Shown here: positions 1 through 64,000 of the stretch, piece after piece
Numbering within the stretch: the first letter of the stretch is position 1
Layout: each line of letters starts with the position of its first letter
From: Microbacterium sp.
GTDB taxonomy: Bacteria > Actinomycetota > Actinomycetes > Actinomycetales > Microbacteriaceae
Length of the DNA: 64,000 bases
Reading direction: 5' to 3'
Assembly (NCBI RefSeq): GCF_047606385.1
Contig: NZ_JASGEL010000091.1
Coordinates: 1,785 to 65,784 of the forward strand
Made by a program: the position numbers and the translations under genes
Notes under the pieces: generated by a model
Database searches by the model: none
What the model saw: only the letters and a program-made list of their open reading frames with translations
Told to the model about the DNA's origin: nothing

Positions 1-13
1 GGTCGCGGTGCCG

Positions 14-844
14 TCAGTACTCATACGGGTCCGACGGCTCGTCGATCGGCGTGACGAGCGAGGCGAGGATCTCGAGCGTGCCGTCGTCGCCCGTACGCAC
101 GGTTCCCGAGATGGTCACCCATTGGCCGGCGCCGAGGCCCGCGGCGTCGGCGGCGACCGTGACGGTGGCGGGCTGCGCGTCGATCACGCAGTGCGTGATC
201 ACGAGCCGCGTGAGCGAGAAGTCGCCCGACCCGGCCTGGCTGACGAAGCCGGTGAGGGTCACCGCGTCCCCCTCGAACGCGTCCGGGTTGGTGGCCGTGG
301 CGAACACGCTGGCCCAGTCGCCGACGCCGAACGACGCGGTGTCGCCGGTCGTCGCCAGCGTGATCGCGTCGGAGCCGGAGAACAGCGGCGCGGCGCCGGT
401 GTCGCGGGACGCCGCGAGCTGCGCCGACAGCGACGCCGCGGGCAGCACGAGCATGCCAAGCACGATGCCCGAGGCGAGCACGCCGCCGGTGGCGACGGCC
501 ACGCGGGCGACGGCGCTCGGCGCGTGTCCGTCTCCGTGAAGATGCCCGGCATCATGCCCTGTTGCGACATCCTGACGGAGACGAACCTGTTCGTCGCGGT
601 GCGGCGCGTGCGGCACCGGAGCGTGGTCGTGGCCGTGATCCGCCTCGGCGCCCAGCGGCAGCGCGAAGCTCAGCAGCGTGCCCACGAGCGCGACGACCGC
701 CATCAGCACGGCGAACCATGCGGCATCCGGGTTGATGTACAGGCCGATCCGGCCGGTGACGGCGAGCGCGACCGTGACGGCGGCGAGGCAGGCGGCCAGG
801 CCCACGCCCAGCCAGCGGGTGAGGAGGCTCTGCGATCTAGACAA
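14..844 (-). CDS. TIGR03943/DUF1980-family membrane protein with His-rich loop (partner of the adjacent permease)
   Basis: 276-aa ORF with N-terminal TM helices, a His-rich segment (DHGHDHAPVPHAPH, GHDAGHLHGDGH) and a soluble C-terminal domain. It overlaps the upstream permease gene by 8 nt and is the last gene of the zinc module. Confidence 0.7.
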   Translation of the reverse strand: MSRSQSLLTRWLGVGLAACLAAVTVALAVTGRIGLYINPDAAWFAVLMAVVALVGTLLSFALPLGAEADHGHDHAPVPHAPHRDEQVRLRQDVATGHDAGHLHGDGHAPSAVARVAVATGGVLASGIVLGMLVLPAASLSAQLAASRDTGAAPLFSGSDAITLATTGDTASFGVGDWASVFATATNPDAFEGDAVTLTGFVSQAGSGDFSLTRLVITHCVIDAQPATVTVAADAAGLGAGQWVTISGTVRTGDDGTLEILASLVTPIDEPSDPYEY

Positions 845-1868
845 GCAGGTTCACCGCCGTCCCGAGCGCGAACGAGAACAGCAGCACCACCACGACCATG
901 CCGGCGATGGTGCGGGCGGTGAACGTGGTGCGCAGCAGGGCGATCATCTTGACGTCGACCAGGGGCCCCGTCACCAGGAACGCGGCGATCGACCCGGACG
1001 TGAACGTCGAGGCGAACGAGAGCGCGAAGAAGGCGTCGACGTTGGAGCAGATCGAGACGACCATCGCGAGCGCCATCATCGCGACGATCGACAGCACCGG
1101 GTTCGATCCGATGGCCAGCAGCGCATCGCGGGGCACGACCACCTGCACCGCTCCGGCCAGCGCCGCGCCGATCACGAGCGCCGGCATCACCGCCCGGAAC
1201 TCGACGACGAGCTGGGCGAGGCTGCGCCGCCATCTGCCGCCGCGCTCCGGGGCGACCAGTTCGCAGGCGTCCCGGAACCGCTCGGTGAGCAGGCCGTCGG
1301 GGTCGGGATGCCGGCTGTACAGCCAGCCGAGCAGGTTGGCGACCGCGTAGCCGCCGAGCAGGCGCGCGACGAGGATGCCGTCGGAGAACCCGAACGCCTG
1401 ATGGGTCGTGATGATGACGATCGGGTTCACGATCGGCGCGGCGATGAGGAACGTGAGCGTCTCGGGCACCGTGAAACCGCGCATCAGCAGGCCGCGGGCG
1501 AACGGCACGTTGCCGCATTCGCAGACGGGCACGATCATGCCGAGCAGGGACAGCACGGCCCGGCGGGCCCAGGCGCGGCGCGGCATCCATCGTTCGATCG
1601 TCCCGGCCGGCACCCACACCTGCACGACGATGGAGAGGACCACGCCGAGCACGACGAACGGCAGCGACTCGATCAGGACGCTGAGGGCGAGGGTGATGCC
1701 GTCCTGGAGCTGGTCGGGCAGCGAGCCCGGCACGAGCTGCGGGACGAGGGCTGCGACCCCGAGCAGCACGACGAGCGCCAGGACGCCGAGGCCGAGGCCG
1801 GCGGCGGCTCCCGCGCCCCGGACCGGCACCTTCGCGGTCTTGGGGACGTAGCGGGTCGGGGCGGACAC
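837..1868 (-). CDS. UPF0718/DUF318 (YraQ-type) permease, putative metal transporter
   Basis: 343-aa multi-pass membrane ORF with a VCECGN motif, typical of the permeases that pair with TIGR03943 genes. It starts 3 nt after the zur stop. Confidence 0.75.
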   Translation of the reverse strand: MSAPTRYVPKTAKVPVRGAGAAAGLGLGVLALVVLLGVAALVPQLVPGSLPDQLQDGITLALSVLIESLPFVVLGVVLSIVVQVWVPAGTIERWMPRRAWARRAVLSLLGMIVPVCECGNVPFARGLLMRGFTVPETLTFLIAAPIVNPIVIITTHQAFGFSDGILVARLLGGYAVANLLGWLYSRHPDPDGLLTERFRDACELVAPERGGRWRRSLAQLVVEFRAVMPALVIGAALAGAVQVVVPRDALLAIGSNPVLSIVAMMALAMVVSICSNVDAFFALSFASTFTSGSIAAFLVTGPLVDVKMIALLRTTFTARTIAGMVVVVLLFSFALGTAVNLLV

Positions 1869-1871
1869 GCC

Positions 1872-2267
1872 TCAGGCCTGCGCCTTCGCGCACGGCGTGC
1901 ACAGCCCGAAGATGTCGACGACGTGCTCGGCCTGCGTGAAGCCGTGGCGTGTGGCGGTGCGCTGCGCCCACGCCTCGACCTCGGAGGCCTCGATCTCGAC
2001 CGTGAGCCCGCAGTTGCGGCAGATCAGATGGTGATGGTGATGCGCGCTCTCGCATGCGCGGAAGAGGTTCTCCCCGTCGGGGCTCTGCAGCGAGTCGGCC
2101 GAGCCGTCCGTGGTGAGGGAGGACAGCGCGCGGTAGACGGTCGCGAGGCCGATGCCGGTGTCGGCCTCGCGCAGCCGGGCGTAGAGCGTCTGCGCGCTCA
2201 CGAAGCCGCGAGCCGAGGCGAGCTCCTCGCGGACGCGCTCGCGCTGCCAGGTGTTGCGCTGAGCCAT
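1872..2267 (-). CDS. zur: Fur-family zinc uptake regulator
   Basis: 131 aa. Winged-helix N-terminus (GLATVYRAL), a HHHHH-LIC-x2-C site and a C-terminal C-x2-C site. It is embedded in the znu operon. Confidence 0.85.
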   Translation of the reverse strand: MAQRNTWQRERVREELASARGFVSAQTLYARLREADTGIGLATVYRALSSLTTDGSADSLQSPDGENLFRACESAHHHHHLICRNCGLTVEIEASEVEAWAQRTATRHGFTQAEHVVDIFGLCTPCAKAQA

Positions 2268-2313
2268 GGCCGGAAGTTTACCGGCGCGGCGCTGGGCGCG
2301 GCCCGGACGCCGG

Positions 2314-3174
2314 CTATGCGTCGCGGGCGGCGCGGTCGCGACGGGCGCCCACGAAACGGCACACGACGTAGATCAGGAACGAGATGGTCGTGATGTAGGG
2401 GCTCACCGGCAGGGTGCCGGCGACGGCGAGCAGGATGCCGCCGACCGCGGACACGACGCCGAACAGCGCCGCGAGCAGCGGCACGGCCAGCGGCCCGGTC
2501 GACACGCGCATCGCGGCGGCGGCGGGCGTCACCAGCAGCGCCATCACCAGCAGCGCGCCGATGATGTGCACGGCGACGGCGACGACGAGGCCGAGCAGCA
2601 GCATGAACGCGAACGAGACGGCGCGGGTCGGCACGCCGCGCGCGGCAGCCGACTGCGGGTCGAGGGAGTCGAACCGCAACGGCCGCCAGATGAGCAGCAG
2701 CCCCACGAGCACGAGCACGCCGATGACGATCAGCACGCCCAGCTGGCTGCTCTGCACCGACACGATCTGCCCCGTCAGCAGGCTGAAGCGGTTCGCGCTG
2801 CGACCGTTGTACAACGAGAGGAACAGGATGCCGAGGCCGAGCCCGAACGGCATGAGCACGCCGATGATCGAGTTCCGGTCACGGGCGCGGGCGCCCAGCC
2901 AGCCGATGAGGCCCGCCGCGATCAACGAGCCGACGAGCGAGCCGGTGACCACATCCACCCCGAACAGCAGCGCCGCGGCCGCGCCCGCGAAGGACATCTC
3001 GCTGATCCCGTGCACGGCGAACGCCATGTCCCGCTGCATGACGAACACGCCGATGAGGCCGCCGACGATGCCGAGAACGGCGCCGGCCCACACCGAGTTC
3101 TGCACGAGGGCCAGCACCGCCCCGTACTGCGAGGCCCCGCCGAAGAGCGCGTCGCCGATGTCCGACCAGTTCAC
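2314..3174 (-). CDS. znuB: Metal (zinc) ABC transporter permease, ABC-3 family
   Basis: 286 aa with about 8 TM helices and a ZnuB/MntB/TroC-like pattern. It overlaps the ATPase gene by 4 nt. Confidence 0.85.
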   Translation of the reverse strand: MNWSDIGDALFGGASQYGAVLALVQNSVWAGAVLGIVGGLIGVFVMQRDMAFAVHGISEMSFAGAAAALLFGVDVVTGSLVGSLIAAGLIGWLGARARDRNSIIGVLMPFGLGLGILFLSLYNGRSANRFSLLTGQIVSVQSSQLGVLIVIGVLVLVGLLLIWRPLRFDSLDPQSAAARGVPTRAVSFAFMLLLGLVVAVAVHIIGALLVMALLVTPAAAAMRVSTGPLAVPLLAALFGVVSAVGGILLAVAGTLPVSPYITTISFLIYVVCRFVGARRDRAARDA

Positions 3175-3998
3175 AGCCGAGGCTCCCTCGGCGGCCGGTC
3201 GTGGTGGTGGTGGCTCTCCTCGGCATCCGGAGCGCCGACCACCACCAGGCGATCGCCCGCGCGCAGCACGAACACCGGCGCGCCGTACAGGTCGGTCAGG
3301 GTACGCGAGTCGAGCACCTCGTCGGGAGTGCCGAGGGTGAACCTGCCCCCCGCCAGGTACAGGATGCGGTCGACCGCCCCGAGGACCGGGTTGATGTCAT
3401 GCGTCACCAGCAGCACGCCCGCCCCGCGCTCACGACGGTGACGATCGATGAGCCCGACGACGGCCTGCTGGTTGGCCAGGTCCAGGCTGGTCAGCGGCTC
3501 GTCGCACAGCAGCAGCCGGGGGTCGTCGGCGAGCGCCTGGCCGACGCGCAGCCGCTGCTGCTCGCCGCCGGAGAGCACGCCCACCGGCCGGTCGGCGAAG
3601 TCGCGCGCGCCGACCGCGTCGATCAGCGCGTCGACGCGGTCCCGCTCCCCCCGCCGCGGGAGCGGGAGGCCGAAGCGGTGCCCGTCGACGCCGAGCGTCA
3701 CGAGGTCGCGGCCCCGCAGCGCGGCGTAGCGGGGCATCGGCCGCTGCTGCGGGATGTAGCCGATGCGACGGTTGCCGGCCCTGCGCACGGGCTCGCCGAG
3801 CGCCTCGATGCTGCCGGAGCTCAGCCGCTCCAGGCCCAGGATGGCCCGCAGCAGCGTGGTCTTGCCCGCGCCGCTGGGGCCGAGCACGGCGATCAGCTCG
3901 CCGGGCGCGACCTCCAGGTCCAGGCCGCTCCACAGCTCGTGCCCGTTGCGACGAAGCGCGGCGGACGTGATGCGCAGCGGCGGCCCGCCCGCGCTCAC
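3171..3998 (-). CDS. znuC: Metal (zinc) ABC transporter ATP-binding protein
   Basis: Walker A GPSGAGKTT, signature LSGGEQQR, Walker B LLLCDEP. I place the start at GTG 3998 (GTGA overlap with the znuA stop) rather than at the longest-ORF start 4043. Confidence 0.85.
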   Translation of the reverse strand: MSAGGPPLRITSAALRRNGHELWSGLDLEVAPGELIAVLGPSGAGKTTLLRAILGLERLSSGSIEALGEPVRRAGNRRIGYIPQQRPMPRYAALRGRDLVTLGVDGHRFGLPLPRRGERDRVDALIDAVGARDFADRPVGVLSGGEQQRLRVGQALADDPRLLLCDEPLTSLDLANQQAVVGLIDRHRRERGAGVLLVTHDINPVLGAVDRILYLAGGRFTLGTPDEVLDSRTLTDLYGAPVFVLRAGDRLVVVGAPDAEESHHHHDRPPREPRL

Positions 3999-4981
3999 GA
4001 ATCGAGCGCGGCGGCGAGCGCGGATACGTTCTGCTGCATCCACTCAATGTAGGTCAATCCGTCCGGAAGCGTCTCCGACACCTCCAGCACGGGCACACCG
4101 GCCGCGTCGGCCGTGTCGATGAGCTGCGTCGTCTCGGCGCCGCCGGTCTGCGAGTTCGCGAACAGCACGCTCACCTCGCCCGACTGCAGCAGGGTCGTCG
4201 CCTCCAGCAGCGTCGCCGCCGGCACGTCGTTGCCCTCCTCGACCGCCTCGCTGAAGTCCTCGGGCATGACGTTGACGAGACCCGCCGCTTCCACGAGGTA
4301 GCCGGGGACCGGCTCGGTGTACATGACCTCCTCGCCCTGGTGCGCGGCCGCGATCTCGTCCGTGCTCGCGGTCAGGGAGTCGAGCTGGGAGGTGAACGCG
4401 TCGAGGTTCGCCGAGAACGTCGACGCGTCGTCGGGCAGGAGGGCGCTCAGCTCGTCCGCGATGGCCTGCGCGACGCTGGCGATAGTGTCGAAGGAGTACC
4501 AGACGTGCTCGTTGAAGCCCTCGAGCTCGTCCTCGTCGTGGTCGAGCTCGGCGTGCGGATCGGACTGCAGCTCGGCGGTGGTGTCCTCGTCGGCCTGCTC
4601 GCCCTGCCACGCCGACGAGTACTCGGCGGCGACGATCACGGGGGCCTCGGATCCGCTCGCGTCGATGAGCGAGTCGATGAACGGGTCGTAGCCGCCGCCG
4701 TTCGCGACGATCAGGTCGGCGCTCTGCACGGTGAGCTGGTCGGCTGCGGTCGCCTCGAACTCGTGCGGGTCCTGCGACGCCGAGTCGATGATCGACGTCA
4801 CGGTGACGTCGTCGCCGGCGATCTCCTGCGCGATCTGGCCGTAGACGTTCGTCGAGGTGACGAGCGTGAACGTGCCGTCGGAGGCGTCGTCGGAGGCGGA
4901 GGATGCGGCGCAGCCGGCGAGGGCGAGCACGGCAGCGGCGGACACGGCGGGCAGGGCGAGAGTCATCCGGATTCGGGGCAT
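3995..4981 (-). CDS. znuA: Metal (zinc) ABC transporter substrate-binding lipoprotein
   Basis: 328 aa. Signal peptide with lipobox LAGC. Acidic/His-rich insertion (DPHAELDHDEDELEGFNEH) typical of zinc-specific cluster A-I binding proteins. Confidence 0.85.
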   Translation of the reverse strand: MPRIRMTLALPAVSAAAVLALAGCAASSASDDASDGTFTLVTSTNVYGQIAQEIAGDDVTVTSIIDSASQDPHEFEATAADQLTVQSADLIVANGGGYDPFIDSLIDASGSEAPVIVAAEYSSAWQGEQADEDTTAELQSDPHAELDHDEDELEGFNEHVWYSFDTIASVAQAIADELSALLPDDASTFSANLDAFTSQLDSLTASTDEIAAAHQGEEVMYTEPVPGYLVEAAGLVNVMPEDFSEAVEEGNDVPAATLLEATTLLQSGEVSVLFANSQTGGAETTQLIDTADAAGVPVLEVSETLPDGLTYIEWMQQNVSALAAALDS

Positions 4982-4999
4982 GCTCCTACCGTAACGCTA

Positions 5000-5016
5000 T
5001 TGAGAATCGTTCTCAA
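5000..5016. promoter_or_regulatory. Candidate Zur box
   Basis: TTGAGAATCGTTCTCAA has perfect 7-bp inverted arms (TTGAGAA/TTCTCAA) around a 3-nt centre. It ends 18 nt upstream of the znuA ATG and resembles the actinobacterial Zur operator TGAAAAT-N-ATTTTCA type. Confidence 0.6.
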
Positions 5017-5057
5017 ACTGAGGACCGGTCGCTGCCACCGAGCCCCCTCACGCCGCC

Positions 5058-6446
5058 TCAGTCCAGCAGCAGCGCCGGCTCCTCCAGCACGGATGCGACG
5101 TCCGCCACGAACCGGCTCACGCCGTCGCCGTCGATCACGCGGTGGTCGAACGAGCCCGACACCGTCGTGACCCAGCGGGGCCGCACCTCGCCGTCGACCA
5201 CCCACGGCTTCTGCCGGATCGCGCCCATCGCGATGATCCCGGACTCGCCGGGATTGATGATCGGGGTCCCGGCATCCATCCCGAACACGCCGATGTTGGT
5301 GATCGTGATGGTGCCGCCCTGCTGGTCGGCCGGCGAGGTCTTGCCGGCCCGCGCGGTGAGGGTGAGGTTCTCCAGCGCCCTGGCGAGCTCGCGCGTGTTG
5401 AGGCTCTGCGCCTCCTTGATGTTCGGCACGAGCAGGCCCCGCGGGGTGGCGGCCGCGATGCCGAGGTTCACGAAGTGGCGCACGCGGATCTCGGCACTGC
5501 CGTCCTCCTTGTCGACCCACGCCGAGTTGATCATCGGCGTGCGCCGCACCGCCCAGATCACGGCGCGGGCCATGATCAGCAGCGGCGAGACCTTGACGTC
5601 GGCGAAGTCCGGCGAGGCCTTCAGGCGCTTGACGAGCTCCATGGTGCGGGTGGCGTCGACATCCGTCCACACCGACACGTGCGGGGCGCTGTAGGCCGAG
5701 CCGACCATCGCGCTCGCGGTGGCCTTGCGCACGCCCTTGACCGGGATGGTCTCCTCCCGCTCGCCGGCGGGGGCCGGTGCCGCTCGCGGCGGCGTGGGCG
5801 CCTGCGCGGGTGGCGGAGCGACGGACGCCGCGACCGGGATGGTCTCCTCGCGCACCTCGGGCCACTCCGGCGTCTGCAGGTTGCGGAACACCTGCGCCTG
5901 AGACGCGTGGGTGACCACGTCCTCGCGGGTGACCTCGCCGTTCGCACCGGTGGGGGTGACCTCGGCCAGGTCGACGCCGAGGTCGCGGGCGAGCTTGCGG
6001 ATCGGGGGCTTGGCGACCACGACCCCGGACGCCGCGGGCTTCGCCGGGGCGTGGGCGCCTCGGCCGGGCTTGCGGCGCGAGCTGACGTGGCCGGCGGCAC
6101 CGTAGCCGACCAGCACCGAGCCGGAGCCCTCGTCCGCGGTCTCCTCGGGCACGGCGTGCTCGGCGGCCGGATGGTCGGCGGGAAGCGGGGCGTCGGCGGT
6201 GGCGCCGGCATCCGCGATCGTGACGATCGCCGCCCCTACGTCGACGGTCGTGCCCTCGGCGACGAGCAGCTCGCCGACGGTGCCGGCGAACGGGGACGGC
6301 AGCTCGACGAGGGACTTGGCGGTCTCGATCTCGACGATGACGTCGTTGACGGCGACCGTGTCGCCGGGCGCGACGCGCCACTGCACGATCTCGGCCTCGG
6401 TGAGGCCCTCGCCGACGTCCGGCAGGTGGAAGGTCTGGCTCGTCAT
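5058..6446 (-). CDS. bkdC: 2-oxoacid dehydrogenase E2 (dihydrolipoamide acyltransferase), branched-chain type
   Basis: 462 aa. Lipoyl domain ([15 protein letters not shown]), Ala/Pro linkers, subunit-binding domain ([14 protein letters not shown]) and a catalytic domain with DHRVIDG. Confidence 0.9.
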
Positions 6447-6560
6447 GCGGGCTTCCTTTCAGCGGCGGACTGTCCACGACTCAGGCGATTCCGGCCTGCC
6501 ACGCCGTCGACGGCGGCCATCGGACCGATTCTGCCTGAGTTATGCGCAGCCATGGCGGGT

Positions 6561-7544
6561 TCAGTAGGCCAGGGCCCGGTCGACGGCCTCGAGGATGCGG
6601 TCGGCATCCGGCAGGTAGAGGCCCTCGAGCTTCGCGGGCGGGAAGGGCACGTCGAAGCCGGAGACGCGGAGCACGGGCGCCTCGAGCGCGTAGAACGCCT
6701 GCTCGGCGACGGTCGCGGCGATCTCGGAGCCCAACGAGGTGAACCCCGGCGCCTCCTGCGCGTAGACCATGCGGCCGGTACGGCGCACCGACTCGAGGAT
6801 CGGACCGTAGTCGACCGGCGAGAGCGAGCGCAGGTCGACGACCTCGGCCGAGACGCCCTCCCCCTCGGCGAGGGCGGCCGCCTGCAGCAGCGTCGCGACC
6901 ATGGCGCCGTGACCGACGAGGGTCACGTCGGTGCCGCGACGCACGACCCGTGAGGCGTGCAGCGGCAGCGCCCGCTGGGCCAGGTCGACCTCGCCCTTGG
7001 GCCAGTAGCGGCTCTTCGGCTCGAAGAAGATCACCGGATCGTCGCTGGCGATCGCGTCCTGGATCATCCAGTACGCGTCGTTCGGCGTCGAGGGGCTGAC
7101 CACGCGCAGCCCCGGCGTGTGGGTGAAGTACGCCTCCGGACTCTCCTGGTGGTGTTCGATCGCCCCGATGTGGCCGCCGTAGGGGATGCGGATGACGACC
7201 GGCATCCGCAGGGCGCCCTCGTGCCGGTTGGTGATCTTGGCCAGCTGCGAGGTGATCTGGTCGAATCCCGGGTAGACGAAGCCGTCGAACTGGATCTCGC
7301 ACACCGGCCGGAAGCCGGCCATGGCGAGACCGATCGCGGTGCCGATGATGCCCGACTCCGCCAGGGGGGTGTCGATCACGCGGCGCGGGCCGAACTCGGC
7401 CTGCAGGTCCTCGGTGATGCGGAACACGCCGCCGAGCGGCCCGATGTCCTCGCCCATCAGCACGACGTGGTCGTCGTCGGTCATGGCCTGCCGCAGCCCG
7501 GCGTTCAGCGCCTTGCTCAGCGGCATCGTCTCGAGTTCGCTCAT
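6561..7544 (-). CDS. bkdB: 2-oxoacid dehydrogenase E1 component beta subunit
   Basis: 327 aa with transketolase-like pyrimidine-binding and C-terminal domains (VVLMGEDIG, TPLAESGIIGTAIG). Purine-rich RBS GGGGGAGGGG upstream. Confidence 0.9.
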   Translation of the reverse strand: MSELETMPLSKALNAGLRQAMTDDDHVVLMGEDIGPLGGVFRITEDLQAEFGPRRVIDTPLAESGIIGTAIGLAMAGFRPVCEIQFDGFVYPGFDQITSQLAKITNRHEGALRMPVVIRIPYGGHIGAIEHHQESPEAYFTHTPGLRVVSPSTPNDAYWMIQDAIASDDPVIFFEPKSRYWPKGEVDLAQRALPLHASRVVRRGTDVTLVGHGAMVATLLQAAALAEGEGVSAEVVDLRSLSPVDYGPILESVRRTGRMVYAQEAPGFTSLGSEIAATVAEQAFYALEAPVLRVSGFDVPFPPAKLEGLYLPDADRILEAVDRALAY

Positions 7545-7564
7545 TCGGCGCCCCTCCCCCGAGC

Positions 7565-7639
7565 ATGTCCCAGTTCGGCGCGGTATAGGAGGCTCATACC
7601 GCGCCGAACTGGGACATCAACCGCGCCGAACTGGGACAT
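7565..7639. repeat. Triplicated 20-22-nt repeat (one inverted pair plus one extra direct copy) in the bkdA-bkdB intergenic region
   Basis: ATGTCCCAGTTCGGCGCGGTAT (7565-7586) is the perfect reverse complement of 7596-7617, with a 9-nt loop AGGAGGCTC. ACCGCGCCGAACTGGGACAT is repeated directly at 7598-7617 and 7620-7639. Confidence 0.9.
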
Positions 7640-7641
7640 GG

Positions 7642-8802
7642 TCATGCCTGGTCCTCCTCGTACGAGGCCTCGTAGGCGGCGAGCCACTCGCGCTGGGCGT
7701 CCATCAGCGGATGCGGCTCGCTGTACACGTGCGCGAACATGCTGTCGGGCTCGATGCCGCCCAGCGCCACCGTGCGGATGCGGGTGTCCTCCGCGACCGC
7801 GTCGGCCTCGGCGGCCACGTCGGCGAAGAACGCCTCGCTCGCACCGCGGGAGAGGAGGTACGCCCTCATGCGCGCGATCGGGTCGCGGCGCGACCACGCC
7901 TCCTCCTCGTCGCCGGTGCGATACTTCGTGGGGTCGTCGCTGGTGGTGTGAGCGCCCATGCGGTAGGTTATCGCCTCGATCGCGCGGGGGCCGAGGCCCG
8001 CCCGCGCCTCGTCGAGCGCCCGCCGCGTGACAGCGTAGCTGGCCAGCACGTCGTTGCCGTCGACCTGCACGCTCGGCATCCCGTACCCCTCCCCCCGGCG
8101 GTAGAGCGGAGCGGGGGACTGGGTGCGCACCGGCACCGAGATGGCCCACTGGTTGTTCTGCAGGAAGAACACCTCGGGGGTCTGGAAGCTCGCGGCGAAC
8201 ACCATCGACTCGTGCACGTCGCCCTGGCTGGAGGCGCCGTCGCCGTAGTAGACGATGACGGCCTCGTCGCGCTGCGGGTCGCCCTGCCCGCTCTTGCCGT
8301 CGAAGGCGAGACCCATCGCGAACCCGGTGGCGTGCAGCGTCTGCGAGCCCAGCACGAGCGTGTAGATGTGCACGTTGCCGTTCTCGGGGTCGAAGGGGTT
8401 CCACCCGCCGTGGGTGAGGCCCTTCATCACCCGGATGATGTCGACCGGATCGACGCCGCGGATCGTGCAGACGACGTGCTCGCGATAGGACGGGAAGATG
8501 TGGTCCTGCGGGCGCGCCGCCCGGGCGGATCCGACCTGCGCCGCCTCCTGCCCGAGGCTCGGCGGCCAGAGCGCGAGCTGACCCTGGCGCTGCAGGTTGG
8601 TCGCCTGCCGGTCGAAGGCCCGGATGACGATCATGTCGCGGTAGAACGTCTCGAGGTCGGCGTCGCCGAGCGCCGCGATCGCCTCCAGATAGGGCTCGGC
8701 GGCCGGCGTCGGGGCGAACGTGCCGTCGGCGGCGAGCACCCTCGCCACGCTCGGATCGTCGGCGGGCACCAGGTCGCAGGGAACCGAGTCGTCGGTGGTC
8801 AC
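7642..8802 (-). CDS. bkdA: 2-oxoacid dehydrogenase E1 component alpha subunit (TPP-dependent)
   Basis: 386 aa with TPP-binding motif YYGDGASSQGDVHES...LQNNQWAIS. It starts 5 nt after the aminotransferase stop. Confidence 0.9.
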   Translation of the reverse strand: MTTDDSVPCDLVPADDPSVARVLAADGTFAPTPAAEPYLEAIAALGDADLETFYRDMIVIRAFDRQATNLQRQGQLALWPPSLGQEAAQVGSARAARPQDHIFPSYREHVVCTIRGVDPVDIIRVMKGLTHGGWNPFDPENGNVHIYTLVLGSQTLHATGFAMGLAFDGKSGQGDPQRDEAVIVYYGDGASSQGDVHESMVFAASFQTPEVFFLQNNQWAISVPVRTQSPAPLYRRGEGYGMPSVQVDGNDVLASYAVTRRALDEARAGLGPRAIEAITYRMGAHTTSDDPTKYRTGDEEEAWSRRDPIARMRAYLLSRGASEAFFADVAAEADAVAEDTRIRTVALGGIEPDSMFAHVYSEPHPLMDAQREWLAAYEASYEEDQA

Positions 8803-8807
8803 GGGTT

Positions 8808-9911
8808 CTACCGTAGCCGCCGCCCCCGGTGCCCCTCTGGAAGGGTGTCGACAATGGATGCCGCGATCCGTAGGACCTCATCCACAGATTCCGCTTCGCC
8901 GACCGTGACGCGGATGCCGTCTCCCGCGAACGCGCGGACAATGACGTTCCCCGCCTCGAAGGCGGCCGCGGCCTCGAGCGTCTGCGCGCCCGTCGCCAGC
9001 CAGACGAAGTTGCCCTGGGCCTCCGGCACGTCCCATCCCGCCTCCCGCAGGCCGGCCGCGAGGCGGTCACGCCGGTCGGCGATCACGCGCACGCGCGCGC
9101 GCAGCTCGTCCTCGGCGTCCAGGCTCGCCAGCGCCGCTTCCTCCGCCTGCGCGGTCACCGACAGCGGGATGGCGGTGGCCCGGGCGGCGTCCAGCACGCG
9201 CCGATGCCCGATCGCATAGCCGACGCGGAGACCTGCGAGCCCGTACGCCTTCGAGAAGGTGCGCAGCGCCACGACGTTCGGGCGGACGATGCCGAGCTCG
9301 CGCAGCCCGTCCACCGCATCCGGAGCGGTGACGAACTCGGCGTAGGCCTCGTCCAGGATGATCAGGACGTCGCCGGGCACCGCCTGGACGAAGTCGTCGA
9401 ACTCCCGCTGCGTGACCACCGGACCCGTCGGGTTGTTCGGGCTGCAGACGACGATCACCCGGGTGCGGTCGGTGACGGCGGCCGCCATCGCCGGCAGGTC
9501 GTGCCGGCCGTCCGCGGTCAGCGGCACCTCGACCCGCTCGGCGCCCGAGACCACCACCATGCTGGGGTAGGCCTCGAACGAGCGCCAGGCGTAGATCACC
9601 TCGTCGCCGGCACCGGCCGCCGCCTGCACCAGCTGATAGAGCAGGGCGACGCTGCCGGCACCGATGTGCACCTCGTCAGGCGCGACCCCGTAGCGCGCGG
9701 CGAGGCGATCGCGCAGCCTGGCAGCTGTCGCGTCCGGGTACCTGTTGACGTCGACGCGGGAGCGCAGCACCTCCGCGACGTGCGGCAGCGGGTCGAACGG
9801 GTTCTCGTTGCTCGACAGCTTGAAGGCGTCGGCCGCGGCCTGCTTCCCCTGCCGATACGGCGGGAGCCCCGCGATCTCGGGACGGATGCGGACGGGGGTC
9901 GGCTCGGTCAC
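8808..9911 (-). CDS. Class I/II (HisC/Pat-like) aminotransferase
   Basis: 367 aa with [12 protein letters not shown] and SPNNPTG motifs and a [14 protein letters not shown] pyridoxal-lysine region. Confidence 0.85.
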
Positions 9912-9992
9912 CCGACGAGTCTACGAGCAGGTCGTTCTCCCGGGCCGGCGGTCCCGAGTGACATCCGCGCCCAGACGCGAGAGAGTTGCCGC

Positions 9993-10394
9993 ATGGGCTT
10001 CCTCATCCGTGTCGTGGTCAACGCGTTCGCCATCTGGGTCGTCACGCTCCTCCCGGCCCTCGGCGTCAGCGTGATCGCGTTCCCCCCGGGCGGCGATCTG
10101 CAGCTGGTGATCTCGCTGCTCGTGATCGCCGCGATCTTCGCGATCGTGAACACCATCGTCGGCACCGTGCTGAAGGTGCTGACCTTCCTGCTGTACGTCC
10201 TCACGCTGGGGCTGTTCTCGCTCGTGGTCAACGGGTTCCTGCTGTGGCTGACCGCGTGGATCACCGGGTTCTGGAGCTGGGGCCTGCGCGTCGAGGACTT
10301 CTGGTGGGGCGTGCTCGCGGCCCTGCTGATCACGATCATCAACTGGGTCTTCGGGCTCATCCTGCGCCCTCGTCGCGCGGATCGGGAACGCTGA
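9993..10394 (+). CDS. Phage-holin-4_2 family (PF04020-like) small membrane protein
   Basis: The start is the internal ATG at 9993 (MGFLIRVVVNAFAIWVV...). 133 aa with 4 TM helices. The longer ORF from 9204 is antisense to the aminotransferase gene. Confidence 0.7.
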   Translation: MGFLIRVVVNAFAIWVVTLLPALGVSVIAFPPGGDLQLVISLLVIAAIFAIVNTIVGTVLKVLTFLLYVLTLGLFSLVVNGFLLWLTAWITGFWSWGLRVEDFWWGVLAALLITIINWVFGLILRPRRADRER

Positions 10395-11730
10395 GCAGCT
10401 CCGGCACGGGCGACGCCTGCGGCGACGGGGAGGGCGTCGGCACCGGGTCGGGCGCGAACTGGTAGACGGTCGCCGCCCCGGCCGCCTGCAGCGCCGCGAG
10501 CCGGGCGACCAGCGCGGCGGCACGCGGGTCGCCGGACCCGTCGACGAGGGATGCCGTGGCCAGGTACGCCTCGGCATGGTGCGCCTCGAGCGTGAGGTCG
10601 CCGAGACCGGGCAGTGTCGAGACCGTGCGCTCGGCGACGAAGCCGCCCTCCGCGCCGATCGGCTGCGCGAAGCCGCCGCCGGCGAGCGACGCGACCGGGT
10701 CGTCCCGGTGGCGCAGCTCGACGACGAACGTGCCCTCGCCGGGGTCGAACGAGGTGGGCGACCCGGCCGTGACGAGCACCTGGGTGTCGTACGTGCCGTC
10801 GGCGGCGAGCGCGTCGACGATCATCCCGCCCTGCGAGTAGCCGAACGCGTAGAGGTCGTCGCCGGGCTCGGCGCCGGCCGCCGCGAGCGCGGCACGCACG
10901 GCGTCGAGCGAGGCGGCGTCCTCACCGGTGAACAGGTGCGCGTTCGAGGTCATGTTCCAGGCCTCCGCCGGGTCCGTCAGCGACTTCGTGCCGGTCACGT
11001 ACACCGCGAACGCCCGGCCGCCGCCGGGAAGGTCGTACCGTTCGACGCGCACCCTCGACGAGCCCTCCGACGGGATGCGTCCCAGGGCGTCGACGAGCGT
11101 CGAGGGCGCCGTCGCCGCCGCGGTCGGCGCCACCTGGCGCACCCTGACGGCGGTCGATGTCGTGGCCGCCGTCGCCGCGCTCGCCCAGCCGCGTCCGAGT
11201 CCGCTGCCGGCGAGCTGTGCGAGGCCGCCGCCCGCCGCGATCGCGAACGGCACGAGCAGCAGCGGGGAGACCGTCGCGAGCGCGAACAGTCTGGCCGGCA
11301 CCAGCTCGTCCCTTCGGTCTCGGCCGGCCAGCGCCGTCGCCGCCGGCCCGCTCGCCTCGGGATGCCGCTGCCGCAGCCGCGCGATCTGCGCATCGATCGC
11401 GGCCGCGTCGACGCCGCCGGCGATCGCGGCGTCACGGGCGACCAGCAGCTCGACCAGGTCGTATGCCGCGGCAGCGGTGCGCAGACGCTGAGCCATCGCC
11501 TGTGCGTCGACCGCGAGCGCCTCGACATCGGCGGACAGGCGCGCCGCTCGCACGCCGGTCCCGAGCCCGACCGCGGCGAGGCACGCCAGTCCGGCACGGA
11601 CGCGGTCGAGGTCGGAGCCGGCCTGCACGAAGCGGTGGCTCACCCGATCAAGTGCGGTCGCGACCTCGCGCAGGGCGTCGGCGTCCACCGCGATCGCGCC
11701 GCCGGACGAGATCGTGAACCCGTCGCTCAT
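10357..11730 (-). CDS. Membrane-anchored alpha/beta-hydrolase (lipase-like GYSQGG) with long helical N-terminal domain
   Basis: The start is taken at MSDGFTISSGG (ATG 11730, ATGA overlap with the upstream small ORF). About 190 aa of Ala/Leu-rich helical region, one TM segment (LFALATVSPLLLVPFAIAAGG), a hydrolase domain with the nucleophile elbow GYSQGG, and a Pro-rich tail. Confidence 0.6.
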   Translation of the reverse strand: MSDGFTISSGGAIAVDADALREVATALDRVSHRFVQAGSDLDRVRAGLACLAAVGLGTGVRAARLSADVEALAVDAQAMAQRLRTAAAAYDLVELLVARDAAIAGGVDAAAIDAQIARLRQRHPEASGPAATALAGRDRRDELVPARLFALATVSPLLLVPFAIAAGGGLAQLAGSGLGRGWASAATAATTSTAVRVRQVAPTAAATAPSTLVDALGRIPSEGSSRVRVERYDLPGGGRAFAVYVTGTKSLTDPAEAWNMTSNAHLFTGEDAASLDAVRAALAAAGAEPGDDLYAFGYSQGGMIVDALAADGTYDTQVLVTAGSPTSFDPGEGTFVVELRHRDDPVASLAGGGFAQPIGAEGGFVAERTVSTLPGLGDLTLEAHHAEAYLATASLVDGSGDPRAAALVARLAALQAAGAATVYQFAPDPVPTPSPSPQASPVPELLSVPDPRDEGAG

Positions 11731-11984
11731 CCGGCCGGTCCGGTCGCCGCGCTGCGCGCCGCCGCGACCTCGGCGCGCAGCAGCGCGGCCTGCGCCCGGC
11801 ACAGGTCCAGACGTGCATGCCACTCCGCGAGGGCCAGCCGGAACGCCGTGGCCGCAGGCGAGACCCACGCGGTCTGCTCATCCAGCTCCGTCGCGGCCAC
11901 GCGGGCCAGGTCGAGGTGGGCGACGACGTCCCCCACGGCCGTCTCGGCCGGCGCCAGGGCGGCGAGCGCCGCCGCATCCGTCAT
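11727..11984 (-). CDS. Small helical protein (85 aa), weakly WXG100-like
   Basis: MTDAAALAAL... has a central AWVSPAATAF...AEW segment reminiscent of the WXG hairpin. Its stop overlaps the start of the hydrolase gene. An alternative ATG lies at 11993. Confidence 0.4.
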   Translation of the reverse strand: MTDAAALAALAPAETAVGDVVAHLDLARVAATELDEQTAWVSPAATAFRLALAEWHARLDLCRAQAALLRAEVAAARSAATGPAG

Positions 11985-12106
11985 CCACCGCATCCGCCGA
12001 TCATGCGTGGACGGCGCGCTCCGCGCGGCGCGCCGCCCGCGTCGGTGCACAACGCGCTTCCCGATTGCGGCTGTGCAGAACCGGACGATGCGGACACAAT
12101 GGGGGA

Positions 12107-12610
12107 GTGTCCGAGCTCGCACCGTTCCGTGTCGTGTTCGTGTGCACCGGCAACATCTGCCGCTCCCCGATGGCCGAGATCGTGTTCCGCCGTGTCGCCG
12201 AGTCGCGGCGGATGGGGGACCGCGTCGTCGCGACCAGCGCCGGCACCGGCGACTGGCATGTCGGCGAGCACGCCGACGCCCGCACCGTGAGCGCGCTCGC
12301 CGCGCACGGCTACGACGGGACCGCCCATCGCGCACGCCAGTTCGAGCAGAGCGAGTTCTCCCGCAGCGACCTCGTGGTCGCGCTCGACCGGTCGCACGAG
12401 CGGATCCTGCGGCAATGGGCGCCGACCGAGGCGGATGCCGACAAGGTCGTGCTGCTGCGCTCCTTCGACCCGGCCGCGGCCGATCAGCTCGATGTCCCCG
12501 ACCCCTACTACGCCGGTCCCGAGATGTTCGACGAGGTGCTCGGTATGATCGAAGACGCGAGCCGGGCGCTCTTCCGGCAACTCGAACCCGCCATCCGCTC
12601 CGCGGTGTAG
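12107..12610 (+). CDS. Low-molecular-weight protein-tyrosine phosphatase
   Basis: P-loop VCTGNICRSP (C-X5-R-S) and a DPYY motif. GTG start at 12107, in frame with the ORF-track entry 11714..12610. Confidence 0.85.
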   Translation: MSELAPFRVVFVCTGNICRSPMAEIVFRRVAESRRMGDRVVATSAGTGDWHVGEHADARTVSALAAHGYDGTAHRARQFEQSEFSRSDLVVALDRSHERILRQWAPTEADADKVVLLRSFDPAAADQLDVPDPYYAGPEMFDEVLGMIEDASRALFRQLEPAIRSAV

Positions 12611-12640
12611 CAAGCGCTTGGCCGCATCCGACGGAGTACC

Positions 12641-14020
12641 GTGACGTCCTTCCCCGCGCAGCCGCTCAGCCCTCTCGACGGACGCTACCGCGCCGCGGTC
12701 GCCGGTCTCGGCGACTACCTCTCCGAGGCGGGCCTGAACCGCGCCCGCGTGGAGGTCGAGGTCGAGTGGCTCATCGCCCTCACCGATCGTCGCGTGTTCG
12801 GCGCCGAGGCGCTGACGGAAGCCGACAAGCAACGCCTGCGCGCGCTGTACCTCGACTTCGGCCAGGCCGAGATCGACTGGCTCGCCGAACGCGAGGCCGT
12901 CACCCGGCACGACGTGAAGGCCGTCGAGTACCTGGTGCGCGACCGCCTGTCGCAGCTCGGACTCGACACCGTCGCCGAGCTCACCCACTTCGCGTGCACG
13001 AGCGAGGACATCAACTCCACCGCGTACGCGCTGACCGTCAAGCGCGCGGTGCTCGACGTGTGGCTGCCGAAGCTGCTCGACGTCATCGCGAAGCTGCGCG
13101 GGCTCGCCGCCGAGCACAGCGACGCCCCGATGCTCGCCCGCACCCACGGGCAGCCCGCGACGCCCACGACCATGGGCAAGGAGATCGCCGTCTTCGCCTG
13201 GCGGCTGGAGCGCGTCGCGGCGCAGGTCGCGGCATCCGACTTCCTCGCGAAGTTCTCCGGCGCGACGGGCACCTGGTCGGCGCATCTGGCCGCCGACCCC
13301 GACCTGGACTGGATCGAGATCTCGCAGACGTTCATCGAAGGGCTGGGCCTGGGCTTCAACGAGCTGACCACCCAGATCGAGTCGCACGACTGGCAGGTCG
13401 AGCTCTACGACCGGGCACGGCACGCCGGCGGCATCCTGCACAACCTCGCCACCGACATCTGGACCTACATCTCGCTCGGCTACTTCTCGCAGATCCCCGT
13501 CGCGGGCGCGACCGGGTCGTCGACCATGCCGCACAAGATCAACCCGATCCGCTTCGAGAACGCCGAGGCCAACCTCGAGATCGCGGGCGGCCTGTTCACG
13601 ACCCTGGCCTCGACGCTGGTCACCTCCCGCCTGCAGCGCGACCTCACCGACTCGACGACCCAGCGCAACATCGGCGTCGCGTTCGGGCACTCGCTGCTGG
13701 CGCTGGACAACCTGCTGCGGGGCCTGAGCGAGATCTCGCTGGCACGCGAGGTGCTGCTGGGCGACCTCGACCGCAACTGGGAGGTGCTCGCCGAGGCGAT
13801 CCAGACGGTGGTGCGGGCCGAGGTCGTCGCGGGCCGATCGACGATCACCGATCCTTATGCCTTGCTGAAGGATCTCACCCGCGGGCGCCGCGTGGGAGCG
13901 CCCGAGCTCGCCGAGTTCGTCTCCGGGCTCGACATCGGGGATGCCGCGAAGCAGCGCCTGCTGGCGCTGACCCCCGCGACGTACACGGGCCTGGCCGAGG
14001 ACCTGGTCGCCGAGGCCTGA
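12641..14020 (+). CDS. purB: Adenylosuccinate lyase
   Basis: 459 aa of the fumarate-lyase superfamily with signature GSSTMPHKINP and a typical PurB N-terminus (LSPLDGRY). Confidence 0.92.
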   Translation: MTSFPAQPLSPLDGRYRAAVAGLGDYLSEAGLNRARVEVEVEWLIALTDRRVFGAEALTEADKQRLRALYLDFGQAEIDWLAEREAVTRHDVKAVEYLVRDRLSQLGLDTVAELTHFACTSEDINSTAYALTVKRAVLDVWLPKLLDVIAKLRGLAAEHSDAPMLARTHGQPATPTTMGKEIAVFAWRLERVAAQVAASDFLAKFSGATGTWSAHLAADPDLDWIEISQTFIEGLGLGFNELTTQIESHDWQVELYDRARHAGGILHNLATDIWTYISLGYFSQIPVAGATGSSTMPHKINPIRFENAEANLEIAGGLFTTLASTLVTSRLQRDLTDSTTQRNIGVAFGHSLLALDNLLRGLSEISLAREVLLGDLDRNWEVLAEAIQTVVRAEVVAGRSTITDPYALLKDLTRGRRVGAPELAEFVSGLDIGDAAKQRLLALTPATYTGLAEDLVAEA

Positions 14021-14044
14021 GGCGCCCCGTCGGCGGCGCGCCTC
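14019..14044 (+). terminator. Weak stem-loop immediately after purB
   Basis: GAGGCGC-N12-GCGCCTC is a 7-bp stem overlapping the purB stop. There is no U-tract. Confidence 0.3.
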
Positions 14045-14202
14045 GGCGCCCCGGTCCGGCGTGGATCCGCGGGCCGCGGCTCGTGCCCGGCGCGAAAGAC
14101 AGGACGAGCGCCGCGACACGCCGCGAACGGGGCGAGTTCGGCGGTGATCGGTCGAGACGTCCTGAGTTCTGCGCCCCGGTGGGGCCGGTGGGGCAGCCGG
14201 TC

Positions 14203-14607
14203 TCAGGATGCCGCGGGGGCGTCGCCCTCGGCGGGGTCGTCACCGTCGGCAGGGTCGTCCCCCTCGGCGGGGTCGGGCGCCGCGGGGAGATCACCGGATG
14301 CCTCGGCCCCGGCGTCCGGTGCGGGCTTCGTCTCGGGGATCAGGACCGGGTGGTCGTGCCGCTCCACGACCTGAGCCGGATCGATCGCCAGCACGAGCAG
14401 GGCGATCACCACGACCACCACGATGAAGGTGATGCCCGCGATCACCAGCGCCATGGTCAGCGCCTGCTGGATCTCGTCGGCGGGGAGCCGCTCGAAACCG
14501 CCCATCGACAGGAAGGTCACGGCGCCGGCGAAGACCGCGGCGATGAAGGCGAGCCCGAGCAGCTGCGCCGGGCGCATCAGATCGCGCCGCGTCGGCTTGT
14601 CGGTCAT
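14203..14607 (-). CDS. Small two-TM membrane protein with acidic repeat tail
   Basis: Internal ATG at 14607 (MTDKPTRRDL...), 134 aa, two TM helices, and a C-terminal (DPAEGD)x3 tail. It overlaps the upstream membrane-protein gene by 4 nt. Confidence 0.55.
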   Translation of the reverse strand: MTDKPTRRDLMRPAQLLGLAFIAAVFAGAVTFLSMGGFERLPADEIQQALTMALVIAGITFIVVVVVIALLVLAIDPAQVVERHDHPVLIPETKPAPDAGAEASGDLPAAPDPAEGDDPADGDDPAEGDAPAAS

Positions 14608-15251
14608 GCCCGTCCGTCCTCGACGCCCGAGACGTCGGCGACCGGCTGGCGTCGCGGCGAGAACGCGGCGATCGCGAGGTACACGGCGACGATGGCCGCA
14701 TAGCCGCCGAAGATGCCGACCGCGATCGCGATGCCGGTGAGCGTGAAGCTCTCGCCGGCCTCGGCGATGTAGTAGTTCAGGGCGTAGCCGCTCGGCACCG
14801 CGAGCGTGCCCAACGCGAGCAGCACGCCGAAGACGCCGACGGTGAGCGCGTCGCGGGCCTCGCTGCGAGCCGCCGACCGCGGCGCGGCGGCGACCATCGC
14901 GCGCCAGCCGGCGATGCCCTCGATCAGGCCGGTGAGCAGCGCCCAGGCGACCACGAGCACGAAGAACATCTCGGTCGACCGCAGTGTCGGCAGCCCCCCG
15001 ATCATGCCGGCCACGATCGAGATCACGCCGAGCGCGATCGGCGCGGCGCGCGCCCCGGCCGGCGTGGCGAGCCAGGCGCCCAACGCCAGCACGAGTCCGG
15101 TCGCGATCGCGTAACCGCTGAACACGGCGAGTCCGAGCGACGCAGAGTGGTCCGAGGAGAACGTCACCATCGCCGCCGCGATGGCCGCGAACACCGCACG
15201 CGCCAACTGCACATGACGCACCTCGAAGGCGCGGGCGGGAGCGTGGGGCAC
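14604..15251 (-). CDS. Multi-pass membrane protein (DUF308/HdeD-like)
   Basis: 215 aa with about 6 hydrophobic helices and no enzymatic motif. Confidence 0.5.
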   Translation of the reverse strand: MPHAPARAFEVRHVQLARAVFAAIAAAMVTFSSDHSASLGLAVFSGYAIATGLVLALGAWLATPAGARAAPIALGVISIVAGMIGGLPTLRSTEMFFVLVVAWALLTGLIEGIAGWRAMVAAAPRSAARSEARDALTVGVFGVLLALGTLAVPSGYALNYYIAEAGESFTLTGIAIAVGIFGGYAAIVAVYLAIAAFSPRRQPVADVSGVEDGRA

Positions 15252-15332
15252 GGCGGATTCCTGGCTGACGGACGGGATGCGTCCAGTCTAGAACTCCCGC
15301 ACCTGCGGGTTCGCTGCGGGCGGGCCCCCGGA

Positions 15333-15347
15333 TACCCCGGCGGGGTA
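15333..15347. promoter_or_regulatory. Candidate CsoR-type (copper-sensing repressor) operator
   Basis: TACCCCGGCGGGGTA has perfect 6-bp arms TACCCC/GGGGTA. It lies 10 nt upstream of the ATG of the HMA-domain gene and matches the known CsoR operator pattern ATACCC-N-GGGTAT. Confidence 0.5.
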
Positions 15348-15357
15348 CGCTGAAGGC

Positions 15358-15687
15358 ATGGCTCTGCAACGAATCGACCTCGGGCTGCGCGATGTCACCG
15401 CCGACGCCGGGTGCTGCGGCGGCGACGCATGCGGATGGCAGCCGACAACCGCCGCCTCGGCGGGCGACGCCCCCGTGACAACCGAGCTGCGGGTCGACGG
15501 CATGACGTGTGCGCACTGCGTCCGCGCCGTCGCCGACGAGCTCGCGCGGGTCGACGGCGTCGACGCGGTCGAGGTGGACCTCGTCCCGGAGGGGGTGTCC
15601 CGGGTGCACGTCCGCTCCGCCACGACGCTCGACGCCTCCGCCCTCGCCGCGGCGATCGCGGAGGCCGGCTACACGCTGCGCGCCTGA
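15358..15687 (+). CDS. Heavy-metal-associated (CopZ-like) metallochaperone with Cys-rich N-terminal extension
   Basis: 109 aa. HMA fold with GMTCAHC, preceded by about 40 aa containing CCGGDAC. RBS GAAGG. Confidence 0.8.
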   Translation: MALQRIDLGLRDVTADAGCCGGDACGWQPTTAASAGDAPVTTELRVDGMTCAHCVRAVADELARVDGVDAVEVDLVPEGVSRVHVRSATTLDASALAAAIAEAGYTLRA

Positions 15688-15712
15688 TCGGGCGCGCCGA
15701 CCACGGCGGGCC

Positions 15713-16108
15713 CTACGACTCCAGCACGGCGGCGAGTCGGTCCAGGTCGGCCCGCACGACGTCGGCATCCCCCGCGAACGCCTCGTCGCTCACGCCCGGC
15801 AGCCGGTAGAGCGTGAACACGACCTCGCTCCCGTCGCCGTTGCGCAGCACCCGCAGCGGGTTGTGCACGACCGTGCCGTCCGGCAGCATCACGTCGTGGT
15901 CGAGGATGCCGGCATCCACCGGCCCCGTGAAGGCGACCTGCACCTCGCCCATCGGGGAGTCCGTCACCCAGCGGTCGCCGACGCGGCGGATGCCCGTGCT
16001 CAGCCCCGCCGCCCACCGCGGCAGGTTCGCGGGGTCGCCCGCGAAGGCCGCCACCTCGACAGGCGGGCGGGCGATTGAGCGCGAGATGTGCAGCGCGGGC
16101 CAGGTCAT
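15713..16108 (-). CDS. SRPBCC-family (polyketide cyclase/START-like) protein
   Basis: 131 aa whose length and pattern (ISRSIARPPVEV...ANLPRW) are typical of SRPBCC ligand-binding proteins. Confidence 0.65.
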   Translation of the reverse strand: MTWPALHISRSIARPPVEVAAFAGDPANLPRWAAGLSTGIRRVGDRWVTDSPMGEVQVAFTGPVDAGILDHDVMLPDGTVVHNPLRVLRNGDGSEVVFTLYRLPGVSDEAFAGDADVVRADLDRLAAVLES

Positions 16109-16131
16109 GCCGGCACTCTACGCGCCGGGGC

Positions 16132-16219
16132 GTGTCATAACTCCGCCTGGTGGTCGCTTCGGCCGATGGACGCCCGCGTCTTCACGGCCGCCGGCCTCGC
16201 CGAGGCGGAGTTATGACAC
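16132..16219. repeat. MITE/REP-like element with 17-bp terminal inverted repeats, copy 1 (88 bp)
   Basis: GTGTCATAACTCCGCCT at 16132-16148 is the reverse complement of AGGCGGAGTTATGACAC at 16203-16219. It is intergenic, between the SRPBCC and HupE genes. Confidence 0.85.
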
Positions 16220-16252
16220 GCGCGCCGCCGGCTACGCGGTGGCCGCCCGGGC

Positions 16253-17587
16253 TCAGCCGCCCGAGCCGACGCGCGACGTTTCGGGCAGGTCCGCCGGCGC
16301 GGGCGGAGCGGCGGCGTCGCGCCTAGCGCCGCGGCGCGCCAGCACGGCCGCGCAGGCGATCCAGAGCGCGGCGACGAGCCACGGCGACGCCGCTCCGATC
16401 GAGTCGGCGGCGGTCCCGAGCGGGTTCGTCATCCCGAGCCGGTCGACGAGCCACCCGACCGCGGCGAGCCCCGTCACCACGGCGGCGGTGACGCGCAGCG
16501 GCGCATAGCCGCGGGTGCGCGCGAGCACGACCAGCGGCGGAAGCACGAGCAGCACGACGAACAGCTGCATCAGTTCGATGCCGATGTTGAACCCCAGCAG
16601 GCTGAGCACGAGCGGCCACCCGGACAGGTCGAGCGCGGCGAGCGTCGTCGAGAATGCCATGCCGTGCACCAGGCCGAACGCTCCCGCGACGATCGGCTCC
16701 CTGCCGGGGAAGAGGGGGCGGATCGCGTGCAGCGCGGCGACGAGGATGCTGACCGCGATCAGCGCCTCGACCGGCTGCTGCGGCACCGGCAGTCCGAGCG
16801 CGCCGAGCGCGAGGGTCAGCGAGTGTCCGGCGGTGAAGGCGATCGTGATCGCGGTGATCCGTCGCACGGCGCGCCGCGGTGGCGCGACGCCGCGCCACCG
16901 GCCACGGATCGCGAGCAGCGGCGCGGGCAGCAGCAGGGTCAGCAGGAACAGCTGGTGGTCCGTCCCCTCCGCGATGTGGGAGATGCCCAGCGTCACCATG
17001 CCGACGAATCCCTGCCACGGGCTGCCGTCGTCCAGGTCGATGTGCAGCGTCGGGATGGTGCCGGTGACCGTGTCCACCGTGATCGTGCCCAGGTCCCGCG
17101 CCGAGTCCGTCTCGCCGGCCGCCCAGTCGCTGTGCAGGGTGACGTAGATATCGGCGGTGATCACCCGGTGGATGATCGCGTCGTAGGCGAGCGTGAAGTC
17201 GCGGAGGTCGGACGCATCCGGCGGGGTCAGCGTGGCGGTGGCGGTCACGGCGGGGAACACCCCGGTGCCCCATTGCTCGGTGTCGGACGCCGCGACGTCG
17301 GCCACGACGACCTGCCACGCCCCCGCGGCGCCGGTCACGGCGACGTGCGCGGTCAGGTAGTCGGCCACGGCGGCCGCCGTCGCGGCATCCATCTGGCCCT
17401 CGACGAGCGTGATGCCGCTCGCGGTGCCGAGGTCGGCGGAGGGCAGCGTGAGCGTGGCGGTGATGTCCTTCTCGTGCACGTCGAGCTCGATCGTGGTGGC
17501 GGGCACGACATGCGCGGCGGCGGGCGCCGCGAGGCCGGCCGTGATCGCGGCCACCGCCGCGAGCACGGCCGGCAGCAGGCGTCTCAT
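16253..17587 (-). CDS. HupE/UreJ-family metal (Ni/Co-type) transporter fused to a secreted N-terminal domain
   Basis: 444 aa. Signal peptide, about 190-aa extracytoplasmic domain, then HupE/UreJ TM core with GISHIAEGTDHQLFLL and GLVHGMAF motifs. Confidence 0.75.
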   Translation of the reverse strand: MRRLLPAVLAAVAAITAGLAAPAAAHVVPATTIELDVHEKDITATLTLPSADLGTASGITLVEGQMDAATAAAVADYLTAHVAVTGAAGAWQVVVADVAASDTEQWGTGVFPAVTATATLTPPDASDLRDFTLAYDAIIHRVITADIYVTLHSDWAAGETDSARDLGTITVDTVTGTIPTLHIDLDDGSPWQGFVGMVTLGISHIAEGTDHQLFLLTLLLPAPLLAIRGRWRGVAPPRRAVRRITAITIAFTAGHSLTLALGALGLPVPQQPVEALIAVSILVAALHAIRPLFPGREPIVAGAFGLVHGMAFSTTLAALDLSGWPLVLSLLGFNIGIELMQLFVVLLVLPPLVVLARTRGYAPLRVTAAVVTGLAAVGWLVDRLGMTNPLGTAADSIGAASPWLVAALWIACAAVLARRGARRDAAAPPAPADLPETSRVGSGG

Positions 17588-17588
17588 C

Positions 17589-18734
17589 TCAGCCGGTCAG
17601 CCCGCCGTAGTCGGTGTTCTTGTCGCGCCACACCGCGTGCGGGTGGGCGCCGGAGAGCACCACGCCGTTCTGCATCGAGAACTCGATCCACACCGACGGT
17701 CCGTCGATGCGGATGTAGTCGCCGGTCTCGCTCATCGCGGTCGTGCCCGAGTACGCCACGTACGTGTCGTCGAGCTCGCTCTCGTACTGGGCGAGGATGG
17801 TCGCGGCATCCGCGTCGTCGATGTCGTCCACGTAGGTGTTGATCGCCGCCAGCAGCAGCGCCTGCTGGTCGTCTGTCAGATCGGACCCCTCGACCCCTTC
17901 GGACGTCGTGGGGAACGCCCAGTCCTCGCCGGGACCGAGCAGGATGTCGTTGTACGAGGTCGAGAGCTCCGCCGACGCGAGCTGCGTGGCGTCGAGCGAG
18001 GTCAGCAGCGCGGCGAAGGCGGCCTGCTCCTGCTGCTCGGGCTGCACGGTCACCCCGTCCTGCTCCACGGTCGACATCGGCTCGATCCCGCGGAAGGAGG
18101 GCGTCGCACCGACGAGGGCGCCGTCGGTATAGGTGTTGGCGACGGCGAGGTGGTGGCCGCCGAACTGCAGCTCCCAGGTGCCGGAGTCGCTCGGAGTGCC
18201 CAGGTATGCGATGAAGAAGTTGCCGCGTCCGTAGTCGGACCCGCCGCCGTTCGCCTCGAGATAGTCGTCGGCCGCCCAGTGCTGCAGGATCTCGTCGAAG
18301 CCCTCGTTCGCTGCGGTGCCGGTGACACCGGCGAGCAGGTCCTCGAGCGCCGACCACTGGTCGTCGGAGAGCGAGTCCGTCTGCAGCCCGACCCGTCCCC
18401 CGCTGGTCGAGGAGTCGCCGCCGGGCCCCCCGCCCATCCCCGTCAGCAGCGCGTTCGGGAAGTTCGACCAGTCGGCCGCGTTCGCGAACGTGTAGTCCTG
18501 GGAGAGCGAGGACTTCTGGTCGTCGGACAGGGTCGCGGCGAAGGCTTCCGCCAGCGCGACGACGTCTCCGGAGGAGGACGAGGCGGACGCCGTTGAGGTG
18601 GCGGTGGCGGTGGCCGTCGCTGTCGCGGTCTCCTCCGTGGTGGCGGTGCTCGTGCAGCTCGCGAGCGCCGTGGTCAACGCGAGGGCTCCCGCGCCGGCGA
18701 GCCAGGCACGGGGTCGCAGGTTCTTGGTGTGCAT
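17589..18734 (-). CDS. DUF3500-family lipoprotein
   Basis: 381 aa. Lipobox LASC, a (TA)n/Ser-rich linker, and a DUF3500-like body (FGGHHLAV, WIEFS). Its stop is 1 nt from the HupE start. Confidence 0.7.
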   Translation of the reverse strand: MHTKNLRPRAWLAGAGALALTTALASCTSTATTEETATATATATATSTASASSSSGDVVALAEAFAATLSDDQKSSLSQDYTFANAADWSNFPNALLTGMGGGPGGDSSTSGGRVGLQTDSLSDDQWSALEDLLAGVTGTAANEGFDEILQHWAADDYLEANGGGSDYGRGNFFIAYLGTPSDSGTWELQFGGHHLAVANTYTDGALVGATPSFRGIEPMSTVEQDGVTVQPEQQEQAAFAALLTSLDATQLASAELSTSYNDILLGPGEDWAFPTTSEGVEGSDLTDDQQALLLAAINTYVDDIDDADAATILAQYESELDDTYVAYSGTTAMSETGDYIRIDGPSVWIEFSMQNGVVLSGAHPHAVWRDKNTDYGGLTG

Positions 18735-18800
18735 GCCTCAAAGCGTAGGGGAACCCTGCCGGGACCGCGACGTCCGCGGTCCGTTCGAGCGTCCGCGGAG

Positions 18801-19868
18801 CTACGCGGTGGCCGCCTCCAGCGTCGCGGGCGGCACGTGCATGGTGGCGCGTGCGCGGAAGTGCCCGATCAGCGTCAGCACGACCCCCAGCGCGACCCAG
18901 CCGATCAGCGTCCACCACTGCTGCGAGTCGTCGGCGGCCGGGAAGTAGCTCAACGACCGGATGAGCCAGTTGGAGGCGCCGGGCACGAAGAACTGCCCGA
19001 TCTGCCCCCACGGCTGCGCGAGGAACTGCCAGGGCGTCGAGGCGGCCGACAGCGGGTTCGCGAACAGCACGGTCACCACCGCGCCGATCCCGATGCCCGG
19101 CGAGCCCAGCAGCGACGCCCAGCCCACCACGAACGAGCTGGTCGCGAGCACGGAGAGGCCGATCGCCAGGGCGTTGAGCCAGAAGTCGCCCTGCAGATAC
19201 TCGAACCAGCCCTGCATGACGAGGGTGATCAGCAGTCCCGCCGTCACCGCGAAGCCGGCCAGGGCCGCGAGGCGGCGGACGGCGCCGACGACCAGCAACG
19301 ACACCAGGACGCCGCCCAGCATGCCGCCCAGCATCATCGGGAAGGATGCCGCCGCCAGTCCCGCGCCGGTGGAGTCGGTGTCCGACAGCGACACGACGGA
19401 GGTCACCGTCACCTGCGCGGTGCTCGCGTCGCCACCTGCCGCGGCGATCTGCTGCGCGAGCTGAGCCTGCAGCTGTGACGCGACGCTGGTCAGCAGCGAT
19501 GCCGCCGTGCTGCTCGCCGCCGGGGCGGTGAGCACCTCCGGCATCCCGGTGTCGGAGAAGACGATCGCACCGTACGTCTCGCGCGTCTCGATCTGCGAGA
19601 CCGCATCCTCTCGATCGTCCGCGGCCACGAAGTCGAAGGTCGTGACGCCCTGCTCGCCCAGCGCGTCCTCGAATGCGCTGACAGTCGCCTCCGGGCCGGC
19701 GATGCCGACCGGCAGGTCGTGCGCGGCGCTCGTCTTGGTAGGCCAGAGGAAGGCCAGGACGATCAGGACGACGACCAGGGAGCCGGCCGCGCCGAATGCG
19801 ACGGCGACGCCCCACTTGGTGTGCGGACGAGACGGAGCGGCGAACACGCGGACCTCCAAAAAGAACAT
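18801..19868 (-). CDS. ABC-2/YhgE-Pip-like integral membrane protein
   Basis: 355 aa with an N-terminal TM, a large extracytoplasmic loop and about 5 C-terminal TM helices. The true start may be GTG 19847. It is divergent from a TetR gene. Confidence 0.55.
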   Translation of the reverse strand: MFFLEVRVFAAPSRPHTKWGVAVAFGAAGSLVVVLIVLAFLWPTKTSAAHDLPVGIAGPEATVSAFEDALGEQGVTTFDFVAADDREDAVSQIETRETYGAIVFSDTGMPEVLTAPAASSTAASLLTSVASQLQAQLAQQIAAAGGDASTAQVTVTSVVSLSDTDSTGAGLAAASFPMMLGGMLGGVLVSLLVVGAVRRLAALAGFAVTAGLLITLVMQGWFEYLQGDFWLNALAIGLSVLATSSFVVGWASLLGSPGIGIGAVVTVLFANPLSAASTPWQFLAQPWGQIGQFFVPGASNWLIRSLSYFPAADDSQQWWTLIGWVALGVVLTLIGHFRARATMHVPPATLEAATA

Positions 19869-19915
19869 GTGATTTGTTTGCGTCGCCAGCGTAGCAGAAC
19901 GCGTATTCTTTTTGT

Positions 19916-20506
19916 ATGCCTCGACTCACGGATGCCCGGCGACGGAGCCGGCGCGACCAGATCGCGGACGCCGCGATCCGTTGCTTCGCCCGGCAGGGCT
20001 TCGCCCAGACCTCGATGGCGGACATCATCGACGAGTCGGGCCTGTCGGCGGGATCCATCTATTCGCATTTCGCCAGCAAGGCCGAGCTGGTGCGGTTCGC
20101 CTCCGCCGAGATGCTCGACTCCCGGCTGCAGGAGCTGGCGGAGCTCTTCGCCGCGCAGGCGCCCCTGACGCCCGGTCGACTCGTCGCGGTCACGCTCGAC
20201 ACGTTCCCCCCCGATCGCGAGCAGGCACAGCTGCTCCTGCAGATCTGGGCCGACCTGCCCCGTGACCCCGAGCTGGCCTCGATCGCCCGCACCAACATCG
20301 GGAAGGTGCGCGACCTGATGCGCACCGCCCTGCGGCCGTGGGCGCGCGACCAGGCAGCCGTGACGGATGCCTCCGCCACCACGATCGAGGCCGAGGTGGC
20401 GGAGGCGGTGATGGCGGCCGTGCAGGGCTACGTCGTGCGACTCGCGTTCGACCCGGATCCCGACCCCGCCGCCGTGCGCCGCGGTCTCGCCCGCGCCTTC
20501 GGCTGA
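19916..20506 (+). CDS. TetR/AcrR-family transcriptional regulator
   Basis: 196 aa with an N-terminal HTH (IADAAIRCFARQGFAQTSMADIIDESGLSAGSIYSHF). Confidence 0.85.
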   Translation: MPRLTDARRRSRRDQIADAAIRCFARQGFAQTSMADIIDESGLSAGSIYSHFASKAELVRFASAEMLDSRLQELAELFAAQAPLTPGRLVAVTLDTFPPDREQAQLLLQIWADLPRDPELASIARTNIGKVRDLMRTALRPWARDQAAVTDASATTIEAEVAEAVMAAVQGYVVRLAFDPDPDPAAVRRGLARAFG

Positions 20507-20516
20507 GGCGGCGACC

Positions 20517-20616
20517 GCGCCATAACTCCGCCTGACGGGCCGACACCGCGCGCCGCATCCGCGAGATTCCGCGACGACCCCGGACCACGCGCCCCGCCCA
20601 GGCGGAGTTATGACAC
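20517..20616. repeat. MITE/REP-like element, copy 2 (about 100 bp)
   Basis: The left end is (GCGC)CATAACTCCGCCT and the right end is AGGCGGAGTTATGACAC at 20600-20616. The interior shares GGCCGACACC...ATTCCGC with copy 3. Confidence 0.8.
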
Positions 20617-20648
20617 GCTCGGCCGCGAGCGCCGCCGCGTCCTGGAGG

Positions 20649-21515
20649 CTACCGGCCGACCCGGCAGCCGTCGTGCACCGCGCGCAGTCCGCGCAGCGCC
20701 TCGAGCACCTCGTCCGGCCGGTACATGATCTGCTCCGCTGTGGGGCGGAACGTCGCATACCCGAGCCGCGCCGCCAGGAGGTCCCGCTCGCGGTCCTTGC
20801 GCTGCTGCTCCCACGAGGCGTGGAATCCCTTGCTGTCGCACTCGACGATGAGCCAGCCGTCGAGGAGGAGGTCGACCCGGCCGACCCCGACGATCTCGAC
20901 CTGCACGTCGACGTCGTACCCTAGCGCCCGCGCCATCAGCCGCGCGAGCGTCTCCGGGCCCGACTCGGCGCGCTCGTCGACCAGGGCACGCAGCACCGCG
21001 AAACGACGAGGCAACGCCGTGAAGACCTCGCCGAGCTCGAGGAAGGTCACCAGCCCCCGATGAAGCGCGCTGTCGATCGTCGCCACGGCGTGCCGCGGCT
21101 CCTGGCAGAGCACCGCGTGGATCAGCGCGTCGACGATGCCGACGCAGGCGTTCGTCCCGTCATGCGGCCGCACGAGCGGGATCCAATGGAGTCGCCCGCC
21201 GCGCGTCTTCCGCGGCGGCAGGGGGGTGAAGCGGTCATGCGCGGACCGCAGCCGCGACGCCCCGCGATCGATGTGGACGTGCAGGCCCGTGTCGACGAAC
21301 ACGAACACGCCGAGCAGGCGCAACAGGCTGAGGCAGGTGAGACGGCCGCCGACGCGCAGCGCCCTGATGATGTCGTCCGGCACGCCGGCCCAGACGTACC
21401 TGTCACGCCGCGCGCGGATCAGGCGCCCGGTCGCGACCGCTGCGACCAGCCCGCGGCGGGTCATCCCGGAGGAGAGGAGGTCGGCGCGGCTCAGGCTCTC
21501 GTAACTCGAGTACAT
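20649..21515 (-). CDS. DUF559 (Vsr-like endonuclease fold) protein with AbiEi_4-like N-terminal domain
   Basis: Internal ATG at 21515 (MYSSYESLSRADLL...), 288 aa. The C-terminus VDLLLDGWLIVECDSKGFH...RDRERDLLAARLGY is typical of DUF559. Confidence 0.8.
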   Translation of the reverse strand: MYSSYESLSRADLLSSGMTRRGLVAAVATGRLIRARRDRYVWAGVPDDIIRALRVGGRLTCLSLLRLLGVFVFVDTGLHVHIDRGASRLRSAHDRFTPLPPRKTRGGRLHWIPLVRPHDGTNACVGIVDALIHAVLCQEPRHAVATIDSALHRGLVTFLELGEVFTALPRRFAVLRALVDERAESGPETLARLMARALGYDVDVQVEIVGVGRVDLLLDGWLIVECDSKGFHASWEQQRKDRERDLLAARLGYATFRPTAEQIMYRPDEVLEALRGLRAVHDGCRVGR

Positions 21516-21615
21516 GCCGACGACTGTCGCGACAACGGCACGGAGCCGACCACGCCGAAGCCGAAGAGGTGGACAACCCGGCGACGGCGACGGCCTGGGG
21601 AGAACCGGACGGCGC

Positions 21616-21715
21616 GTGTCATAACTCCGCCTCGGAGCTCGCGCCTGCCCGGCCGACACCCGGAATTCCGCACTCGGAGGAGACGTCGGCCGGAACGGAG
21701 GCGGAGTTATGACAC
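21616..21715. repeat. MITE/REP-like element, copy 3 (100 bp)
   Basis: GTGTCATAACTCCGCCT at 21616-21632 is the reverse complement of AGGCGGAGTTATGACAC at 21699-21715. Confidence 0.85.
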
Positions 21716-21784
21716 AGCGCACGACCACGACCCGGACCGCACCCCCGCGCCGACGTACACTGACCGGGGCGGGAGGAGACCGGC

Positions 21785-22057
21785 ATGCCCGACAACAGCG
21801 GCGACGTCGACGGCATGACCGCCGAAGAGGCGGAGCGCATCGTCCGCAACGCCGGCGCGGGCAGGCTCGACATGAGCGATCCCGAGATCCGCAAGCTCGT
21901 CGCCACCGCGCAGCGCAGCATCGCACGTCACACCCTCTGGGGGGACGTCAGCGGCACCCGGCATCGCCGATGGGTGATCGGCGGCATCCTGTTCCTGCTG
22001 CTCTGGCTGATCGGGCTGGCGGTGCCGTTCCTCTCCACCTTCGTCTGGAGCCGCTGA
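21785..22057 (+). CDS. Hypothetical small membrane protein
   Basis: 90 aa with a soluble N-terminus and a C-terminal hydrophobic hairpin (WVIGGILFLLLWLIGLAVPFL). Confidence 0.45.
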   Translation: MPDNSGDVDGMTAEEAERIVRNAGAGRLDMSDPEIRKLVATAQRSIARHTLWGDVSGTRHRRWVIGGILFLLLWLIGLAVPFLSTFVWSR

Positions 22058-22103
22058 CGTCCTCAGCCGTCGAGGTCGTCGAGGCCATCGGCGTGCTCGT
22101 GCG

Positions 22104-23321
22104 TCACGGCAGGGAGACGAGCTCCTCGTCGACGCGACGCACCGAGGCCAGTCGTCCCCGACGCACGACGCTGCGACTGCGCGCGCCGCCGGCCACCGCG
22201 GCGGCGAGCGTGGGCGCATCGAGCAGGACGAGATCGGCGACCGCGCCCATGACCGGCCCGGCTGGCGGCAGACCCAGCAGCCGGCGTCCCGCGTCGCTGA
22301 CGGCCGCGTACGCCTCCTCGATCGTCAGATGCGCGGTCATGACCAGCAGTGCCGCAGTCGTCAGATGGTCGGCGTCGCCGAGGGGGTTGATCGTGTCGCG
22401 CACGTTGTCGCCGCCGCCGGCGACGACCACCCCGTGCTCGAGCAGCCCCCGCACCGCCGTCACCCCGCGCGGGGTGGCCACCGGGCGGTCCCGCCCTTGG
22501 AGGTAGAGGTTCGTCGCAGGGCACGCGACCACGCCGACCCCGCCGGCCCGCAGCGCTCCCGCCGCCTCGGTCAGAGCCGCGGCCTCGAGCAGCCCGAGGC
22601 TCACGCAGTGGCTCGCCGTCACCGTGCCCGCGAGCGGCTCGGCCGCCACGGCACGAGCGAGCCGCACTGCGGTGAGCGAGGCCGGGTCGAGCCGCTCGTC
22701 GGCGTGGATGTCCATGCCTACGCCGCGGGCCCGGGCGATCGCGATCAGCCGGTCGACCTCGGCCGCCGGATCGGCCGCGGTGTGCGGCGACCCGCCGACC
22801 AGGTCGGCGCCGGCATCCAGCGCCGCATGCACGACCTCGTCGGGGATGTCGTTCTTGGGCAGCACCGCGATCTGCAGATCGACCGCGTCGCGGACGAGCT
22901 GCCGCACCCGCACGAGGGCGCGCACGCTGCGCAGCGGATCGGCGCTGGGGAAGATCTCGGCATGCGTGCGCACGGCCGTCACGCCGTTGGCGAGGTATCG
23001 ACGCACCAGCGCCAGCCCGCGACGCACGAAGTCGTCCTCGTCGAGCGTCGGCGCGTGCCGCTGCCAGGCGGCGATGCCCTGCAGCAGGCCGCCGTACACG
23101 GGCCCGATGTCGTCGACGACGAGCGCCTTGTCGAGGTGCGCGTGGGGCTCGACGCCGGGCGCGAGCACGAGCATGCCGGCCGCGTCGAGCTCACCGGCAG
23201 CCGGCGGGCGAGCGGATGCCGCGGCCACGTCGACCACGATGCCGTCCGCGATGCGCAAGTCGACGAGCGAGCCGTCCATGCCGCGGGCACCGCGCACGGC
23301 GGAGATCGGGTCGCCGGTCAT
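22104..23321 (-). CDS. Amidohydrolase, cytosine-deaminase-like
   Basis: Internal ATG at 23321 (MTGDPISAV...), 405 aa. Metal-binding PHAHLDK, plus MDIHADE and GGDNVRD motifs. ATGA overlap with the GntR stop. Confidence 0.8.
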   Translation of the reverse strand: MTGDPISAVRGARGMDGSLVDLRIADGIVVDVAAASARPPAAGELDAAGMLVLAPGVEPHAHLDKALVVDDIGPVYGGLLQGIAAWQRHAPTLDEDDFVRRGLALVRRYLANGVTAVRTHAEIFPSADPLRSVRALVRVRQLVRDAVDLQIAVLPKNDIPDEVVHAALDAGADLVGGSPHTAADPAAEVDRLIAIARARGVGMDIHADERLDPASLTAVRLARAVAAEPLAGTVTASHCVSLGLLEAAALTEAAGALRAGGVGVVACPATNLYLQGRDRPVATPRGVTAVRGLLEHGVVVAGGGDNVRDTINPLGDADHLTTAALLVMTAHLTIEEAYAAVSDAGRRLLGLPPAGPVMGAVADLVLLDAPTLAAAVAGGARSRSVVRRGRLASVRRVDEELVSLP

Positions 23322-23968
23322 TCCGGCCTCCTCAGCATTCGGCGCAGCACCCCGTCGACATGGGCGACGGCCGCCTCGCGCGCAGCCGTCGCATCGCCCC
23401 GGTCGAGGCCGTCGACGATCCGCGCGTGCTCGTCGTAGGCGTAGCGGCGGTTCGCCGCATCGTTCCACATGGCGCTGCGGTACAGGTGGGTGACGGTGTC
23501 GAGCCGTGCCAGCGTGCCGACCAGCGTCGGGTTGCCGGCGGCATCCCGGATCGCGGCGTGGAAGGCGATGTCGGCGAGACGGTCCTCGACCTCGTCGGCC
23601 GTTGCCGCCAGGCGCGCGCGCTGCATCTCGAGGCTCGTGTGCAGCACGGCGAGCGCGCCCGCGGAGATCCGGCCCGCCGCCAGCCCTGCGGCGAGCCCGT
23701 CGAGCTCGCGGCGCACCGCGAACGCGTCCGCGAGCTGCCCGTCGTCGATGCGCGCCACCCGGGCGCCGGCGTAGGGGGTGTGCGTCGCCACGCCCTCGGA
23801 GATCAGCTGCTGCACGGCGTCGCGCACCGGGCTGCGGCTCACGCCGAGGTCGCGGGCGAGAGCCGGCACGCTGAGGGCCTCGCCCGGCGCCAGCTGCCCG
23901 GTGAGGATGCGGCCGCGCAGGTCGAGCAGGACGTTCTCGGCCAGCAAGGGGGAAGCGGTGATGGACAT
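23318..23968 (-). CDS. GntR-family transcriptional regulator (FadR/FCD subfamily)
   Basis: 216 aa from ATG 23968 (alternative ATG at 23992). Winged HTH (LSVPALARDLGVSRSPVRDAVQQLISEGV) and an FCD C-terminal domain. Confidence 0.85.
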   Translation of the reverse strand: MSITASPLLAENVLLDLRGRILTGQLAPGEALSVPALARDLGVSRSPVRDAVQQLISEGVATHTPYAGARVARIDDGQLADAFAVRRELDGLAAGLAAGRISAGALAVLHTSLEMQRARLAATADEVEDRLADIAFHAAIRDAAGNPTLVGTLARLDTVTHLYRSAMWNDAANRRYAYDEHARIVDGLDRGDATAAREAAVAHVDGVLRRMLRRPE

Positions 23969-23978
23969 TGCATGCAAT
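23967..23978. promoter_or_regulatory. Perfect 12-bp palindrome ATTGCATGCAAT (island motif)
   Basis: It overlaps the ATG of the GntR gene. The core TTGCATGCAA is identical to the site at 50827-50836. Confidence 0.4.
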
Positions 23979-24086
23979 CGTAGGATGCTCATCGGCGCCC
24001 GCCACGGTCCTCCGCGATCTGGTAACACGATGGTTACGTGCCGGCAAAACGGGCGGCATGCGCCGGGGTTGTACTGGTTGTGCGGG

Positions 24087-24104
24087 CAGATTACATGCAA
24101 TCTG
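24087..24104. promoter_or_regulatory. Near-palindrome CAGATTACATGCAATCTG (candidate operator)
   Basis: 16/18 positions are self-complementary. It lies 63 nt upstream of the 2OG-oxygenase ATG in the divergent GntR/oxygenase region and is one mismatch from the TTGCATGCAA core. Confidence 0.4.
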
Positions 24105-24166
24105 CCGGGCGGTTCGCCGTCGCCCGATCGCGTCCGGGATTCGACGCATCCGTTCGAAGGATCACC

Positions 24167-25153
24167 ATGACCACCGCCGATGACATGCAGGAGCTGCAGA
24201 AGGAACGCCGGATGGGCGGGGAGGGCGTCGTGTCCACCCGCCGCGAGCTGCGCCGCATCGACCTCACCGACTTCGAGGACCGCTTCGACGAGATCGCCGA
24301 CCAGCTGTGGCAGGCGGCGACCGAGGTGGGGTTCTTCCAGATCGTGGGCCACGGCATCCCGCAGCAGGACGTCGACCGCGCGTTCGCGATGTCGAAGGCG
24401 CTGTTCGACCTGCCCGCCGAGGTGAAGGAGCAGTACCCGCTGCGCAAGGCGGACAACGCCGGCTACGAGTACCGCTCGCAGGTGCGGCCCTCGATCGGGG
24501 TTCCCGACCAGAAGGAGAGCTACCAGATCACGCGGCCGTTCATGGCCGACCTGTGGCCCTCCGACGCCGAGCTCGCCGGCTTCCGCGACGCCATCCTCGG
24601 CTTCGAGCACGAGTGCTGGGCGCTCGCGATGCGGCTGCTGTCGTGCTTCGCGGTGAAGCTCGGCTTCGACCGCGACTTCTTCACCCGCGCCCACGACCCG
24701 GAGCAGGACACCTATCAGAGCACGCTGCGGCTGCTGCACTACTTCGCGGTGCCCGAGGAGGCGCGCGGCACGGACGCGCCGTGGCGCGCCGGCGCCCACA
24801 CCGACTTCGACGTGCTCACGCTGCTGTTCCAGCGCGACGGTCAGGGCGGTCTGGAGGTGCTGCCCGGCAAGGAGATGGAGACCGAGGAGTGGACGGCCGT
24901 CGAGCCCACGAGCGACTCGATCACCTGCAACATCGGCGACATGCTGATGCGCTGGAGCGACGACGTGCTGCCGTCGAACTTCCACCGGGTGCGCGGGCCG
25001 CGCGCGGGCGAGAACCAGGACGCCCGCTACAGCATCGCCTACTTCGCACAGGCCAACCGGGACGTCGTGATGACGAGCCCCACCGACGCCTGGGAGCCCA
25101 TCACCGCGCGCGACTACATCCTGCAGCGCATCGCGGCGAACTACGGCGGCTAG
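24167..25153 (+). CDS. 2-oxoglutarate/Fe(II)-dependent oxygenase (isopenicillin-N-synthase-like)
   Basis: ATG 24167 with RBS GAAGGA, 328 aa. DIOX_N-like N-terminus (FFQIVGHGIP) and an H-x-D...H facial triad region (GAHTDFDVLTLLFQ...NFHRV). Confidence 0.85.
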   Translation: MTTADDMQELQKERRMGGEGVVSTRRELRRIDLTDFEDRFDEIADQLWQAATEVGFFQIVGHGIPQQDVDRAFAMSKALFDLPAEVKEQYPLRKADNAGYEYRSQVRPSIGVPDQKESYQITRPFMADLWPSDAELAGFRDAILGFEHECWALAMRLLSCFAVKLGFDRDFFTRAHDPEQDTYQSTLRLLHYFAVPEEARGTDAPWRAGAHTDFDVLTLLFQRDGQGGLEVLPGKEMETEEWTAVEPTSDSITCNIGDMLMRWSDDVLPSNFHRVRGPRAGENQDARYSIAYFAQANRDVVMTSPTDAWEPITARDYILQRIAANYGG

Positions 25154-25455
25154 GGCGTGTCCCGGCGCGGCGCGCGGCGCAGGTCGAACCACGCGTCCGC
25201 CTGCGCCCGCGCCGCGTCGGTGAGCACCGTGAACACGACGGGTCCCCGGTCCAGGTCGGCAGCGGCCTGCACGAGATAGTCCCGCAGCAGCCACACGTCG
25301 GCCGGGTCGGCGTCGTCGACGGCGACCGTGCGCCGCAGGCGGTCGGGCGTGACGTCGAGATCGGCGGCGACGGCGTCCGCGTCGCGCCCGACGAGCTCGA
25401 ACGCCCGTTGCAGCTCTGCGCGGGTCCGTTCCCGCTCCCGTGCGTTCAGCGACAT
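25150..25455 (-). CDS. DUF2316-like small protein
   Basis: 101 aa (MSLNARERERTRAELQRAF...). The assignment is from general resemblance only. Confidence 0.5.
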   Translation of the reverse strand: MSLNARERERTRAELQRAFELVGRDADAVAADLDVTPDRLRRTVAVDDADPADVWLLRDYLVQAAADLDRGPVVFTVLTDAARAQADAWFDLRRAPRRDTP

Positions 25456-25472
25456 GACACCGGCTTCGCGCG

Positions 25473-25877
25473 TCAGGCGCCGATGTTCACGAGCCAGCGG
25501 ATGCCGAAGCGGTCGATGAAGTCGCCGTAGCTGGCGCCCCAGGGGGCCTTCGCCAGCGGGGTGGTGATCTCGCCGCCGGCGCTGAGGGCGTCCCACAGCT
25601 CGGTCAGCCTCGCCTCGTCCGGCCCCGAGAGCGAGAGCGTGATGTTGCCGTTCTTGCGGAACGCGTCGAATCGTTCGTCCGCCGGCAGGTCCGAGCCCAT
25701 GAGCTCGATCTCGTCGGCGCCGAGGTAGGAGTGCATGATCGCGTCGGGGTCGGCGCCCGGCATCCCGCCGGAGCCGAAGGTCATGAACTGCGGCTCGCCG
25801 CCGAAGACGCTCGCGTAGAACGTCATCGCCTCGCGCGCGTCGCCGCTGAAGTGGAGGTAGGGGGTGAGCAGGGCCAT
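25473..25877 (-). CDS. VOC-family (glyoxalase/PhnB-like) protein
   Basis: 134 aa with a pattern typical of PhnB-like VOC proteins (MALLTPYLHFSGDAREAMTFYASVFGG...FGIRWLVN). Confidence 0.8.
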   Translation of the reverse strand: MALLTPYLHFSGDAREAMTFYASVFGGEPQFMTFGSGGMPGADPDAIMHSYLGADEIELMGSDLPADERFDAFRKNGNITLSLSGPDEARLTELWDALSAGGEITTPLAKAPWGASYGDFIDRFGIRWLVNIGA

Positions 25878-26039
25878 CGGAGTTCCTCACGTCGCCGGAC
25901 GACCGCACGGGAGGGCGATCGCGCTCAGCTTCGCGCTCGCGGGCCGGCACCACAAGCCCGCCGGCCGGATGCGCTCGGTCCGAGCATGCCGACTTCGATG
26001 AACCAGGAGCGCTCGCATGGCCGTCAGCACCTCCGGGCA

Positions 26040-26307
26040 TCGGCGTACTTCGGCGTCGCGGTCGACGGCCCGGGTCGGCAGAGCGAGCTGTTCGAGAAGA
26101 ACGTGCCCTTCCGACCGGACTGGGAGAACGTGCTCACGCCCGTGCTCGACGCCGTGCTCGGCCTCGACGGCGTGGACGCCGGCCGGGTCGCCGTCTACGG
26201 CATCAGCCAGGGCGGCTCCTGGGTCGCGCGCGGCATCTCGTTCGCTCGCATGCGGCGTCACGGCGCAGCGCATGTTCGACTGGCTCGATGAGACGCTGGG
26301 ACGCTGA
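26040..26307 (+). pseudogene. Remnant of an alpha/beta-hydrolase (FrsA/peptidase S9-like) gene
   Basis: One frame gives YFGVAVDGPGRQSELFEKNVPFRPDWENVLTPVLDAVLGLDGVDAGRVAVYGISQGG (nucleophile elbow). A second frame gives the C-terminal end TAQRMFDWLDETLGR-stop. The N-terminus and most of the cap/C-terminal domain are missing. Confidence 0.5.
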
Positions 26308-26317
26308 CGCCCGATCG

Positions 26318-26659
26318 TCACGGATGCGTCGGGTCCGCACGCCGCCTCACGTCGACGACACCGGCGAGAGGAGCGGGGACCGCCACGATCCAGCTCCTCC
26401 CGGGGATGGAGGTGCCGGCGCGCGTCACGTACTCGTCGACGGTCAGGACGTACTCGTCCCCGACGCCGGACTCGTCCAGCGTCCCCGGCACGACGACGCC
26501 GTCGCGGAACAGGACGAGGAGGTCCCCCGTGGCGATGTCCTCGGTCCCCGTGCTCAGGCGCGCGCCGGGGTAGAGATGGCTGTGCGGTGTCGACCATGCC
26601 GGCACCTCGTCGTTCCCACCCGCCATGGCACCCACCTTAGAGGGCTCCACGGAGGTCAT
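26318..26659 (-). CDS. Hypothetical protein (113 aa)
   Basis: The ATG at 26659 overlaps the stop of the AKR gene (ATGA). No recognisable motif. Confidence 0.4.
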   Translation of the reverse strand: MTSVEPSKVGAMAGGNDEVPAWSTPHSHLYPGARLSTGTEDIATGDLLVLFRDGVVVPGTLDESGVGDEYVLTVDEYVTRAGTSIPGRSWIVAVPAPLAGVVDVRRRADPTHP

Positions 26660-27600
26660 CTCCCGCTGGCGTCGTCGAGTCGACCGATGTCGTCCGCGGT
26701 CAGCTCCAGCCGGACGGCGTCGAAGATCACGCCGAGCTGATCCGGCACCCGCGCGCTGCTGACCGGCGCCGCCACGGTGGGCTTGGCCAGGAGCCATGCG
26801 AGGGACACCGCCCCCGGAGCCGTGTCGTGCGCGGCGGCGACCTCGTCGAGCGCGGCGAGCACGCGTCGGCCCCGATCGGTGGCGAGATAGGCGTAGCCCG
26901 TCTCCGCCCGCGGTCCGGTCACCGTCACCCCGTCCCGATATTTCCCGGTGAGGAAGCCGCGCGCCATGGCGTTGTACGGCAGCACGGCCAGCCCGTGCTC
27001 GGCGGCCAAGGTCTCATAGGTGTCTTCGAAGCCGCGCTCGACCAGGTTGTAGAGCGTCTGCAGCGCCACCGGCCGGTAGAGGCCTTCCTCGTCGGCCGCG
27101 CGTATCCAGGCGCGGATGCGGTCCGGAGCCATGTTCGAGACGGCGGGGTATCGGATCCTGCCTTCGTCGACCAGGGCGCTGAACGTCTCCGCGACGTCCT
27201 CGATGGGCACCAGCGGGTCATCGTCGTGCACGTAGTAGAGATCGACGTAGTCGGTCTGCAGCCGGCGGAGCGAGCCCTCGAGCGCCGCGCGCACGGTGGC
27301 GGGGGCCAGGCCCTTGTACCGCGGGTGGTTGCCCGCCTTCGTCGCGATGACGAGGTCCTCCCGGTTCCCGTGGGCCCTCAGCCAGGTGCCGATGACCGTC
27401 TCCGACTCGCCGCCGGCGTGCCCGTCGACCCATGCCGAGTAGGAGTCGGCGGTGTCGACGAAGTTGCCGCCGAGACCGACGTAGCGATCGAGGACCGCGT
27501 GGCTGGTGGCTTCGTCGGACGTCCAGCCGAAGGTGTTGCCGCCCAGGTTGACCGGGAAGACGCGGAGATCGCTGGCTCCCAGCGTGGATCGCTCAGCCAC
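26656..27600 (-). CDS. Aldo/keto reductase
   Basis: 314 aa with an AKR pattern (FVDTADSYS, LVIATK, YYVHDDDP, VLPYNAMARGFLTGKY). Confidence 0.9.
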   Translation of the reverse strand: MAERSTLGASDLRVFPVNLGGNTFGWTSDEATSHAVLDRYVGLGGNFVDTADSYSAWVDGHAGGESETVIGTWLRAHGNREDLVIATKAGNHPRYKGLAPATVRAALEGSLRRLQTDYVDLYYVHDDDPLVPIEDVAETFSALVDEGRIRYPAVSNMAPDRIRAWIRAADEEGLYRPVALQTLYNLVERGFEDTYETLAAEHGLAVLPYNAMARGFLTGKYRDGVTVTGPRAETGYAYLATDRGRRVLAALDEVAAAHDTAPGAVSLAWLLAKPTVAAPVSSARVPDQLGVIFDAVRLELTADDIGRLDDASGR

Positions 27601-27638
27601 TGCCGTTCCTCACTTCTCCCTCTCGACGACCCCGGTCG

Positions 27639-28787
27639 TCAGCGCGCGGTGGACGCCAGCGGGCCGGCCGTGTCCCGGTTCGCGAAGCGGTCGGGCCGGA
27701 AGCCCTCGAGGTCCGCCGCCTGACCGCCGAGGTCGTCCGCGATCAGGCTCGCGAGCGCAGGCGCCAACGTCACGGCGTTGTGGGTGACGGCGAAGTAGAT
27801 GCCCGGCGCCTGCGCGGACTCCCCCACCACGGGCAGTCCGCCCTGCGGGATCGCGCGAACCCCGGAACGGGTGCCCTCCACGGGGATGTCCGCCAGTGCC
27901 GGCACGATCGCACGCGCACGGCGCAGGGCCTCCGTGACCAGCGGGTCGTCGATGGCGAGGTGGCGCACCTGCTCCGACTGGGTGAGCTGGTCCGTGCCGA
28001 TCATGAGGCGGCCGCCGCCGTCGGGTCGCAGCGAGACCCCCGGGGCGAGCACGACGCGGTCGAGCGAGACCGGCGCCGGCGCCGTGACCGTCTGGTTCCC
28101 CGGCACGCTCTCGATCGGGATGTCGAGCCCGACACCGCGCGCGAGCGCCTGCGCTCCGGAGCCGGCCGCGAGCACGACGCGGTCGGCGTCGATCCGGACG
28201 CCGTCCTCGAGCAGCACCGCGGGGCGATCGCCGGCGATGAGCCGCGCCACGCGGCCGCGCAGATATCTGGAGTCATGCCGGTTGGCCGCCCGATCGAGCA
28301 GGGCGTTGACGAGGGGGACGACGTAGGCGTGGCCGCCCTGCCGCACCACGAAGACGCTGTCCACGCGCTCGGTGTCGAGACGCAGGTCCGGTTCGATCGC
28401 GCGCAGACCGTCGACCGAGAGCTCGTCGACGGTCACGTCCCATCCGCGCAGCTCGGCGACCGCGCCTCGCAGGTCGGCGACGCGCGTGGCGTCGTCCCGG
28501 TCCGCCCAGTGGATGCTGCCGTGGAACGTCGCCCAGTCGCCGCCGGTCTCGCTCAGCAGCCGCTGATATTCGTCCATCGCCCGGACGTGGAGGTCGAAGA
28601 CGGCCCGGGGTCCCTTGTCGAAGGCGTTGATCCAGCCGAACGCCGCCTTGCTGGTGCCGCCCGCGGGGTACGTCTCGTCCACGAGCGTGACGCGCGCGCC
28701 GCTCTCGGCGAGACGGAGCGCGACGCAGGTGCCCATGACTCCGGCCCCCACGACGACCACATGCGCGCCGGTCAGTTTTCGGGACAT
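27639..28787 (-). CDS. FAD-dependent oxidoreductase (DAO family, D-amino-acid/glycine-oxidase-like)
   Basis: Start at ATG 28787 (RBS GGAG). Dinucleotide fold VVVVGAGVMGTCVALRLAESG. 382 aa. Confidence 0.85.
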   Translation of the reverse strand: MSRKLTGAHVVVVGAGVMGTCVALRLAESGARVTLVDETYPAGGTSKAAFGWINAFDKGPRAVFDLHVRAMDEYQRLLSETGGDWATFHGSIHWADRDDATRVADLRGAVAELRGWDVTVDELSVDGLRAIEPDLRLDTERVDSVFVVRQGGHAYVVPLVNALLDRAANRHDSRYLRGRVARLIAGDRPAVLLEDGVRIDADRVVLAAGSGAQALARGVGLDIPIESVPGNQTVTAPAPVSLDRVVLAPGVSLRPDGGGRLMIGTDQLTQSEQVRHLAIDDPLVTEALRRARAIVPALADIPVEGTRSGVRAIPQGGLPVVGESAQAPGIYFAVTHNAVTLAPALASLIADDLGGQAADLEGFRPDRFANRDTAGPLASTAR

Positions 28788-28852
28788 GGTGAACTCCGCT
28801 TCCGCCGGTGACAAGGGATGGCAGGTTTTAGGCTACCAACTTGTCGGCGAGA

Positions 28853-28874
28853 TTGCATAGTTCTTTGTGTGCAA
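28853..28874. promoter_or_regulatory. Split island motif TTGCA-N12-TGCAA
   Basis: TTGCATAGTTCTTTGTGTGCAA lies 66 nt upstream of the DAO-family gene start. It is preceded by CAACTTGTCGGC (28837-28848), which resembles GAACTTGTCCGC at 42148-42159. Confidence 0.3.
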
Positions 28875-28906
28875 AGCAGTGCAGAGGCCTCATCCGGCGT
28901 CCGGAT

Positions 28907-29581
28907 CTACCCTGCGGCGCGCCCCGGGGGGAACGCCCGCGCGATGATCGCCAGCGAGAACTCGACGTGCTCCCGCGCGCACTCGCCCGCCCGGTCGACG
29001 TCTCCCGCCAGGATCGCGTCCAGGGTCTCCGCGTGCTGCTCCGCGGACAGCTGGATGTCTGCCGGCGAGTAGAGCATCGCGACCCGGCTGTTGAAGTGGT
29101 AGACCTCGTTGTTGGCCAGGAGCTGCTCGATGCGGGGGTTGTTCGCCGCCCTCACGACGAGACGGTGGAACTGACTGTTCGCCTTCATCCGCGCATCGGC
29201 GGTCAGGTCCGTCGCGGTCGCGCTCTCACGGAAGGCCTCGAGCTCCGCCTTCTGCTCATCGGTGCCACGCGTGGCCGCGAGACGGGCGGCGTACGACTCG
29301 AGCGCCGCACGCACCTCGTAGACCTGCGTGATCTCGTCGTACGCATGCTCGTGCACGACCCATCGGCGGCGGCGGGACTCGATGAGGCCGTCGGCGGCCA
29401 GCCGCTGCAGGGACTCCCGCACCGGCGTCCGGCTCACCTGCAGCCGCTCGGCGATGTCGGCCTCGACGAGGGCCTCGTTCGGGCGCAACGCTCCGTTGAG
29501 GATGTTCTCGCGAAGCTGCCGGTAGACGAAGTCCGTCCGCTTCACGGCGCCCACGCGGCTGTCGACCGCATCCGTCGTCAC
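28907..29581 (-). CDS. GntR-family transcriptional regulator (FCD subfamily)
   Basis: 224 aa. HTH (LVEADIAERLQVSRTPVRESLQRLAADGLI) and an FCD domain. GTG start at 29581 with no obvious RBS, so the transcript may be leaderless. Confidence 0.85.
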   Translation of the reverse strand: MTTDAVDSRVGAVKRTDFVYRQLRENILNGALRPNEALVEADIAERLQVSRTPVRESLQRLAADGLIESRRRRWVVHEHAYDEITQVYEVRAALESYAARLAATRGTDEQKAELEAFRESATATDLTADARMKANSQFHRLVVRAANNPRIEQLLANNEVYHFNSRVAMLYSPADIQLSAEQHAETLDAILAGDVDRAGECAREHVEFSLAIIARAFPPGRAAG

Positions 29582-29598
29582 GGTAACACCAACTCATG

Positions 29599-29609
29599 TT
29601 GCATGCTAA
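29599..29609. promoter_or_regulatory. Island motif TTGCATGCTAA upstream of GntR gene
   Basis: It lies 18 nt upstream of the GntR start. It is flanked by the 11-mer CACGGTAACAC (29579-29589), which is also present at 49868-49878. Confidence 0.4.
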
Positions 29610-29696
29610 CGAGAATACAGAATCACCCCCGACGCCCGTCGGTCGACGTCGAAGTCCGTCATGCGGGCGCGCCGGTGACGCTGCGAGCCGACGGGG

Positions 29697-30578
29697 TCAC
29701 CCCCGCCGGCGAGCCCGGAGGACGTCGATCACTCGCGAGTCGTCCCTGCGGCCCAGACCGGCGTCGCTTCCCTCGCGGAACAGCGCACGCGCGGTCGACG
29801 CCAGCGGTGTAATCGACTCGGCGTCCTCGACGGCGCCGGTGACGAGCCCCAGGTCCTTGACGAAGATGTCGATCGCGCTGCGGACCTCGTCGCCCTCCGC
29901 GGCGACCATGCGGCGGCCGCGGTCGTCGAGCATGAACGAGGCGGCCGCGCCGTGTCGGATCACCTCGTACGTCGCCGCGGGATCCAGCCCGAGCGTCTCG
30001 GCATAGGCGAGCGCCTCCGCCGCGGCCGCGATGTGGACGCCGCAGAGGAGCTGGTTGACGAGCTTGACCTTCTGCCCCACGCCCGGGGCGTCCCCCACGA
30101 TCGAGACCGTGCTCGCCATCGTGCTCAGCAACGGCTCGATCACGGCGAGCGCCTCCGGCGCCCCGCTGACCATGGCCAGCAGGTCCCCGCTGCCGGCGCG
30201 GGCGACGCCGCCGGACACCGGCGCGTCCACGACCGAGACCCCCGCCTGCTCGAGGCGCGAGGCGATGGCCTCCACGGCGGCGGGGCCCACCGTGGACATG
30301 ATCATCACCGTGCTGCCCGGCGCGAGGGATCCGGCCGCGCCGTCCGGTCCGAACAGGACGGAATCCGCCTGATCCGGCGTCGCGACCATCACCACGAGCA
30401 CGTCGGCGCCTTCCGCGACCGCCGCGCTGCCGGCCCCCGCGCCGACGCCCTGAGCCGCGACATCCGTCACGGACCGCGGGTTGACGTCGAACGCCGTCAC
30501 CTCGAAGCCCGCGCGCACGAGGCGCACCGCCATCGGCGCACCCATGGCGCCCAACCCGATCCATCCGACCCTCGTCAT
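29697..30578 (-). CDS. NAD(P)-dependent beta-hydroxyacid dehydrogenase (HIBADH/LtnD-like)
   Basis: 293 aa with Rossmann motif VGWIGLGAMGAPMA and a 6PGDH-type NAD-binding domain plus C-terminal helical domain. Strong RBS GAGGAGGA. Confidence 0.85.
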   Translation of the reverse strand: MTRVGWIGLGAMGAPMAVRLVRAGFEVTAFDVNPRSVTDVAAQGVGAGAGSAAVAEGADVLVVMVATPDQADSVLFGPDGAAGSLAPGSTVMIMSTVGPAAVEAIASRLEQAGVSVVDAPVSGGVARAGSGDLLAMVSGAPEALAVIEPLLSTMASTVSIVGDAPGVGQKVKLVNQLLCGVHIAAAAEALAYAETLGLDPAATYEVIRHGAAASFMLDDRGRRMVAAEGDEVRSAIDIFVKDLGLVTGAVEDAESITPLASTARALFREGSDAGLGRRDDSRVIDVLRARRRG

Positions 30579-30591
30579 TCGTTCCTCCTCG

Positions 30592-32046
30592 TCATGCGGA
30601 CTGCTCGTTCAACGCGGTGACGACCTCGAGCAGGCTCGACTCGTCGCCGACGTTTCCCGGGAAGATGATGAACGGCACCCCGCGGGCGAGGTCGGCCGAG
30701 TCCGAGGGGATCATGACCGACACCCCGGGCCGCAGCTGGCCGAGCAGCGCCGCGCGCCGGATGCCGAGGCCCCGCACCGCGACGTCATGCGAGGTGATGC
30801 CGCCTTTGGCCACGACCCAGCCGGGGCGAGACGCCAGCACTCCCTGGACGACGGCGACCAGCGCCGTCGACACGGCCTGGGCGATCGCCAGGCTCTCCTC
30901 CGGCCCTGCGCCGTCGACGCGGCGACGGCTGGTGTACACCATGACGTCGGACGAGCGCAGCGCGTCCCGCACCCGCTCGACGGTGCGCCGCACGTGCGCG
31001 TCGCGCGTGCCCGGGTCCAGCAGCGGTGCGACGTCGAACTCGATGTCCGCCGCCCGGCCGGCCTGCCGCACCCGATCCAGCTGCCGGCCGGTCATGGCCA
31101 CATGGGATCCGGCGATGATCAGGCCGGGCCGCCGCGGCCGGCCTGCCGGCCAGATCTCCGCCGCGGTGACCAGGGCTCGCGGCTCGCTGCCGATCAGTGC
31201 GGCGACGAAGGAGGGCCCGGTGCGCATGAGGAAGCGCCGGCCGCCCTCCTGCGCACGGAGGATCCCCAGCATCGCGACCTCGTAGTCCGCGTCCTCGATG
31301 CCGTCGAGGACGACGAACCTGCCGTCGGCGACGTCGGCGAGCATCCGGGCGACCCGGTCCGGACCGCCCTCGCGGATGTCCGTCAGGGTCACGGCCGAGA
31401 TGTCGTCCCGCCGCACCGTTCCGCCGCTCTTCTCGACGATGAAGTCGCGCAGATCGGAGGACGCGTACCCGAAGGTCGCGTCGCGGGCGAACTCGGTGTC
31501 CGCGACCGGGACGTACTCCCCGGCCACCTTCGCCCAGTGCACCGACCCCGCGGTGACCCGCCCTGCGGCGAACAGCGCCGGCGCGACGATCACGCCGTCG
31601 TATCCGCGACCGAGGACCTCACGGCGGGCGTCGTCGAGCGCGCGCACCTCGTCGAGGATGTGCCCGCGCAACGTCGAGTCGCTGCGGCTCACCATGTCGA
31701 GCTCGAAGCCCTCGCGCTCCGATATCCGCAGCAGGTCCCGGGCGACCGTCGCCGTCAGCTCGACGGCGTCCGCGCGCTGCATGCCGCGCGTGTTCGTCAG
31801 GACGAAGGTCGCGCCGTCCGCCCGGCCGAGCGCGGAGGCGTACACGGCGGGGTCGAGGGCGGTCACGATCTCGACGTCGTGCACGGACTGCGATCCGGTG
31901 GGATCGTCGTCCAGCACGACCGTGCGGCCCCCGGACCGGCGACGTGCCCGGCGGATCGTCTCGCGTGCGCCCTCGACGCGCAGCGGCGGCGGGCACCCCT
32001 CCAGGCCCGGGACCGCGCCCGGGACCGCCGGCGTGGCGCTGCTCAT
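30592..32046 (-). CDS. Four-carbon acid-sugar kinase family protein (DUF1537, OtnK/DtnK-like)
   Basis: Internal ATG at 32046 (MSSATPAV...), 484 aa. N-terminal VLDDDPTGSQ and C-terminal KGGITS motifs are typical of DUF1537 kinases. ATGA overlap with the upstream regulator stop. Confidence 0.8.
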   Translation of the reverse strand: MSSATPAVPGAVPGLEGCPPPLRVEGARETIRRARRRSGGRTVVLDDDPTGSQSVHDVEIVTALDPAVYASALGRADGATFVLTNTRGMQRADAVELTATVARDLLRISEREGFELDMVSRSDSTLRGHILDEVRALDDARREVLGRGYDGVIVAPALFAAGRVTAGSVHWAKVAGEYVPVADTEFARDATFGYASSDLRDFIVEKSGGTVRRDDISAVTLTDIREGGPDRVARMLADVADGRFVVLDGIEDADYEVAMLGILRAQEGGRRFLMRTGPSFVAALIGSEPRALVTAAEIWPAGRPRRPGLIIAGSHVAMTGRQLDRVRQAGRAADIEFDVAPLLDPGTRDAHVRRTVERVRDALRSSDVMVYTSRRRVDGAGPEESLAIAQAVSTALVAVVQGVLASRPGWVVAKGGITSHDVAVRGLGIRRAALLGQLRPGVSVMIPSDSADLARGVPFIIFPGNVGDESSLLEVVTALNEQSA

Positions 32047-33812
32047 GCGAGGCCGGAGCGGCGGCGCGATCCGTCGACGGTGGGAAGCAGGTCCAGCGCC
32101 ATGGTCACCCTGGTCAGGTCGCGATAGGAGTGCAGGTCCAGTCCGGTGAGCTCGGCGATGCGCTCCAGGCGCTTGTGCAGCGTGTTGGCGTGGATGTTGA
32201 GGTCCTCCGACGTGGCGTTGATGTGGCCGTCGTGGTCGACGAAGGAGCGGAGCGTGCGGACCATGTCGGACTTGCGGCGCTCGTCGTAGTCGGCCACCGC
32301 CCCGAGGACGGACGTCACGAAGGCCTGCATCTGATCCGCGGACATCGAGCCGGTCACCTCGACGAACGATCCGAAGTCGGAGTAGAAGGCCAGCGGCGAC
32401 GCACCGGTGGCCAACGCGGAGGCGAGGCGCGCCTCGCGGGCTCCGCGCACGACCTGGCCGAGCCCGTAGATCGAGGAGCTGACCGCGAGCTGCTCGGCGT
32501 CCGGGTGGGCGTTGAGCACCGCCGTCGCGGACTCCACCGGGACCGACCCGCCGCGCAGCAGGAGCAGCAGGTCCTGGCCGTCCGCGACCGCGCTCAGCAC
32601 GTTCCAGCCGTATGCCGCGAAGCCGCGGGCACGCCGGCTCATCCTCACGGCCGACTCGGGGGTGGGGGTGCGCATGACGGCGACCGTCATCACGGACTCG
32701 TCGGCGACGCCGAGCAGCCCGGCGAACTCCTTGATCTGCGCGCGGTTGAGCGTGCCGTGCGCCAGTGCGAGCAGCATGGTCGGAAGCGCGAGCGTGGTCA
32801 GCGCGGAATCGGTGCGCGTGGCCTGCAGGTGACCGCCGATGACCAGGGCCGCCTGACGGGCGACCACGTGGTCGAACCGGCTCTCGTCGTCGAGCACGGG
32901 GGCGATCAGCACGTACCCCAGATGGGAGCCGCTGCCCGCGCCGTCGATCGGCACGACCGTGCATCGCCCGTCGCCGGCGGCATCCCCCCGACCGTCGGCC
33001 AGCGCCACCGACGTGTCCCGCAGCGCCGGCACCGAGGCCGGGTCGGCGTGGAGGGCCAGCTCGTTCCCCTCGGCGTCGATCACGAGCACCGACCGCTTCA
33101 GCACGCCGGAGGCGATCCGCGCGACCTGGGTCGGCGTCGTCGGCGACCCCTCGGACAGCAGCTGGATCATGTTCGACTGGGCGACGTACACGTTCTGCAG
33201 CTGGGAGTTGTCGGCCTGCAGCCGGCCTTGCACGTCCTCCAGTGCGCGGCGGAGCTCCTCGCCCTTCTCCGCCTGGACGGCCGTCGCCATGCCGATCGCG
33301 GCGAGACGGCACGTCAGCGACACCAGCTCCTCGTAGTCGCGCAGCTCGTCGTGCGGCGTGTGCCACGAGCAGGTCATCACGCCCACGACCGACGCGTCGC
33401 GGGTGATCGGGCTGTAGTAGACCGACTTCACGCCGGCCTTGCTGAGCAGCTTGTACGTCAGCGACCTGCGGTCGTACTCGTCGATGTCGAGGAAGATCGG
33501 CTTCCCGGTGGTGAACACCTCGACGGACGGGTCGAGTCTGCCGCGCACCTTGTTCGACAGGGTCGCGTCGCCGAGCTCCAGCTCCTCGGTGTGGGGATGC
33601 GGGCCGGCCTGCCCGGCCGGGACCAGCCGCGTGTCCCGGAGGACACGGATGTTGACCTCGTAGCAGTCCAGGTACTCCTTGACGTAGACGCAGATCTGCT
33701 CGAGCGTCGCGGTCAGCGAGCGGAAGCCGCTGACGTCGAGCGCCGACTCCGCGACGTGGAACAGGCCTTGGACCATCTCGAGACTCGACGATGACGTCGT
33801 CTTCACAGGCAT
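32043..33812 (-). CDS. PucR/CdaR-family transcriptional regulator with N-terminal GAF-like domain
   Basis: Start at ATG 33812 (RBS GGAGAG). The C-terminal PucR HTH is NATSEDLNIHANTLHKRLERIAELTG. The N-terminal ~170 aa are GAF-like. Confidence 0.75.
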   Translation of the reverse strand: MPVKTTSSSSLEMVQGLFHVAESALDVSGFRSLTATLEQICVYVKEYLDCYEVNIRVLRDTRLVPAGQAGPHPHTEELELGDATLSNKVRGRLDPSVEVFTTGKPIFLDIDEYDRRSLTYKLLSKAGVKSVYYSPITRDASVVGVMTCSWHTPHDELRDYEELVSLTCRLAAIGMATAVQAEKGEELRRALEDVQGRLQADNSQLQNVYVAQSNMIQLLSEGSPTTPTQVARIASGVLKRSVLVIDAEGNELALHADPASVPALRDTSVALADGRGDAAGDGRCTVVPIDGAGSGSHLGYVLIAPVLDDESRFDHVVARQAALVIGGHLQATRTDSALTTLALPTMLLALAHGTLNRAQIKEFAGLLGVADESVMTVAVMRTPTPESAVRMSRRARGFAAYGWNVLSAVADGQDLLLLLRGGSVPVESATAVLNAHPDAEQLAVSSSIYGLGQVVRGAREARLASALATGASPLAFYSDFGSFVEVTGSMSADQMQAFVTSVLGAVADYDERRKSDMVRTLRSFVDHDGHINATSEDLNIHANTLHKRLERIAELTGLDLHSYRDLTRVTMALDLLPTVDGSRRRSGLA

Positions 33813-33835
33813 GTGCGCTCTCCGCATCTTCCGAA

Positions 33836-34351
33836 TCAGTACTGGGGGACCTGGAGCGGGTACATCGCCCGCTGGTAGTACGCGAGCGGGACCTCGTCGA
33901 ACTCGTCCTGACCCGCCGCCACGACCTCGGCGAAGAACAGGCCGTGCGTGCCGCGCCGCTCCACGTCGACCACCCGGCAGTCCATCCACGCCGCCGCGCC
34001 CTGAATGATGGGGGAACCCGTCAGCCGTGGGCTGTGGTCGACGCGTTCGAACCGCTGCTGGTGCGACATCCCGGGGGTGGCGAACAGCTCGGCGATCCAG
34101 CGGTGCGAGCCGGCGAGGATGTTCGCCGCGTAGACGCCGCTGTCGAGCACCTCCTGGTACCCGCGGTTCTTCATGTTGAGGCAGATCAGCACCGTGGCCG
34201 GCGCGAACGTGATCGAGGTGAACGAGTTGATGGTCATGCCCACCGGACCCTCCGCGCCCTTCGTGGTGGCGACCACGACGCCCGTCACGAGTCGGGACAT
34301 GGCCGCCCTGAGGTCGCCCGGCGGGACCTGCGACGACGCCGGCTGAGACAT
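33836..34351 (-). CDS. Flavin reductase (HpaC/NADH:FMN oxidoreductase family)
   Basis: 171 aa with a pattern typical of flavin reductase-like domains (LRAAMSRLVTGVVVATT...GMTINSFTSI). Its start overlaps the monooxygenase stop by 1 nt. Confidence 0.85.
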   Translation of the reverse strand: MSQPASSQVPPGDLRAAMSRLVTGVVVATTKGAEGPVGMTINSFTSITFAPATVLICLNMKNRGYQEVLDSGVYAANILAGSHRWIAELFATPGMSHQQRFERVDHSPRLTGSPIIQGAAAWMDCRVVDVERRGTHGLFFAEVVAAGQDEFDEVPLAYYQRAMYPLQVPQY

Positions 34352-35586
34352 CAGCTCGCGAAGGTGATCGGAGGGGCCTCGCGGCGCATCGCCCAGGCGC
34401 CCGCCTGCTGCACCTTGACCTCCATCACGTCGGTGAGCGCGAAGGTGCGCGCATCGCGCCAGAACCGGTCGTACGCGTACTTCCGCGAGCTGGCCTGGCC
34501 GCCCAGGAACTTCGGCAGCTCGGCCGCGAACCCGGTCGTCGCCTCGTAGGCGGAGATCTTCGCCTGGATGCCGGCGATCGAGACGGCCCCGCGCTGGTCC
34601 GCCTGCGGGTCGCGCCGGAAGGCGAGCCCCTTCTGCATCGCGATCTCCAGCGCGGCCTCGGCGGCCGTCAGGCGCGCCTGGTGCAGACCGAGCTGATATT
34701 TGATGGACGTGTCCTCGAAGATCCCCGGGTAGGTCGGATTGGTCTGGAGATAGTCGCGGAGCGCGTCCATCGCACCCAGCCCGATGCCGAGCAGGACGGC
34801 GCTGGTGAAGTACTGGGAGAAGATGCCGGCGAGGTCGACGGGGTTCGGCGCGGCGGATGCGGCGGCGTTCGAGCCGGCCCAGTGGTATCCGTCGGGCACG
34901 AACACGTCGTTGAAGGTGATCGATCCGCTGCTCGTGGCGCGCTGCCCCATGTTGTCCCAATCGTGGTTGAGCTGGACGCCGTCCCAGGAGAGGTCGATGA
35001 GCACCTCATGGCCGCCGCCGGTCTTCACCGACTCGAAGCCCTCCATCAGACCGATCGTGCTGGCATAGGAGGCGCCGGCGGACCCGGTGGCGAAGTACTT
35101 CGTGCCGTTGATGACGACGCCGCCGTCCACCTTGCGGATCGGGACGCGATAGTCCCCGCGAGCGCCGCGCTCGGCCACCGGGCTGCAGATCAGGGCGCCC
35201 TCGTCCCGCACGCGCCTGATGACCTCCTGCCGGGCCTCGGCGCCGAGCTTGCTGTTCGCGCCGGTGAGCGTCACGGACTTGCGCCGCGTCAGCTCGTACA
35301 CCTGGGCGGTCGAGCCGTCGCCGGCCGCGATGTTCTTCACGACGTGGAACATCGTGAGCGTGTCGTCGTACATGTCCTCCGAGGCCTGGCCGCCCGCGGA
35401 CCTCGTGAGCGAGAGATCGTGCAACGGAGACCGGGCGATCAGGCGCATGTTCTCGTGCGGGAACGTGGCCTCGCGGTCGACCTCGGCGGCCGTCGTGGCG
35501 AACTTCTCACGGAGCTCGGCGGCGGCGTCGACGTACTCCTGGCGGAGGGCGGTATCGCTGGACGGGGTGGGCACGGGATCCTCCAT
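34351..35586 (-). CDS. Acyl-CoA-dehydrogenase-fold flavin-dependent monooxygenase (group D, two-component)
   Basis: 411 aa with three-domain ACAD architecture, paired with a flavin reductase. No CoA-thioester catalytic-base context is evident. Confidence 0.75.
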   Translation of the reverse strand: MEDPVPTPSSDTALRQEYVDAAAELREKFATTAAEVDREATFPHENMRLIARSPLHDLSLTRSAGGQASEDMYDDTLTMFHVVKNIAAGDGSTAQVYELTRRKSVTLTGANSKLGAEARQEVIRRVRDEGALICSPVAERGARGDYRVPIRKVDGGVVINGTKYFATGSAGASYASTIGLMEGFESVKTGGGHEVLIDLSWDGVQLNHDWDNMGQRATSSGSITFNDVFVPDGYHWAGSNAAASAAPNPVDLAGIFSQYFTSAVLLGIGLGAMDALRDYLQTNPTYPGIFEDTSIKYQLGLHQARLTAAEAALEIAMQKGLAFRRDPQADQRGAVSIAGIQAKISAYEATTGFAAELPKFLGGQASSRKYAYDRFWRDARTFALTDVMEVKVQQAGAWAMRREAPPITFAS

Positions 35587-35675
35587 TACGCGTCACCAGG
35601 GATGATGAACGACTTCGTATGCAACGCTACACACCAAGGCCGGGACGCGAAACAGTGGAAACACCACTTCTCGTC

Positions 35676-36917
35676 TCATCCGGGTGTGGCCGGTCCACAC
35701 CGCTTGCGGCTTCGCAGCACGGCGGCGGCGATGGCGCACGTGACGACCAGCGGGATCCCGCCCGACAGCGCCATCCCCCACCGCGCGCCGAGCTGCTCCA
35801 CGATCAGACCGAGGATCGGGCCGCCGAAGGCCTGCCCGCCGGAGGCGATCACGATGTAGAGCGACATCACGCGGCCCCGCATCGCCAGGCTCGACGACGT
35901 CTGCACCATCGTGTTGGAGGCCGTCCACATCAGGATGTTGCACGCCGCCGAGGCCGCGATCAGCGCGACGAACAGCCACTGCGAGGGAGCGAAGGCGGCC
36001 AGCAGCTTGAAGCCCATGAATCCCACGGTGGCGCTGTAGACCGTGCGCAGGCGCACCCCCTGCCGCGCCAGCGACAGCAGCGCCCCCACGAGCGCGCCCA
36101 CGCCGAGGGCGGACGTGTACAGCCCGTAACCCGTGGCGCCGGTGTCGAAGACGCGTTCCGCGACGCTGGTCAGCAGCACCGGCCAGTTGATGCCGATCAG
36201 CGAGACGACGAACAGGACGGCGAAGGTGAGCCGGATGGACCGGTTGCGGATGCAGTAGACGAGCGCCTCACGGATCTGCCCCCGCCCCGCTCCCTCGCCG
36301 ACGGGGATCCGGGGGGACGAGGTCCGCACGAGTGCGAGCGTGACGATGTCGACCGCCGCGAGCGCAGCGGCGGACAGGAACGCCCAGCGGTCGCCGATCA
36401 CGAGCAGGACGCCGCCGACGGCGGGACCGATCATCTGCGCCAGCTGCGAGATCGTGGCGTTCAGGCTGATCGCGTTCGGAAGCACCGCCGGATGGGCGAT
36501 CTCCGCCACCAGCACCTGGCGCGCGGGCAGGTCGACGAGCGCGAGCAGCCCGGTGACCGCGACGGCCGCGAAGATCGCCCCCGTGCTGAGGAGCCCGGCG
36601 AAGGCGAGCAACGCCAGCAGCGCGGCGACGGCAGCAGCCGTCGTCTGCGTGACCAGCAGGATCACTCGCGCGGAGTTGCGGTCGACGACCAGGCCGCCCC
36701 ACATGCCGAGGAACAGGGCAGGGCCGAACTGGAAGAGCACGAGCGCGCCCACGACCGCTGCGTCGCCGGTGAGCTGCAGGACGGTCCAGTCCTGCGCGAT
36801 GCGCTGGATCCAGATGGCCATGGCGGCGGCGAGCTGCCCCGCGATGAAGACCCGGTAGGTGGGGATGCGCAGCGCGCCGATCGGGTCTCGGCGCCGCGGG
36901 GAGTCAGAGGTCGTCAC
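35676..36917 (-). CDS. MFS transporter
   Basis: 413 aa with about 12 TM helices. GTG start. Confidence 0.85.
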   Translation of the reverse strand: MTTSDSPRRRDPIGALRIPTYRVFIAGQLAAAMAIWIQRIAQDWTVLQLTGDAAVVGALVLFQFGPALFLGMWGGLVVDRNSARVILLVTQTTAAAVAALLALLAFAGLLSTGAIFAAVAVTGLLALVDLPARQVLVAEIAHPAVLPNAISLNATISQLAQMIGPAVGGVLLVIGDRWAFLSAAALAAVDIVTLALVRTSSPRIPVGEGAGRGQIREALVYCIRNRSIRLTFAVLFVVSLIGINWPVLLTSVAERVFDTGATGYGLYTSALGVGALVGALLSLARQGVRLRTVYSATVGFMGFKLLAAFAPSQWLFVALIAASAACNILMWTASNTMVQTSSSLAMRGRVMSLYIVIASGGQAFGGPILGLIVEQLGARWGMALSGGIPLVVTCAIAAAVLRSRKRCGPATPG

Positions 36918-36957
36918 GGGGAATGCTCACGGTGGATCGGTGGTCGACGGACGCGGA

Positions 36958-36999
36958 GAGGCCGGGACCGGCGCGTCCACACGCTCCGGCCCCGGCCTC
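36958..36999 (-). terminator. Strong GC-rich stem-loop between the ABC binding-protein gene and the MFS gene
   Basis: GAGGCCGGGaCCGG...CCGGcCCCGGCCTC forms a 14-bp stem with one mismatch. The 14-nt loop has a nested GCGT/ACGC stem. It starts 7 nt after the SBP stop and has no U-tract, which is common in high-GC actinobacteria. Confidence 0.45.
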
Positions 37000-37005
37000 G
37001 ACCTG

Positions 37006-38559
37006 CTAGTTCACGGTGATGTCGTCGAAATAGATCCGCTCATCCAGCACGGGCGTGAAGTTCACCCGGTCGGAGACCCCGTAGGCATCGGGCTGCTGGT
37101 ACAGGAACACCGCCGGTCGATCCTCCGAGATGATCGACCAGATCTGCTCGTAGTCCGCCTGCCGCTGGGTGTCGTCCATCTCGGACGCCGCTGCCGTGAT
37201 CAGCGCGTCGACCTCGGGATTCTCGTAGTCGAGCCGACCCACGTTCGCGCTGTTGCCGCCCTGGAACCACGGGACGTCGCTGCTCGAGTCCAGGATCGGG
37301 TCCCCGAGCGCGATCAGCAGACCCTCCTGATTGGTCTTGTTGCTGAACGCGTCCAGATACGCCGTCCCGCTGAGCGTGTCCAGCTGCACGTCGAACCCGA
37401 CGGCGTCGAGCTCGCTCACGATCAGCTGGGCGACCTGGGTGTCCAGGAGGTAACGGTCCGAAGGCGCGGTGATGTGGATCGTGATCGGCTGGCCGCCGCC
37501 GACCTCCTGGACGAGCTCCTTGGCACGGTCCTGGTCGTACACCGAGGTGTTCAGGAGGTCCGGGTTGGCCCCGAAGACGCCCTCCACCGCGCGCTCACGC
37601 AGCGTGGTCGCCTCGCCCTTGAACAGGGTGCTCGTGATCAGGTCCTTGTCGATCGCGAGGTCGATCGCCTCCCGCACGCGCGAGTCCGCGGTGACCCAAG
37701 GGTCGTTCGTGCGCAGGGCGAGCAGCATCACGCGCGTGCTCGGGCCGAGCACGGTCTGCGCGGTGCCGTCGTCGTCGAGCCGATCCCAGTCGGTCGGATC
37801 GACGTCCGTGACGATGTCCGCGCCGCCCGTCAGCAGCTCGCTCACACGCGTCGAGGCCTCGGGGATGGTCCGCACCACCACCTGTGCCCACTTCGGCGTG
37901 TCACCGAAGTAGTTCGACGACGGGCTCAGCGTGATGTGATCGTCCCGCACCCACTCGTCGATCTTGTAGGGACCGGACCCGACGGGGCTCTGGAGGTAGG
38001 CGTCCATCCCCTCGTCCGCGATCAGCTGCTGCGGCAGGATGGAGCCGCCGACCGAGGCGAGCACGCGGAGCATCGTCGGCATCGCGGCCTTCGTCTTGAT
38101 CTCGATCGTGTCGCCGTCCGCGGTCACGGACTCGATGCCGCTGAAGAACGAGTACTGCGTCAGGGTCTGGTCGGTCGCGACGCGCATCAGGGAGTAGACG
38201 ACGTCGTCGCCCGTGAGCGCGCTGCCGTCGGAGAACTTCACGTCGTCTCGCAGCGTGAAGTCCCAGGTGAGGTCGTCCACCTGCTCCCAGTCGGTCGCCA
38301 GGTCGCCGACCGGGTCCAGGGTCTCCGGGTCCAAGGTCACGAGCCTGCTGTAGATGTTGCGGTCGATCCGCTCGCCGTTGATGCTGGGCACCGCGCCCGG
38401 GTCGAGCGTGGTCGTGTCAGCGCTCTGCGCGATGACGAGCTTGCTGTAGTCGCCGGTCTCCGTGCTCGAGCCCACGCCCGCGCAGCCTGCGAGGGCGAGG
38501 GCGGCGGCCACGCCCGCCGCGACGAGCGCGATGCCTCGCCGAGGATGCTTCTTTACCAT
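37006..38559 (-). CDS. ABC transporter substrate-binding lipoprotein, family 5 (peptide/nickel/opine type)
   Basis: 517 aa with lipobox LAGC and an SBP_bac_5 pattern. Confidence 0.9.
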   Translation of the reverse strand: MVKKHPRRGIALVAAGVAAALALAGCAGVGSSTETGDYSKLVIAQSADTTTLDPGAVPSINGERIDRNIYSRLVTLDPETLDPVGDLATDWEQVDDLTWDFTLRDDVKFSDGSALTGDDVVYSLMRVATDQTLTQYSFFSGIESVTADGDTIEIKTKAAMPTMLRVLASVGGSILPQQLIADEGMDAYLQSPVGSGPYKIDEWVRDDHITLSPSSNYFGDTPKWAQVVVRTIPEASTRVSELLTGGADIVTDVDPTDWDRLDDDGTAQTVLGPSTRVMLLALRTNDPWVTADSRVREAIDLAIDKDLITSTLFKGEATTLRERAVEGVFGANPDLLNTSVYDQDRAKELVQEVGGGQPITIHITAPSDRYLLDTQVAQLIVSELDAVGFDVQLDTLSGTAYLDAFSNKTNQEGLLIALGDPILDSSSDVPWFQGGNSANVGRLDYENPEVDALITAAASEMDDTQRQADYEQIWSIISEDRPAVFLYQQPDAYGVSDRVNFTPVLDERIYFDDITVN

Positions 38560-39464
38560 TTCTTTCTTCTCCAGGTTCTTCTTGATGCAGGAACGACACG
38601 AACCGCCTCCGAGATGGCGGCGAGGACTTCGGTACGAGGGGGAACACCTCCTTCACCGGGGACGAGGGTGAAAGGCACGATGTCGCGACTGATCTCCACG
38701 AGCTTCTTCGTGTAGTCGGTCGCGGGGTTCTGGAGGACCACGCCGGCGGGACCGTGCTCGACGACCTTTCCGAGGTTCATGACGACCACGTCGTCGCTGA
38801 TCCGCTCGACCGCGTTCAGCCCGTGGGCGATGAACACGATCGAGAGCCCGAGCCGCTCCTTCAGGTCGATGAGCAGCGCCAGGATCTGCGCCTGGATCGA
38901 GACGTCGAGCGCCGAGACCGCCTCGTCGCACACCAGCACCTTCGGGTTCATCGCCAGCGCGCGCGCGATCGCGATCCGCTGGCGCTGGCCGCCGGAGAAC
39001 TGGTGCGGGTACTTCTCCAACGCCGAGGCGGGCAGCCCCACCATCTCGAGCAGCGAGACGCACCGCTGCACGAAGTCCTGGCTGCGGTCGAAGCGCTCGT
39101 GCCGCAGCGGCTCCCGGAGCAGCGCCTTCACCCTCATCCGCGGGTTCAGCGACGAATAGGGGTCCTGGAAGACCACCTGGATCGCGCGCAGCGCCCGCTG
39201 CGAGGACCGCTTGGCGTGCAGATCGACCGCCGCGCCGTCGAACAGCATCGTTCCCGCGTCGGGAGTCTCCAGTCCCATGATGATGTTGGCGAGCGTGGAC
39301 TTCCCCGACCCGGACTCGCCGATGATCCCGAGCACCTTCCCCCGCCGCAGCACCACGTCGACGTCGTCGAGCGCACGCACCGGCACGCGCTGGAGCCGGT
39401 TCCGCACGTAGAAGGTCTTCACGATGCCCGTCATCTGCAGGATCGGCTGGCTCTCGTCCATCAC
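38553..39464 (-). CDS. ABC transporter ATP-binding protein (DppF/OppF-like)
   Basis: Walker A GESGSGKST, signature FSGGQRQR, Walker B VLVCDEAVSALD, and an oligopeptide-type C-terminal extension. Confidence 0.9.
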   Translation of the reverse strand: MMDESQPILQMTGIVKTFYVRNRLQRVPVRALDDVDVVLRRGKVLGIIGESGSGKSTLANIIMGLETPDAGTMLFDGAAVDLHAKRSSQRALRAIQVVFQDPYSSLNPRMRVKALLREPLRHERFDRSQDFVQRCVSLLEMVGLPASALEKYPHQFSGGQRQRIAIARALAMNPKVLVCDEAVSALDVSIQAQILALLIDLKERLGLSIVFIAHGLNAVERISDDVVVMNLGKVVEHGPAGVVLQNPATDYTKKLVEISRDIVPFTLVPGEGGVPPRTEVLAAISEAVRVVPASRRTWRRKKW

Positions 39465-40285
39465 CGGCCCTCCTCGTCCTCGAGCACCAGGGTCCGGGCC
39501 GTCGCGAGCGACGACGCCGCCAGCAGGCGTCGGGTGTATTCGTGCTGCGGGGCGCGCAGGACGGTGGCCGTCGACCCCTCCTCGACAACCTGCCCGCGGT
39601 ACATGACGATCACCCGCTGGGCGAGCCGGGCGACGACGCCGAGGTCGTGGGTCACGAACAGCAGCGCCGTCCCCCGCCGGTGGGTGAGGTCGAACATCAT
39701 CCGCAGCACCTGGTACTCGATGGTCACGTCCAGCGCCGTGGTCGGCTCGTCGGCGATGAGCAGGCGGGGCGACTTGACCATCGCCATCGCGATCATCGCG
39801 CGCTGGCGCATGCCGCCCGACAGCTCGTGCGGGATCGCGCGGGCGACCCGTTCCGGGTCGCGGATGCCGACCTCGTGGAGGATGTCGAGCACGTCGCGCT
39901 GGCTCACCGAGGTCCCGCCCTCGCGAATCTGCCGGCTGATCGGCATCAGCGGGTTCAGCGCGGTCAACGGCTCCTGGTAGACGATGGAGAGGTCGGTCCG
40001 CAGCACCCGGCGGCGCTTCTGCGCCGACATGCGGACCATGCTCACGCCGTCCCAGCGGATGTCGCCCCCGCTCACGCGCAGCCCCGGGTCGAGCAGGCCC
40101 AGGATGGAGAAGCAGGTCAGGCTCTTGCCCGAGCCCGACTCGCCGACGATGGCGACGCGGTCTCCGGCGTCCATGCTGAACGACACGTTCCGCACGATCG
40201 GCGTGTCCGGCGCATCGACGGTCGAGACGCAGAGGTCGTCCACGACCAGCAACGGTGATGTGGAATCGGTCGTCATCTGCGCCAC
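39461..40285 (-). CDS. ABC transporter ATP-binding protein (DppD/OppD-like)
   Basis: Walker A GESGSGKS, signature LSGGMRQR, Walker B LLIADEPTTALD. Confidence 0.9.
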   Translation of the reverse strand: MAQMTTDSTSPLLVVDDLCVSTVDAPDTPIVRNVSFSMDAGDRVAIVGESGSGKSLTCFSILGLLDPGLRVSGGDIRWDGVSMVRMSAQKRRRVLRTDLSIVYQEPLTALNPLMPISRQIREGGTSVSQRDVLDILHEVGIRDPERVARAIPHELSGGMRQRAMIAMAMVKSPRLLIADEPTTALDVTIEYQVLRMMFDLTHRRGTALLFVTHDLGVVARLAQRVIVMYRGQVVEEGSTATVLRAPQHEYTRRLLAASSLATARTLVLEDEEGR

Positions 40286-40286
40286 C

Positions 40287-41165
40287 TCACAGCGTCGTCT
40301 TCAGTCGAGGGTCGAGCACCGCCCGCAGCCAGTCGCCGACGAACAGCACGCAGACGACGGTGAACGTGATGCACAGGCCGGGGAAGGTGCTCAGCCACCA
40401 CGCGGTCGCCAGGTAGTCGCGTCCGTCAGACAGCATCAGGCCCCAGGAGATGTCCGGCGGCTGGATGCCGACACCGAGGAAGCTCAGCGACGACTCCGTC
40501 ACGATCAGGGTCGCCACGCTCAGCGTCGAGAGCACGACGAAGGTCGGCACGACGTTGGGCAGGATGTGCCGGACCATGATGTACACGTGGCTCGACCCGA
40601 ACGTCCGGGCCGCCTTGATGAACAGGCGCTCGCGGATCTCGAGCACCTCGTTCCTGATCTGCCGCGCATAGATCACCCAACTGGTCAGGCCGAGCACGAT
40701 GATGAGGGTGAGCAGTCCGGGACTCAGGATCGCGAGCACGGCGAGGATCAGCAGGATCGCCGGGATCGAGAGGAGCGCGTCGACGATCCGCATGAGGATC
40801 GCGTCGACGGCTCCGCCGAAGTAGCCCGCGACGATCCCGACCACCAGGCCGATGGCTCCCGACACGACGACGCCGAGCGCGCCCACGACGATCGAGACCT
40901 GCGAGCCGACCATGAGACGAGAGAGGATGTCGCGCCCGAGCTCGTCCGTCCCGAGCAGGTGCCAGCTCGGGCTGGTCGTGAACGGCGGCAGCAGCGCCTG
41001 CACGGGGTCGACGGCCGTCGGGTCGTACGGCGCGATCACCCGGGCGAGCGCCGCGGTCGCGCAGACGATCAACAGGACGACGATGCTCACGCGTGCCGGC
41101 CATGTCATGGACGCGAGCAGCGTGCCCTTGCGCACCACAGGCGCCGAGATGTCCTGTGTGCTCAT
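40287..41165 (-). CDS. ABC transporter permease (DppC-like)
   Basis: 292 aa with 6 TM helices and a BPD_transp_1 EAA-type loop. Confidence 0.9.
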   Translation of the reverse strand: MSTQDISAPVVRKGTLLASMTWPARVSIVVLLIVCATAALARVIAPYDPTAVDPVQALLPPFTTSPSWHLLGTDELGRDILSRLMVGSQVSIVVGALGVVVSGAIGLVVGIVAGYFGGAVDAILMRIVDALLSIPAILLILAVLAILSPGLLTLIIVLGLTSWVIYARQIRNEVLEIRERLFIKAARTFGSSHVYIMVRHILPNVVPTFVVLSTLSVATLIVTESSLSFLGVGIQPPDISWGLMLSDGRDYLATAWWLSTFPGLCITFTVVCVLFVGDWLRAVLDPRLKTTL

Positions 41166-41178
41166 GACCGCGCCTCGC

Positions 41179-42099
41179 TCATCCCTTGACCCCGATCCGG
41201 CGGTCGGCGAGCCGGAACACGACGTCGCCGACGATGTTGACGAGGATGACCATCACCGCGATGACGAAGACACTCGCCTGCACCACCGGCAGGTCCCGGT
41301 TCGACACGGAGTTGACCAGGAGCAGGCCCATGCCCGGCCAGGCGAAGACGGTCTCGGTGACGATGACCCCGCCGAGCAGGCTCGTGAACAGCAGCAGGAT
41401 GATGCTGACGACCGGGACGAAGGCGTTGCGCAGTGCGTGCCCGTACAGGATGACGGCCTCGGGCAGTCCCTTCCCGCGTGCCGTGCGGATGTAGTCCTTG
41501 TTCAGCTCTTCGATGACGCTGGAACGGACGAGCATCATGATCTCCGCGGCCAGGGCGATCGCGATCGACACCGAGGGCAGGATCAGGCTCTGCCAGCTGC
41601 CCGACCCGGAGACGGGGACCAGCCGCAGGGTGACCGCGAACAGGAGGATGAGCATGATCCCCAGCCAGAACGTCGGCATCGCCTTGCCGAAGACCGCGAC
41701 CGAGGAGAGGACCGTGTCGATCTTCTTGCCGCGGTTGACCGCGAGATACACGCCCGAGGGCACGGACAGGACGATCGCGACGACGATTCCCCACACCGCG
41801 AGCGTGAGCGTGACCGGCAGGCGATCGAGGACGAGTCCCAGCGCCGGCTGGTTGTAGCGGTACGAGACACCGAAATCGCCCTGGATCGCGTGCCAGATGT
41901 AGTCGAGGTACTGCACGTACAGCGGCCGGTCCAGGCCGAGGGAGTGCCGCAGGGCCTCGACCTGCTCGGGCGTCGCATGATCGCCCAGCAGGCTCGCGAC
42001 CGGGTCGCCGGCGACGTAAACCAGCAGGAAGACGAGCGTCACGATGATGAACAGCACCGGGACGGCCTCGAGGACCCGCCGGATCACGTATCTCAGCAT
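41179..42099 (-). CDS. ABC transporter permease (DppB-like)
   Basis: 306 aa with the N-terminus MLRYVIRRVLEAVPVLF typical of DppB/OppB. Confidence 0.9.
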   Translation of the reverse strand: MLRYVIRRVLEAVPVLFIIVTLVFLLVYVAGDPVASLLGDHATPEQVEALRHSLGLDRPLYVQYLDYIWHAIQGDFGVSYRYNQPALGLVLDRLPVTLTLAVWGIVVAIVLSVPSGVYLAVNRGKKIDTVLSSVAVFGKAMPTFWLGIMLILLFAVTLRLVPVSGSGSWQSLILPSVSIAIALAAEIMMLVRSSVIEELNKDYIRTARGKGLPEAVILYGHALRNAFVPVVSIILLLFTSLLGGVIVTETVFAWPGMGLLLVNSVSNRDLPVVQASVFVIAVMVILVNIVGDVVFRLADRRIGVKG

Positions 42100-42139
42100 C
42101 TGATGGTCACCCGCTCTCTCATCGCTTCAGCGTACCAGC

Positions 42140-42159
42140 TTGCATGCGAACTTGTCCGC
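42140..42159. promoter_or_regulatory. Conserved 20-nt operator-like module TTGCATGCGAACTTGTCCGC
   Basis: 18/20 identical to 49892-49911. It lies 41 nt upstream of the dppB-like start. On the coding (minus) strand it is followed after 5 nt by the -10-like TACGCT. It abuts the AT palindrome AAAAATTTTT (42160-42169). Confidence 0.45.
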
Positions 42160-42200
42160 AAAAATTTTTCTCAAGTTTCCCGGCCCGTCGGGGACGCGCG

Positions 42201-43316
42201 TCAGCCGAATCGAGCGGGGGCGAGCGCTGTGTCGTCCAGCATCTGATGGCGCCCGAGCATGCGCGCCACGAGGATCTCCGCCGCCGGCAGCGCGTGCATG
42301 AAGCCGTGATGACCGAGTCCGGTGGCCACGTACAGCCCGTCCGTGCCGGGGACGGCGCCGACGATGCCGATGTCGTCCGGGGATGCCGCGCGGTGACCCC
42401 ATTCCGACACGAACACCTGGTCCGCGCGCAGCCCGGGCAGCCGGTGGGTCAACAGGCCGACGGTCCGCTCGGGCTCGGACGCGTCGAAGAACACCGCATC
42501 CTCGCGGTCGGCTCCGCCGATGATCAGCCCCCGCCGGCTCGACACGAAGTACCCGCGCGTGCCCATGTCGAAGACGAGCGGGAGGCGGACGGGCAGGCCG
42601 TGCTGCGGAGCGGTCAGGAAGATCTGCCCCCGCTGGTTCCGGATCGGCGGCACCCACCCGGCCGGCGACAGGGCCGGGATGCTGCCCATGCCGGCGGCGA
42701 CCACGACGGCGTCCGCTGCGATGCCGCCCTCGGCGGCCGTGACTCCCCGCGCGCGTTCGTGGCGGACGTCGACGGCGACGTCGCGACCCTCCACGATGTC
42801 GACGCCATGGCGCTCGCACAGGTCGAGGAGCGACTGCAGGACGGCGGCGGGCGATGCCGTGCCGTCGTGGGCGGTGTACCAGCCGCCGCGGACCCCGTCC
42901 ATGCGCATGCCCGGCACGACCGACTCCAGATCGGCACCCGTCAGCCGCTCGATGGAGCCGCCACCGCCGCGCACGACCTCGGCGATCGACGCCCGCAGCT
43001 CGTCGTGCGCCGGCTCGGTGCTCAGGTAGAGATAGCCGTTCGCCTGGAAGTCGCTTCGCACGTCGTCGCGATCCCGCCACTCGGCCATGATCTGCAGCAT
43101 CCGCAGCGTGAGGGCGACGTTCACCGGCTGCGCGAACTGCGAGCGGATCCCGCCGCCGCCCAGCAGCGATACACCGCCGCCCGGCTGATACCGATCGACG
43201 ACGCAGACCCGCTCGACGCCGGACTCGCGCAGCTGCACCGCCGTGGCCAGACCCATGACGCCGCCGCCGACGATCACGACGTCGTAGCCGCCTCGCGTGT
43301 CCGCGCGCTCAGTCAT
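42201..43316 (-). CDS. FAD-dependent oxidoreductase (DAO family, sarcosine-oxidase-beta-like)
   Basis: 371 aa with dinucleotide fold DVVIVGGGVMGLATAVQL. It overlaps the hyuB stop by 8 nt. Confidence 0.85.
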   Translation of the reverse strand: MTERADTRGGYDVVIVGGGVMGLATAVQLRESGVERVCVVDRYQPGGGVSLLGGGGIRSQFAQPVNVALTLRMLQIMAEWRDRDDVRSDFQANGYLYLSTEPAHDELRASIAEVVRGGGGSIERLTGADLESVVPGMRMDGVRGGWYTAHDGTASPAAVLQSLLDLCERHGVDIVEGRDVAVDVRHERARGVTAAEGGIAADAVVVAAGMGSIPALSPAGWVPPIRNQRGQIFLTAPQHGLPVRLPLVFDMGTRGYFVSSRRGLIIGGADREDAVFFDASEPERTVGLLTHRLPGLRADQVFVSEWGHRAASPDDIGIVGAVPGTDGLYVATGLGHHGFMHALPAAEILVARMLGRHQMLDDTALAPARFG

Positions 43317-45300
43317 GGCTCATCCCGGAGAACGCGTGCTCCACCATCTGCACCGTGATGACGGTCTCGCCGGTGGCGGTCAGCACCGTGTTCAGCCGCT
43401 CCAGCACCCGCTGGTTGACGGTCTCGCGGACGACGTGCGGGTACGCCCGCAGCTCGGTGACGAGCCGGCGTTCCGCACCGGCGCCCCACCGCGCGTCGTG
43501 CGCCTCCCGCCCGGCGCCGTAGCTGAACCCCGGCTCTCCGTCGGCCGAGCCCGGTGTCGCGCGGCGGCCGCGCTCGGCGGCGGTCGCGTCGTCGTCCACG
43601 ACGCCGGCGTCGTCGACGACGACGCCGTACTGCTCCCGGGCCTGCCTCGCGTCGAGCAGGCCCGCGTCGACGTCGGCCGCGACCAGGTGCGCAGGCCGGT
43701 CCTGCGGACGCCCGATGGCGCCGCCCGTCGGCGTGCGGAAGCTGATCGTGTCGCCGTAGCCGAGCGGCACCAGGTCCACCCGCCCGATTGCCTGTTCCCG
43801 CTCGGTGCCCGCGTTGAGGACGACGTCGCCGCGAGCGCCCGGGGCGCCGCCCGCCACTCCCCACGGCTGGAAGTGGAAGCGCTCGAGACCACGGGTCGCG
43901 ACCTCCACGCCGTCCTGCAGCGAACGCATCCGGAACTCGACGCCGACGCCGCCGCGATGCTCGCCTGGCGCGGAGGAGCCCGGAAGCAGGCCGTACTCCT
44001 CGACGAGGATGGGCATCTCCGCCTCGAGCACCTCGTTCGGGACGTTCGCCAGGTGGCCCCCGCCGCCGAACGTGGATCCGTCGACGCCGTCCAGGTGGGG
44101 ACGCGCCCCGGAGCCGCCGAGGAACGGCTGCGCCACCGCCACCTTCTGCGTGCCGGTGTGCTCGTCCATCGCGGCCACCAGCACGATCGCGGCGGAGCCG
44201 GGCCCCGCGGTGGGGAACAGGTCGGGCATGGCCTGGACGAGACAGCCGAGGATGCAGTCGTGGACGCGCATCGCGGTCGCGTAGCGCGCGCCGCACGCCG
44301 CCTCGGGCCCGGGGTGCAGGAGCGTGCCCTCGGGCGCCCGGAAGTGGATCGACCGCACCATTCCCGAGTTGTAGGGGATCGTCGGCTCCATCGTGCGCAG
44401 CCAGTTCCGGATCGGGACCGTGACCTGGTAGTGCACGGGGTGGCCGTAGGTCGGCAGGTTCAGCGCGGCGCGCACCTCGACGTCCGTGCCCTCGAAGTCC
44501 AGGTAGAGGTCGGAGCCGCGGGACTCGAGCGTGCACTCGATGCGGACCGGACGCGCGCCCGGGGCGTCGCGCTCCATGTAGTCGACGAAGCGATAGACGC
44601 CGTCGGGGATCCGCGAGAGCAGGTCCCTCGCGCGGTGCTCCGCGAGGTCCATCACGTCGCCGATCCCCTGCCGCACCGCCTCGGCGCCGTAGCGATCGAC
44701 GACCTCCAGGATCCGCTGCTCGCCGCGGTTGAGACCGGCGATCTGGGCCTGGATGTCGCCCCAGAACGGCTCGGGGATGCGGGAGTTGAGCTTGATGATG
44801 TCCCTGACCGCCGTGTTGAGCACGCCGCCTTCGTACAGCCGCACGGGCGGGATCCGCAGGCCCTCGTGGTAGATGTCGCGGCTGGACATCGCGATGCTGC
44901 CCGGCACGACACCGCCGACGTCTGACGAGTGGATGAAGGACATCGCGTAGCCCACGACCTCGTCCTCGACGAAGATCGCCTTCCACAGGAAGACGTCGGG
45001 GAGGTGGGTGGCGAGCCCCCCGGTCGAGAACGGGTCGTTGGCGATGCCGACGTCGCCCGGCCGGTAGGGCGCGAGCGCCTCGATCGCCTTCATCGTCGGC
45101 AGTCCCACCATCGAGTTGTCGGCGCGGTCCGTGGCGGTGGCGAAGACCTCGCCGTCGGGCGCGACCAGTGCGCACCCGAAGTCCGCGGTCTCCTTGATGT
45201 AGACCGTGAACGCCGTCTGCAGGACGACCGCGGTCATCTCTTCGGCGATCGACTTGAACCGGTTCTTCAGGATCTCGGTCTGGACGGCCTTGGTGGTCAC
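43309..45300 (-). CDS. hyuB: Hydantoinase B/oxoprolinase-family protein
   Basis: 663 aa with a typical HyuB N-terminus (EILKNRFKSIAEEMTAVVLQTAFTVYIKETADFGCAL). Confidence 0.9.
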   Translation of the reverse strand: MTTKAVQTEILKNRFKSIAEEMTAVVLQTAFTVYIKETADFGCALVAPDGEVFATATDRADNSMVGLPTMKAIEALAPYRPGDVGIANDPFSTGGLATHLPDVFLWKAIFVEDEVVGYAMSFIHSSDVGGVVPGSIAMSSRDIYHEGLRIPPVRLYEGGVLNTAVRDIIKLNSRIPEPFWGDIQAQIAGLNRGEQRILEVVDRYGAEAVRQGIGDVMDLAEHRARDLLSRIPDGVYRFVDYMERDAPGARPVRIECTLESRGSDLYLDFEGTDVEVRAALNLPTYGHPVHYQVTVPIRNWLRTMEPTIPYNSGMVRSIHFRAPEGTLLHPGPEAACGARYATAMRVHDCILGCLVQAMPDLFPTAGPGSAAIVLVAAMDEHTGTQKVAVAQPFLGGSGARPHLDGVDGSTFGGGGHLANVPNEVLEAEMPILVEEYGLLPGSSAPGEHRGGVGVEFRMRSLQDGVEVATRGLERFHFQPWGVAGGAPGARGDVVLNAGTEREQAIGRVDLVPLGYGDTISFRTPTGGAIGRPQDRPAHLVAADVDAGLLDARQAREQYGVVVDDAGVVDDDATAAERGRRATPGSADGEPGFSYGAGREAHDARWGAGAERRLVTELRAYPHVVRETVNQRVLERLNTVLTATGETVITVQMVEHAFSGMSHD

Positions 45301-47342
45301 GCGTCATCCCTCGCTTTCGCGACAATGTTCAACTCGGAGTCGATCACGACCGAGAAGGTCGGCGGCACGAAGATCGTCGTGTCGTCGGATTCGATGACCG
45401 CCGGCCCGCAGAACGCGTCCTGCGGGGCGAGCAGCGATCGCTCGTAGATCGCGGCGACGACGATCTCGCCGTGATAGGCGACCGGACGCCGGGTCGGCTC
45501 GGCGCTGCGCTGCCCGTCGGCGTCCACGCGGCGGGAGACGACCGGCACGGCGTTCGGCGCCACGAGCGTCACCTGGGCGGCGACGATCTCCACCGCCGCG
45601 TCTTCGTCGGCGATGCCGTATGCCCTGCGGTAGTCGCGGTGGAAGGCCTCGACCACCTCCGACACCCGGGTGGTGCCGCCGCTCTCCAGCCGCGGCAGAT
45701 CCACGTCCACCGTGAACGTCTGGCCGACGTAGCGCACCTCGGCTTTGCGGAGATAGTGGGCGTCCGCGTTCGGCGAGAGCCGGAACCACTCGCGAGCAGC
45801 CGCCTCGAGCTCGCCGAAGACCTCCTCGAGGGCGTCGTCGGAGACCGTGCGCGCCTCGACGTTGAGGCTGCGGACGACATCGTGCCGGAAGTCCGCCACC
45901 AACCCGCCCTGCGCGCACAGCGTGCCGGGCCGGTTGGGGATGATCACCTTGTCGAAGCCGATGACCTCGGCCACGAGCATGGCCATCGTCGGGCCCGCCC
46001 CGCCGTAGGCGAACAGGGCGTAGTCGGACGCCGACAGCCCGCGCAGCGCCAGCAGCGGCACGAGCTGGGCGTGCATGTTCGCGATGGCGATGTCGAGGAT
46101 GGCGCTGGACACCGATGGCACGTCGAGATCGAGCTCGTCGCCGATCGTGGAGAGCGCCGACTCCGCCGCGGCCGGCGAGAGCTCGAGCCGGCCGTCGAGG
46201 AAGCGACGAGGATTCACGATGCCGGCGACGAGGAGGGCGTCGGTGACCGTCGCCTGGGTGCCGCCGCGCCGATAGCAGGCGGGACCGGGCGTCGATCCCG
46301 CGCTCGCCGGGCCGACCTGGAGGTTCCCGCCGGGCCCGACGGTCGCGATCGAACCGCCGCCGGCGCCGATCGCGGAGATGTCCACCGTCGGGAGGATGAG
46401 CGGAAGCGCCCCGATGCGGGCCTCCGTCGAGTACGGGATCTCGCCGTCGATGATCGACACGTCCGCGCTGGTGCCGCCGATGTCGAGCGTGACGATGCGC
46501 GACTCGCCGGCGAGCCTCGCGATGTGCGTCGCCGCCGTCACGCCGGCGGCGGGACCGGACAGCAGCATGTGGACGGGGTTGTCCTTCGCCGCCTCCACAC
46601 CCATCAGCCCGCCGTTCGAGCGCGTCGTCAGGATCGGCGCCTGGATGCCCAGTTCCCGCATCCCCTCACGGAGAGCCGTGAAATACGTCCGCATCCGATC
46701 GCCGACGTACGCGTTCATCACCGTGATCAGGCCGCGTTCGTACTCGCGCTGCACGGGCCAGACGCTGCTGGAGACGCTGACGAACAGGTCCGGATACGTG
46801 CTCTCGATGATCTCGCGGACCGCGTCCTCGTGCCGCGGGTCGCGGTAGGAGTGCATCAGGCACACGGCGATCGCCTGGACGCCTGCGGCATGCAGCGACG
46901 CGACCTGCCGGAGCACCTCTTCCTCGTCGACCGGCCGCAGCTCGTCCCCGGAGGCGAGCAGGCGCGCGCTGATCTCCCGCACCAGACGGCGCGGCACGAG
47001 GAGGGGCTGCTTGACCGAGAACAGGTCCGACGGGTTCTCCAGTTTGAGCCGCGCCATCTCCAGCATGTCCGCGAAGCCGCTGCTGACGATCAGGCCCGTC
47101 GCCGCGCCGCCGCGCTCGATCAGCGTGTTGAGCGCCAGGGTCGTGCCGTGGGCGAAGTAGACGACCTCGGCGGCGTCCACGCCGTGGTCGCGCAGGAGGG
47201 TCCGCAGACCGTCGAGAACGCCCTCGGCGGGATCGTCGGGGGTGGTGAAGACCTTGAAGGCGATCACCTCGCCGGAGGCATCGTCGATCGCTGCGAGATC
47301 GGTGAACGTCCCACCGATGTCGACGCCGACACGTATGGGCAT
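45297..47342 (-). CDS. hyuA: Hydantoinase A/oxoprolinase-family protein (ATP-binding subunit)
   Basis: 681 aa with an ASKHA-type N-terminus (VGVDIGGTFTDL). 4-nt overlap with hyuB. Confidence 0.9.
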   Translation of the reverse strand: MPIRVGVDIGGTFTDLAAIDDASGEVIAFKVFTTPDDPAEGVLDGLRTLLRDHGVDAAEVVYFAHGTTLALNTLIERGGAATGLIVSSGFADMLEMARLKLENPSDLFSVKQPLLVPRRLVREISARLLASGDELRPVDEEEVLRQVASLHAAGVQAIAVCLMHSYRDPRHEDAVREIIESTYPDLFVSVSSSVWPVQREYERGLITVMNAYVGDRMRTYFTALREGMRELGIQAPILTTRSNGGLMGVEAAKDNPVHMLLSGPAAGVTAATHIARLAGESRIVTLDIGGTSADVSIIDGEIPYSTEARIGALPLILPTVDISAIGAGGGSIATVGPGGNLQVGPASAGSTPGPACYRRGGTQATVTDALLVAGIVNPRRFLDGRLELSPAAAESALSTIGDELDLDVPSVSSAILDIAIANMHAQLVPLLALRGLSASDYALFAYGGAGPTMAMLVAEVIGFDKVIIPNRPGTLCAQGGLVADFRHDVVRSLNVEARTVSDDALEEVFGELEAAAREWFRLSPNADAHYLRKAEVRYVGQTFTVDVDLPRLESGGTTRVSEVVEAFHRDYRRAYGIADEDAAVEIVAAQVTLVAPNAVPVVSRRVDADGQRSAEPTRRPVAYHGEIVVAAIYERSLLAPQDAFCGPAVIESDDTTIFVPPTFSVVIDSELNIVAKARDDA

Positions 47343-47378
47343 GCGAGGCCTTTCTGATAGCTGGAGGAGTGGTTCTCG

Positions 47379-47966
47379 TCAGACCGCCCAGGCGGCTGCC
47401 GCCTCGGGCTGGCAGCGAGGATCGCCGCCTTCGCCGCCGCGGTAGTCCGCGACCTGGCCGTCGATGACGTAGCCGGTGTCGGTGGTCATGCTCCGACACC
47501 ACTCCGGCGAGACGCACGAGCGGGCTCCGTACGATTCGACGGCGGCCATGATGACGGGCAGGCCGGCTCGCACCTCGGCCGCGCTCCGCTCGGGGTCGGC
47601 GAGCCGGACGCCGGCGGTCTCGGCCATCGCGGTGATGTCCTCGAGCTGCCTCGCCGCCCAGCCGTGGGGATCGGCGTTCAGCGCGTCGTCGAAGTTCCCG
47701 TACTCCGGCTCCATCCCCGGGAACCGGGGGTGGAAGTGCGCCGACCTGCCGTTGCCCTTCGGCAGTCCGACGGTGTCGAAGAGGTCCGCGCGCCAGAAGA
47801 TCCCGTCGATGAGGATCGGCTGGGCGACCGAGCGGCTCCCGCGCATCACGATCGGCGTGACGGTGCGCAGGTCGATGCGCGCCCCGTGCTCTTCATGACC
47901 GGTGCCGACCTCGTACCAGTGCCGGACCATGACGACGACCTCGGAGAAGTGGAACAGCGTTTGCAT
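47379..47966 (-). CDS. Hypothetical protein (195 aa), no family recognised
   Basis: I prefer ATG 47966 (MQTLFHF..., RBS GGAGG 9 nt upstream) over 47981. It ends 36 nt before hyuA. Real-protein composition, with His/Cys-containing segments (HWYEVGTGHEEH, HFHPRFPG, C-x5-C). Confidence 0.5.
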   Translation of the reverse strand: MQTLFHFSEVVVMVRHWYEVGTGHEEHGARIDLRTVTPIVMRGSRSVAQPILIDGIFWRADLFDTVGLPKGNGRSAHFHPRFPGMEPEYGNFDDALNADPHGWAARQLEDITAMAETAGVRLADPERSAAEVRAGLPVIMAAVESYGARSCVSPEWCRSMTTDTGYVIDGQVADYRGGEGGDPRCQPEAAAAWAV

Positions 47967-48041
47967 TTCTCGAACCTCCATTTCGGGCGCGTGCGTGCCC
48001 TGTGTTCTTCCTTGGGCGACGGCTGGCCTGATGGCGGGCCG

Positions 48042-49817
48042 TCAATAGACGGGTCGGACGACCTCGCCGGACTCGGGGACGTCCCATGCCGAGACGGGCG
48101 GGAGCTGGTCGATGACGTGAGGCACCCGGATGCTCAGGAATGTCGGCCCCTGCCGGTCGCGCGCCGCCCGGAGCTCGATCTCCAGCTCGTCGAGGGTGCG
48201 GACGTCCGCTCCCGGCACGCCGCATGCCTCCGCCACCTTCACGGCGTCGATCGCGCCGGGGGTCACCCCGAAATAGCGCTGGCCCATGTACAGGTGCTGG
48301 AGCATCTTTATCCAACCGTAGCTCGCGTTGTCGAACTCGATGAACAGCACCGGCAGCTGATACCGGGCCGCGGTCTCCAGCTCGCCGCAGGCCATCGCGA
48401 AACTGCCGTCGGCGGTGAAGCAGACCACGCGGCCTCCGGTGCCGATGGCGGCCCCCATGGCGGCCGGGATCGCATATCCCATCGCGCCGTGTCCTCGCGG
48501 CAGCACCACCGTGCGGCCCGGCTTGTCGAGCTCCCAGAACGAGGCGAGGTACGGCGTCGGCGTTCCCGGGTCGCCCACGGCGACGACCTCGGAGCCGAAC
48601 ACCGCCTGCACGCGCGTGACGACGTCGGCCGGCGAGAGCTTGCCGGCCTCGGTCGAGGTCGGGACGCCGGCCTCCTTCCAGGCGCGCCTCGCGGCGGCCA
48701 CCTCCGCGACGACCGCGTCGCGGTCCACGGCGAGGTCTACGCCCTCGAGCGCGTCGAGGAGCTGGCGGAGCACGGTGCGGCTGTCTCCGACGACCGCCAG
48801 GGAGCCCGGATAGTTCCTCCCGGCGCGGGTGGCGTCGATGTCGATGTGGATCACGGTCACGTCCGGTTCCCGGCGCGGCGCCCGCCAGCTGTCGGTGTTG
48901 GTCGCGTTCGCGCGCGTTCCGACGAAGATCACGGTGTCCGCGGATGCGACGTAGTCGAACGCGTAGCGGCGGGCGCCGTTGTTGCCGACCACGCCGAGCG
49001 AGTAGGGATCGTCGTCGGCGATCACGCCTTTGCCGTGGATGCTCGTGGCCACCGGGGCGCCGACACGCTCGGCGAGGGCCCGCAGCTCGGCGGCGGCGGA
49101 CGAGGTGTGCACGCCGGAGCCGGCGACGATCGCGGGTCGCTTCGCGCGGGCGATCGCCGCGACCGCGGCCTGCACGACATCGGTGGCCGCGGCGGGCCGC
49201 TCGGCGGGAAGGTCTTCGACCGAGGGAATGGCGGCGTCGGTCAGCTCGTCGCGGGCGATGGTGTGGTCGAGCACGTCCTCGGGGAAGATCAGCACCACCG
49301 GGGCGGGGCGACCCGTCGTCGCGGCGCGCAGCGCGTCGGCGACCGCCGCGGGGATGTCCGCCGGCCGTTCCACCACCCGCGAGAACTTGGTCACGGCGCT
49401 GAAGAGCTTCACCTGGTCGATCTCGGTGAGAGCCCCGGAGCCGCGGCTGGCCGTATGGATGTCCGAGGTGATGAGCAGGACGGGAATCCCCGCCGCGTAC
49501 GACTCTCCCATCGAGCCGACCGCATAGCTGCACCCGCCACCGCTGGAGACCTCCGCGACGCCCACGCGACCCGTCGTGCGCGAATAGGCGTCGGCCATCG
49601 CGAGCGCGTGACGCTCGTCTCGGGTGAGCACGTGGACGATGTCGTCGCGGTGGTCGTTCAACGCGTCGTAGAACACGACCCCGGTGTCGCCGGGAAGGCC
49701 GAAGATCTCCTTGACCCCCGCCGAGACCAGCGTCTCCACGAGCAGATCGGCGCCTCGCACCTGTCCGTCGCTCTCGGTCGTGCGCCGCTCTGCCGGTGCC
49801 GTCACTGTCACATCCAC
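48042..49817 (-). CDS. Thiamine-pyrophosphate-dependent enzyme (acetolactate-synthase-like)
   Basis: 591 aa with an N-terminal Pyr domain (GVKEIFGLPGD) and a C-terminal PP domain with TADGSFAM...N. GTG start with RBS GAGGAG. Confidence 0.9.
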   Translation of the reverse strand: MDVTVTAPAERRTTESDGQVRGADLLVETLVSAGVKEIFGLPGDTGVVFYDALNDHRDDIVHVLTRDERHALAMADAYSRTTGRVGVAEVSSGGGCSYAVGSMGESYAAGIPVLLITSDIHTASRGSGALTEIDQVKLFSAVTKFSRVVERPADIPAAVADALRAATTGRPAPVVLIFPEDVLDHTIARDELTDAAIPSVEDLPAERPAAATDVVQAAVAAIARAKRPAIVAGSGVHTSSAAAELRALAERVGAPVATSIHGKGVIADDDPYSLGVVGNNGARRYAFDYVASADTVIFVGTRANATNTDSWRAPRREPDVTVIHIDIDATRAGRNYPGSLAVVGDSRTVLRQLLDALEGVDLAVDRDAVVAEVAAARRAWKEAGVPTSTEAGKLSPADVVTRVQAVFGSEVVAVGDPGTPTPYLASFWELDKPGRTVVLPRGHGAMGYAIPAAMGAAIGTGGRVVCFTADGSFAMACGELETAARYQLPVLFIEFDNASYGWIKMLQHLYMGQRYFGVTPGAIDAVKVAEACGVPGADVRTLDELEIELRAARDRQGPTFLSIRVPHVIDQLPPVSAWDVPESGEVVRPVY

Positions 49818-49891
49818 GTCTCAGCGTCTCCTCGTCGGCCGGTGGTGCGTCCGATCGACGCGCTGTCCACGGTAACACATTGTAGACCACT

Positions 49892-49911
49892 TTGCATGCG
49901 AAGTTGTGCGC
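49892..49911. promoter_or_regulatory. Conserved 20-nt operator-like module TTGCATGCGAAGTTGTGCGC
   Basis: 18/20 identical to 42140-42159. On the minus strand it is followed after 7 nt by the -10-like TACAAT (49884-49879) and then by GTGTTACCGTG (49878-49868). It lies 75 nt upstream of the TPP-enzyme start. Confidence 0.45.
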
Positions 49912-49946
49912 GGATCTGTGCCGCCGAGCATGGCGCGGCCCTGCGC

Positions 49947-50747
49947 TCAGACCGGCCCGTCGCCCGGCACGGTCCGGGCCGGCGGAGCGCCCCAGTACGC
50001 ACGCACGAGATTGGCGTAGAGCGCGACGTAGTCCTCTTTCGAGGGCACGTCCACGAGCGTCTCCGGGCAGAGATAGCCGCTGTAGGAGTCCGCGCGCAGG
50101 AGTGCCATGAGCTCGTCGTAGGGGAAGTCGCTCGCGAGATCGTGCAGGTCGATGTGACGCAGATAGGGCCTGATCCGCTGATAGGTGGAGGCGATGCTGC
50201 CTCCCACGAGGTCGCGGTGGTCGCTGTTGTAGTGCAGTCCCAGATTCGGCCGATCGGCCAGGCGCAGGATCTCGAGGGCGAAGTGCCAATTGTTGATCTC
50301 GCCGTGCATCTCCAGCAGCAGCTCGATGCCCACCGAGGCCGCCTCGTCGGCGAGACGCTGGAGGCTCTGCGCGATGCCGGCCAGCGTGATGTCGCGGTCG
50401 ACGCCCGGATGCAGGTCGTTCCCGCAGACCCGCACCATGGGCGATGCGATGTCGTGGGCCAGCTCGATGTGCCGGATGGCGTTGTCCTCGGCCTTCGTGC
50501 GCTGCGCCGGGTCGGGACTGTCGAACCGGGCGCCCGAGCGCACGCACGCCGCCTCGAGGTAGGCGTCCTGGATCTTGTCACGGATCGCACGGCGCTCCTG
50601 TGCGCTGCGCTCGATCTCCACGCCGTGGGCGTTTCCGTACTCGCATCGGAAGTCGAGGCCGGCGAACCCCCGCCGGCGCGCGATGTCGATCATCTCGTCG
50701 AGAGTCCAGCTCTTGCCCAGGCCGTAGGACAGCAGTGAGAGCCTCAT
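49947..50747 (-). CDS. Sugar-phosphate isomerase/epimerase (xylose-isomerase-like TIM barrel)
   Basis: Start at ATG 50747 (RBS GAAGGAG), 266 aa, AP_endonuc_2-type pattern. Confidence 0.85.
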   Translation of the reverse strand: MRLSLLSYGLGKSWTLDEMIDIARRRGFAGLDFRCEYGNAHGVEIERSAQERRAIRDKIQDAYLEAACVRSGARFDSPDPAQRTKAEDNAIRHIELAHDIASPMVRVCGNDLHPGVDRDITLAGIAQSLQRLADEAASVGIELLLEMHGEINNWHFALEILRLADRPNLGLHYNSDHRDLVGGSIASTYQRIRPYLRHIDLHDLASDFPYDELMALLRADSYSGYLCPETLVDVPSKEDYVALYANLVRAYWGAPPARTVPGDGPV

Positions 50748-50826
50748 GATTGCTCCTTCATTCGATGGGTCGAGGCATGCGCTGGCGGACGCGCTCGGCG
50801 CTGCCGGAGGTCGCATGCTCATTACT

Positions 50827-50836
50827 TGCATGCAAA
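50827..50836. promoter_or_regulatory. Perfect palindrome TTGCATGCAA (island motif)
   Basis: It lies 80 nt upstream of the TIM-barrel gene start. Two more GCATGC hexamers occur within 60 bp (50814-50819 and 50775-50780). Confidence 0.4.
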
Positions 50837-50903
50837 AAAGCATACAGAAAGTGACGATCGGAGGTCGCGGAATGCCGGTCCGCCGCAGCGACCCGGCGTT
50901 CGA

Positions 50904-53900
50904 TCAGCGCGCCGCGGGATGGGGAGAGTACGCCGCCGCGCTCGCCATGCCCCCGAACACGCGCACCGCGACATCGAGCGTCGTCCAGCCCGGCGGCGTC
51001 GCACGGGAGATCTCCCGCAGCGTCGTGCGGGCGCGTGACACCCGGGATCGGTGGGACTCCTCCCATCGCGCGATGAGCGCGTCGATGTCGTCGGTGTGGT
51101 CCGCTCCGAGCAGCACGTCGACGCAGACCGCTTTGACGGCCCGGTAGATGTCGCCTCGCAGCAGCAGCCTCGCCTGCGTGTCCCATCGCTCCCGCTGCGG
51201 GAGGGCGGACACGGCGGTGAGGAGATGGTCGACCTGGAGGTGGGCGTTGATCCGGTAGTAGAGGCGCGCGACCCGTTCGCGGTCGACGCCGGTCAGGGCG
51301 GCGACGTCGATCACGTCGAGCAGGCAGAACCGGTGCAGCAGCGTCATCACCTCGCGTGCCTGCGCCACGGTCGCGCCCTGGTCGACGACCTCCCGCATCC
51401 GCTGCTCGACGATCTCCGCGTCCGCACCGCCGAGCAGGTGCGGCACGAGCCGGCTCATCGACCGGATGCCGTCGCGGTACCGCTCGGTCTCCGCCGCCAT
51501 GTCGACCGGTTGCGGTCGCTGCGCGAGAAGCCACCTCGTGGCGCGTTCGAGCAGACGCCGCACCTCGCGCGTGAACGCGTCGGAGACCCGCGTGTTCGCG
51601 GCGAACCGGATGCCTGCGAGCAGGCGCGGGACGTCGAACACGCTGTGCGCCGCGACGTAGGCCCGCACGATGTCAGGCGTCGAGGCCCCGCTGGCCTCGG
51701 CGATGCGGAAGACGAAGGCCACCCCGCCGGTGTCGACGAGCTCGTTGGTGAGCGCGGTCGCGAGGATCTCCCGCCGGAGTGGATGGCGAGCGAGCTCGAC
51801 CGGGAAGCGACGTCGCAGCTCGGACGGGAAGTAGGCCTGCAGCCGGGGCAGGAGCTCGTCGGCATCGAGCACATCGGATGAGAGCAGGTCTGCTTTGAGG
51901 GACAGCTTGACGTGCGCCGCGAGGGCCGCCAGCTCCGGCGAGGTGAGGCCGGCACCCCGCTCGAGGCGCTGCTGGATGTCCTCGTCGTCCGGGAGGGCCT
52001 CGAGCGTCCGATTCAGGATGCCGCGCGCCTCGAGGTCGCCGATGAGGCGGCCGTGGGTGTCCATGAGCTCAGCGGCCTGAGCCCGCGTGGTGCCGAGCAG
52101 CTCGTTCTGCGCGCGGTTCTCCGCCAGCACGAGCTCGACCACGTCGGGCGTCATGTCGGCGAGCAGCCGATCGCGAGCCGGCGCATCGAGGCCTCCTCGC
52201 GCGACCGCCGAGTCCAGCAGGATCTTGATGTTGACCTCGTGATCGGAGCAGTCGACGCCGGCGGAGTTGTCCCACGCGTCGCTGTTGACCCCGTGCCCCG
52301 CCTGGGCGAGCTCGATCCGGGCGCGCGGGGTGATGCCGAGGTTCCCGCCCTCGACGACGACCCGCGCCCGCACCTCGCCGGCGTCGATCCTGAGGTCGTC
52401 GTTGGACTTGTCGTGGACGTCCAGGGACGTCTCGGCCTGCGCCTTCACGAACGTGCCGATGCCGCCGTTCCACAGCAGGTCGACGGGCGCGCGCAGGATC
52501 GCCCTGATCAGCTCGCGCGACGAGAGCGACGACGCCCCGGCCAGTCCGAGCGCCTCGGCCGCCTCGGCGGAGATCGGGATGGACTTCGCCGTCCTCGGCC
52601 AGACGCCGCCTCCCGCGCTGATCGAGGCGCGGTCGTAGTCGGCCCAGCTCGATCGCGGCAGGTGGAACAGGCGGACCCGCTCCGCGTGGGACCGCGCCGG
52701 ATCCGGCGCCGGGTCGAGGAAGATGTGGCGGTGGTCGAACGCGGCGACCAGCCGGATCCGTGAGCTGAGCAGCATGCCGTTGCCGAAGACGTCGCCGCCC
52801 ATGTCACCGATTCCGACGGCAGTGAGCGGATCCGTGTCGGCGTCCATGCCGCGTTCCCGGAAATGTCGCCGCGCGCTCTCCCATGCGCCTTTCGCCGTGA
52901 TCCCGATGGCCTTGTGGTCGTAGCCGACCGACCCGCCGGAGGCGAAGGCGTCGCCGAGCCAGAAGCCCCGCGCCGCGGCCACGTCGTTCGCGACGTCGGA
53001 GAAGCCCGCCGTGCCGCGGTCTGCGGCGACGACCAGGTAGGAGTCGGACCCGTCGCGGCAGACCACGCGGGCAGGCGGGACCACGCTCGCCTGGGCCGAG
53101 TCGAGGTTGTCGGTCACGCCGAGCAGCGCCGAGACGAAGATGCGATAGCAGTCCGCGCCCTCACCGCGTTTGGCGATGAAGACGCCCTTCGCGCCGGCGG
53201 GCACGATGATCGCGTTCTTGACCATCTGGGTGCGCACCAGGCCCAGCACCTCGGTGCGATAGTCGTCGATCCGGTCGGACCATCGCAGGCCGCCGCGCGC
53301 CACCCGTGAGAAGCGCAGATGGGTGCCCTCCACATCGGGGCCGTAGACGAACGTCTCGAAGAGCGGACGCGGTTCGGGCAGCTCCGGGATGCCGCCGGAG
53401 TCGAGCTTGACCGTGATCACCGGCCCCGGCGAGCCGTCGTCGGCGACCCGGAAGAAGTCGGTGCGCACCGTGCTCAGCACGAGCGAGAGGAACGCGCGGA
53501 GGATCCGGTCGTCGTCGATCCCGGGGACGCCTTCGATGTCCGCCCTGATCCGGTCCTCGGTCTCGGCCGCCGCGACGGCGTCGATGCGATCCGGGTCGAG
53601 AAGGCTCCCGAAGAGGCGGACGAGCCGGCGCGTGACGCCGTCGTGGCGCTCCAGCACGCGCACGACCTGGGCGGAGGAGAACGGAAGCCCGGCCTGCTTG
53701 AGGAACCGCGCGTAGACGCGCAGCAGCGCCGCCTCCCGCCAGCGCAGCCCCAGCCTGGGCACGAGGACGTTGAACGGATCAGCCTCCGCGCGGCCCGACC
53801 ACACGGCCCGGAACGCGTCGACGACGACGTCCTCCTGGTCCGCCCGCGGCGCCGCCTCGGTGCGGATGCGGAACTCGTACGACCATGCCGCGGCGCCGGC

Positions 53901-54092
53901 GGCGGTGAGGTGGGCGGTCGGCCGCTCGTCCAGCACGACGAAGCCGAGGCTGTGCAGCACCGGAAGCACGTCGCTCAAGGCGGCCGGCTCCCCGCACACG
54001 AGGAGGGTGAACACGCCGGCGGCGATGTCCAGCCGGGCGTCCATCTCGCCCGGTCGCAACGACTCCAGGCGTGACATCACGTGCGTGCCCAT
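50904..54092 (-). CDS. gdh: NAD-specific glutamate dehydrogenase, large (Bac_GDH) family, short form
   Basis: Bac_GDH family pattern across the ORF, with a catalytic core around GGLRWSDR...VPAGAKG...VAADRGTA...GDMGGDVFGNG. I prefer ATG 54092 (RBS GAGGGGAG). The longest ORF starts at GTG 54137, only 4 nt after the proC stop. Confidence 0.85.
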   Translation of the reverse strand: MGTHVMSRLESLRPGEMDARLDIAAGVFTLLVCGEPAALSDVLPVLHSLGFVVLDERPTAHLTAAGAAAWSYEFRIRTEAAPRADQEDVVVDAFRAVWSGRAEADPFNVLVPRLGLRWREAALLRVYARFLKQAGLPFSSAQVVRVLERHDGVTRRLVRLFGSLLDPDRIDAVAAAETEDRIRADIEGVPGIDDDRILRAFLSLVLSTVRTDFFRVADDGSPGPVITVKLDSGGIPELPEPRPLFETFVYGPDVEGTHLRFSRVARGGLRWSDRIDDYRTEVLGLVRTQMVKNAIIVPAGAKGVFIAKRGEGADCYRIFVSALLGVTDNLDSAQASVVPPARVVCRDGSDSYLVVAADRGTAGFSDVANDVAAARGFWLGDAFASGGSVGYDHKAIGITAKGAWESARRHFRERGMDADTDPLTAVGIGDMGGDVFGNGMLLSSRIRLVAAFDHRHIFLDPAPDPARSHAERVRLFHLPRSSWADYDRASISAGGGVWPRTAKSIPISAEAAEALGLAGASSLSSRELIRAILRAPVDLLWNGGIGTFVKAQAETSLDVHDKSNDDLRIDAGEVRARVVVEGGNLGITPRARIELAQAGHGVNSDAWDNSAGVDCSDHEVNIKILLDSAVARGGLDAPARDRLLADMTPDVVELVLAENRAQNELLGTTRAQAAELMDTHGRLIGDLEARGILNRTLEALPDDEDIQQRLERGAGLTSPELAALAAHVKLSLKADLLSSDVLDADELLPRLQAYFPSELRRRFPVELARHPLRREILATALTNELVDTGGVAFVFRIAEASGASTPDIVRAYVAAHSVFDVPRLLAGIRFAANTRVSDAFTREVRRLLERATRWLLAQRPQPVDMAAETERYRDGIRSMSRLVPHLLGGADAEIVEQRMREVVDQGATVAQAREVMTLLHRFCLLDVIDVAALTGVDRERVARLYYRINAHLQVDHLLTAVSALPQRERWDTQARLLLRGDIYRAVKAVCVDVLLGADHTDDIDALIARWEESHRSRVSRARTTLREISRATPPGWTTLDVAVRVFGGMASAAAYSPHPAAR

Positions 54093-54141
54093 GCGTCGGC
54101 TCCCCTCATCGTGCACCGCGAACCCGGTGGGGATCACGCCG

Positions 54142-55002
54142 TCAGCTGCCGGCCAGCTCGTGCGCGCGTTCGACCGCGGCGACGGTCGCGGCGTCCACGA
54201 TGTCGCCGAGCCCGCGGGTCGCGAACACGTCCAGCGCGGCCTGCGTCGTGCCGCCCGGGCTCGTGACCTGCTCGCGCAACGCGGCCGGGTCGCTGCCGGT
54301 CGTCTCCATCAGCGCGATCGCCCCGCGGAACGTGCCGACGACGAGGAGGCGCGCGGTGTCCGCGTCGAATCCTCGCTCCCGGGCTGCGGCGATCAACGCC
54401 TCGATGAAGAGGAAGACGTATGCCGGGCCCGAGCCGGAGATGCTGGTCAGCGGGTCCAGCATCTCCTCGGGCACGGCCACCGCGGTGCCGATCGTCGCGC
54501 ACAGCGTCATCGCGACCCGGACGTGCGACGGGCGGGCACGCGAGCCCGCGGCGACGCCGGTGACGGCCTGCCCGACGCGTGCCGGCGAGTTGGGCATCAC
54601 CCTCACGACGGCGACACGGTCGGGAAGGCGGGACTCGATGGCCGAGGTCGGCACGCCGGCGGCGATGCTGATCAGGACGGTGTCGGGCCCGAGCGAGGGC
54701 CGGATCTGGTCCAGCAGCTCCGCCATCTGGTGCGGCTTGACGGCCGCGATGACGACGCGAGCCCCGTCGACGGCGCGGGCGTTGGCGTCCGGGTCGGTCG
54801 CACCGTCGTAGCCGGTGACGCCGGTCGCCCGCGACAGCTCGGCGATGCGGTCGGGCCAGCTGTCGGCGATGCGGATGCCGCCCTCGATGTCGAGATCGGA
54901 GTCCAGCAGTCCCTGCAGGATGGCACCGCCCATCGCCCCCACGCCCAGGATCGCGACCGGACCGAGCGGCTCGCCCGGTGTCGGCATGTCGGCGTCGCTC
55001 AT
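54142..55002 (-). CDS. proC: Pyrroline-5-carboxylate reductase
   Basis: 286 aa with Rossmann motif VAILGVGAMGGAIL and a ProC C-terminal dimerisation domain (VTSPGGTTQAAL). Confidence 0.85.
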   Translation of the reverse strand: MSDADMPTPGEPLGPVAILGVGAMGGAILQGLLDSDLDIEGGIRIADSWPDRIAELSRATGVTGYDGATDPDANARAVDGARVVIAAVKPHQMAELLDQIRPSLGPDTVLISIAAGVPTSAIESRLPDRVAVVRVMPNSPARVGQAVTGVAAGSRARPSHVRVAMTLCATIGTAVAVPEEMLDPLTSISGSGPAYVFLFIEALIAAARERGFDADTARLLVVGTFRGAIALMETTGSDPAALREQVTSPGGTTQAALDVFATRGLGDIVDAATVAAVERAHELAGS

Positions 55003-55039
55003 GATTTCCTCCTCCGTCCGCGGCGGTCGCGGCAGCCCG

Positions 55040-58000
55040 TCAGATGATCCCCGCCGACAGCGTCGTGGGGTTGCCGAACCGGTGGTTCGTGATCGAGATC
55101 GCCTGCTCCCGCAGGAACGGGAGCAGCTCGACGCGACCGGCGTCCGTCACCGCGTGCCCCCACACGGCGATGTCGGGCGAGCCGCCGAGATCCTCGGCCA
55201 CGGTCGCCGCGTCCGCACCGACCAGACGGACGCGATGCGACACGGCTCCCCGCGCGGCCAGTCGCCGCGTCCACGTGCCGGCGCTCTCGTGGCGGACCTC
55301 GACGCCCGTGGCGGCGAGCGCCCGTCGGACGGCCTCCGGCAGCGGGGTCTCCGAGGAGACCGTCAGCGGGGAGCCGCTGCGCAGACCCGCGGCGAGGACG
55401 CGAAGGCCGTCGACGAGAGGGGCGTCGGCGATGCGCACGTCCACGGGCACCGGGCGGTACCGGAACAGGTTCCGCTCCACTCCGAGGCCGGTCACATCGA
55501 CGCACCGGCCGAACTCCTCGTCCCAGGCTCGCTGGTCGGAGGCGGCCGCGTACGCGAGCCGGGTGCGCTCGTCCGCGGTGACGACCGAGCGCGCCGCTGC
55601 CAGCAGCTCCGCGACCGCGCCCTCGGTGGGGGCCGCTCCGCTGCGCACCTCTGCCGGCAGCCAGTCGCCCAGCCCGAACAGGTAGTTCGGGCCGCCCGCC
55701 TTCGCGCCCGCGCCGACCGCCGAGCGCTTCCAGCCGCCGAACGGCTGACGCTGCACGATCGCGCCGGTGATGCCGCGGTTGACGTACAGGTTCCCGGCCT
55801 CGACCCGCGCCAGCCACGTCTCGAGCTCCGCCGGGTCCTGCGTCTGCAGCCCGGCCGTCAGCCCGTAGTCCACCGCGTTCTGCAGTCGGATCGCCTCGTC
55901 CAGGTCCGTGGCGCGCATGATGCCGAGCACCGGCCCGAAGAACTCGGTGAGGTGGAAGTACGAGCCGGGCTTGACGCCGGTCTTCACCCCGGGGGACCAC
56001 AGCCGCCCGCTGTCGTCGAGCCGTCTGGGCTCCAGCAGCCACCGCTCGCCGGGTTCGAGGCGGGTGAGCGCGTCGAGCAGCTTGCCGGCTGCGGGCTCGA
56101 TGATCGGGCCCATCTGGCTCGTCGGGTCGTCGGGGTAGCCCACACGCAGCGACCGGGCGGCGTCCAGGACCTGCCGGGTGAACCGCTCCGAGTCGGCGAC
56201 CGAGCCGACCAGGATCGCGAGCGAGGCGGCGGAGCACTTCTGACCGGCGTGCCCGAAAGCGCTCTTGACGAGGTCGGATGCCGCGAGATCGAGGTCCGCG
56301 GACGGCGTGACGATGATCGCGTTCTTGCCGCTGGTCTCCGCCAGCAGCGGCAGGTCCTTGCGGAAGGAACGGAACAGCTCCGCGGTCTCGTAGGCGCCGG
56401 TGAGGATGACGCGGTCGACCAGCCGGCTCGCGATCAGATGAGCGCCCAGGTCATGCGACTGCAGGTCGATGAGGGCCAACAGGTCGCGGGGGACCCCCGC
56501 GTCCCACAGCGCCTGGACCATGACGGCACCGCACCGCTGCGTGAGCCTCGCCGGCTTGATGACGACGGCGGAGCCGGAGGCGAGGGCGGCCAGCACCCCG
56601 CCCGCGGGGATCGCGAGCGGGAAGTTCCACGGCGGTGTGACGACCGTGAGCTTCGAGGGGACGAACCGGGCGCCGTCGATCGCGTCGAGGTCCTTGGCGC
56701 GCTCGGCGTAGTAGTGCGCGAAGTCGACGGCCTCGCTGACCTCGGGATCGCCCTCGGCGATCGTCTTCCCGGCCTCGGCCGCCATCACTTCGAGCAGCTC
56801 CGTTCGCCGAGCGGCGAGCATCTCGCCTGCCCGGTGGAGGACCGCCGCCCGCTCGGCGCCCGGCTGGGCGACCCAGGTCGCCGCGGCGGCGACGGCGCGC
56901 TGCAGCACCGCATCCACGTCCGCGGCGTCGTCGATGCGCGCGGCGACGATGGTGTCGACGCCCAGCACGGACTCGGTGGAACGCTCGAGGATGCGCCGAC
57001 CCCACTCCCGGTTCGCCGCGAGCGAGGGGTCGGTGTCGGGCTCGTTGCGGAAGCCGCTCGCCTCGCCGGTCGGCTGAGACGTCTCGCGGGCACGGTCCTG
57101 CGTGCGGTTGGGCGCCGGGACGCTGCCGGCGCTCGCGGTCAGCTCCGCCAGCGAGCGCTCGAAGCGCCCGCGCTCGCGGTCGAAGAGATCGCGGCTGGCC
57201 GAGAGCTCGAACACGGCCGACATGAAGTTCTCCTGGCTGGCGTTCTCCTCGAGACGGCGCACCAGGTAGGCGATCGCGACGTCGAACTCGGCCGGGTCGA
57301 CGACCGGGGTGTAGAGCAGCAGGCGGCCGACGTCCTTGCGGACGGCCTCGGCCTGGCCCGTGGCCATTCCGAGCAGCATCTCGAACTCGACATCGTCCGT
57401 CACCCCGCGCGCCTTCGCGGTCAGCCACGCGTACGCGATGTCGAACAGGTTGTGGCCCGCGACGCCGAGCCGCACCGCGTCCAGCCGCTCCGGTGTCATC
57501 GACCAGTCCAGCACCCGCTTGTAGTTGGTGTCCGACTCCTGCTTGCTCGAGTAGGTCGCGAGCGGCCACCCGTGGACGGCCGCGTCCACGCCCTCCATCG
57601 CGAGGTTGGCGCCCTTGACCACCCGCACCTTGATCGGCGCGCCGCCCGCCGATCGCCGCTCGCGGGCCCAGTCCTGAAGCCGCTGCATCGCGCCCAGCGC
57701 GTCGGGCAGATACGCCTGGAGCACGATCCCCGCCTCGAGCTGCGCGAACTGGGGCTGATCGAGCATCCTCGTGAACACCGCGATCGTCAGGTCGAGATCG
57801 CGGTACTCCTCCATGTCCAGGTTGATGAACTTGGCCGTGCCCCGTGCGGTTCCGCGAGCCGCCAGCTCGTAGAGCGGGGTCAGCTCGGTCACGATGTCGG
57901 CGACAGCCTCGTCGAACGACCACATCGAGAGCTGGCTGACGACGCTCGAGACCTTGATCGACACGTAGTCGACGTCGGGACGGGCGAGGAAGGCGTAGGT

Positions 58001-58486
58001 GCCTTCGAGGCGACGACGCGCCTCGCGTTCGCCCAGCACGGCCTCGCCGAGCAGATTCAGGTTGAGACGGTTGCCGCTCGTGCGGAGCCGGGCGATCGCC
58101 GGCCCGAGCTTCGAGGGCGTGGCATCGAGCACCAGGTGGCCGACCATCGCGCGCAGCACCCGCCTGGCGATGGGGACGACGAGGGCAGGAGCCTTCGAGG
58201 CCACGAGGCCGCCGAGGTTGATCGCGCCGCGCAGGTACCAGGGAAGGAACGTGGGGGTGATCGCTGCGAGCTCGGCGAGCTTCCGGCCGGCGACACGCAG
58301 ATCCTCGGGGCGCATGACCCCGTCGACGAAGCCGACGGTGAAGTCGAGCCCGTTGGGGTCCTTGAGCACCTCGGCGAGGCGTTGCGCGGCGCTGTCCACG
58401 GGATACCGCGTGCTGTCCTCGAGCCAGCGGCGGACGAGCAGATCGATGTCTCGCGCGGTCGGCGTCGAGAGGTCGGCAACGGTCAT
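55040..58486 (-). CDS. putA: Bifunctional proline dehydrogenase / L-glutamate-gamma-semialdehyde dehydrogenase
   Basis: 1148 aa with an N-terminal PRODH barrel and a C-terminal aldehyde dehydrogenase domain (FGHAGQKCSAAS, EFFGPVL). RBS GGAG. Confidence 0.92.
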   Translation of the reverse strand: MTVADLSTPTARDIDLLVRRWLEDSTRYPVDSAAQRLAEVLKDPNGLDFTVGFVDGVMRPEDLRVAGRKLAELAAITPTFLPWYLRGAINLGGLVASKAPALVVPIARRVLRAMVGHLVLDATPSKLGPAIARLRTSGNRLNLNLLGEAVLGEREARRRLEGTYAFLARPDVDYVSIKVSSVVSQLSMWSFDEAVADIVTELTPLYELAARGTARGTAKFINLDMEEYRDLDLTIAVFTRMLDQPQFAQLEAGIVLQAYLPDALGAMQRLQDWARERRSAGGAPIKVRVVKGANLAMEGVDAAVHGWPLATYSSKQESDTNYKRVLDWSMTPERLDAVRLGVAGHNLFDIAYAWLTAKARGVTDDVEFEMLLGMATGQAEAVRKDVGRLLLYTPVVDPAEFDVAIAYLVRRLEENASQENFMSAVFELSASRDLFDRERGRFERSLAELTASAGSVPAPNRTQDRARETSQPTGEASGFRNEPDTDPSLAANREWGRRILERSTESVLGVDTIVAARIDDAADVDAVLQRAVAAAATWVAQPGAERAAVLHRAGEMLAARRTELLEVMAAEAGKTIAEGDPEVSEAVDFAHYYAERAKDLDAIDGARFVPSKLTVVTPPWNFPLAIPAGGVLAALASGSAVVIKPARLTQRCGAVMVQALWDAGVPRDLLALIDLQSHDLGAHLIASRLVDRVILTGAYETAELFRSFRKDLPLLAETSGKNAIIVTPSADLDLAASDLVKSAFGHAGQKCSAASLAILVGSVADSERFTRQVLDAARSLRVGYPDDPTSQMGPIIEPAAGKLLDALTRLEPGERWLLEPRRLDDSGRLWSPGVKTGVKPGSYFHLTEFFGPVLGIMRATDLDEAIRLQNAVDYGLTAGLQTQDPAELETWLARVEAGNLYVNRGITGAIVQRQPFGGWKRSAVGAGAKAGGPNYLFGLGDWLPAEVRSGAAPTEGAVAELLAAARSVVTADERTRLAYAAASDQRAWDEEFGRCVDVTGLGVERNLFRYRPVPVDVRIADAPLVDGLRVLAAGLRSGSPLTVSSETPLPEAVRRALAATGVEVRHESAGTWTRRLAARGAVSHRVRLVGADAATVAEDLGGSPDIAVWGHAVTDAGRVELLPFLREQAISITNHRFGNPTTLSAGII

Positions 58487-58552
58487 GAGAAGTACTCCGA
58501 GGTCAGAGCGGGCTGTGCGACGGGTGCGTCAGAAGCTATGCTCCGGTGTGCG

Positions 58553-58576
58553 AACCGTTGTGTCTATCAAACGGTT
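58553..58576. promoter_or_regulatory. Candidate LysR-type binding site
   Basis: AACCGTT-N10-AACGGTT is a 7-bp inverted repeat in the divergent putA/LysR intergenic region. It ends 30 nt upstream of the LysR ATG. Confidence 0.3.
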
Positions 58577-58606
58577 GCAGCAGCAATAGATCACTCATGC
58601 TTAACA

Positions 58607-59530
58607 ATGGAGCTCGCGGTGCTGGACACCCGTCGCCTTCGCGTCCTCGTGGAGCTGAGCCGTCGCGGCACGCTCAGCGCCGTCGCCGACGCGCTCTCGT
58701 ACAGTCGCGCCGCCGTGTCGCAGCAGCTGAGCGCGCTCGAGAAGGAGGTCGGCGCCCGGTTGCTCGTGCCGGCCGGCCGGGGCGTGCACCTGACGCCGCA
58801 GGCGGAGATCCTCGTGGCTCACGCCGTCGACGTCCTCGATCGGCTCGAGAACGCGGAGGTGGCCGTCTCGCAGTCCCTGGGGGCCGCAGTGGGGACGATC
58901 CGCGTGGCGGCCCTGCAGTCGACGATGCACGCCGTGATCCCGGATGCGCTGGCGATCCTCGCCGCCGAGCAGCCGGCGCTTCGGGTGGAGGTCGTCGAGT
59001 ACGAGCCCGAGCACGGCCTGGCGGCCGTGCTGGCGCGAGAGGTCGATCTCGCGATCGCGGAGCAGTACCCGGGGCGCGCCCGCCGGCCGCGCCTCGATCT
59101 GGACCTCGTCCCGCTCGCCGCGGATCCGATCTCGCTCGCGCTCGCTCCGGGCTCGCCCGTCTTCGACGATCCGGTCGAGACGCTGCTGTCGACGCGGGAT
59201 CGCCCATGGGTGCTCGAGCCGCAGGGGACGGTGACGCGCGAATGGGCCGAGCAGCTGTGCCGGGCGGCGGGCTTCGAGCCCGACGTGCGGTTCGAGACCG
59301 CCGACCTCACCGCCCACGCCAAGCTGATCGCCACCGGCCACGCCGTCGGCATCCTTCCGGAGATGCTGTCGACGCAGGTGGCCCCCACGCTGCTGCTGTC
59401 GGCTCTTCCGGGGGCTCCGGTCCGCGACGTCTTCTCGTCCGCGCGGCTGTCCTCCGCTCAGGCACCCGCGATCCAGGCTTTTCGTGATGCGCTCTCACGG
59501 AGCGCGTCACGTCCCGGGCAGGCTCGATGA
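58607..59530 (+). CDS. LysR-family transcriptional regulator
   Basis: ATG 58607, 307 aa. HTH (LRVLVELSRRGTLSAVADALSYSRAAVSQQLSALEKEVG) and a LysR substrate-binding domain. The rest of the 1571-aa track ORF is antisense to putA. Confidence 0.85.
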   Translation: MELAVLDTRRLRVLVELSRRGTLSAVADALSYSRAAVSQQLSALEKEVGARLLVPAGRGVHLTPQAEILVAHAVDVLDRLENAEVAVSQSLGAAVGTIRVAALQSTMHAVIPDALAILAAEQPALRVEVVEYEPEHGLAAVLAREVDLAIAEQYPGRARRPRLDLDLVPLAADPISLALAPGSPVFDDPVETLLSTRDRPWVLEPQGTVTREWAEQLCRAAGFEPDVRFETADLTAHAKLIATGHAVGILPEMLSTQVAPTLLLSALPGAPVRDVFSSARLSSAQAPAIQAFRDALSRSASRPGQAR

Positions 59531-59612
59531 CCGGTCCGCGCGGCGCTCGGAGCGACGCGATGAGGTGCTCGCCACGGCTCGCCGGCGGAGCGCGCGCCCG
59601 CACTGCGACGAT

Positions 59613-60554
59613 CTACGGTCGGGGAAGCGCGTCGTCGGCCCCCAGGAGGATGCGGAGCCCGTCCCGGTAGGTGGTCACCTCGAACTCGGGGAACCGGGCG
59701 GCGAACTTCGCGGAGTCGAACCGGTTGTCGTGCGCGTACCGGGGCAGCAGCTCCCTCAGCTCCCGCGCCGCCATGGAGAAGAGGCCGGCCGTCTCCCATA
59801 CCCATCGGGGGATCACGATGTCGCCGACGGGACGGCCGAGCTCCGCCCCGGCCAGCGCGACGAGCTCGCGGTACGTGAGCCGGTCGTCGCAGACCGGGAG
59901 GTGCCAGGTCTGCCCGAAGGCATCGGGCGCGTTGCCGAGGGCGGCCAGCGCACGGCTCGCGTCGGGTGTCCAGATGAGCGTGCGCAGCCGGTCGTCGCGC
60001 ACCGGGACGAGGGGTCTCCTGCCGGCTTTCAGGCGATCGATGACGAGGGCGTTGGTGAAGCTCTGCGTCCGCCCCGGGCCGTAGAACTCCGGCGCCCGGG
60101 CGATGAGGACCGGGATCTCGCCGCGCGCCATCTCGTCGAGCACCATCGACGCCATCGCCGCGCGGACCCTCCCCTTTCGCCCGACCGGTGCGAAGGGGGT
60201 GTCCTCGGTCTGGACCCGGTCGTCCTGCGGATACATGTAGGTGTTGTCGAAGTATGCGAACCTCGCGCCGGCGGCGCGGGTCGCCTCGAGCGCATTCCGG
60301 AGCATCGTGGGGAACTGCGCCTCCCACAGCGCGGTGTCCGCCGGCAGCCCCGCCGTGAAGTAGACGACGTCGCTGCCCGCGACGGCCGCGGCGGTCTGCG
60401 CGGCGTCGAGCAGATCGGCGCGCGCGAGGGTGTCGGAGTCATTGATCGTGCGCGGGTTGCGACTCACCAGGCGGAGATCGGATGTGTGAGCGCGGCTCAG
60501 CTCCCGCGCGAGCTCGACCGCGATCTGACCGTTGGCTCCCAGTATCGTCTGCAC
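59613..60554 (-). CDS. NAD(P)-binding SDR-type (NmrA/epimerase-like) oxidoreductase
   Basis: 313 aa with Rossmann motif ILGANGQIA. GTG start. Confidence 0.75.
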   Translation of the reverse strand: MQTILGANGQIAVELARELSRAHTSDLRLVSRNPRTINDSDTLARADLLDAAQTAAAVAGSDVVYFTAGLPADTALWEAQFPTMLRNALEATRAAGARFAYFDNTYMYPQDDRVQTEDTPFAPVGRKGRVRAAMASMVLDEMARGEIPVLIARAPEFYGPGRTQSFTNALVIDRLKAGRRPLVPVRDDRLRTLIWTPDASRALAALGNAPDAFGQTWHLPVCDDRLTYRELVALAGAELGRPVGDIVIPRWVWETAGLFSMAARELRELLPRYAHDNRFDSAKFAARFPEFEVTTYRDGLRILLGADDALPRP

Positions 60555-60578
60555 GCTGTCCCTCGATCCCCGGTGCGG

Positions 60579-60599
60579 TATGTTTGCACTGCTTACATA
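60579..60599. promoter_or_regulatory. Candidate TetR operator (21-bp near-palindrome)
   Basis: In TATGTTTGCACTGCTTACATA, 8 of 10 arm positions are complementary. It lies in the 67-bp divergent region between the SDR and TetR genes. Confidence 0.4.
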
Positions 60600-60621
60600 A
60601 GGGTAAGAGGGGTTGTGAGCA

Positions 60622-61224
60622 GTGTCAACTTCAGGGAAGAGCTACCATCACGGCGACCTGCGCGCCGCGTTGCTGACGGAGGCGATGCGGATGGTGGAGG
60701 CCGGCGAGGCCTTCTCGCTGCGAGCGGTCGCGCGGGAAGCCGGCGTCTCGCCGACGGCGCCGTATCGGCATTTCACGGACCGCGACGCACTCGAGTCCGC
60801 GCTGGCCGCCCAGGGCCTGCGCGACCTGCTCTCCGACCTCACCGAGGGACGCCCGCCGGTGGTGACGCCGGAGGACCTGACGGAGATCGCGGTCGCCTAC
60901 GTCGACTTCGCGCTCCGACGTCCCGAGCTGTTCCGCCTGATGTTCACCAACGCCTGCGACGAGCAGAACGAAGAGCGCGCGCGGGCAGCCGGGCAGATCC
61001 ATGAGCTGCTGGGCCGCGCCATGCTCGGAGTGTTCCCGGATGCGGACGCCGAGGCCATGGCCTCGGCGGGCTGGGCCCTCGCGCACGGCCTGGCCTGCCT
61101 GTACCTGGACGGCAAGCTCCTCGCGGCATCGCGTGCGGACGTCGCCGTCCACGTCCGCCGCGCGTTCGCCGCGATCCTCACCGCCCGCCCGAGCGCAGTC
61201 CAGCCGGGATCGTCCTCGTCCTGA
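60622..61224 (+). CDS. TetR/AcrR-family transcriptional regulator
   Basis: 200 aa with a GTG start and the N-terminus YHHGDLRAALL...FSLRAVAREAGVSPTAPYRHF. Confidence 0.85.
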   Translation: MSTSGKSYHHGDLRAALLTEAMRMVEAGEAFSLRAVAREAGVSPTAPYRHFTDRDALESALAAQGLRDLLSDLTEGRPPVVTPEDLTEIAVAYVDFALRRPELFRLMFTNACDEQNEERARAAGQIHELLGRAMLGVFPDADAEAMASAGWALAHGLACLYLDGKLLAASRADVAVHVRRAFAAILTARPSAVQPGSSSS

Positions 61225-61230
61225 CCGCGG

Positions 61231-62115
61231 TCAGGGCTCGTCGATGACGACGTCGAAGAAGGCGTCGCGGGGCTGGTCGGGATCGGGGCCGCCCCGCATC
61301 CCGGTGTCGAGTCCGTCGATGCGTGCCACCTCCCCGGCGTCCAGCACGAAGTCGAACACGTCGATGTTCGCCGCGATGCGCTCCGGGTTCACGGACTTCG
61401 GGATCACCGAGCGGCCCTGCTGGATCCCCCATCGCAGCATGACCTGCGCCGGGGTCCTGCCGTGCGCGGCGGCGATCTCGGCGATCGTCGGATCGTCCAT
61501 CACGCTGTGCGTGCCGTCGCCCCAGCCCGGGTAGAAGGTGATCCCGCCGATCGGCGACCACGCCTGGGTCAGGATGCCGTGCGCCGCGTCCGCCGCCTGC
61601 ACGTCCGGCTGGGCGAAGTAGGGATGCACCTCGACCTGGTTGACGGCGGGCACGACATCGGTCTCGGCGAGGAGCGCGTCGAGGTGGTGGGGCATGAAGT
61701 TGCTCACGCCGATCGACCGCACGCGGCCCTCGGCGAGGAGGGTCTCCAGCGCCCGGTATGCCGCGATCGTCGTGTCGAAGCGGGTGGGAGCCGGCTGATG
61801 CAGGATCAGCAGGTCGAGCGTGTCGACGCCGAGCTTCCCCGTCGCCTTCTCGAAGGCGTGCAGCGTCTTGTCGTACCCGTAGTCGCTGACCCACACCTTC
61901 GTCTCCAGGAACACGTCGCCGCGCGGGATGCCGAAGCGTCGCAAGCCCTCGCCGACCTGGCGTTCGTTGCGGTACGCGGCGGCGGTGTCGATGTGGCGGT
62001 AGCCGATGCGCAGCGCGGCATCGACGGCTGCGGCCGTCTCCTCGGGCGGGCTCTGGAACACGCCGAGGCCGAGGGCGGGGAGGGTGACGCCGTTGTTCAG
62101 GGTGAGGTCGATCAT
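61231..62115 (-). CDS. Aldo/keto reductase (DkgA-like)
   Basis: 294 aa with LGLGVF, YRHIDTAAAYRNE and LETKVW motifs. Confidence 0.9.
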   Translation of the reverse strand: MIDLTLNNGVTLPALGLGVFQSPPEETAAAVDAALRIGYRHIDTAAAYRNERQVGEGLRRFGIPRGDVFLETKVWVSDYGYDKTLHAFEKATGKLGVDTLDLLILHQPAPTRFDTTIAAYRALETLLAEGRVRSIGVSNFMPHHLDALLAETDVVPAVNQVEVHPYFAQPDVQAADAAHGILTQAWSPIGGITFYPGWGDGTHSVMDDPTIAEIAAAHGRTPAQVMLRWGIQQGRSVIPKSVNPERIAANIDVFDFVLDAGEVARIDGLDTGMRGGPDPDQPRDAFFDVVIDEP

Positions 62116-62239
62116 GATCGTGGATCCTTCCGGTCGTGCGGAGTCGCATCCTCCAGCAGACGCCCGCCGTCGTCGTCTCGGCAGTCACCGGTATCCCCGG
62201 TACTGGCAGACCCTCCCTCACGATGACCGGGCGGCGTAG

Positions 62240-64000
<1,761 letters not shown>

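What the first reader, a model, noticed from the sequence alone, without database searches (positions are those of the whole stretch)
43309..50747. Hydantoinase A/B is coupled to a DAO flavoprotein and preceded by a TPP enzyme, a TIM-barrel isomerase and an orphan protein
hyuA/hyuB overlap by 4 nt and hyuB/DAO by 8 nt, so the three are tightly coupled. The orphan gene ends 36 nt before hyuA. The TPP-enzyme gene ends 75 nt before my preferred orphan start (47966).

Known HyuA/HyuB-type enzymes (5-oxoprolinase, N-methylhydantoinase, acetone/acetophenone carboxylases, caprolactamase) act in ATP-dependent ring opening or carboxylation, and some need extra small subunits. A TPP enzyme plus an isomerase immediately upstream is not part of any of those described systems. 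That suggests a new substrate or chemistry, for example ring opening followed by amine oxidation and 2-oxoacid processing.
Basis: inference. Interest (0 to 1): 0.6.

Follow-up and report, generated by a model that had tools for sequence, protein, structure and literature searches.

The report
GntR-controlled cyclic-amide breakdown gene island
A strain-specific set of co-regulated genes in a high-GC actinobacterium most likely imports an unknown ring-shaped amide, opens it with ATP and oxidises the product; this is a new combination of known enzyme types, not a new kind of system.

Summary
In detail: all genes, overlaps and gaps are as stated. Two corrections: the TIM-barrel gene starts at ATG 50747, and the "orphan" has relatives in 187 species.

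HyuA/HyuB carry every ATP-site and metal-site motif but score far below NCBI's cut-offs for caprolactamase and acetophenone carboxylase. No orthologue turned up in sampled same-genus genomes.

New here: an 11-nt operator (TTCGCATGCAA, at most 1 mismatch) occurs five times in 21 kb, against 0.35 expected. Each copy lies 17-78 nt upstream of a transcription unit:
- gntR-DAO2-AKR
- ACAD-fold monooxygenase plus flavin reductase
- Dpp-type ABC importer
- TPP-"orphan"-hyuA-hyuB-DAO
- TIM barrel

One Streptomyces genome keeps the same regulator (50% identity), a perfect palindromic operator, the TPP enzyme (57%) and HyuAB (42/45%), with an M20 hydrolase in place of DAO.

HyuAB plus a DAO-type oxidase has precedents: N-methylpyrrolidone genes, and a Ti-plasmid locus I recall as aga. 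The TPP link appeared in no paper in one narrow full-text search.

The 195-aa protein is never next to HyuAB in 80 other loci, so a generic accessory-subunit role is unsupported.

The scan has noted other uncharacterised HyuAB operons on other DNA, one with a TPP enzyme and a DadA-like oxidoreductase. The substrate is unknown. Interest is moderate.

The parts
48042..49817 (-). ALS-like thiamine-diphosphate enzyme, first gene of the hyu operon
   Evidence: Pfam TPP_enzyme_N/M/C. All NCBIfam hits are below cut-off; the best is acolac_lg at 362 bits against 538. Best PDB match is BbmA at 243 bits, then acetolactate synthases. It is 29% identical to E. coli Gcl and keeps Glu68 where Gcl has Val. 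Orthologues of 53-59% identity occur in many actinomycetes. It is 57% identical to the L134 copy.
47379..47966 (-).
   Evidence: RBS GGAGG. The family alignment has invariant His, Glu, Asp and Cys residues. The AF2 model has pLDDT 92.5. No PDB fold match: best Foldseek E 0.44, best VIA Z 4.2. Atlas neighbours partly carry PF24777. HyuAB is a neighbour in 0 of 80 loci. The family was found in 0 of 100 other same-genus genomes.
45297..47342 (-). HyuA, ATP-binding subunit of a hydantoinase/oxoprolinase-type enzyme
   Evidence: Pfam. Motifs DIGGTFTD 8-15, DIGGTS 287-292 and GSTPGP 349-354 match the CapA motifs described in PMC8453981.
43309..45300 (-). HyuB, metal-site subunit; overlaps hyuA by 4 nt
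   Evidence: Pfam Hydantoinase_B, E 6e-137. [quoted passage not shown]
42201..43316 (-). DAO-family FAD oxidoreductase (DAO1); overlaps hyuB by 8 nt
   Evidence: Pfam DAO, 2e-55. ThiO 108 bits and SoxB 78 bits are both below cut-off. Best PDB match is 1y56_B 'sarcosine oxidase' at 83.5 bits.
49947..50747 (-). AP_endonuc_2 (xylose-isomerase-like) TIM-barrel protein, its own transcription unit
   Evidence: Pfam, 3e-19. Start ATG 50747 with AAGGAG. Only 19% identical to E. coli Hyi. Best NCBIfam hit is IolO at 29.5 bits against a cut-off of 300.
50826..50836 (-). Operator copy (TTTGCATGCAA) 78 nt upstream of the TIM start
49892..49902 (-). Operator copy (TTCGCATGCAA, exact) 74 nt upstream of the TPP start
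42140..42150 (-). Operator copy (exact) 40 nt upstream of the first ABC permease gene
37006..42099 (-). Dpp/Opp-type ABC importer: permeases 41179-42099 and 40287-41165, ATPases 39461-40285 and 38553-39464, SBP_bac_5 binding protein 37006-38559
   Evidence: Pfam. Best PDB matches for the binding protein are 5u4o at 156 bits, AccA at 126 and AgaA at 84.
36958..36999 (-). 18-bp hairpin just after the binding-protein stop; probable end of the ABC operon
   Evidence: RNA fold -48.3 kcal/mol, z -3.4, reached by 0 of 200 shuffles
35676..36926 (-). MFS transporter
   Evidence: Pfam MFS_3/MFS_1
35614..35624 (+). Operator copy (1 mismatch) 21-27 nt upstream of the ACAD-fold gene
33836..35592 (-). ACAD-fold protein (34351-35592) and flavin reductase (about 33836-34350): probable two-component flavin monooxygenase
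   Evidence: Pfam Acyl-CoA_dh_2/M/1 and Flavin_Reduct. The function is inferred from the domains only.
29599..29609 (-). Operator copy (TTAGCATGCAA) 17 nt upstream of the gntR start
28907..29581 (-). GntR/FCD-family regulator, probable repressor of the five units
   Evidence: Pfam GntR + FCD. It is 50% identical to the GntR next to TPP in L134.
26656..28814 (-). Second DAO-family oxidoreductase (27639-28814) and an aldo/keto reductase (26656-27600), downstream of gntR
   Evidence: Pfam
50904..58486 (-). Neighbours with no operator match: short NAD-GDH 50904-54137, ProC-like 54142-55002, PutA 55040-58486
   Evidence: Pfam. No operator match lies here. PutA is 76-78% identical at DNA level in same-genus genomes, whereas the hyu block is not matched in any listed row.

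Best explanation
This is an accessory, horizontally acquired catabolic regulon for a small, still unidentified cyclic amide of hydantoin or lactam type, probably derived from an amino acid.

A GntR/FCD repressor binds an 11-12-nt near-palindrome in front of five transcription units. The proposed route is:
1. The Dpp-type ABC system imports the compound.
2. HyuA/HyuB open the ring at the cost of ATP.
3. The translationally coupled DAO flavoprotein oxidises the freed (secondary) amine or amino acid to a carbonyl or 2-oxo acid.
4. The ALS-like TPP enzyme decarboxylates or ligates that oxo acid.
5. The TIM-barrel enzyme and the aldo/keto reductase isomerise or reduce the carbonyl product.

The second DAO and the two-component flavin monooxygenase would handle a side group or a related substrate.

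Shown: gene identities, intact catalytic motifs, coupling, the shared operator, and conservation of the GntR-operator-TPP-HyuAB module in one other genus. Inferred: the order of steps, the repressor role and the substrate class.
For: - Genes and coupling are confirmed. HyuA ATP motifs and the HyuB D-H-D-H tetrad are intact (against PMC8453981).
- The operator TTCGCATGCAA (at most 1 mismatch) occurs 5 times in the window against 0.35 expected; 0 of 100 shuffles reach 5. There are only 8 matches in the whole 3.02-Mb genome. All five lie 17-78 nt upstream of starts.
- Streptomyces locus L134 carries an ABC importer, HyuA (42%), HyuB (45%), M20, TPP (57%) and GntR (50%). A perfect TTCGCATGCGAA lies about 103 nt before its first gene. 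That palindrome occurs at most-1-mismatch only 3 times in 3.3 Mb of other loci.
- A second Streptomyces locus (L214) has a DAO gene (34%) directly upstream of the TPP orthologue (54%).
- In the HyuA tree, the window sequence, P0042 and P0043 sit in a clade (SH-like support 0.94) with L134 and with M20-linked and solA-linked pairs.
- The block is strain-specific. HyuA is at best 38% identical in 24 same-genus genomes. The 195-aa family was found in 0 of 100. The TPP orthologue was found in 0 of 7 same-genus and 0 of 400 same-class genomes at E<=1e-120.
- Precedent for ring opening followed by amine oxidation: nmpAB plus nmpC (PMC6987047, passage).
Against: - No substrate can be named. The closest HyuA relatives (45-51%) sit in quite different contexts, such as penicillin amidase/LigB, M20 or solA.
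- Among 80 loci from the HyuA profile scan, only 3 have a TPP-family gene and 8 a DAO-family gene within 10 kb.
- TPP orthologues also occur without HyuAB (L214, L215).
- The operator-regulator link rests on sequence only.
- If the substrate is a hydantoin, the regulon lacks a recognisable carbamoylase.
Confidence: 0.6

Rival explanations
1. This is a hydantoin or N-methylhydantoin (creatinine-type) route feeding a glycerate-like pathway. HyuAB would be an N-methylhydantoinase or hydantoinase. DAO would be a sarcosine or glycine oxidase yielding glyoxylate. TPP plus the TIM barrel would play the roles of glyoxylate carboligase and hydroxypyruvate isomerase.
For: - The best solved relative of HyuA and HyuB is named N-methylhydantoinase.
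- The best hits for DAO are glycine oxidase ThiO, SoxB and 'sarcosine oxidase' 1y56_B.
- The HyuA clade includes a Paracoccus pair next to solA, aminomethyltransferase and MTHFR.
- L134 and the Variovorax locus pair HyuAB with M20 hydrolases, as in hydantoin utilisation.
- An adjacent TPP enzyme plus AP_endonuc_2 TIM barrel mirrors E. coli gcl-hyi.
Against: - TPP is only 29% identical to Gcl and keeps the catalytic Glu that Gcl lacks.
- The TIM barrel is only 19% identical to Hyi.
- No carbamoylase or creatinine deaminase domain was seen among the regulon genes scanned.
- A Dpp-type peptide/opine importer is an odd choice for hydantoin.
- All DAO scores lie far below the curated cut-offs.
Confidence: 0.15
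2. This is opine-like catabolism of agropinic-acid type. An N-substituted pyroglutamate would be imported by the SBP_bac_5 system and its lactam opened by HyuAB. DAO would then cleave the N-alkyl glutamate to glutamate plus a carbonyl compound. GDH and PutA next door would take the glutamate, and TIM, TPP and AKR the carbonyl part.
For: - Ti plasmid NC_002377.1 has the same architecture: FAD oxidoreductase, HyuA and HyuB, divergent from an SBP_bac_5-type ABC importer. I identify this as the aga region from recall of Lyi et al. 1999; that paper was not readable.
- The binding protein's PDB relatives include the opine binders AccA (126 bits) and AgaA (84 bits).
- GDH, ProC and PutA are adjacent.
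Against: - Identity to the Ti-plasmid proteins is only 26% (oxidase), 37% (HyuA), 31% (HyuB) and 25% (binding protein).
- The Ti HyuA lies in a distant clade.
- GDH, ProC and PutA have no operator match, and PutA is a genus-level gene.
- This reading gives the TPP enzyme no specific role.
Confidence: 0.1
3. The 195-aa protein is a dedicated third component of this HyuAB enzyme. It would be either a gamma-like or metal-handling accessory subunit, or a new amidase replacing the M20 hydrolase of the L134 version.
For: - It sits 36 nt before hyuA inside the operon and has a strong RBS.
- It was found in 0 of 100 other same-genus genomes, so it came with the island.
- The family has invariant His, Glu, Asp and Cys residues.
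- L134 lacks the family anywhere in its genome and has M20 instead.
- In 4 MAG loci a homologue directly follows a nitrile-hydratase alpha gene, another amide-related metalloenzyme.
Against: - HyuAB lies within 10 kb in 0 of 80 other loci.
- Neighbours are variable and often on the other strand: the top families are SDR in 7, NHase alpha in 4 and GNAT in 4 of 54.
- There is no Pfam hit to any family, including the acetone carboxylase gamma family, at E<=10.
- There is no structural relative in the PDB.
- The NHase-linked loci are related MAGs, so they are not independent.
Confidence: 0.15
4. This is a chance juxtaposition. The TPP, TIM and 195-aa genes are unrelated passengers beside an ordinary HyuAB-DAO pair.
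For: HyuAB pairs occur in very many contexts. The TPP orthologue and the 195-aa family usually occur without HyuAB.
Against: The five units share an operator. TPP, the 195-aa gene and hyuA lie in one operon with gaps of 75 and 36 nt. The TPP-HyuAB-GntR-operator set recurs in L134.
Confidence: 0.04

Closest known systems
ATP-dependent lactamases and hydantoinases of the HyuA/HyuB family (caprolactamase CapAB, PDB 6YRA; 'N-methylhydantoinase', PDB 7hk5/9h03)
   Same: Same two-subunit domain set, the same ATP-binding motifs and Asp-His-Asp-His metal site, and adjacent overlapping genes.
   Different: Scores lie far below the equivalog cut-offs. The best solved relative reaches only 392/204 bits. 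The enzyme forms its own small clade with two metagenomic proteins. The substrate is unknown.
N-methylpyrrolidone degradation genes nmpABCF
   Same: A HyuAB-type ring opener followed by an amino-acid oxidase (PMC6987047, passage read).
   Different: No sequence comparison was possible. The window has no succinate-semialdehyde dehydrogenase in the regulon. It adds a TPP enzyme, a TIM barrel, a Dpp-type importer and a DUF7700-like gene.
Octopine-type Ti plasmid locus NC_002377.1 82856-87913, recalled as agaE/F/G (agropinic and mannopinic acid catabolism), with its divergent ABC importer
   Same: A DAO-type FAD oxidoreductase, HyuA and HyuB beside an SBP_bac_5-type ABC importer.
   Different: Identity is only 25-37%, and the HyuA lies in a different clade. 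The gene order differs, and the Ti locus has no TPP, TIM barrel or GntR/FCD regulator. The aga gene names come from recall, not from the record.
Streptomyces sp. NPDC001508 locus L134 (uncharacterised)
   Same: Orthologous GntR (50%), the same palindromic operator, TPP (57%) and HyuAB (42/45%), with an ABC importer.
   Different: It has an M20 hydrolase instead of DAO, an SBP_bac_8 importer instead of Dpp-type, no DUF7700-like gene in the genome, and no TIM barrel within 10 kb.
E. coli gcl-hyi-glxR glycerate pathway
   Same: An adjacent TPP enzyme of the ALS superfamily and an AP_endonuc_2 TIM barrel.
   Different: Identity is 29% and 19%. The TPP enzyme keeps the catalytic Glu that Gcl lacks.

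Membership tests
HyuA/HyuB ATP-dependent hydantoinase/oxoprolinase superfamily | Hydant_A_N, Hydantoinase_A and Hydant_A_C domains in one subunit and Hydantoinase_B in the other | tested here: met
   Pfam E-values 1e-51, 5e-82, 4e-17 and 6e-137
HyuA/HyuB ATP-dependent hydantoinase/oxoprolinase superfamily | ASKHA ATP-site motifs (phosphate 1 DxGGTxxD, phosphate 2 DxGGT, adenosine GxxPGP) and the Asp-His-Asp-His metal tetrad | tested here: met
   DIGGTFTD 8-15, DIGGTS 287-292 and GSTPGP 349-354; D40, H99, D102 and H124. The motifs are as described in PMC8453981.
HyuA/HyuB ATP-dependent hydantoinase/oxoprolinase superfamily | ATP-dependent ring opening or carboxylation activity | not testable with these tools
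   Needs an enzyme assay
Caprolactamase CapA/CapB (NCBIfam equivalogs NF050156/NF050157) | Score above the curated cut-off of 1000 bits | tested here: not met
   449 and 218 bits
Acetophenone/acetone carboxylase | Equivalog scores for the Apc subunits, and a small gamma-type subunit | tested here: not met
   ApcC 260, ApcA 214 and ApcD 128 bits against cut-offs of 1250-1500. The 195-aa protein hits no Pfam family at E<=10 other than RESP18 at 0.18.
Creatinine/N-methylhydantoin pathway | N-methylhydantoinase plus N-carbamoylsarcosine amidase plus sarcosine oxidase | tested here: inconclusive
   The best PDB hit is named N-methylhydantoinase but reaches only 392 bits. DAO resembles SoxB and ThiO only below cut-off. 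No amidase domain appears among the genes scanned, and the 195-aa protein has unknown function.
Agropinic acid (aga) type opine catabolism | Orthology to the Ti-plasmid oxidase, HyuA, HyuB and binding protein | tested here: not met
   26, 37, 31 and 25% identity, and a separate HyuA clade. Only the architecture is shared.
Glyoxylate carboligase / hydroxypyruvate isomerase pair | Gcl-type TPP enzyme (Val in place of the catalytic Glu) and a Hyi orthologue | tested here: not met
   29% identity, with Glu68 aligned to the Gcl Val; 19% identity to Hyi
GntR/FCD repressor regulon | GntR HTH plus FCD domain, with a near-palindromic operator before its own gene and its target operons | tested here: met
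   Domains. Five sites against 0.35 expected, all 17-78 nt upstream of starts. The operator is conserved with the orthologous regulator in L134. Binding itself was not tested.
Pfam DUF7700 (PF24777) | Match to the family model | tested here: inconclusive
   The window protein has no hit. A family relative, P0363, hits at 27.8 bits against a cut-off of 25. Atlas neighbour clusters carry the family in 11-44% of members.

The most novel reading that the evidence does not exclude
The DUF7700-like 195-aa protein is a new kind of small metalloprotein that works with HyuAB. It would be either an amidase that finishes the ring-opened product, replacing the M20 hydrolase of the Streptomyces version, or a metal-delivery factor for the HyuB site. 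Together with the conserved GntR-TPP-HyuAB module, this would define an undescribed pathway in which a cyclic amide is converted through a 2-oxo acid by a dedicated TPP enzyme.
Probability: 0.15. Interest if true: 0.65.

Novelty: new variant of a known kind. Interest (0 to 1): 0.4.

Why it matters
HyuA/HyuB enzymes open very stable lactam and hydantoin rings under mild conditions, which makes them of interest for nylon-monomer and chiral amino-acid chemistry. Most family members have no known substrate.

This locus is a well-defined test case. It has one regulator, five operator sites, one importer with a soluble binding protein, and a short enzyme list. The substrate could therefore be found by screening ligands of the GntR protein or the binding protein.

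The locus also ties an abundant, unnamed actinobacterial TPP-enzyme subfamily to cyclic-amide and amine catabolism. It does the same for a conserved protein family that has a confident predicted fold but no solved relative.

Tried and rejected
- **Nearest metagenomic relatives.** The single metagenome scan, with HyuA as query, found only two weak loci.
- **Single-protein pattern scans of genome contigs.** These were unproductive: the 195-aa protein gave 1 locus at 45% and HyuA gave 1 locus at 35%.
- **Common operon partner for the 195-aa family.** Clustering of neighbours found no family shared across lineages. In a Pfam census of 54 same-strand neighbours the top counts were SDR 7, NHase alpha 4 and GNAT 4. 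That census covered 54 of the 113 nearest neighbours found; the 59 opposite-strand ones were left out.
- **Fused forms of the 195-aa family.** Of 10 longer relatives, most showed no domain or only truncated fragments of unrelated domains, which are likely gene-call artefacts. One carried HD plus DUF7700.
- **Fold search for the 195-aa model.** No convincing match. This does not show that the fold is new.
- **Gcl/Hyi reading.** Rejected as membership.
- **Operator-like site on contig C29.** It lies before an arylamine N-acetyltransferase, 4.6 kb from the second HyuAB cluster. I treat it as chance, because about 14-16 one-mismatch matches are expected genome-wide (my extrapolation from the shuffles, plus a composition estimate made without a tool) and only 3 lie outside the island.
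- **Promoter and terminator consensus scan.** Nothing useful.
- **Phylogeny against characterised enzymes.** This could not be done. No stored sequences of CapAB, OplAB, OPLAH or N-methylhydantoinase were available, and PDB sequences may not be typed in. I used HMM and phmmer scores instead and built a tree of fetched sequences only. That tree used 48 sequences: 28 of the 128 loci analysed and 18 of the 120 listed HyuA hits, chosen by hand for identity and context.
- **Literature searches with no hit.**
  - 'agropinic acid' + hydantoinase
  - N-methylhydantoin amidohydrolase + amino acid oxidase + lactam
  - 9H03 + hydantoinase
  - 'agropinic acid' + AgaA
  - hyuA + hyuB + thiamine
  - DUF7700
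  - The BbmA/CsmA search returned only unrelated papers.
- **Papers and supplements.** Lyi et al. 1999 and PMC207864 are not held. Supplementary files were not consulted.
- **Organism name.** It was not determined.

Full report
**Observation**

The window is about 71% G+C. A third-position G+C test and ORF lists give one long run of minus-strand genes:
- PutA 55040-58486
- ProC-like 54142-55002
- a 1077-aa NAD-GDH 50904-54137
- an AP_endonuc_2 TIM barrel 49947-50843
- an ALS-like TPP enzyme 48042-49817
- a 195-aa gene 47379-47966
- hyuA 45297-47342
- hyuB 43309-45300
- DAO 42201-43316
- a Dpp-type ABC importer 37006-42099
- an MFS gene 35676-36926
- an ACAD-fold gene with a flavin reductase

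The stated overlaps (4 and 8 nt) and gaps (36 and 75 nt) follow from these coordinates. ATG 47966 has GGAGG 8 nt upstream. The TIM barrel most likely starts at ATG 50747, which has AAGGAG upstream; this is the finding's end coordinate.

**HyuA and HyuB**

HyuA carries the two phosphate motifs and the adenosine motif. [quoted passage not shown] Both sets are as described for caprolactamase in PMC8453981 (passages read).

The pair fails NCBI's equivalog cut-offs for caprolactamase (449 and 218 bits against 1000) and for acetophenone carboxylase subunits. Among solved structures the best match is a fused 1288-aa 'N-methylhydantoinase' (7hk5/9h03) at 392 and 204 bits. Caprolactamase follows at 308 and 177 bits.

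In 5.8 billion proteins there is one 73% relative (P0042) and one 51% relative (P0043). Many others are 43-49% identical, from Thermomicrobiales, Chloroflexota and Rhizobiales.

In a FastTree of 48 hand-picked sequences, the window HyuA groups with P0042 and P0043 (support 1.0). This group sits inside a clade that also holds:
- a Variovorax pair beside an M20 hydrolase
- a Paracoccus pair beside solA
- Chloroflexia pairs split by a penicillin amidase
- Streptomyces L134 as the next outgroup (support 0.94)

The Ti-plasmid HyuA and the genome's own second copy on contig C29 are distant. No characterised reference sequence could be included in the tree.

**A strain-specific block**

- HyuA is at most 38% identical in 24 same-genus genomes and at most 39% in a 400-genome class sample.
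- The TPP orthologue was not found at E<=1e-120 in that class sample. Only three candidates per genome were scored.
- The 195-aa family was found in 0 of 100 other same-genus genomes.
- In a DNA search of 60 same-genus genomes, the 150 listed rows (of 592) matched only PutA, parts of the ABC ATPases, GDH (2 rows) and ProC (1 row). None matched the DAO-to-TIM block.

**The regulon**

I followed a first-stage note on a shared module and searched for TTCGCATGCAA with at most one mismatch. There are five matches in the window against 0.35 expected, and 0 of 100 shuffles reach five. The whole 3.02-Mb genome has eight.

All five lie 17-78 nt upstream of a start codon. The units are:
- gntR (followed by a second DAO gene and an aldo/keto reductase)
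- the ACAD-fold gene
- the first ABC permease
- the TPP gene
- the TIM-barrel gene

A strong hairpin ends the ABC operon. putA-proC-gdh has no match.

**Conservation elsewhere**

Streptomyces sp. NPDC001508 (L134) has this gene order: SBP_bac_8 ABC importer, HyuA (42%), HyuB (45%), M20 hydrolase, TPP (57%), GntR/FCD (50%). A perfect palindrome TTCGCATGCGAA lies about 103 nt before the first gene.

Of 401 genomes of that genus, three have a TPP orthologue:
- L134 itself
- L214, with a DAO gene (34%) directly upstream and an MFS reading frame behind it
- L215, in a methyltransferase/saccharopine-dehydrogenase-like cluster

The TPP subfamily is common in actinomycetes at 53-59% identity and is always generically named.

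Among the 80 loci of the HyuA profile scan, 3 have a TPP-family gene within 10 kb and 8 have a DAO-family gene. The 195-aa family appears in none (tblastn E<=1e-8, at least 40% coverage).

**The 195-aa protein**

It belongs to a conserved family found so far only in Actinomycetota. The family has 187 species in the genome scan and 356 representative clusters, and it has invariant His, Glu, Asp and Cys residues.

The AlphaFold model is confident (pLDDT 92.5). It has no convincing solved relative: best Foldseek E 0.44, best VIA Z 4.2. Atlas neighbours and one relative point to Pfam DUF7700.

In the 80 other loci it is never within 10 kb of HyuAB, and its neighbours vary. In four related MAG loci it directly follows a nitrile-hydratase alpha gene. 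L134's genome lacks the family.

A general accessory-subunit role is therefore unsupported. A role specific to this island remains possible.

**Known parallels**

- The N-methylpyrrolidone genes pair a HyuAB-type ring opener with an amino-acid oxidase (PMC6987047, passage).
- Ti plasmid NC_002377.1 has an FAD oxidoreductase, HyuA and HyuB beside an SBP_bac_5-type importer. I recall this locus as the agropinic/mannopinic acid region of Lyi et al. 1999. I saw that paper only as a reference entry and could not read it. Identities to the window proteins are 25-37%.
- The binding protein's solved relatives include AccA and AgaA.
- The TPP/TIM pair recalls E. coli gcl-hyi, but identities are 29% and 19%, and the TPP enzyme keeps the catalytic Glu.
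- No paper combining hyuA, hyuB and thiamine was found.
- The scan's own notes list several other uncharacterised HyuAB operons. One of them has an ALS-like TPP enzyme and a DadA-like oxidoreductase (I did not check it).

**Verdict**

The locus is a real, co-regulated, horizontally acquired catabolic island built around an uncharacterised HyuAB lineage. The most likely sequence of events is import, ATP-dependent ring opening, flavin-dependent amine oxidation, TPP-dependent oxo-acid processing, then carbonyl isomerisation or reduction.

The substrate is unknown. It is a new variant of a known kind and of moderate interest.

Noticed in passing
window 47379-47966 and loci L002-L081: The 195-aa family is conserved in 187 species, all Actinomycetota. 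It has a confident predicted structure (pLDDT 92.5), no convincing PDB fold match, and invariant His, Glu, Asp and Cys residues. It is a candidate uncharacterised small metalloprotein.
   Followed up: partly
L030 9033-9713, L041 8843-9973, L049 9021-9680, L038 19-345 (and L021 7079-7798): In a group of related MAGs, a Co-type nitrile-hydratase alpha gene (CTLCSC motif) lies just upstream of the 195-aa homologue on the same strand.
   Followed up: partly
G000 contig C29 22803-33616 (locus L218): The genome has a second, distant HyuAB pair (34/28% identity). It sits with a luciferase-like monooxygenase, an Amidohydro_2 protein, a Liv-type ABC importer and its own GntR/FCD regulator.
   Followed up: partly
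window 50904-54137: The Bac_GDH-family NAD-glutamate dehydrogenase is only 1077 aa. It begins with an ACT3 domain and lacks the long N-terminal part of the roughly 1600-aa forms; that full length is from recall.
   Followed up: no
G000 contigs C124 and C90: The genome holds a second PutA (55% identity) and a second ProC (47%). The putA-proC-gdh set beside the island is therefore an extra copy set.
   Followed up: no
L214 9151-12291: In one Streptomyces genome the TPP orthologue's open frame runs on into an MFS transporter domain, giving a 1046-aa ORF. This is either a fusion or two genes in one frame.
   Followed up: no
L130 9989-16285 and L163: In two Chloroflexia MAGs, hyuA and hyuB (45% identity to the window's) are separated by a penicillin-amidase (Ntn hydrolase) gene and preceded by a LigB-type dioxygenase.
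   Followed up: no
L219 (Ruegeria pomeroyi megaplasmid) 8217-10704: A 39%-identical TPP enzyme lies divergent from a GntR regulator and an Asp/Glu racemase. This is another GntR-TPP pairing.
   Followed up: no
window 47985-48000: A short G+C-rich stem-loop lies in the 75-nt gap between the TPP stop and the 195-aa start. Its meaning is unknown.
   Followed up: no
window 29697-33989: A GlxR-like dehydrogenase (31% identity to E. coli GlxR), a DUF1537-type kinase and a GAF-PucR regulator lie just beyond gntR. They have no operator match.
   Followed up: partly
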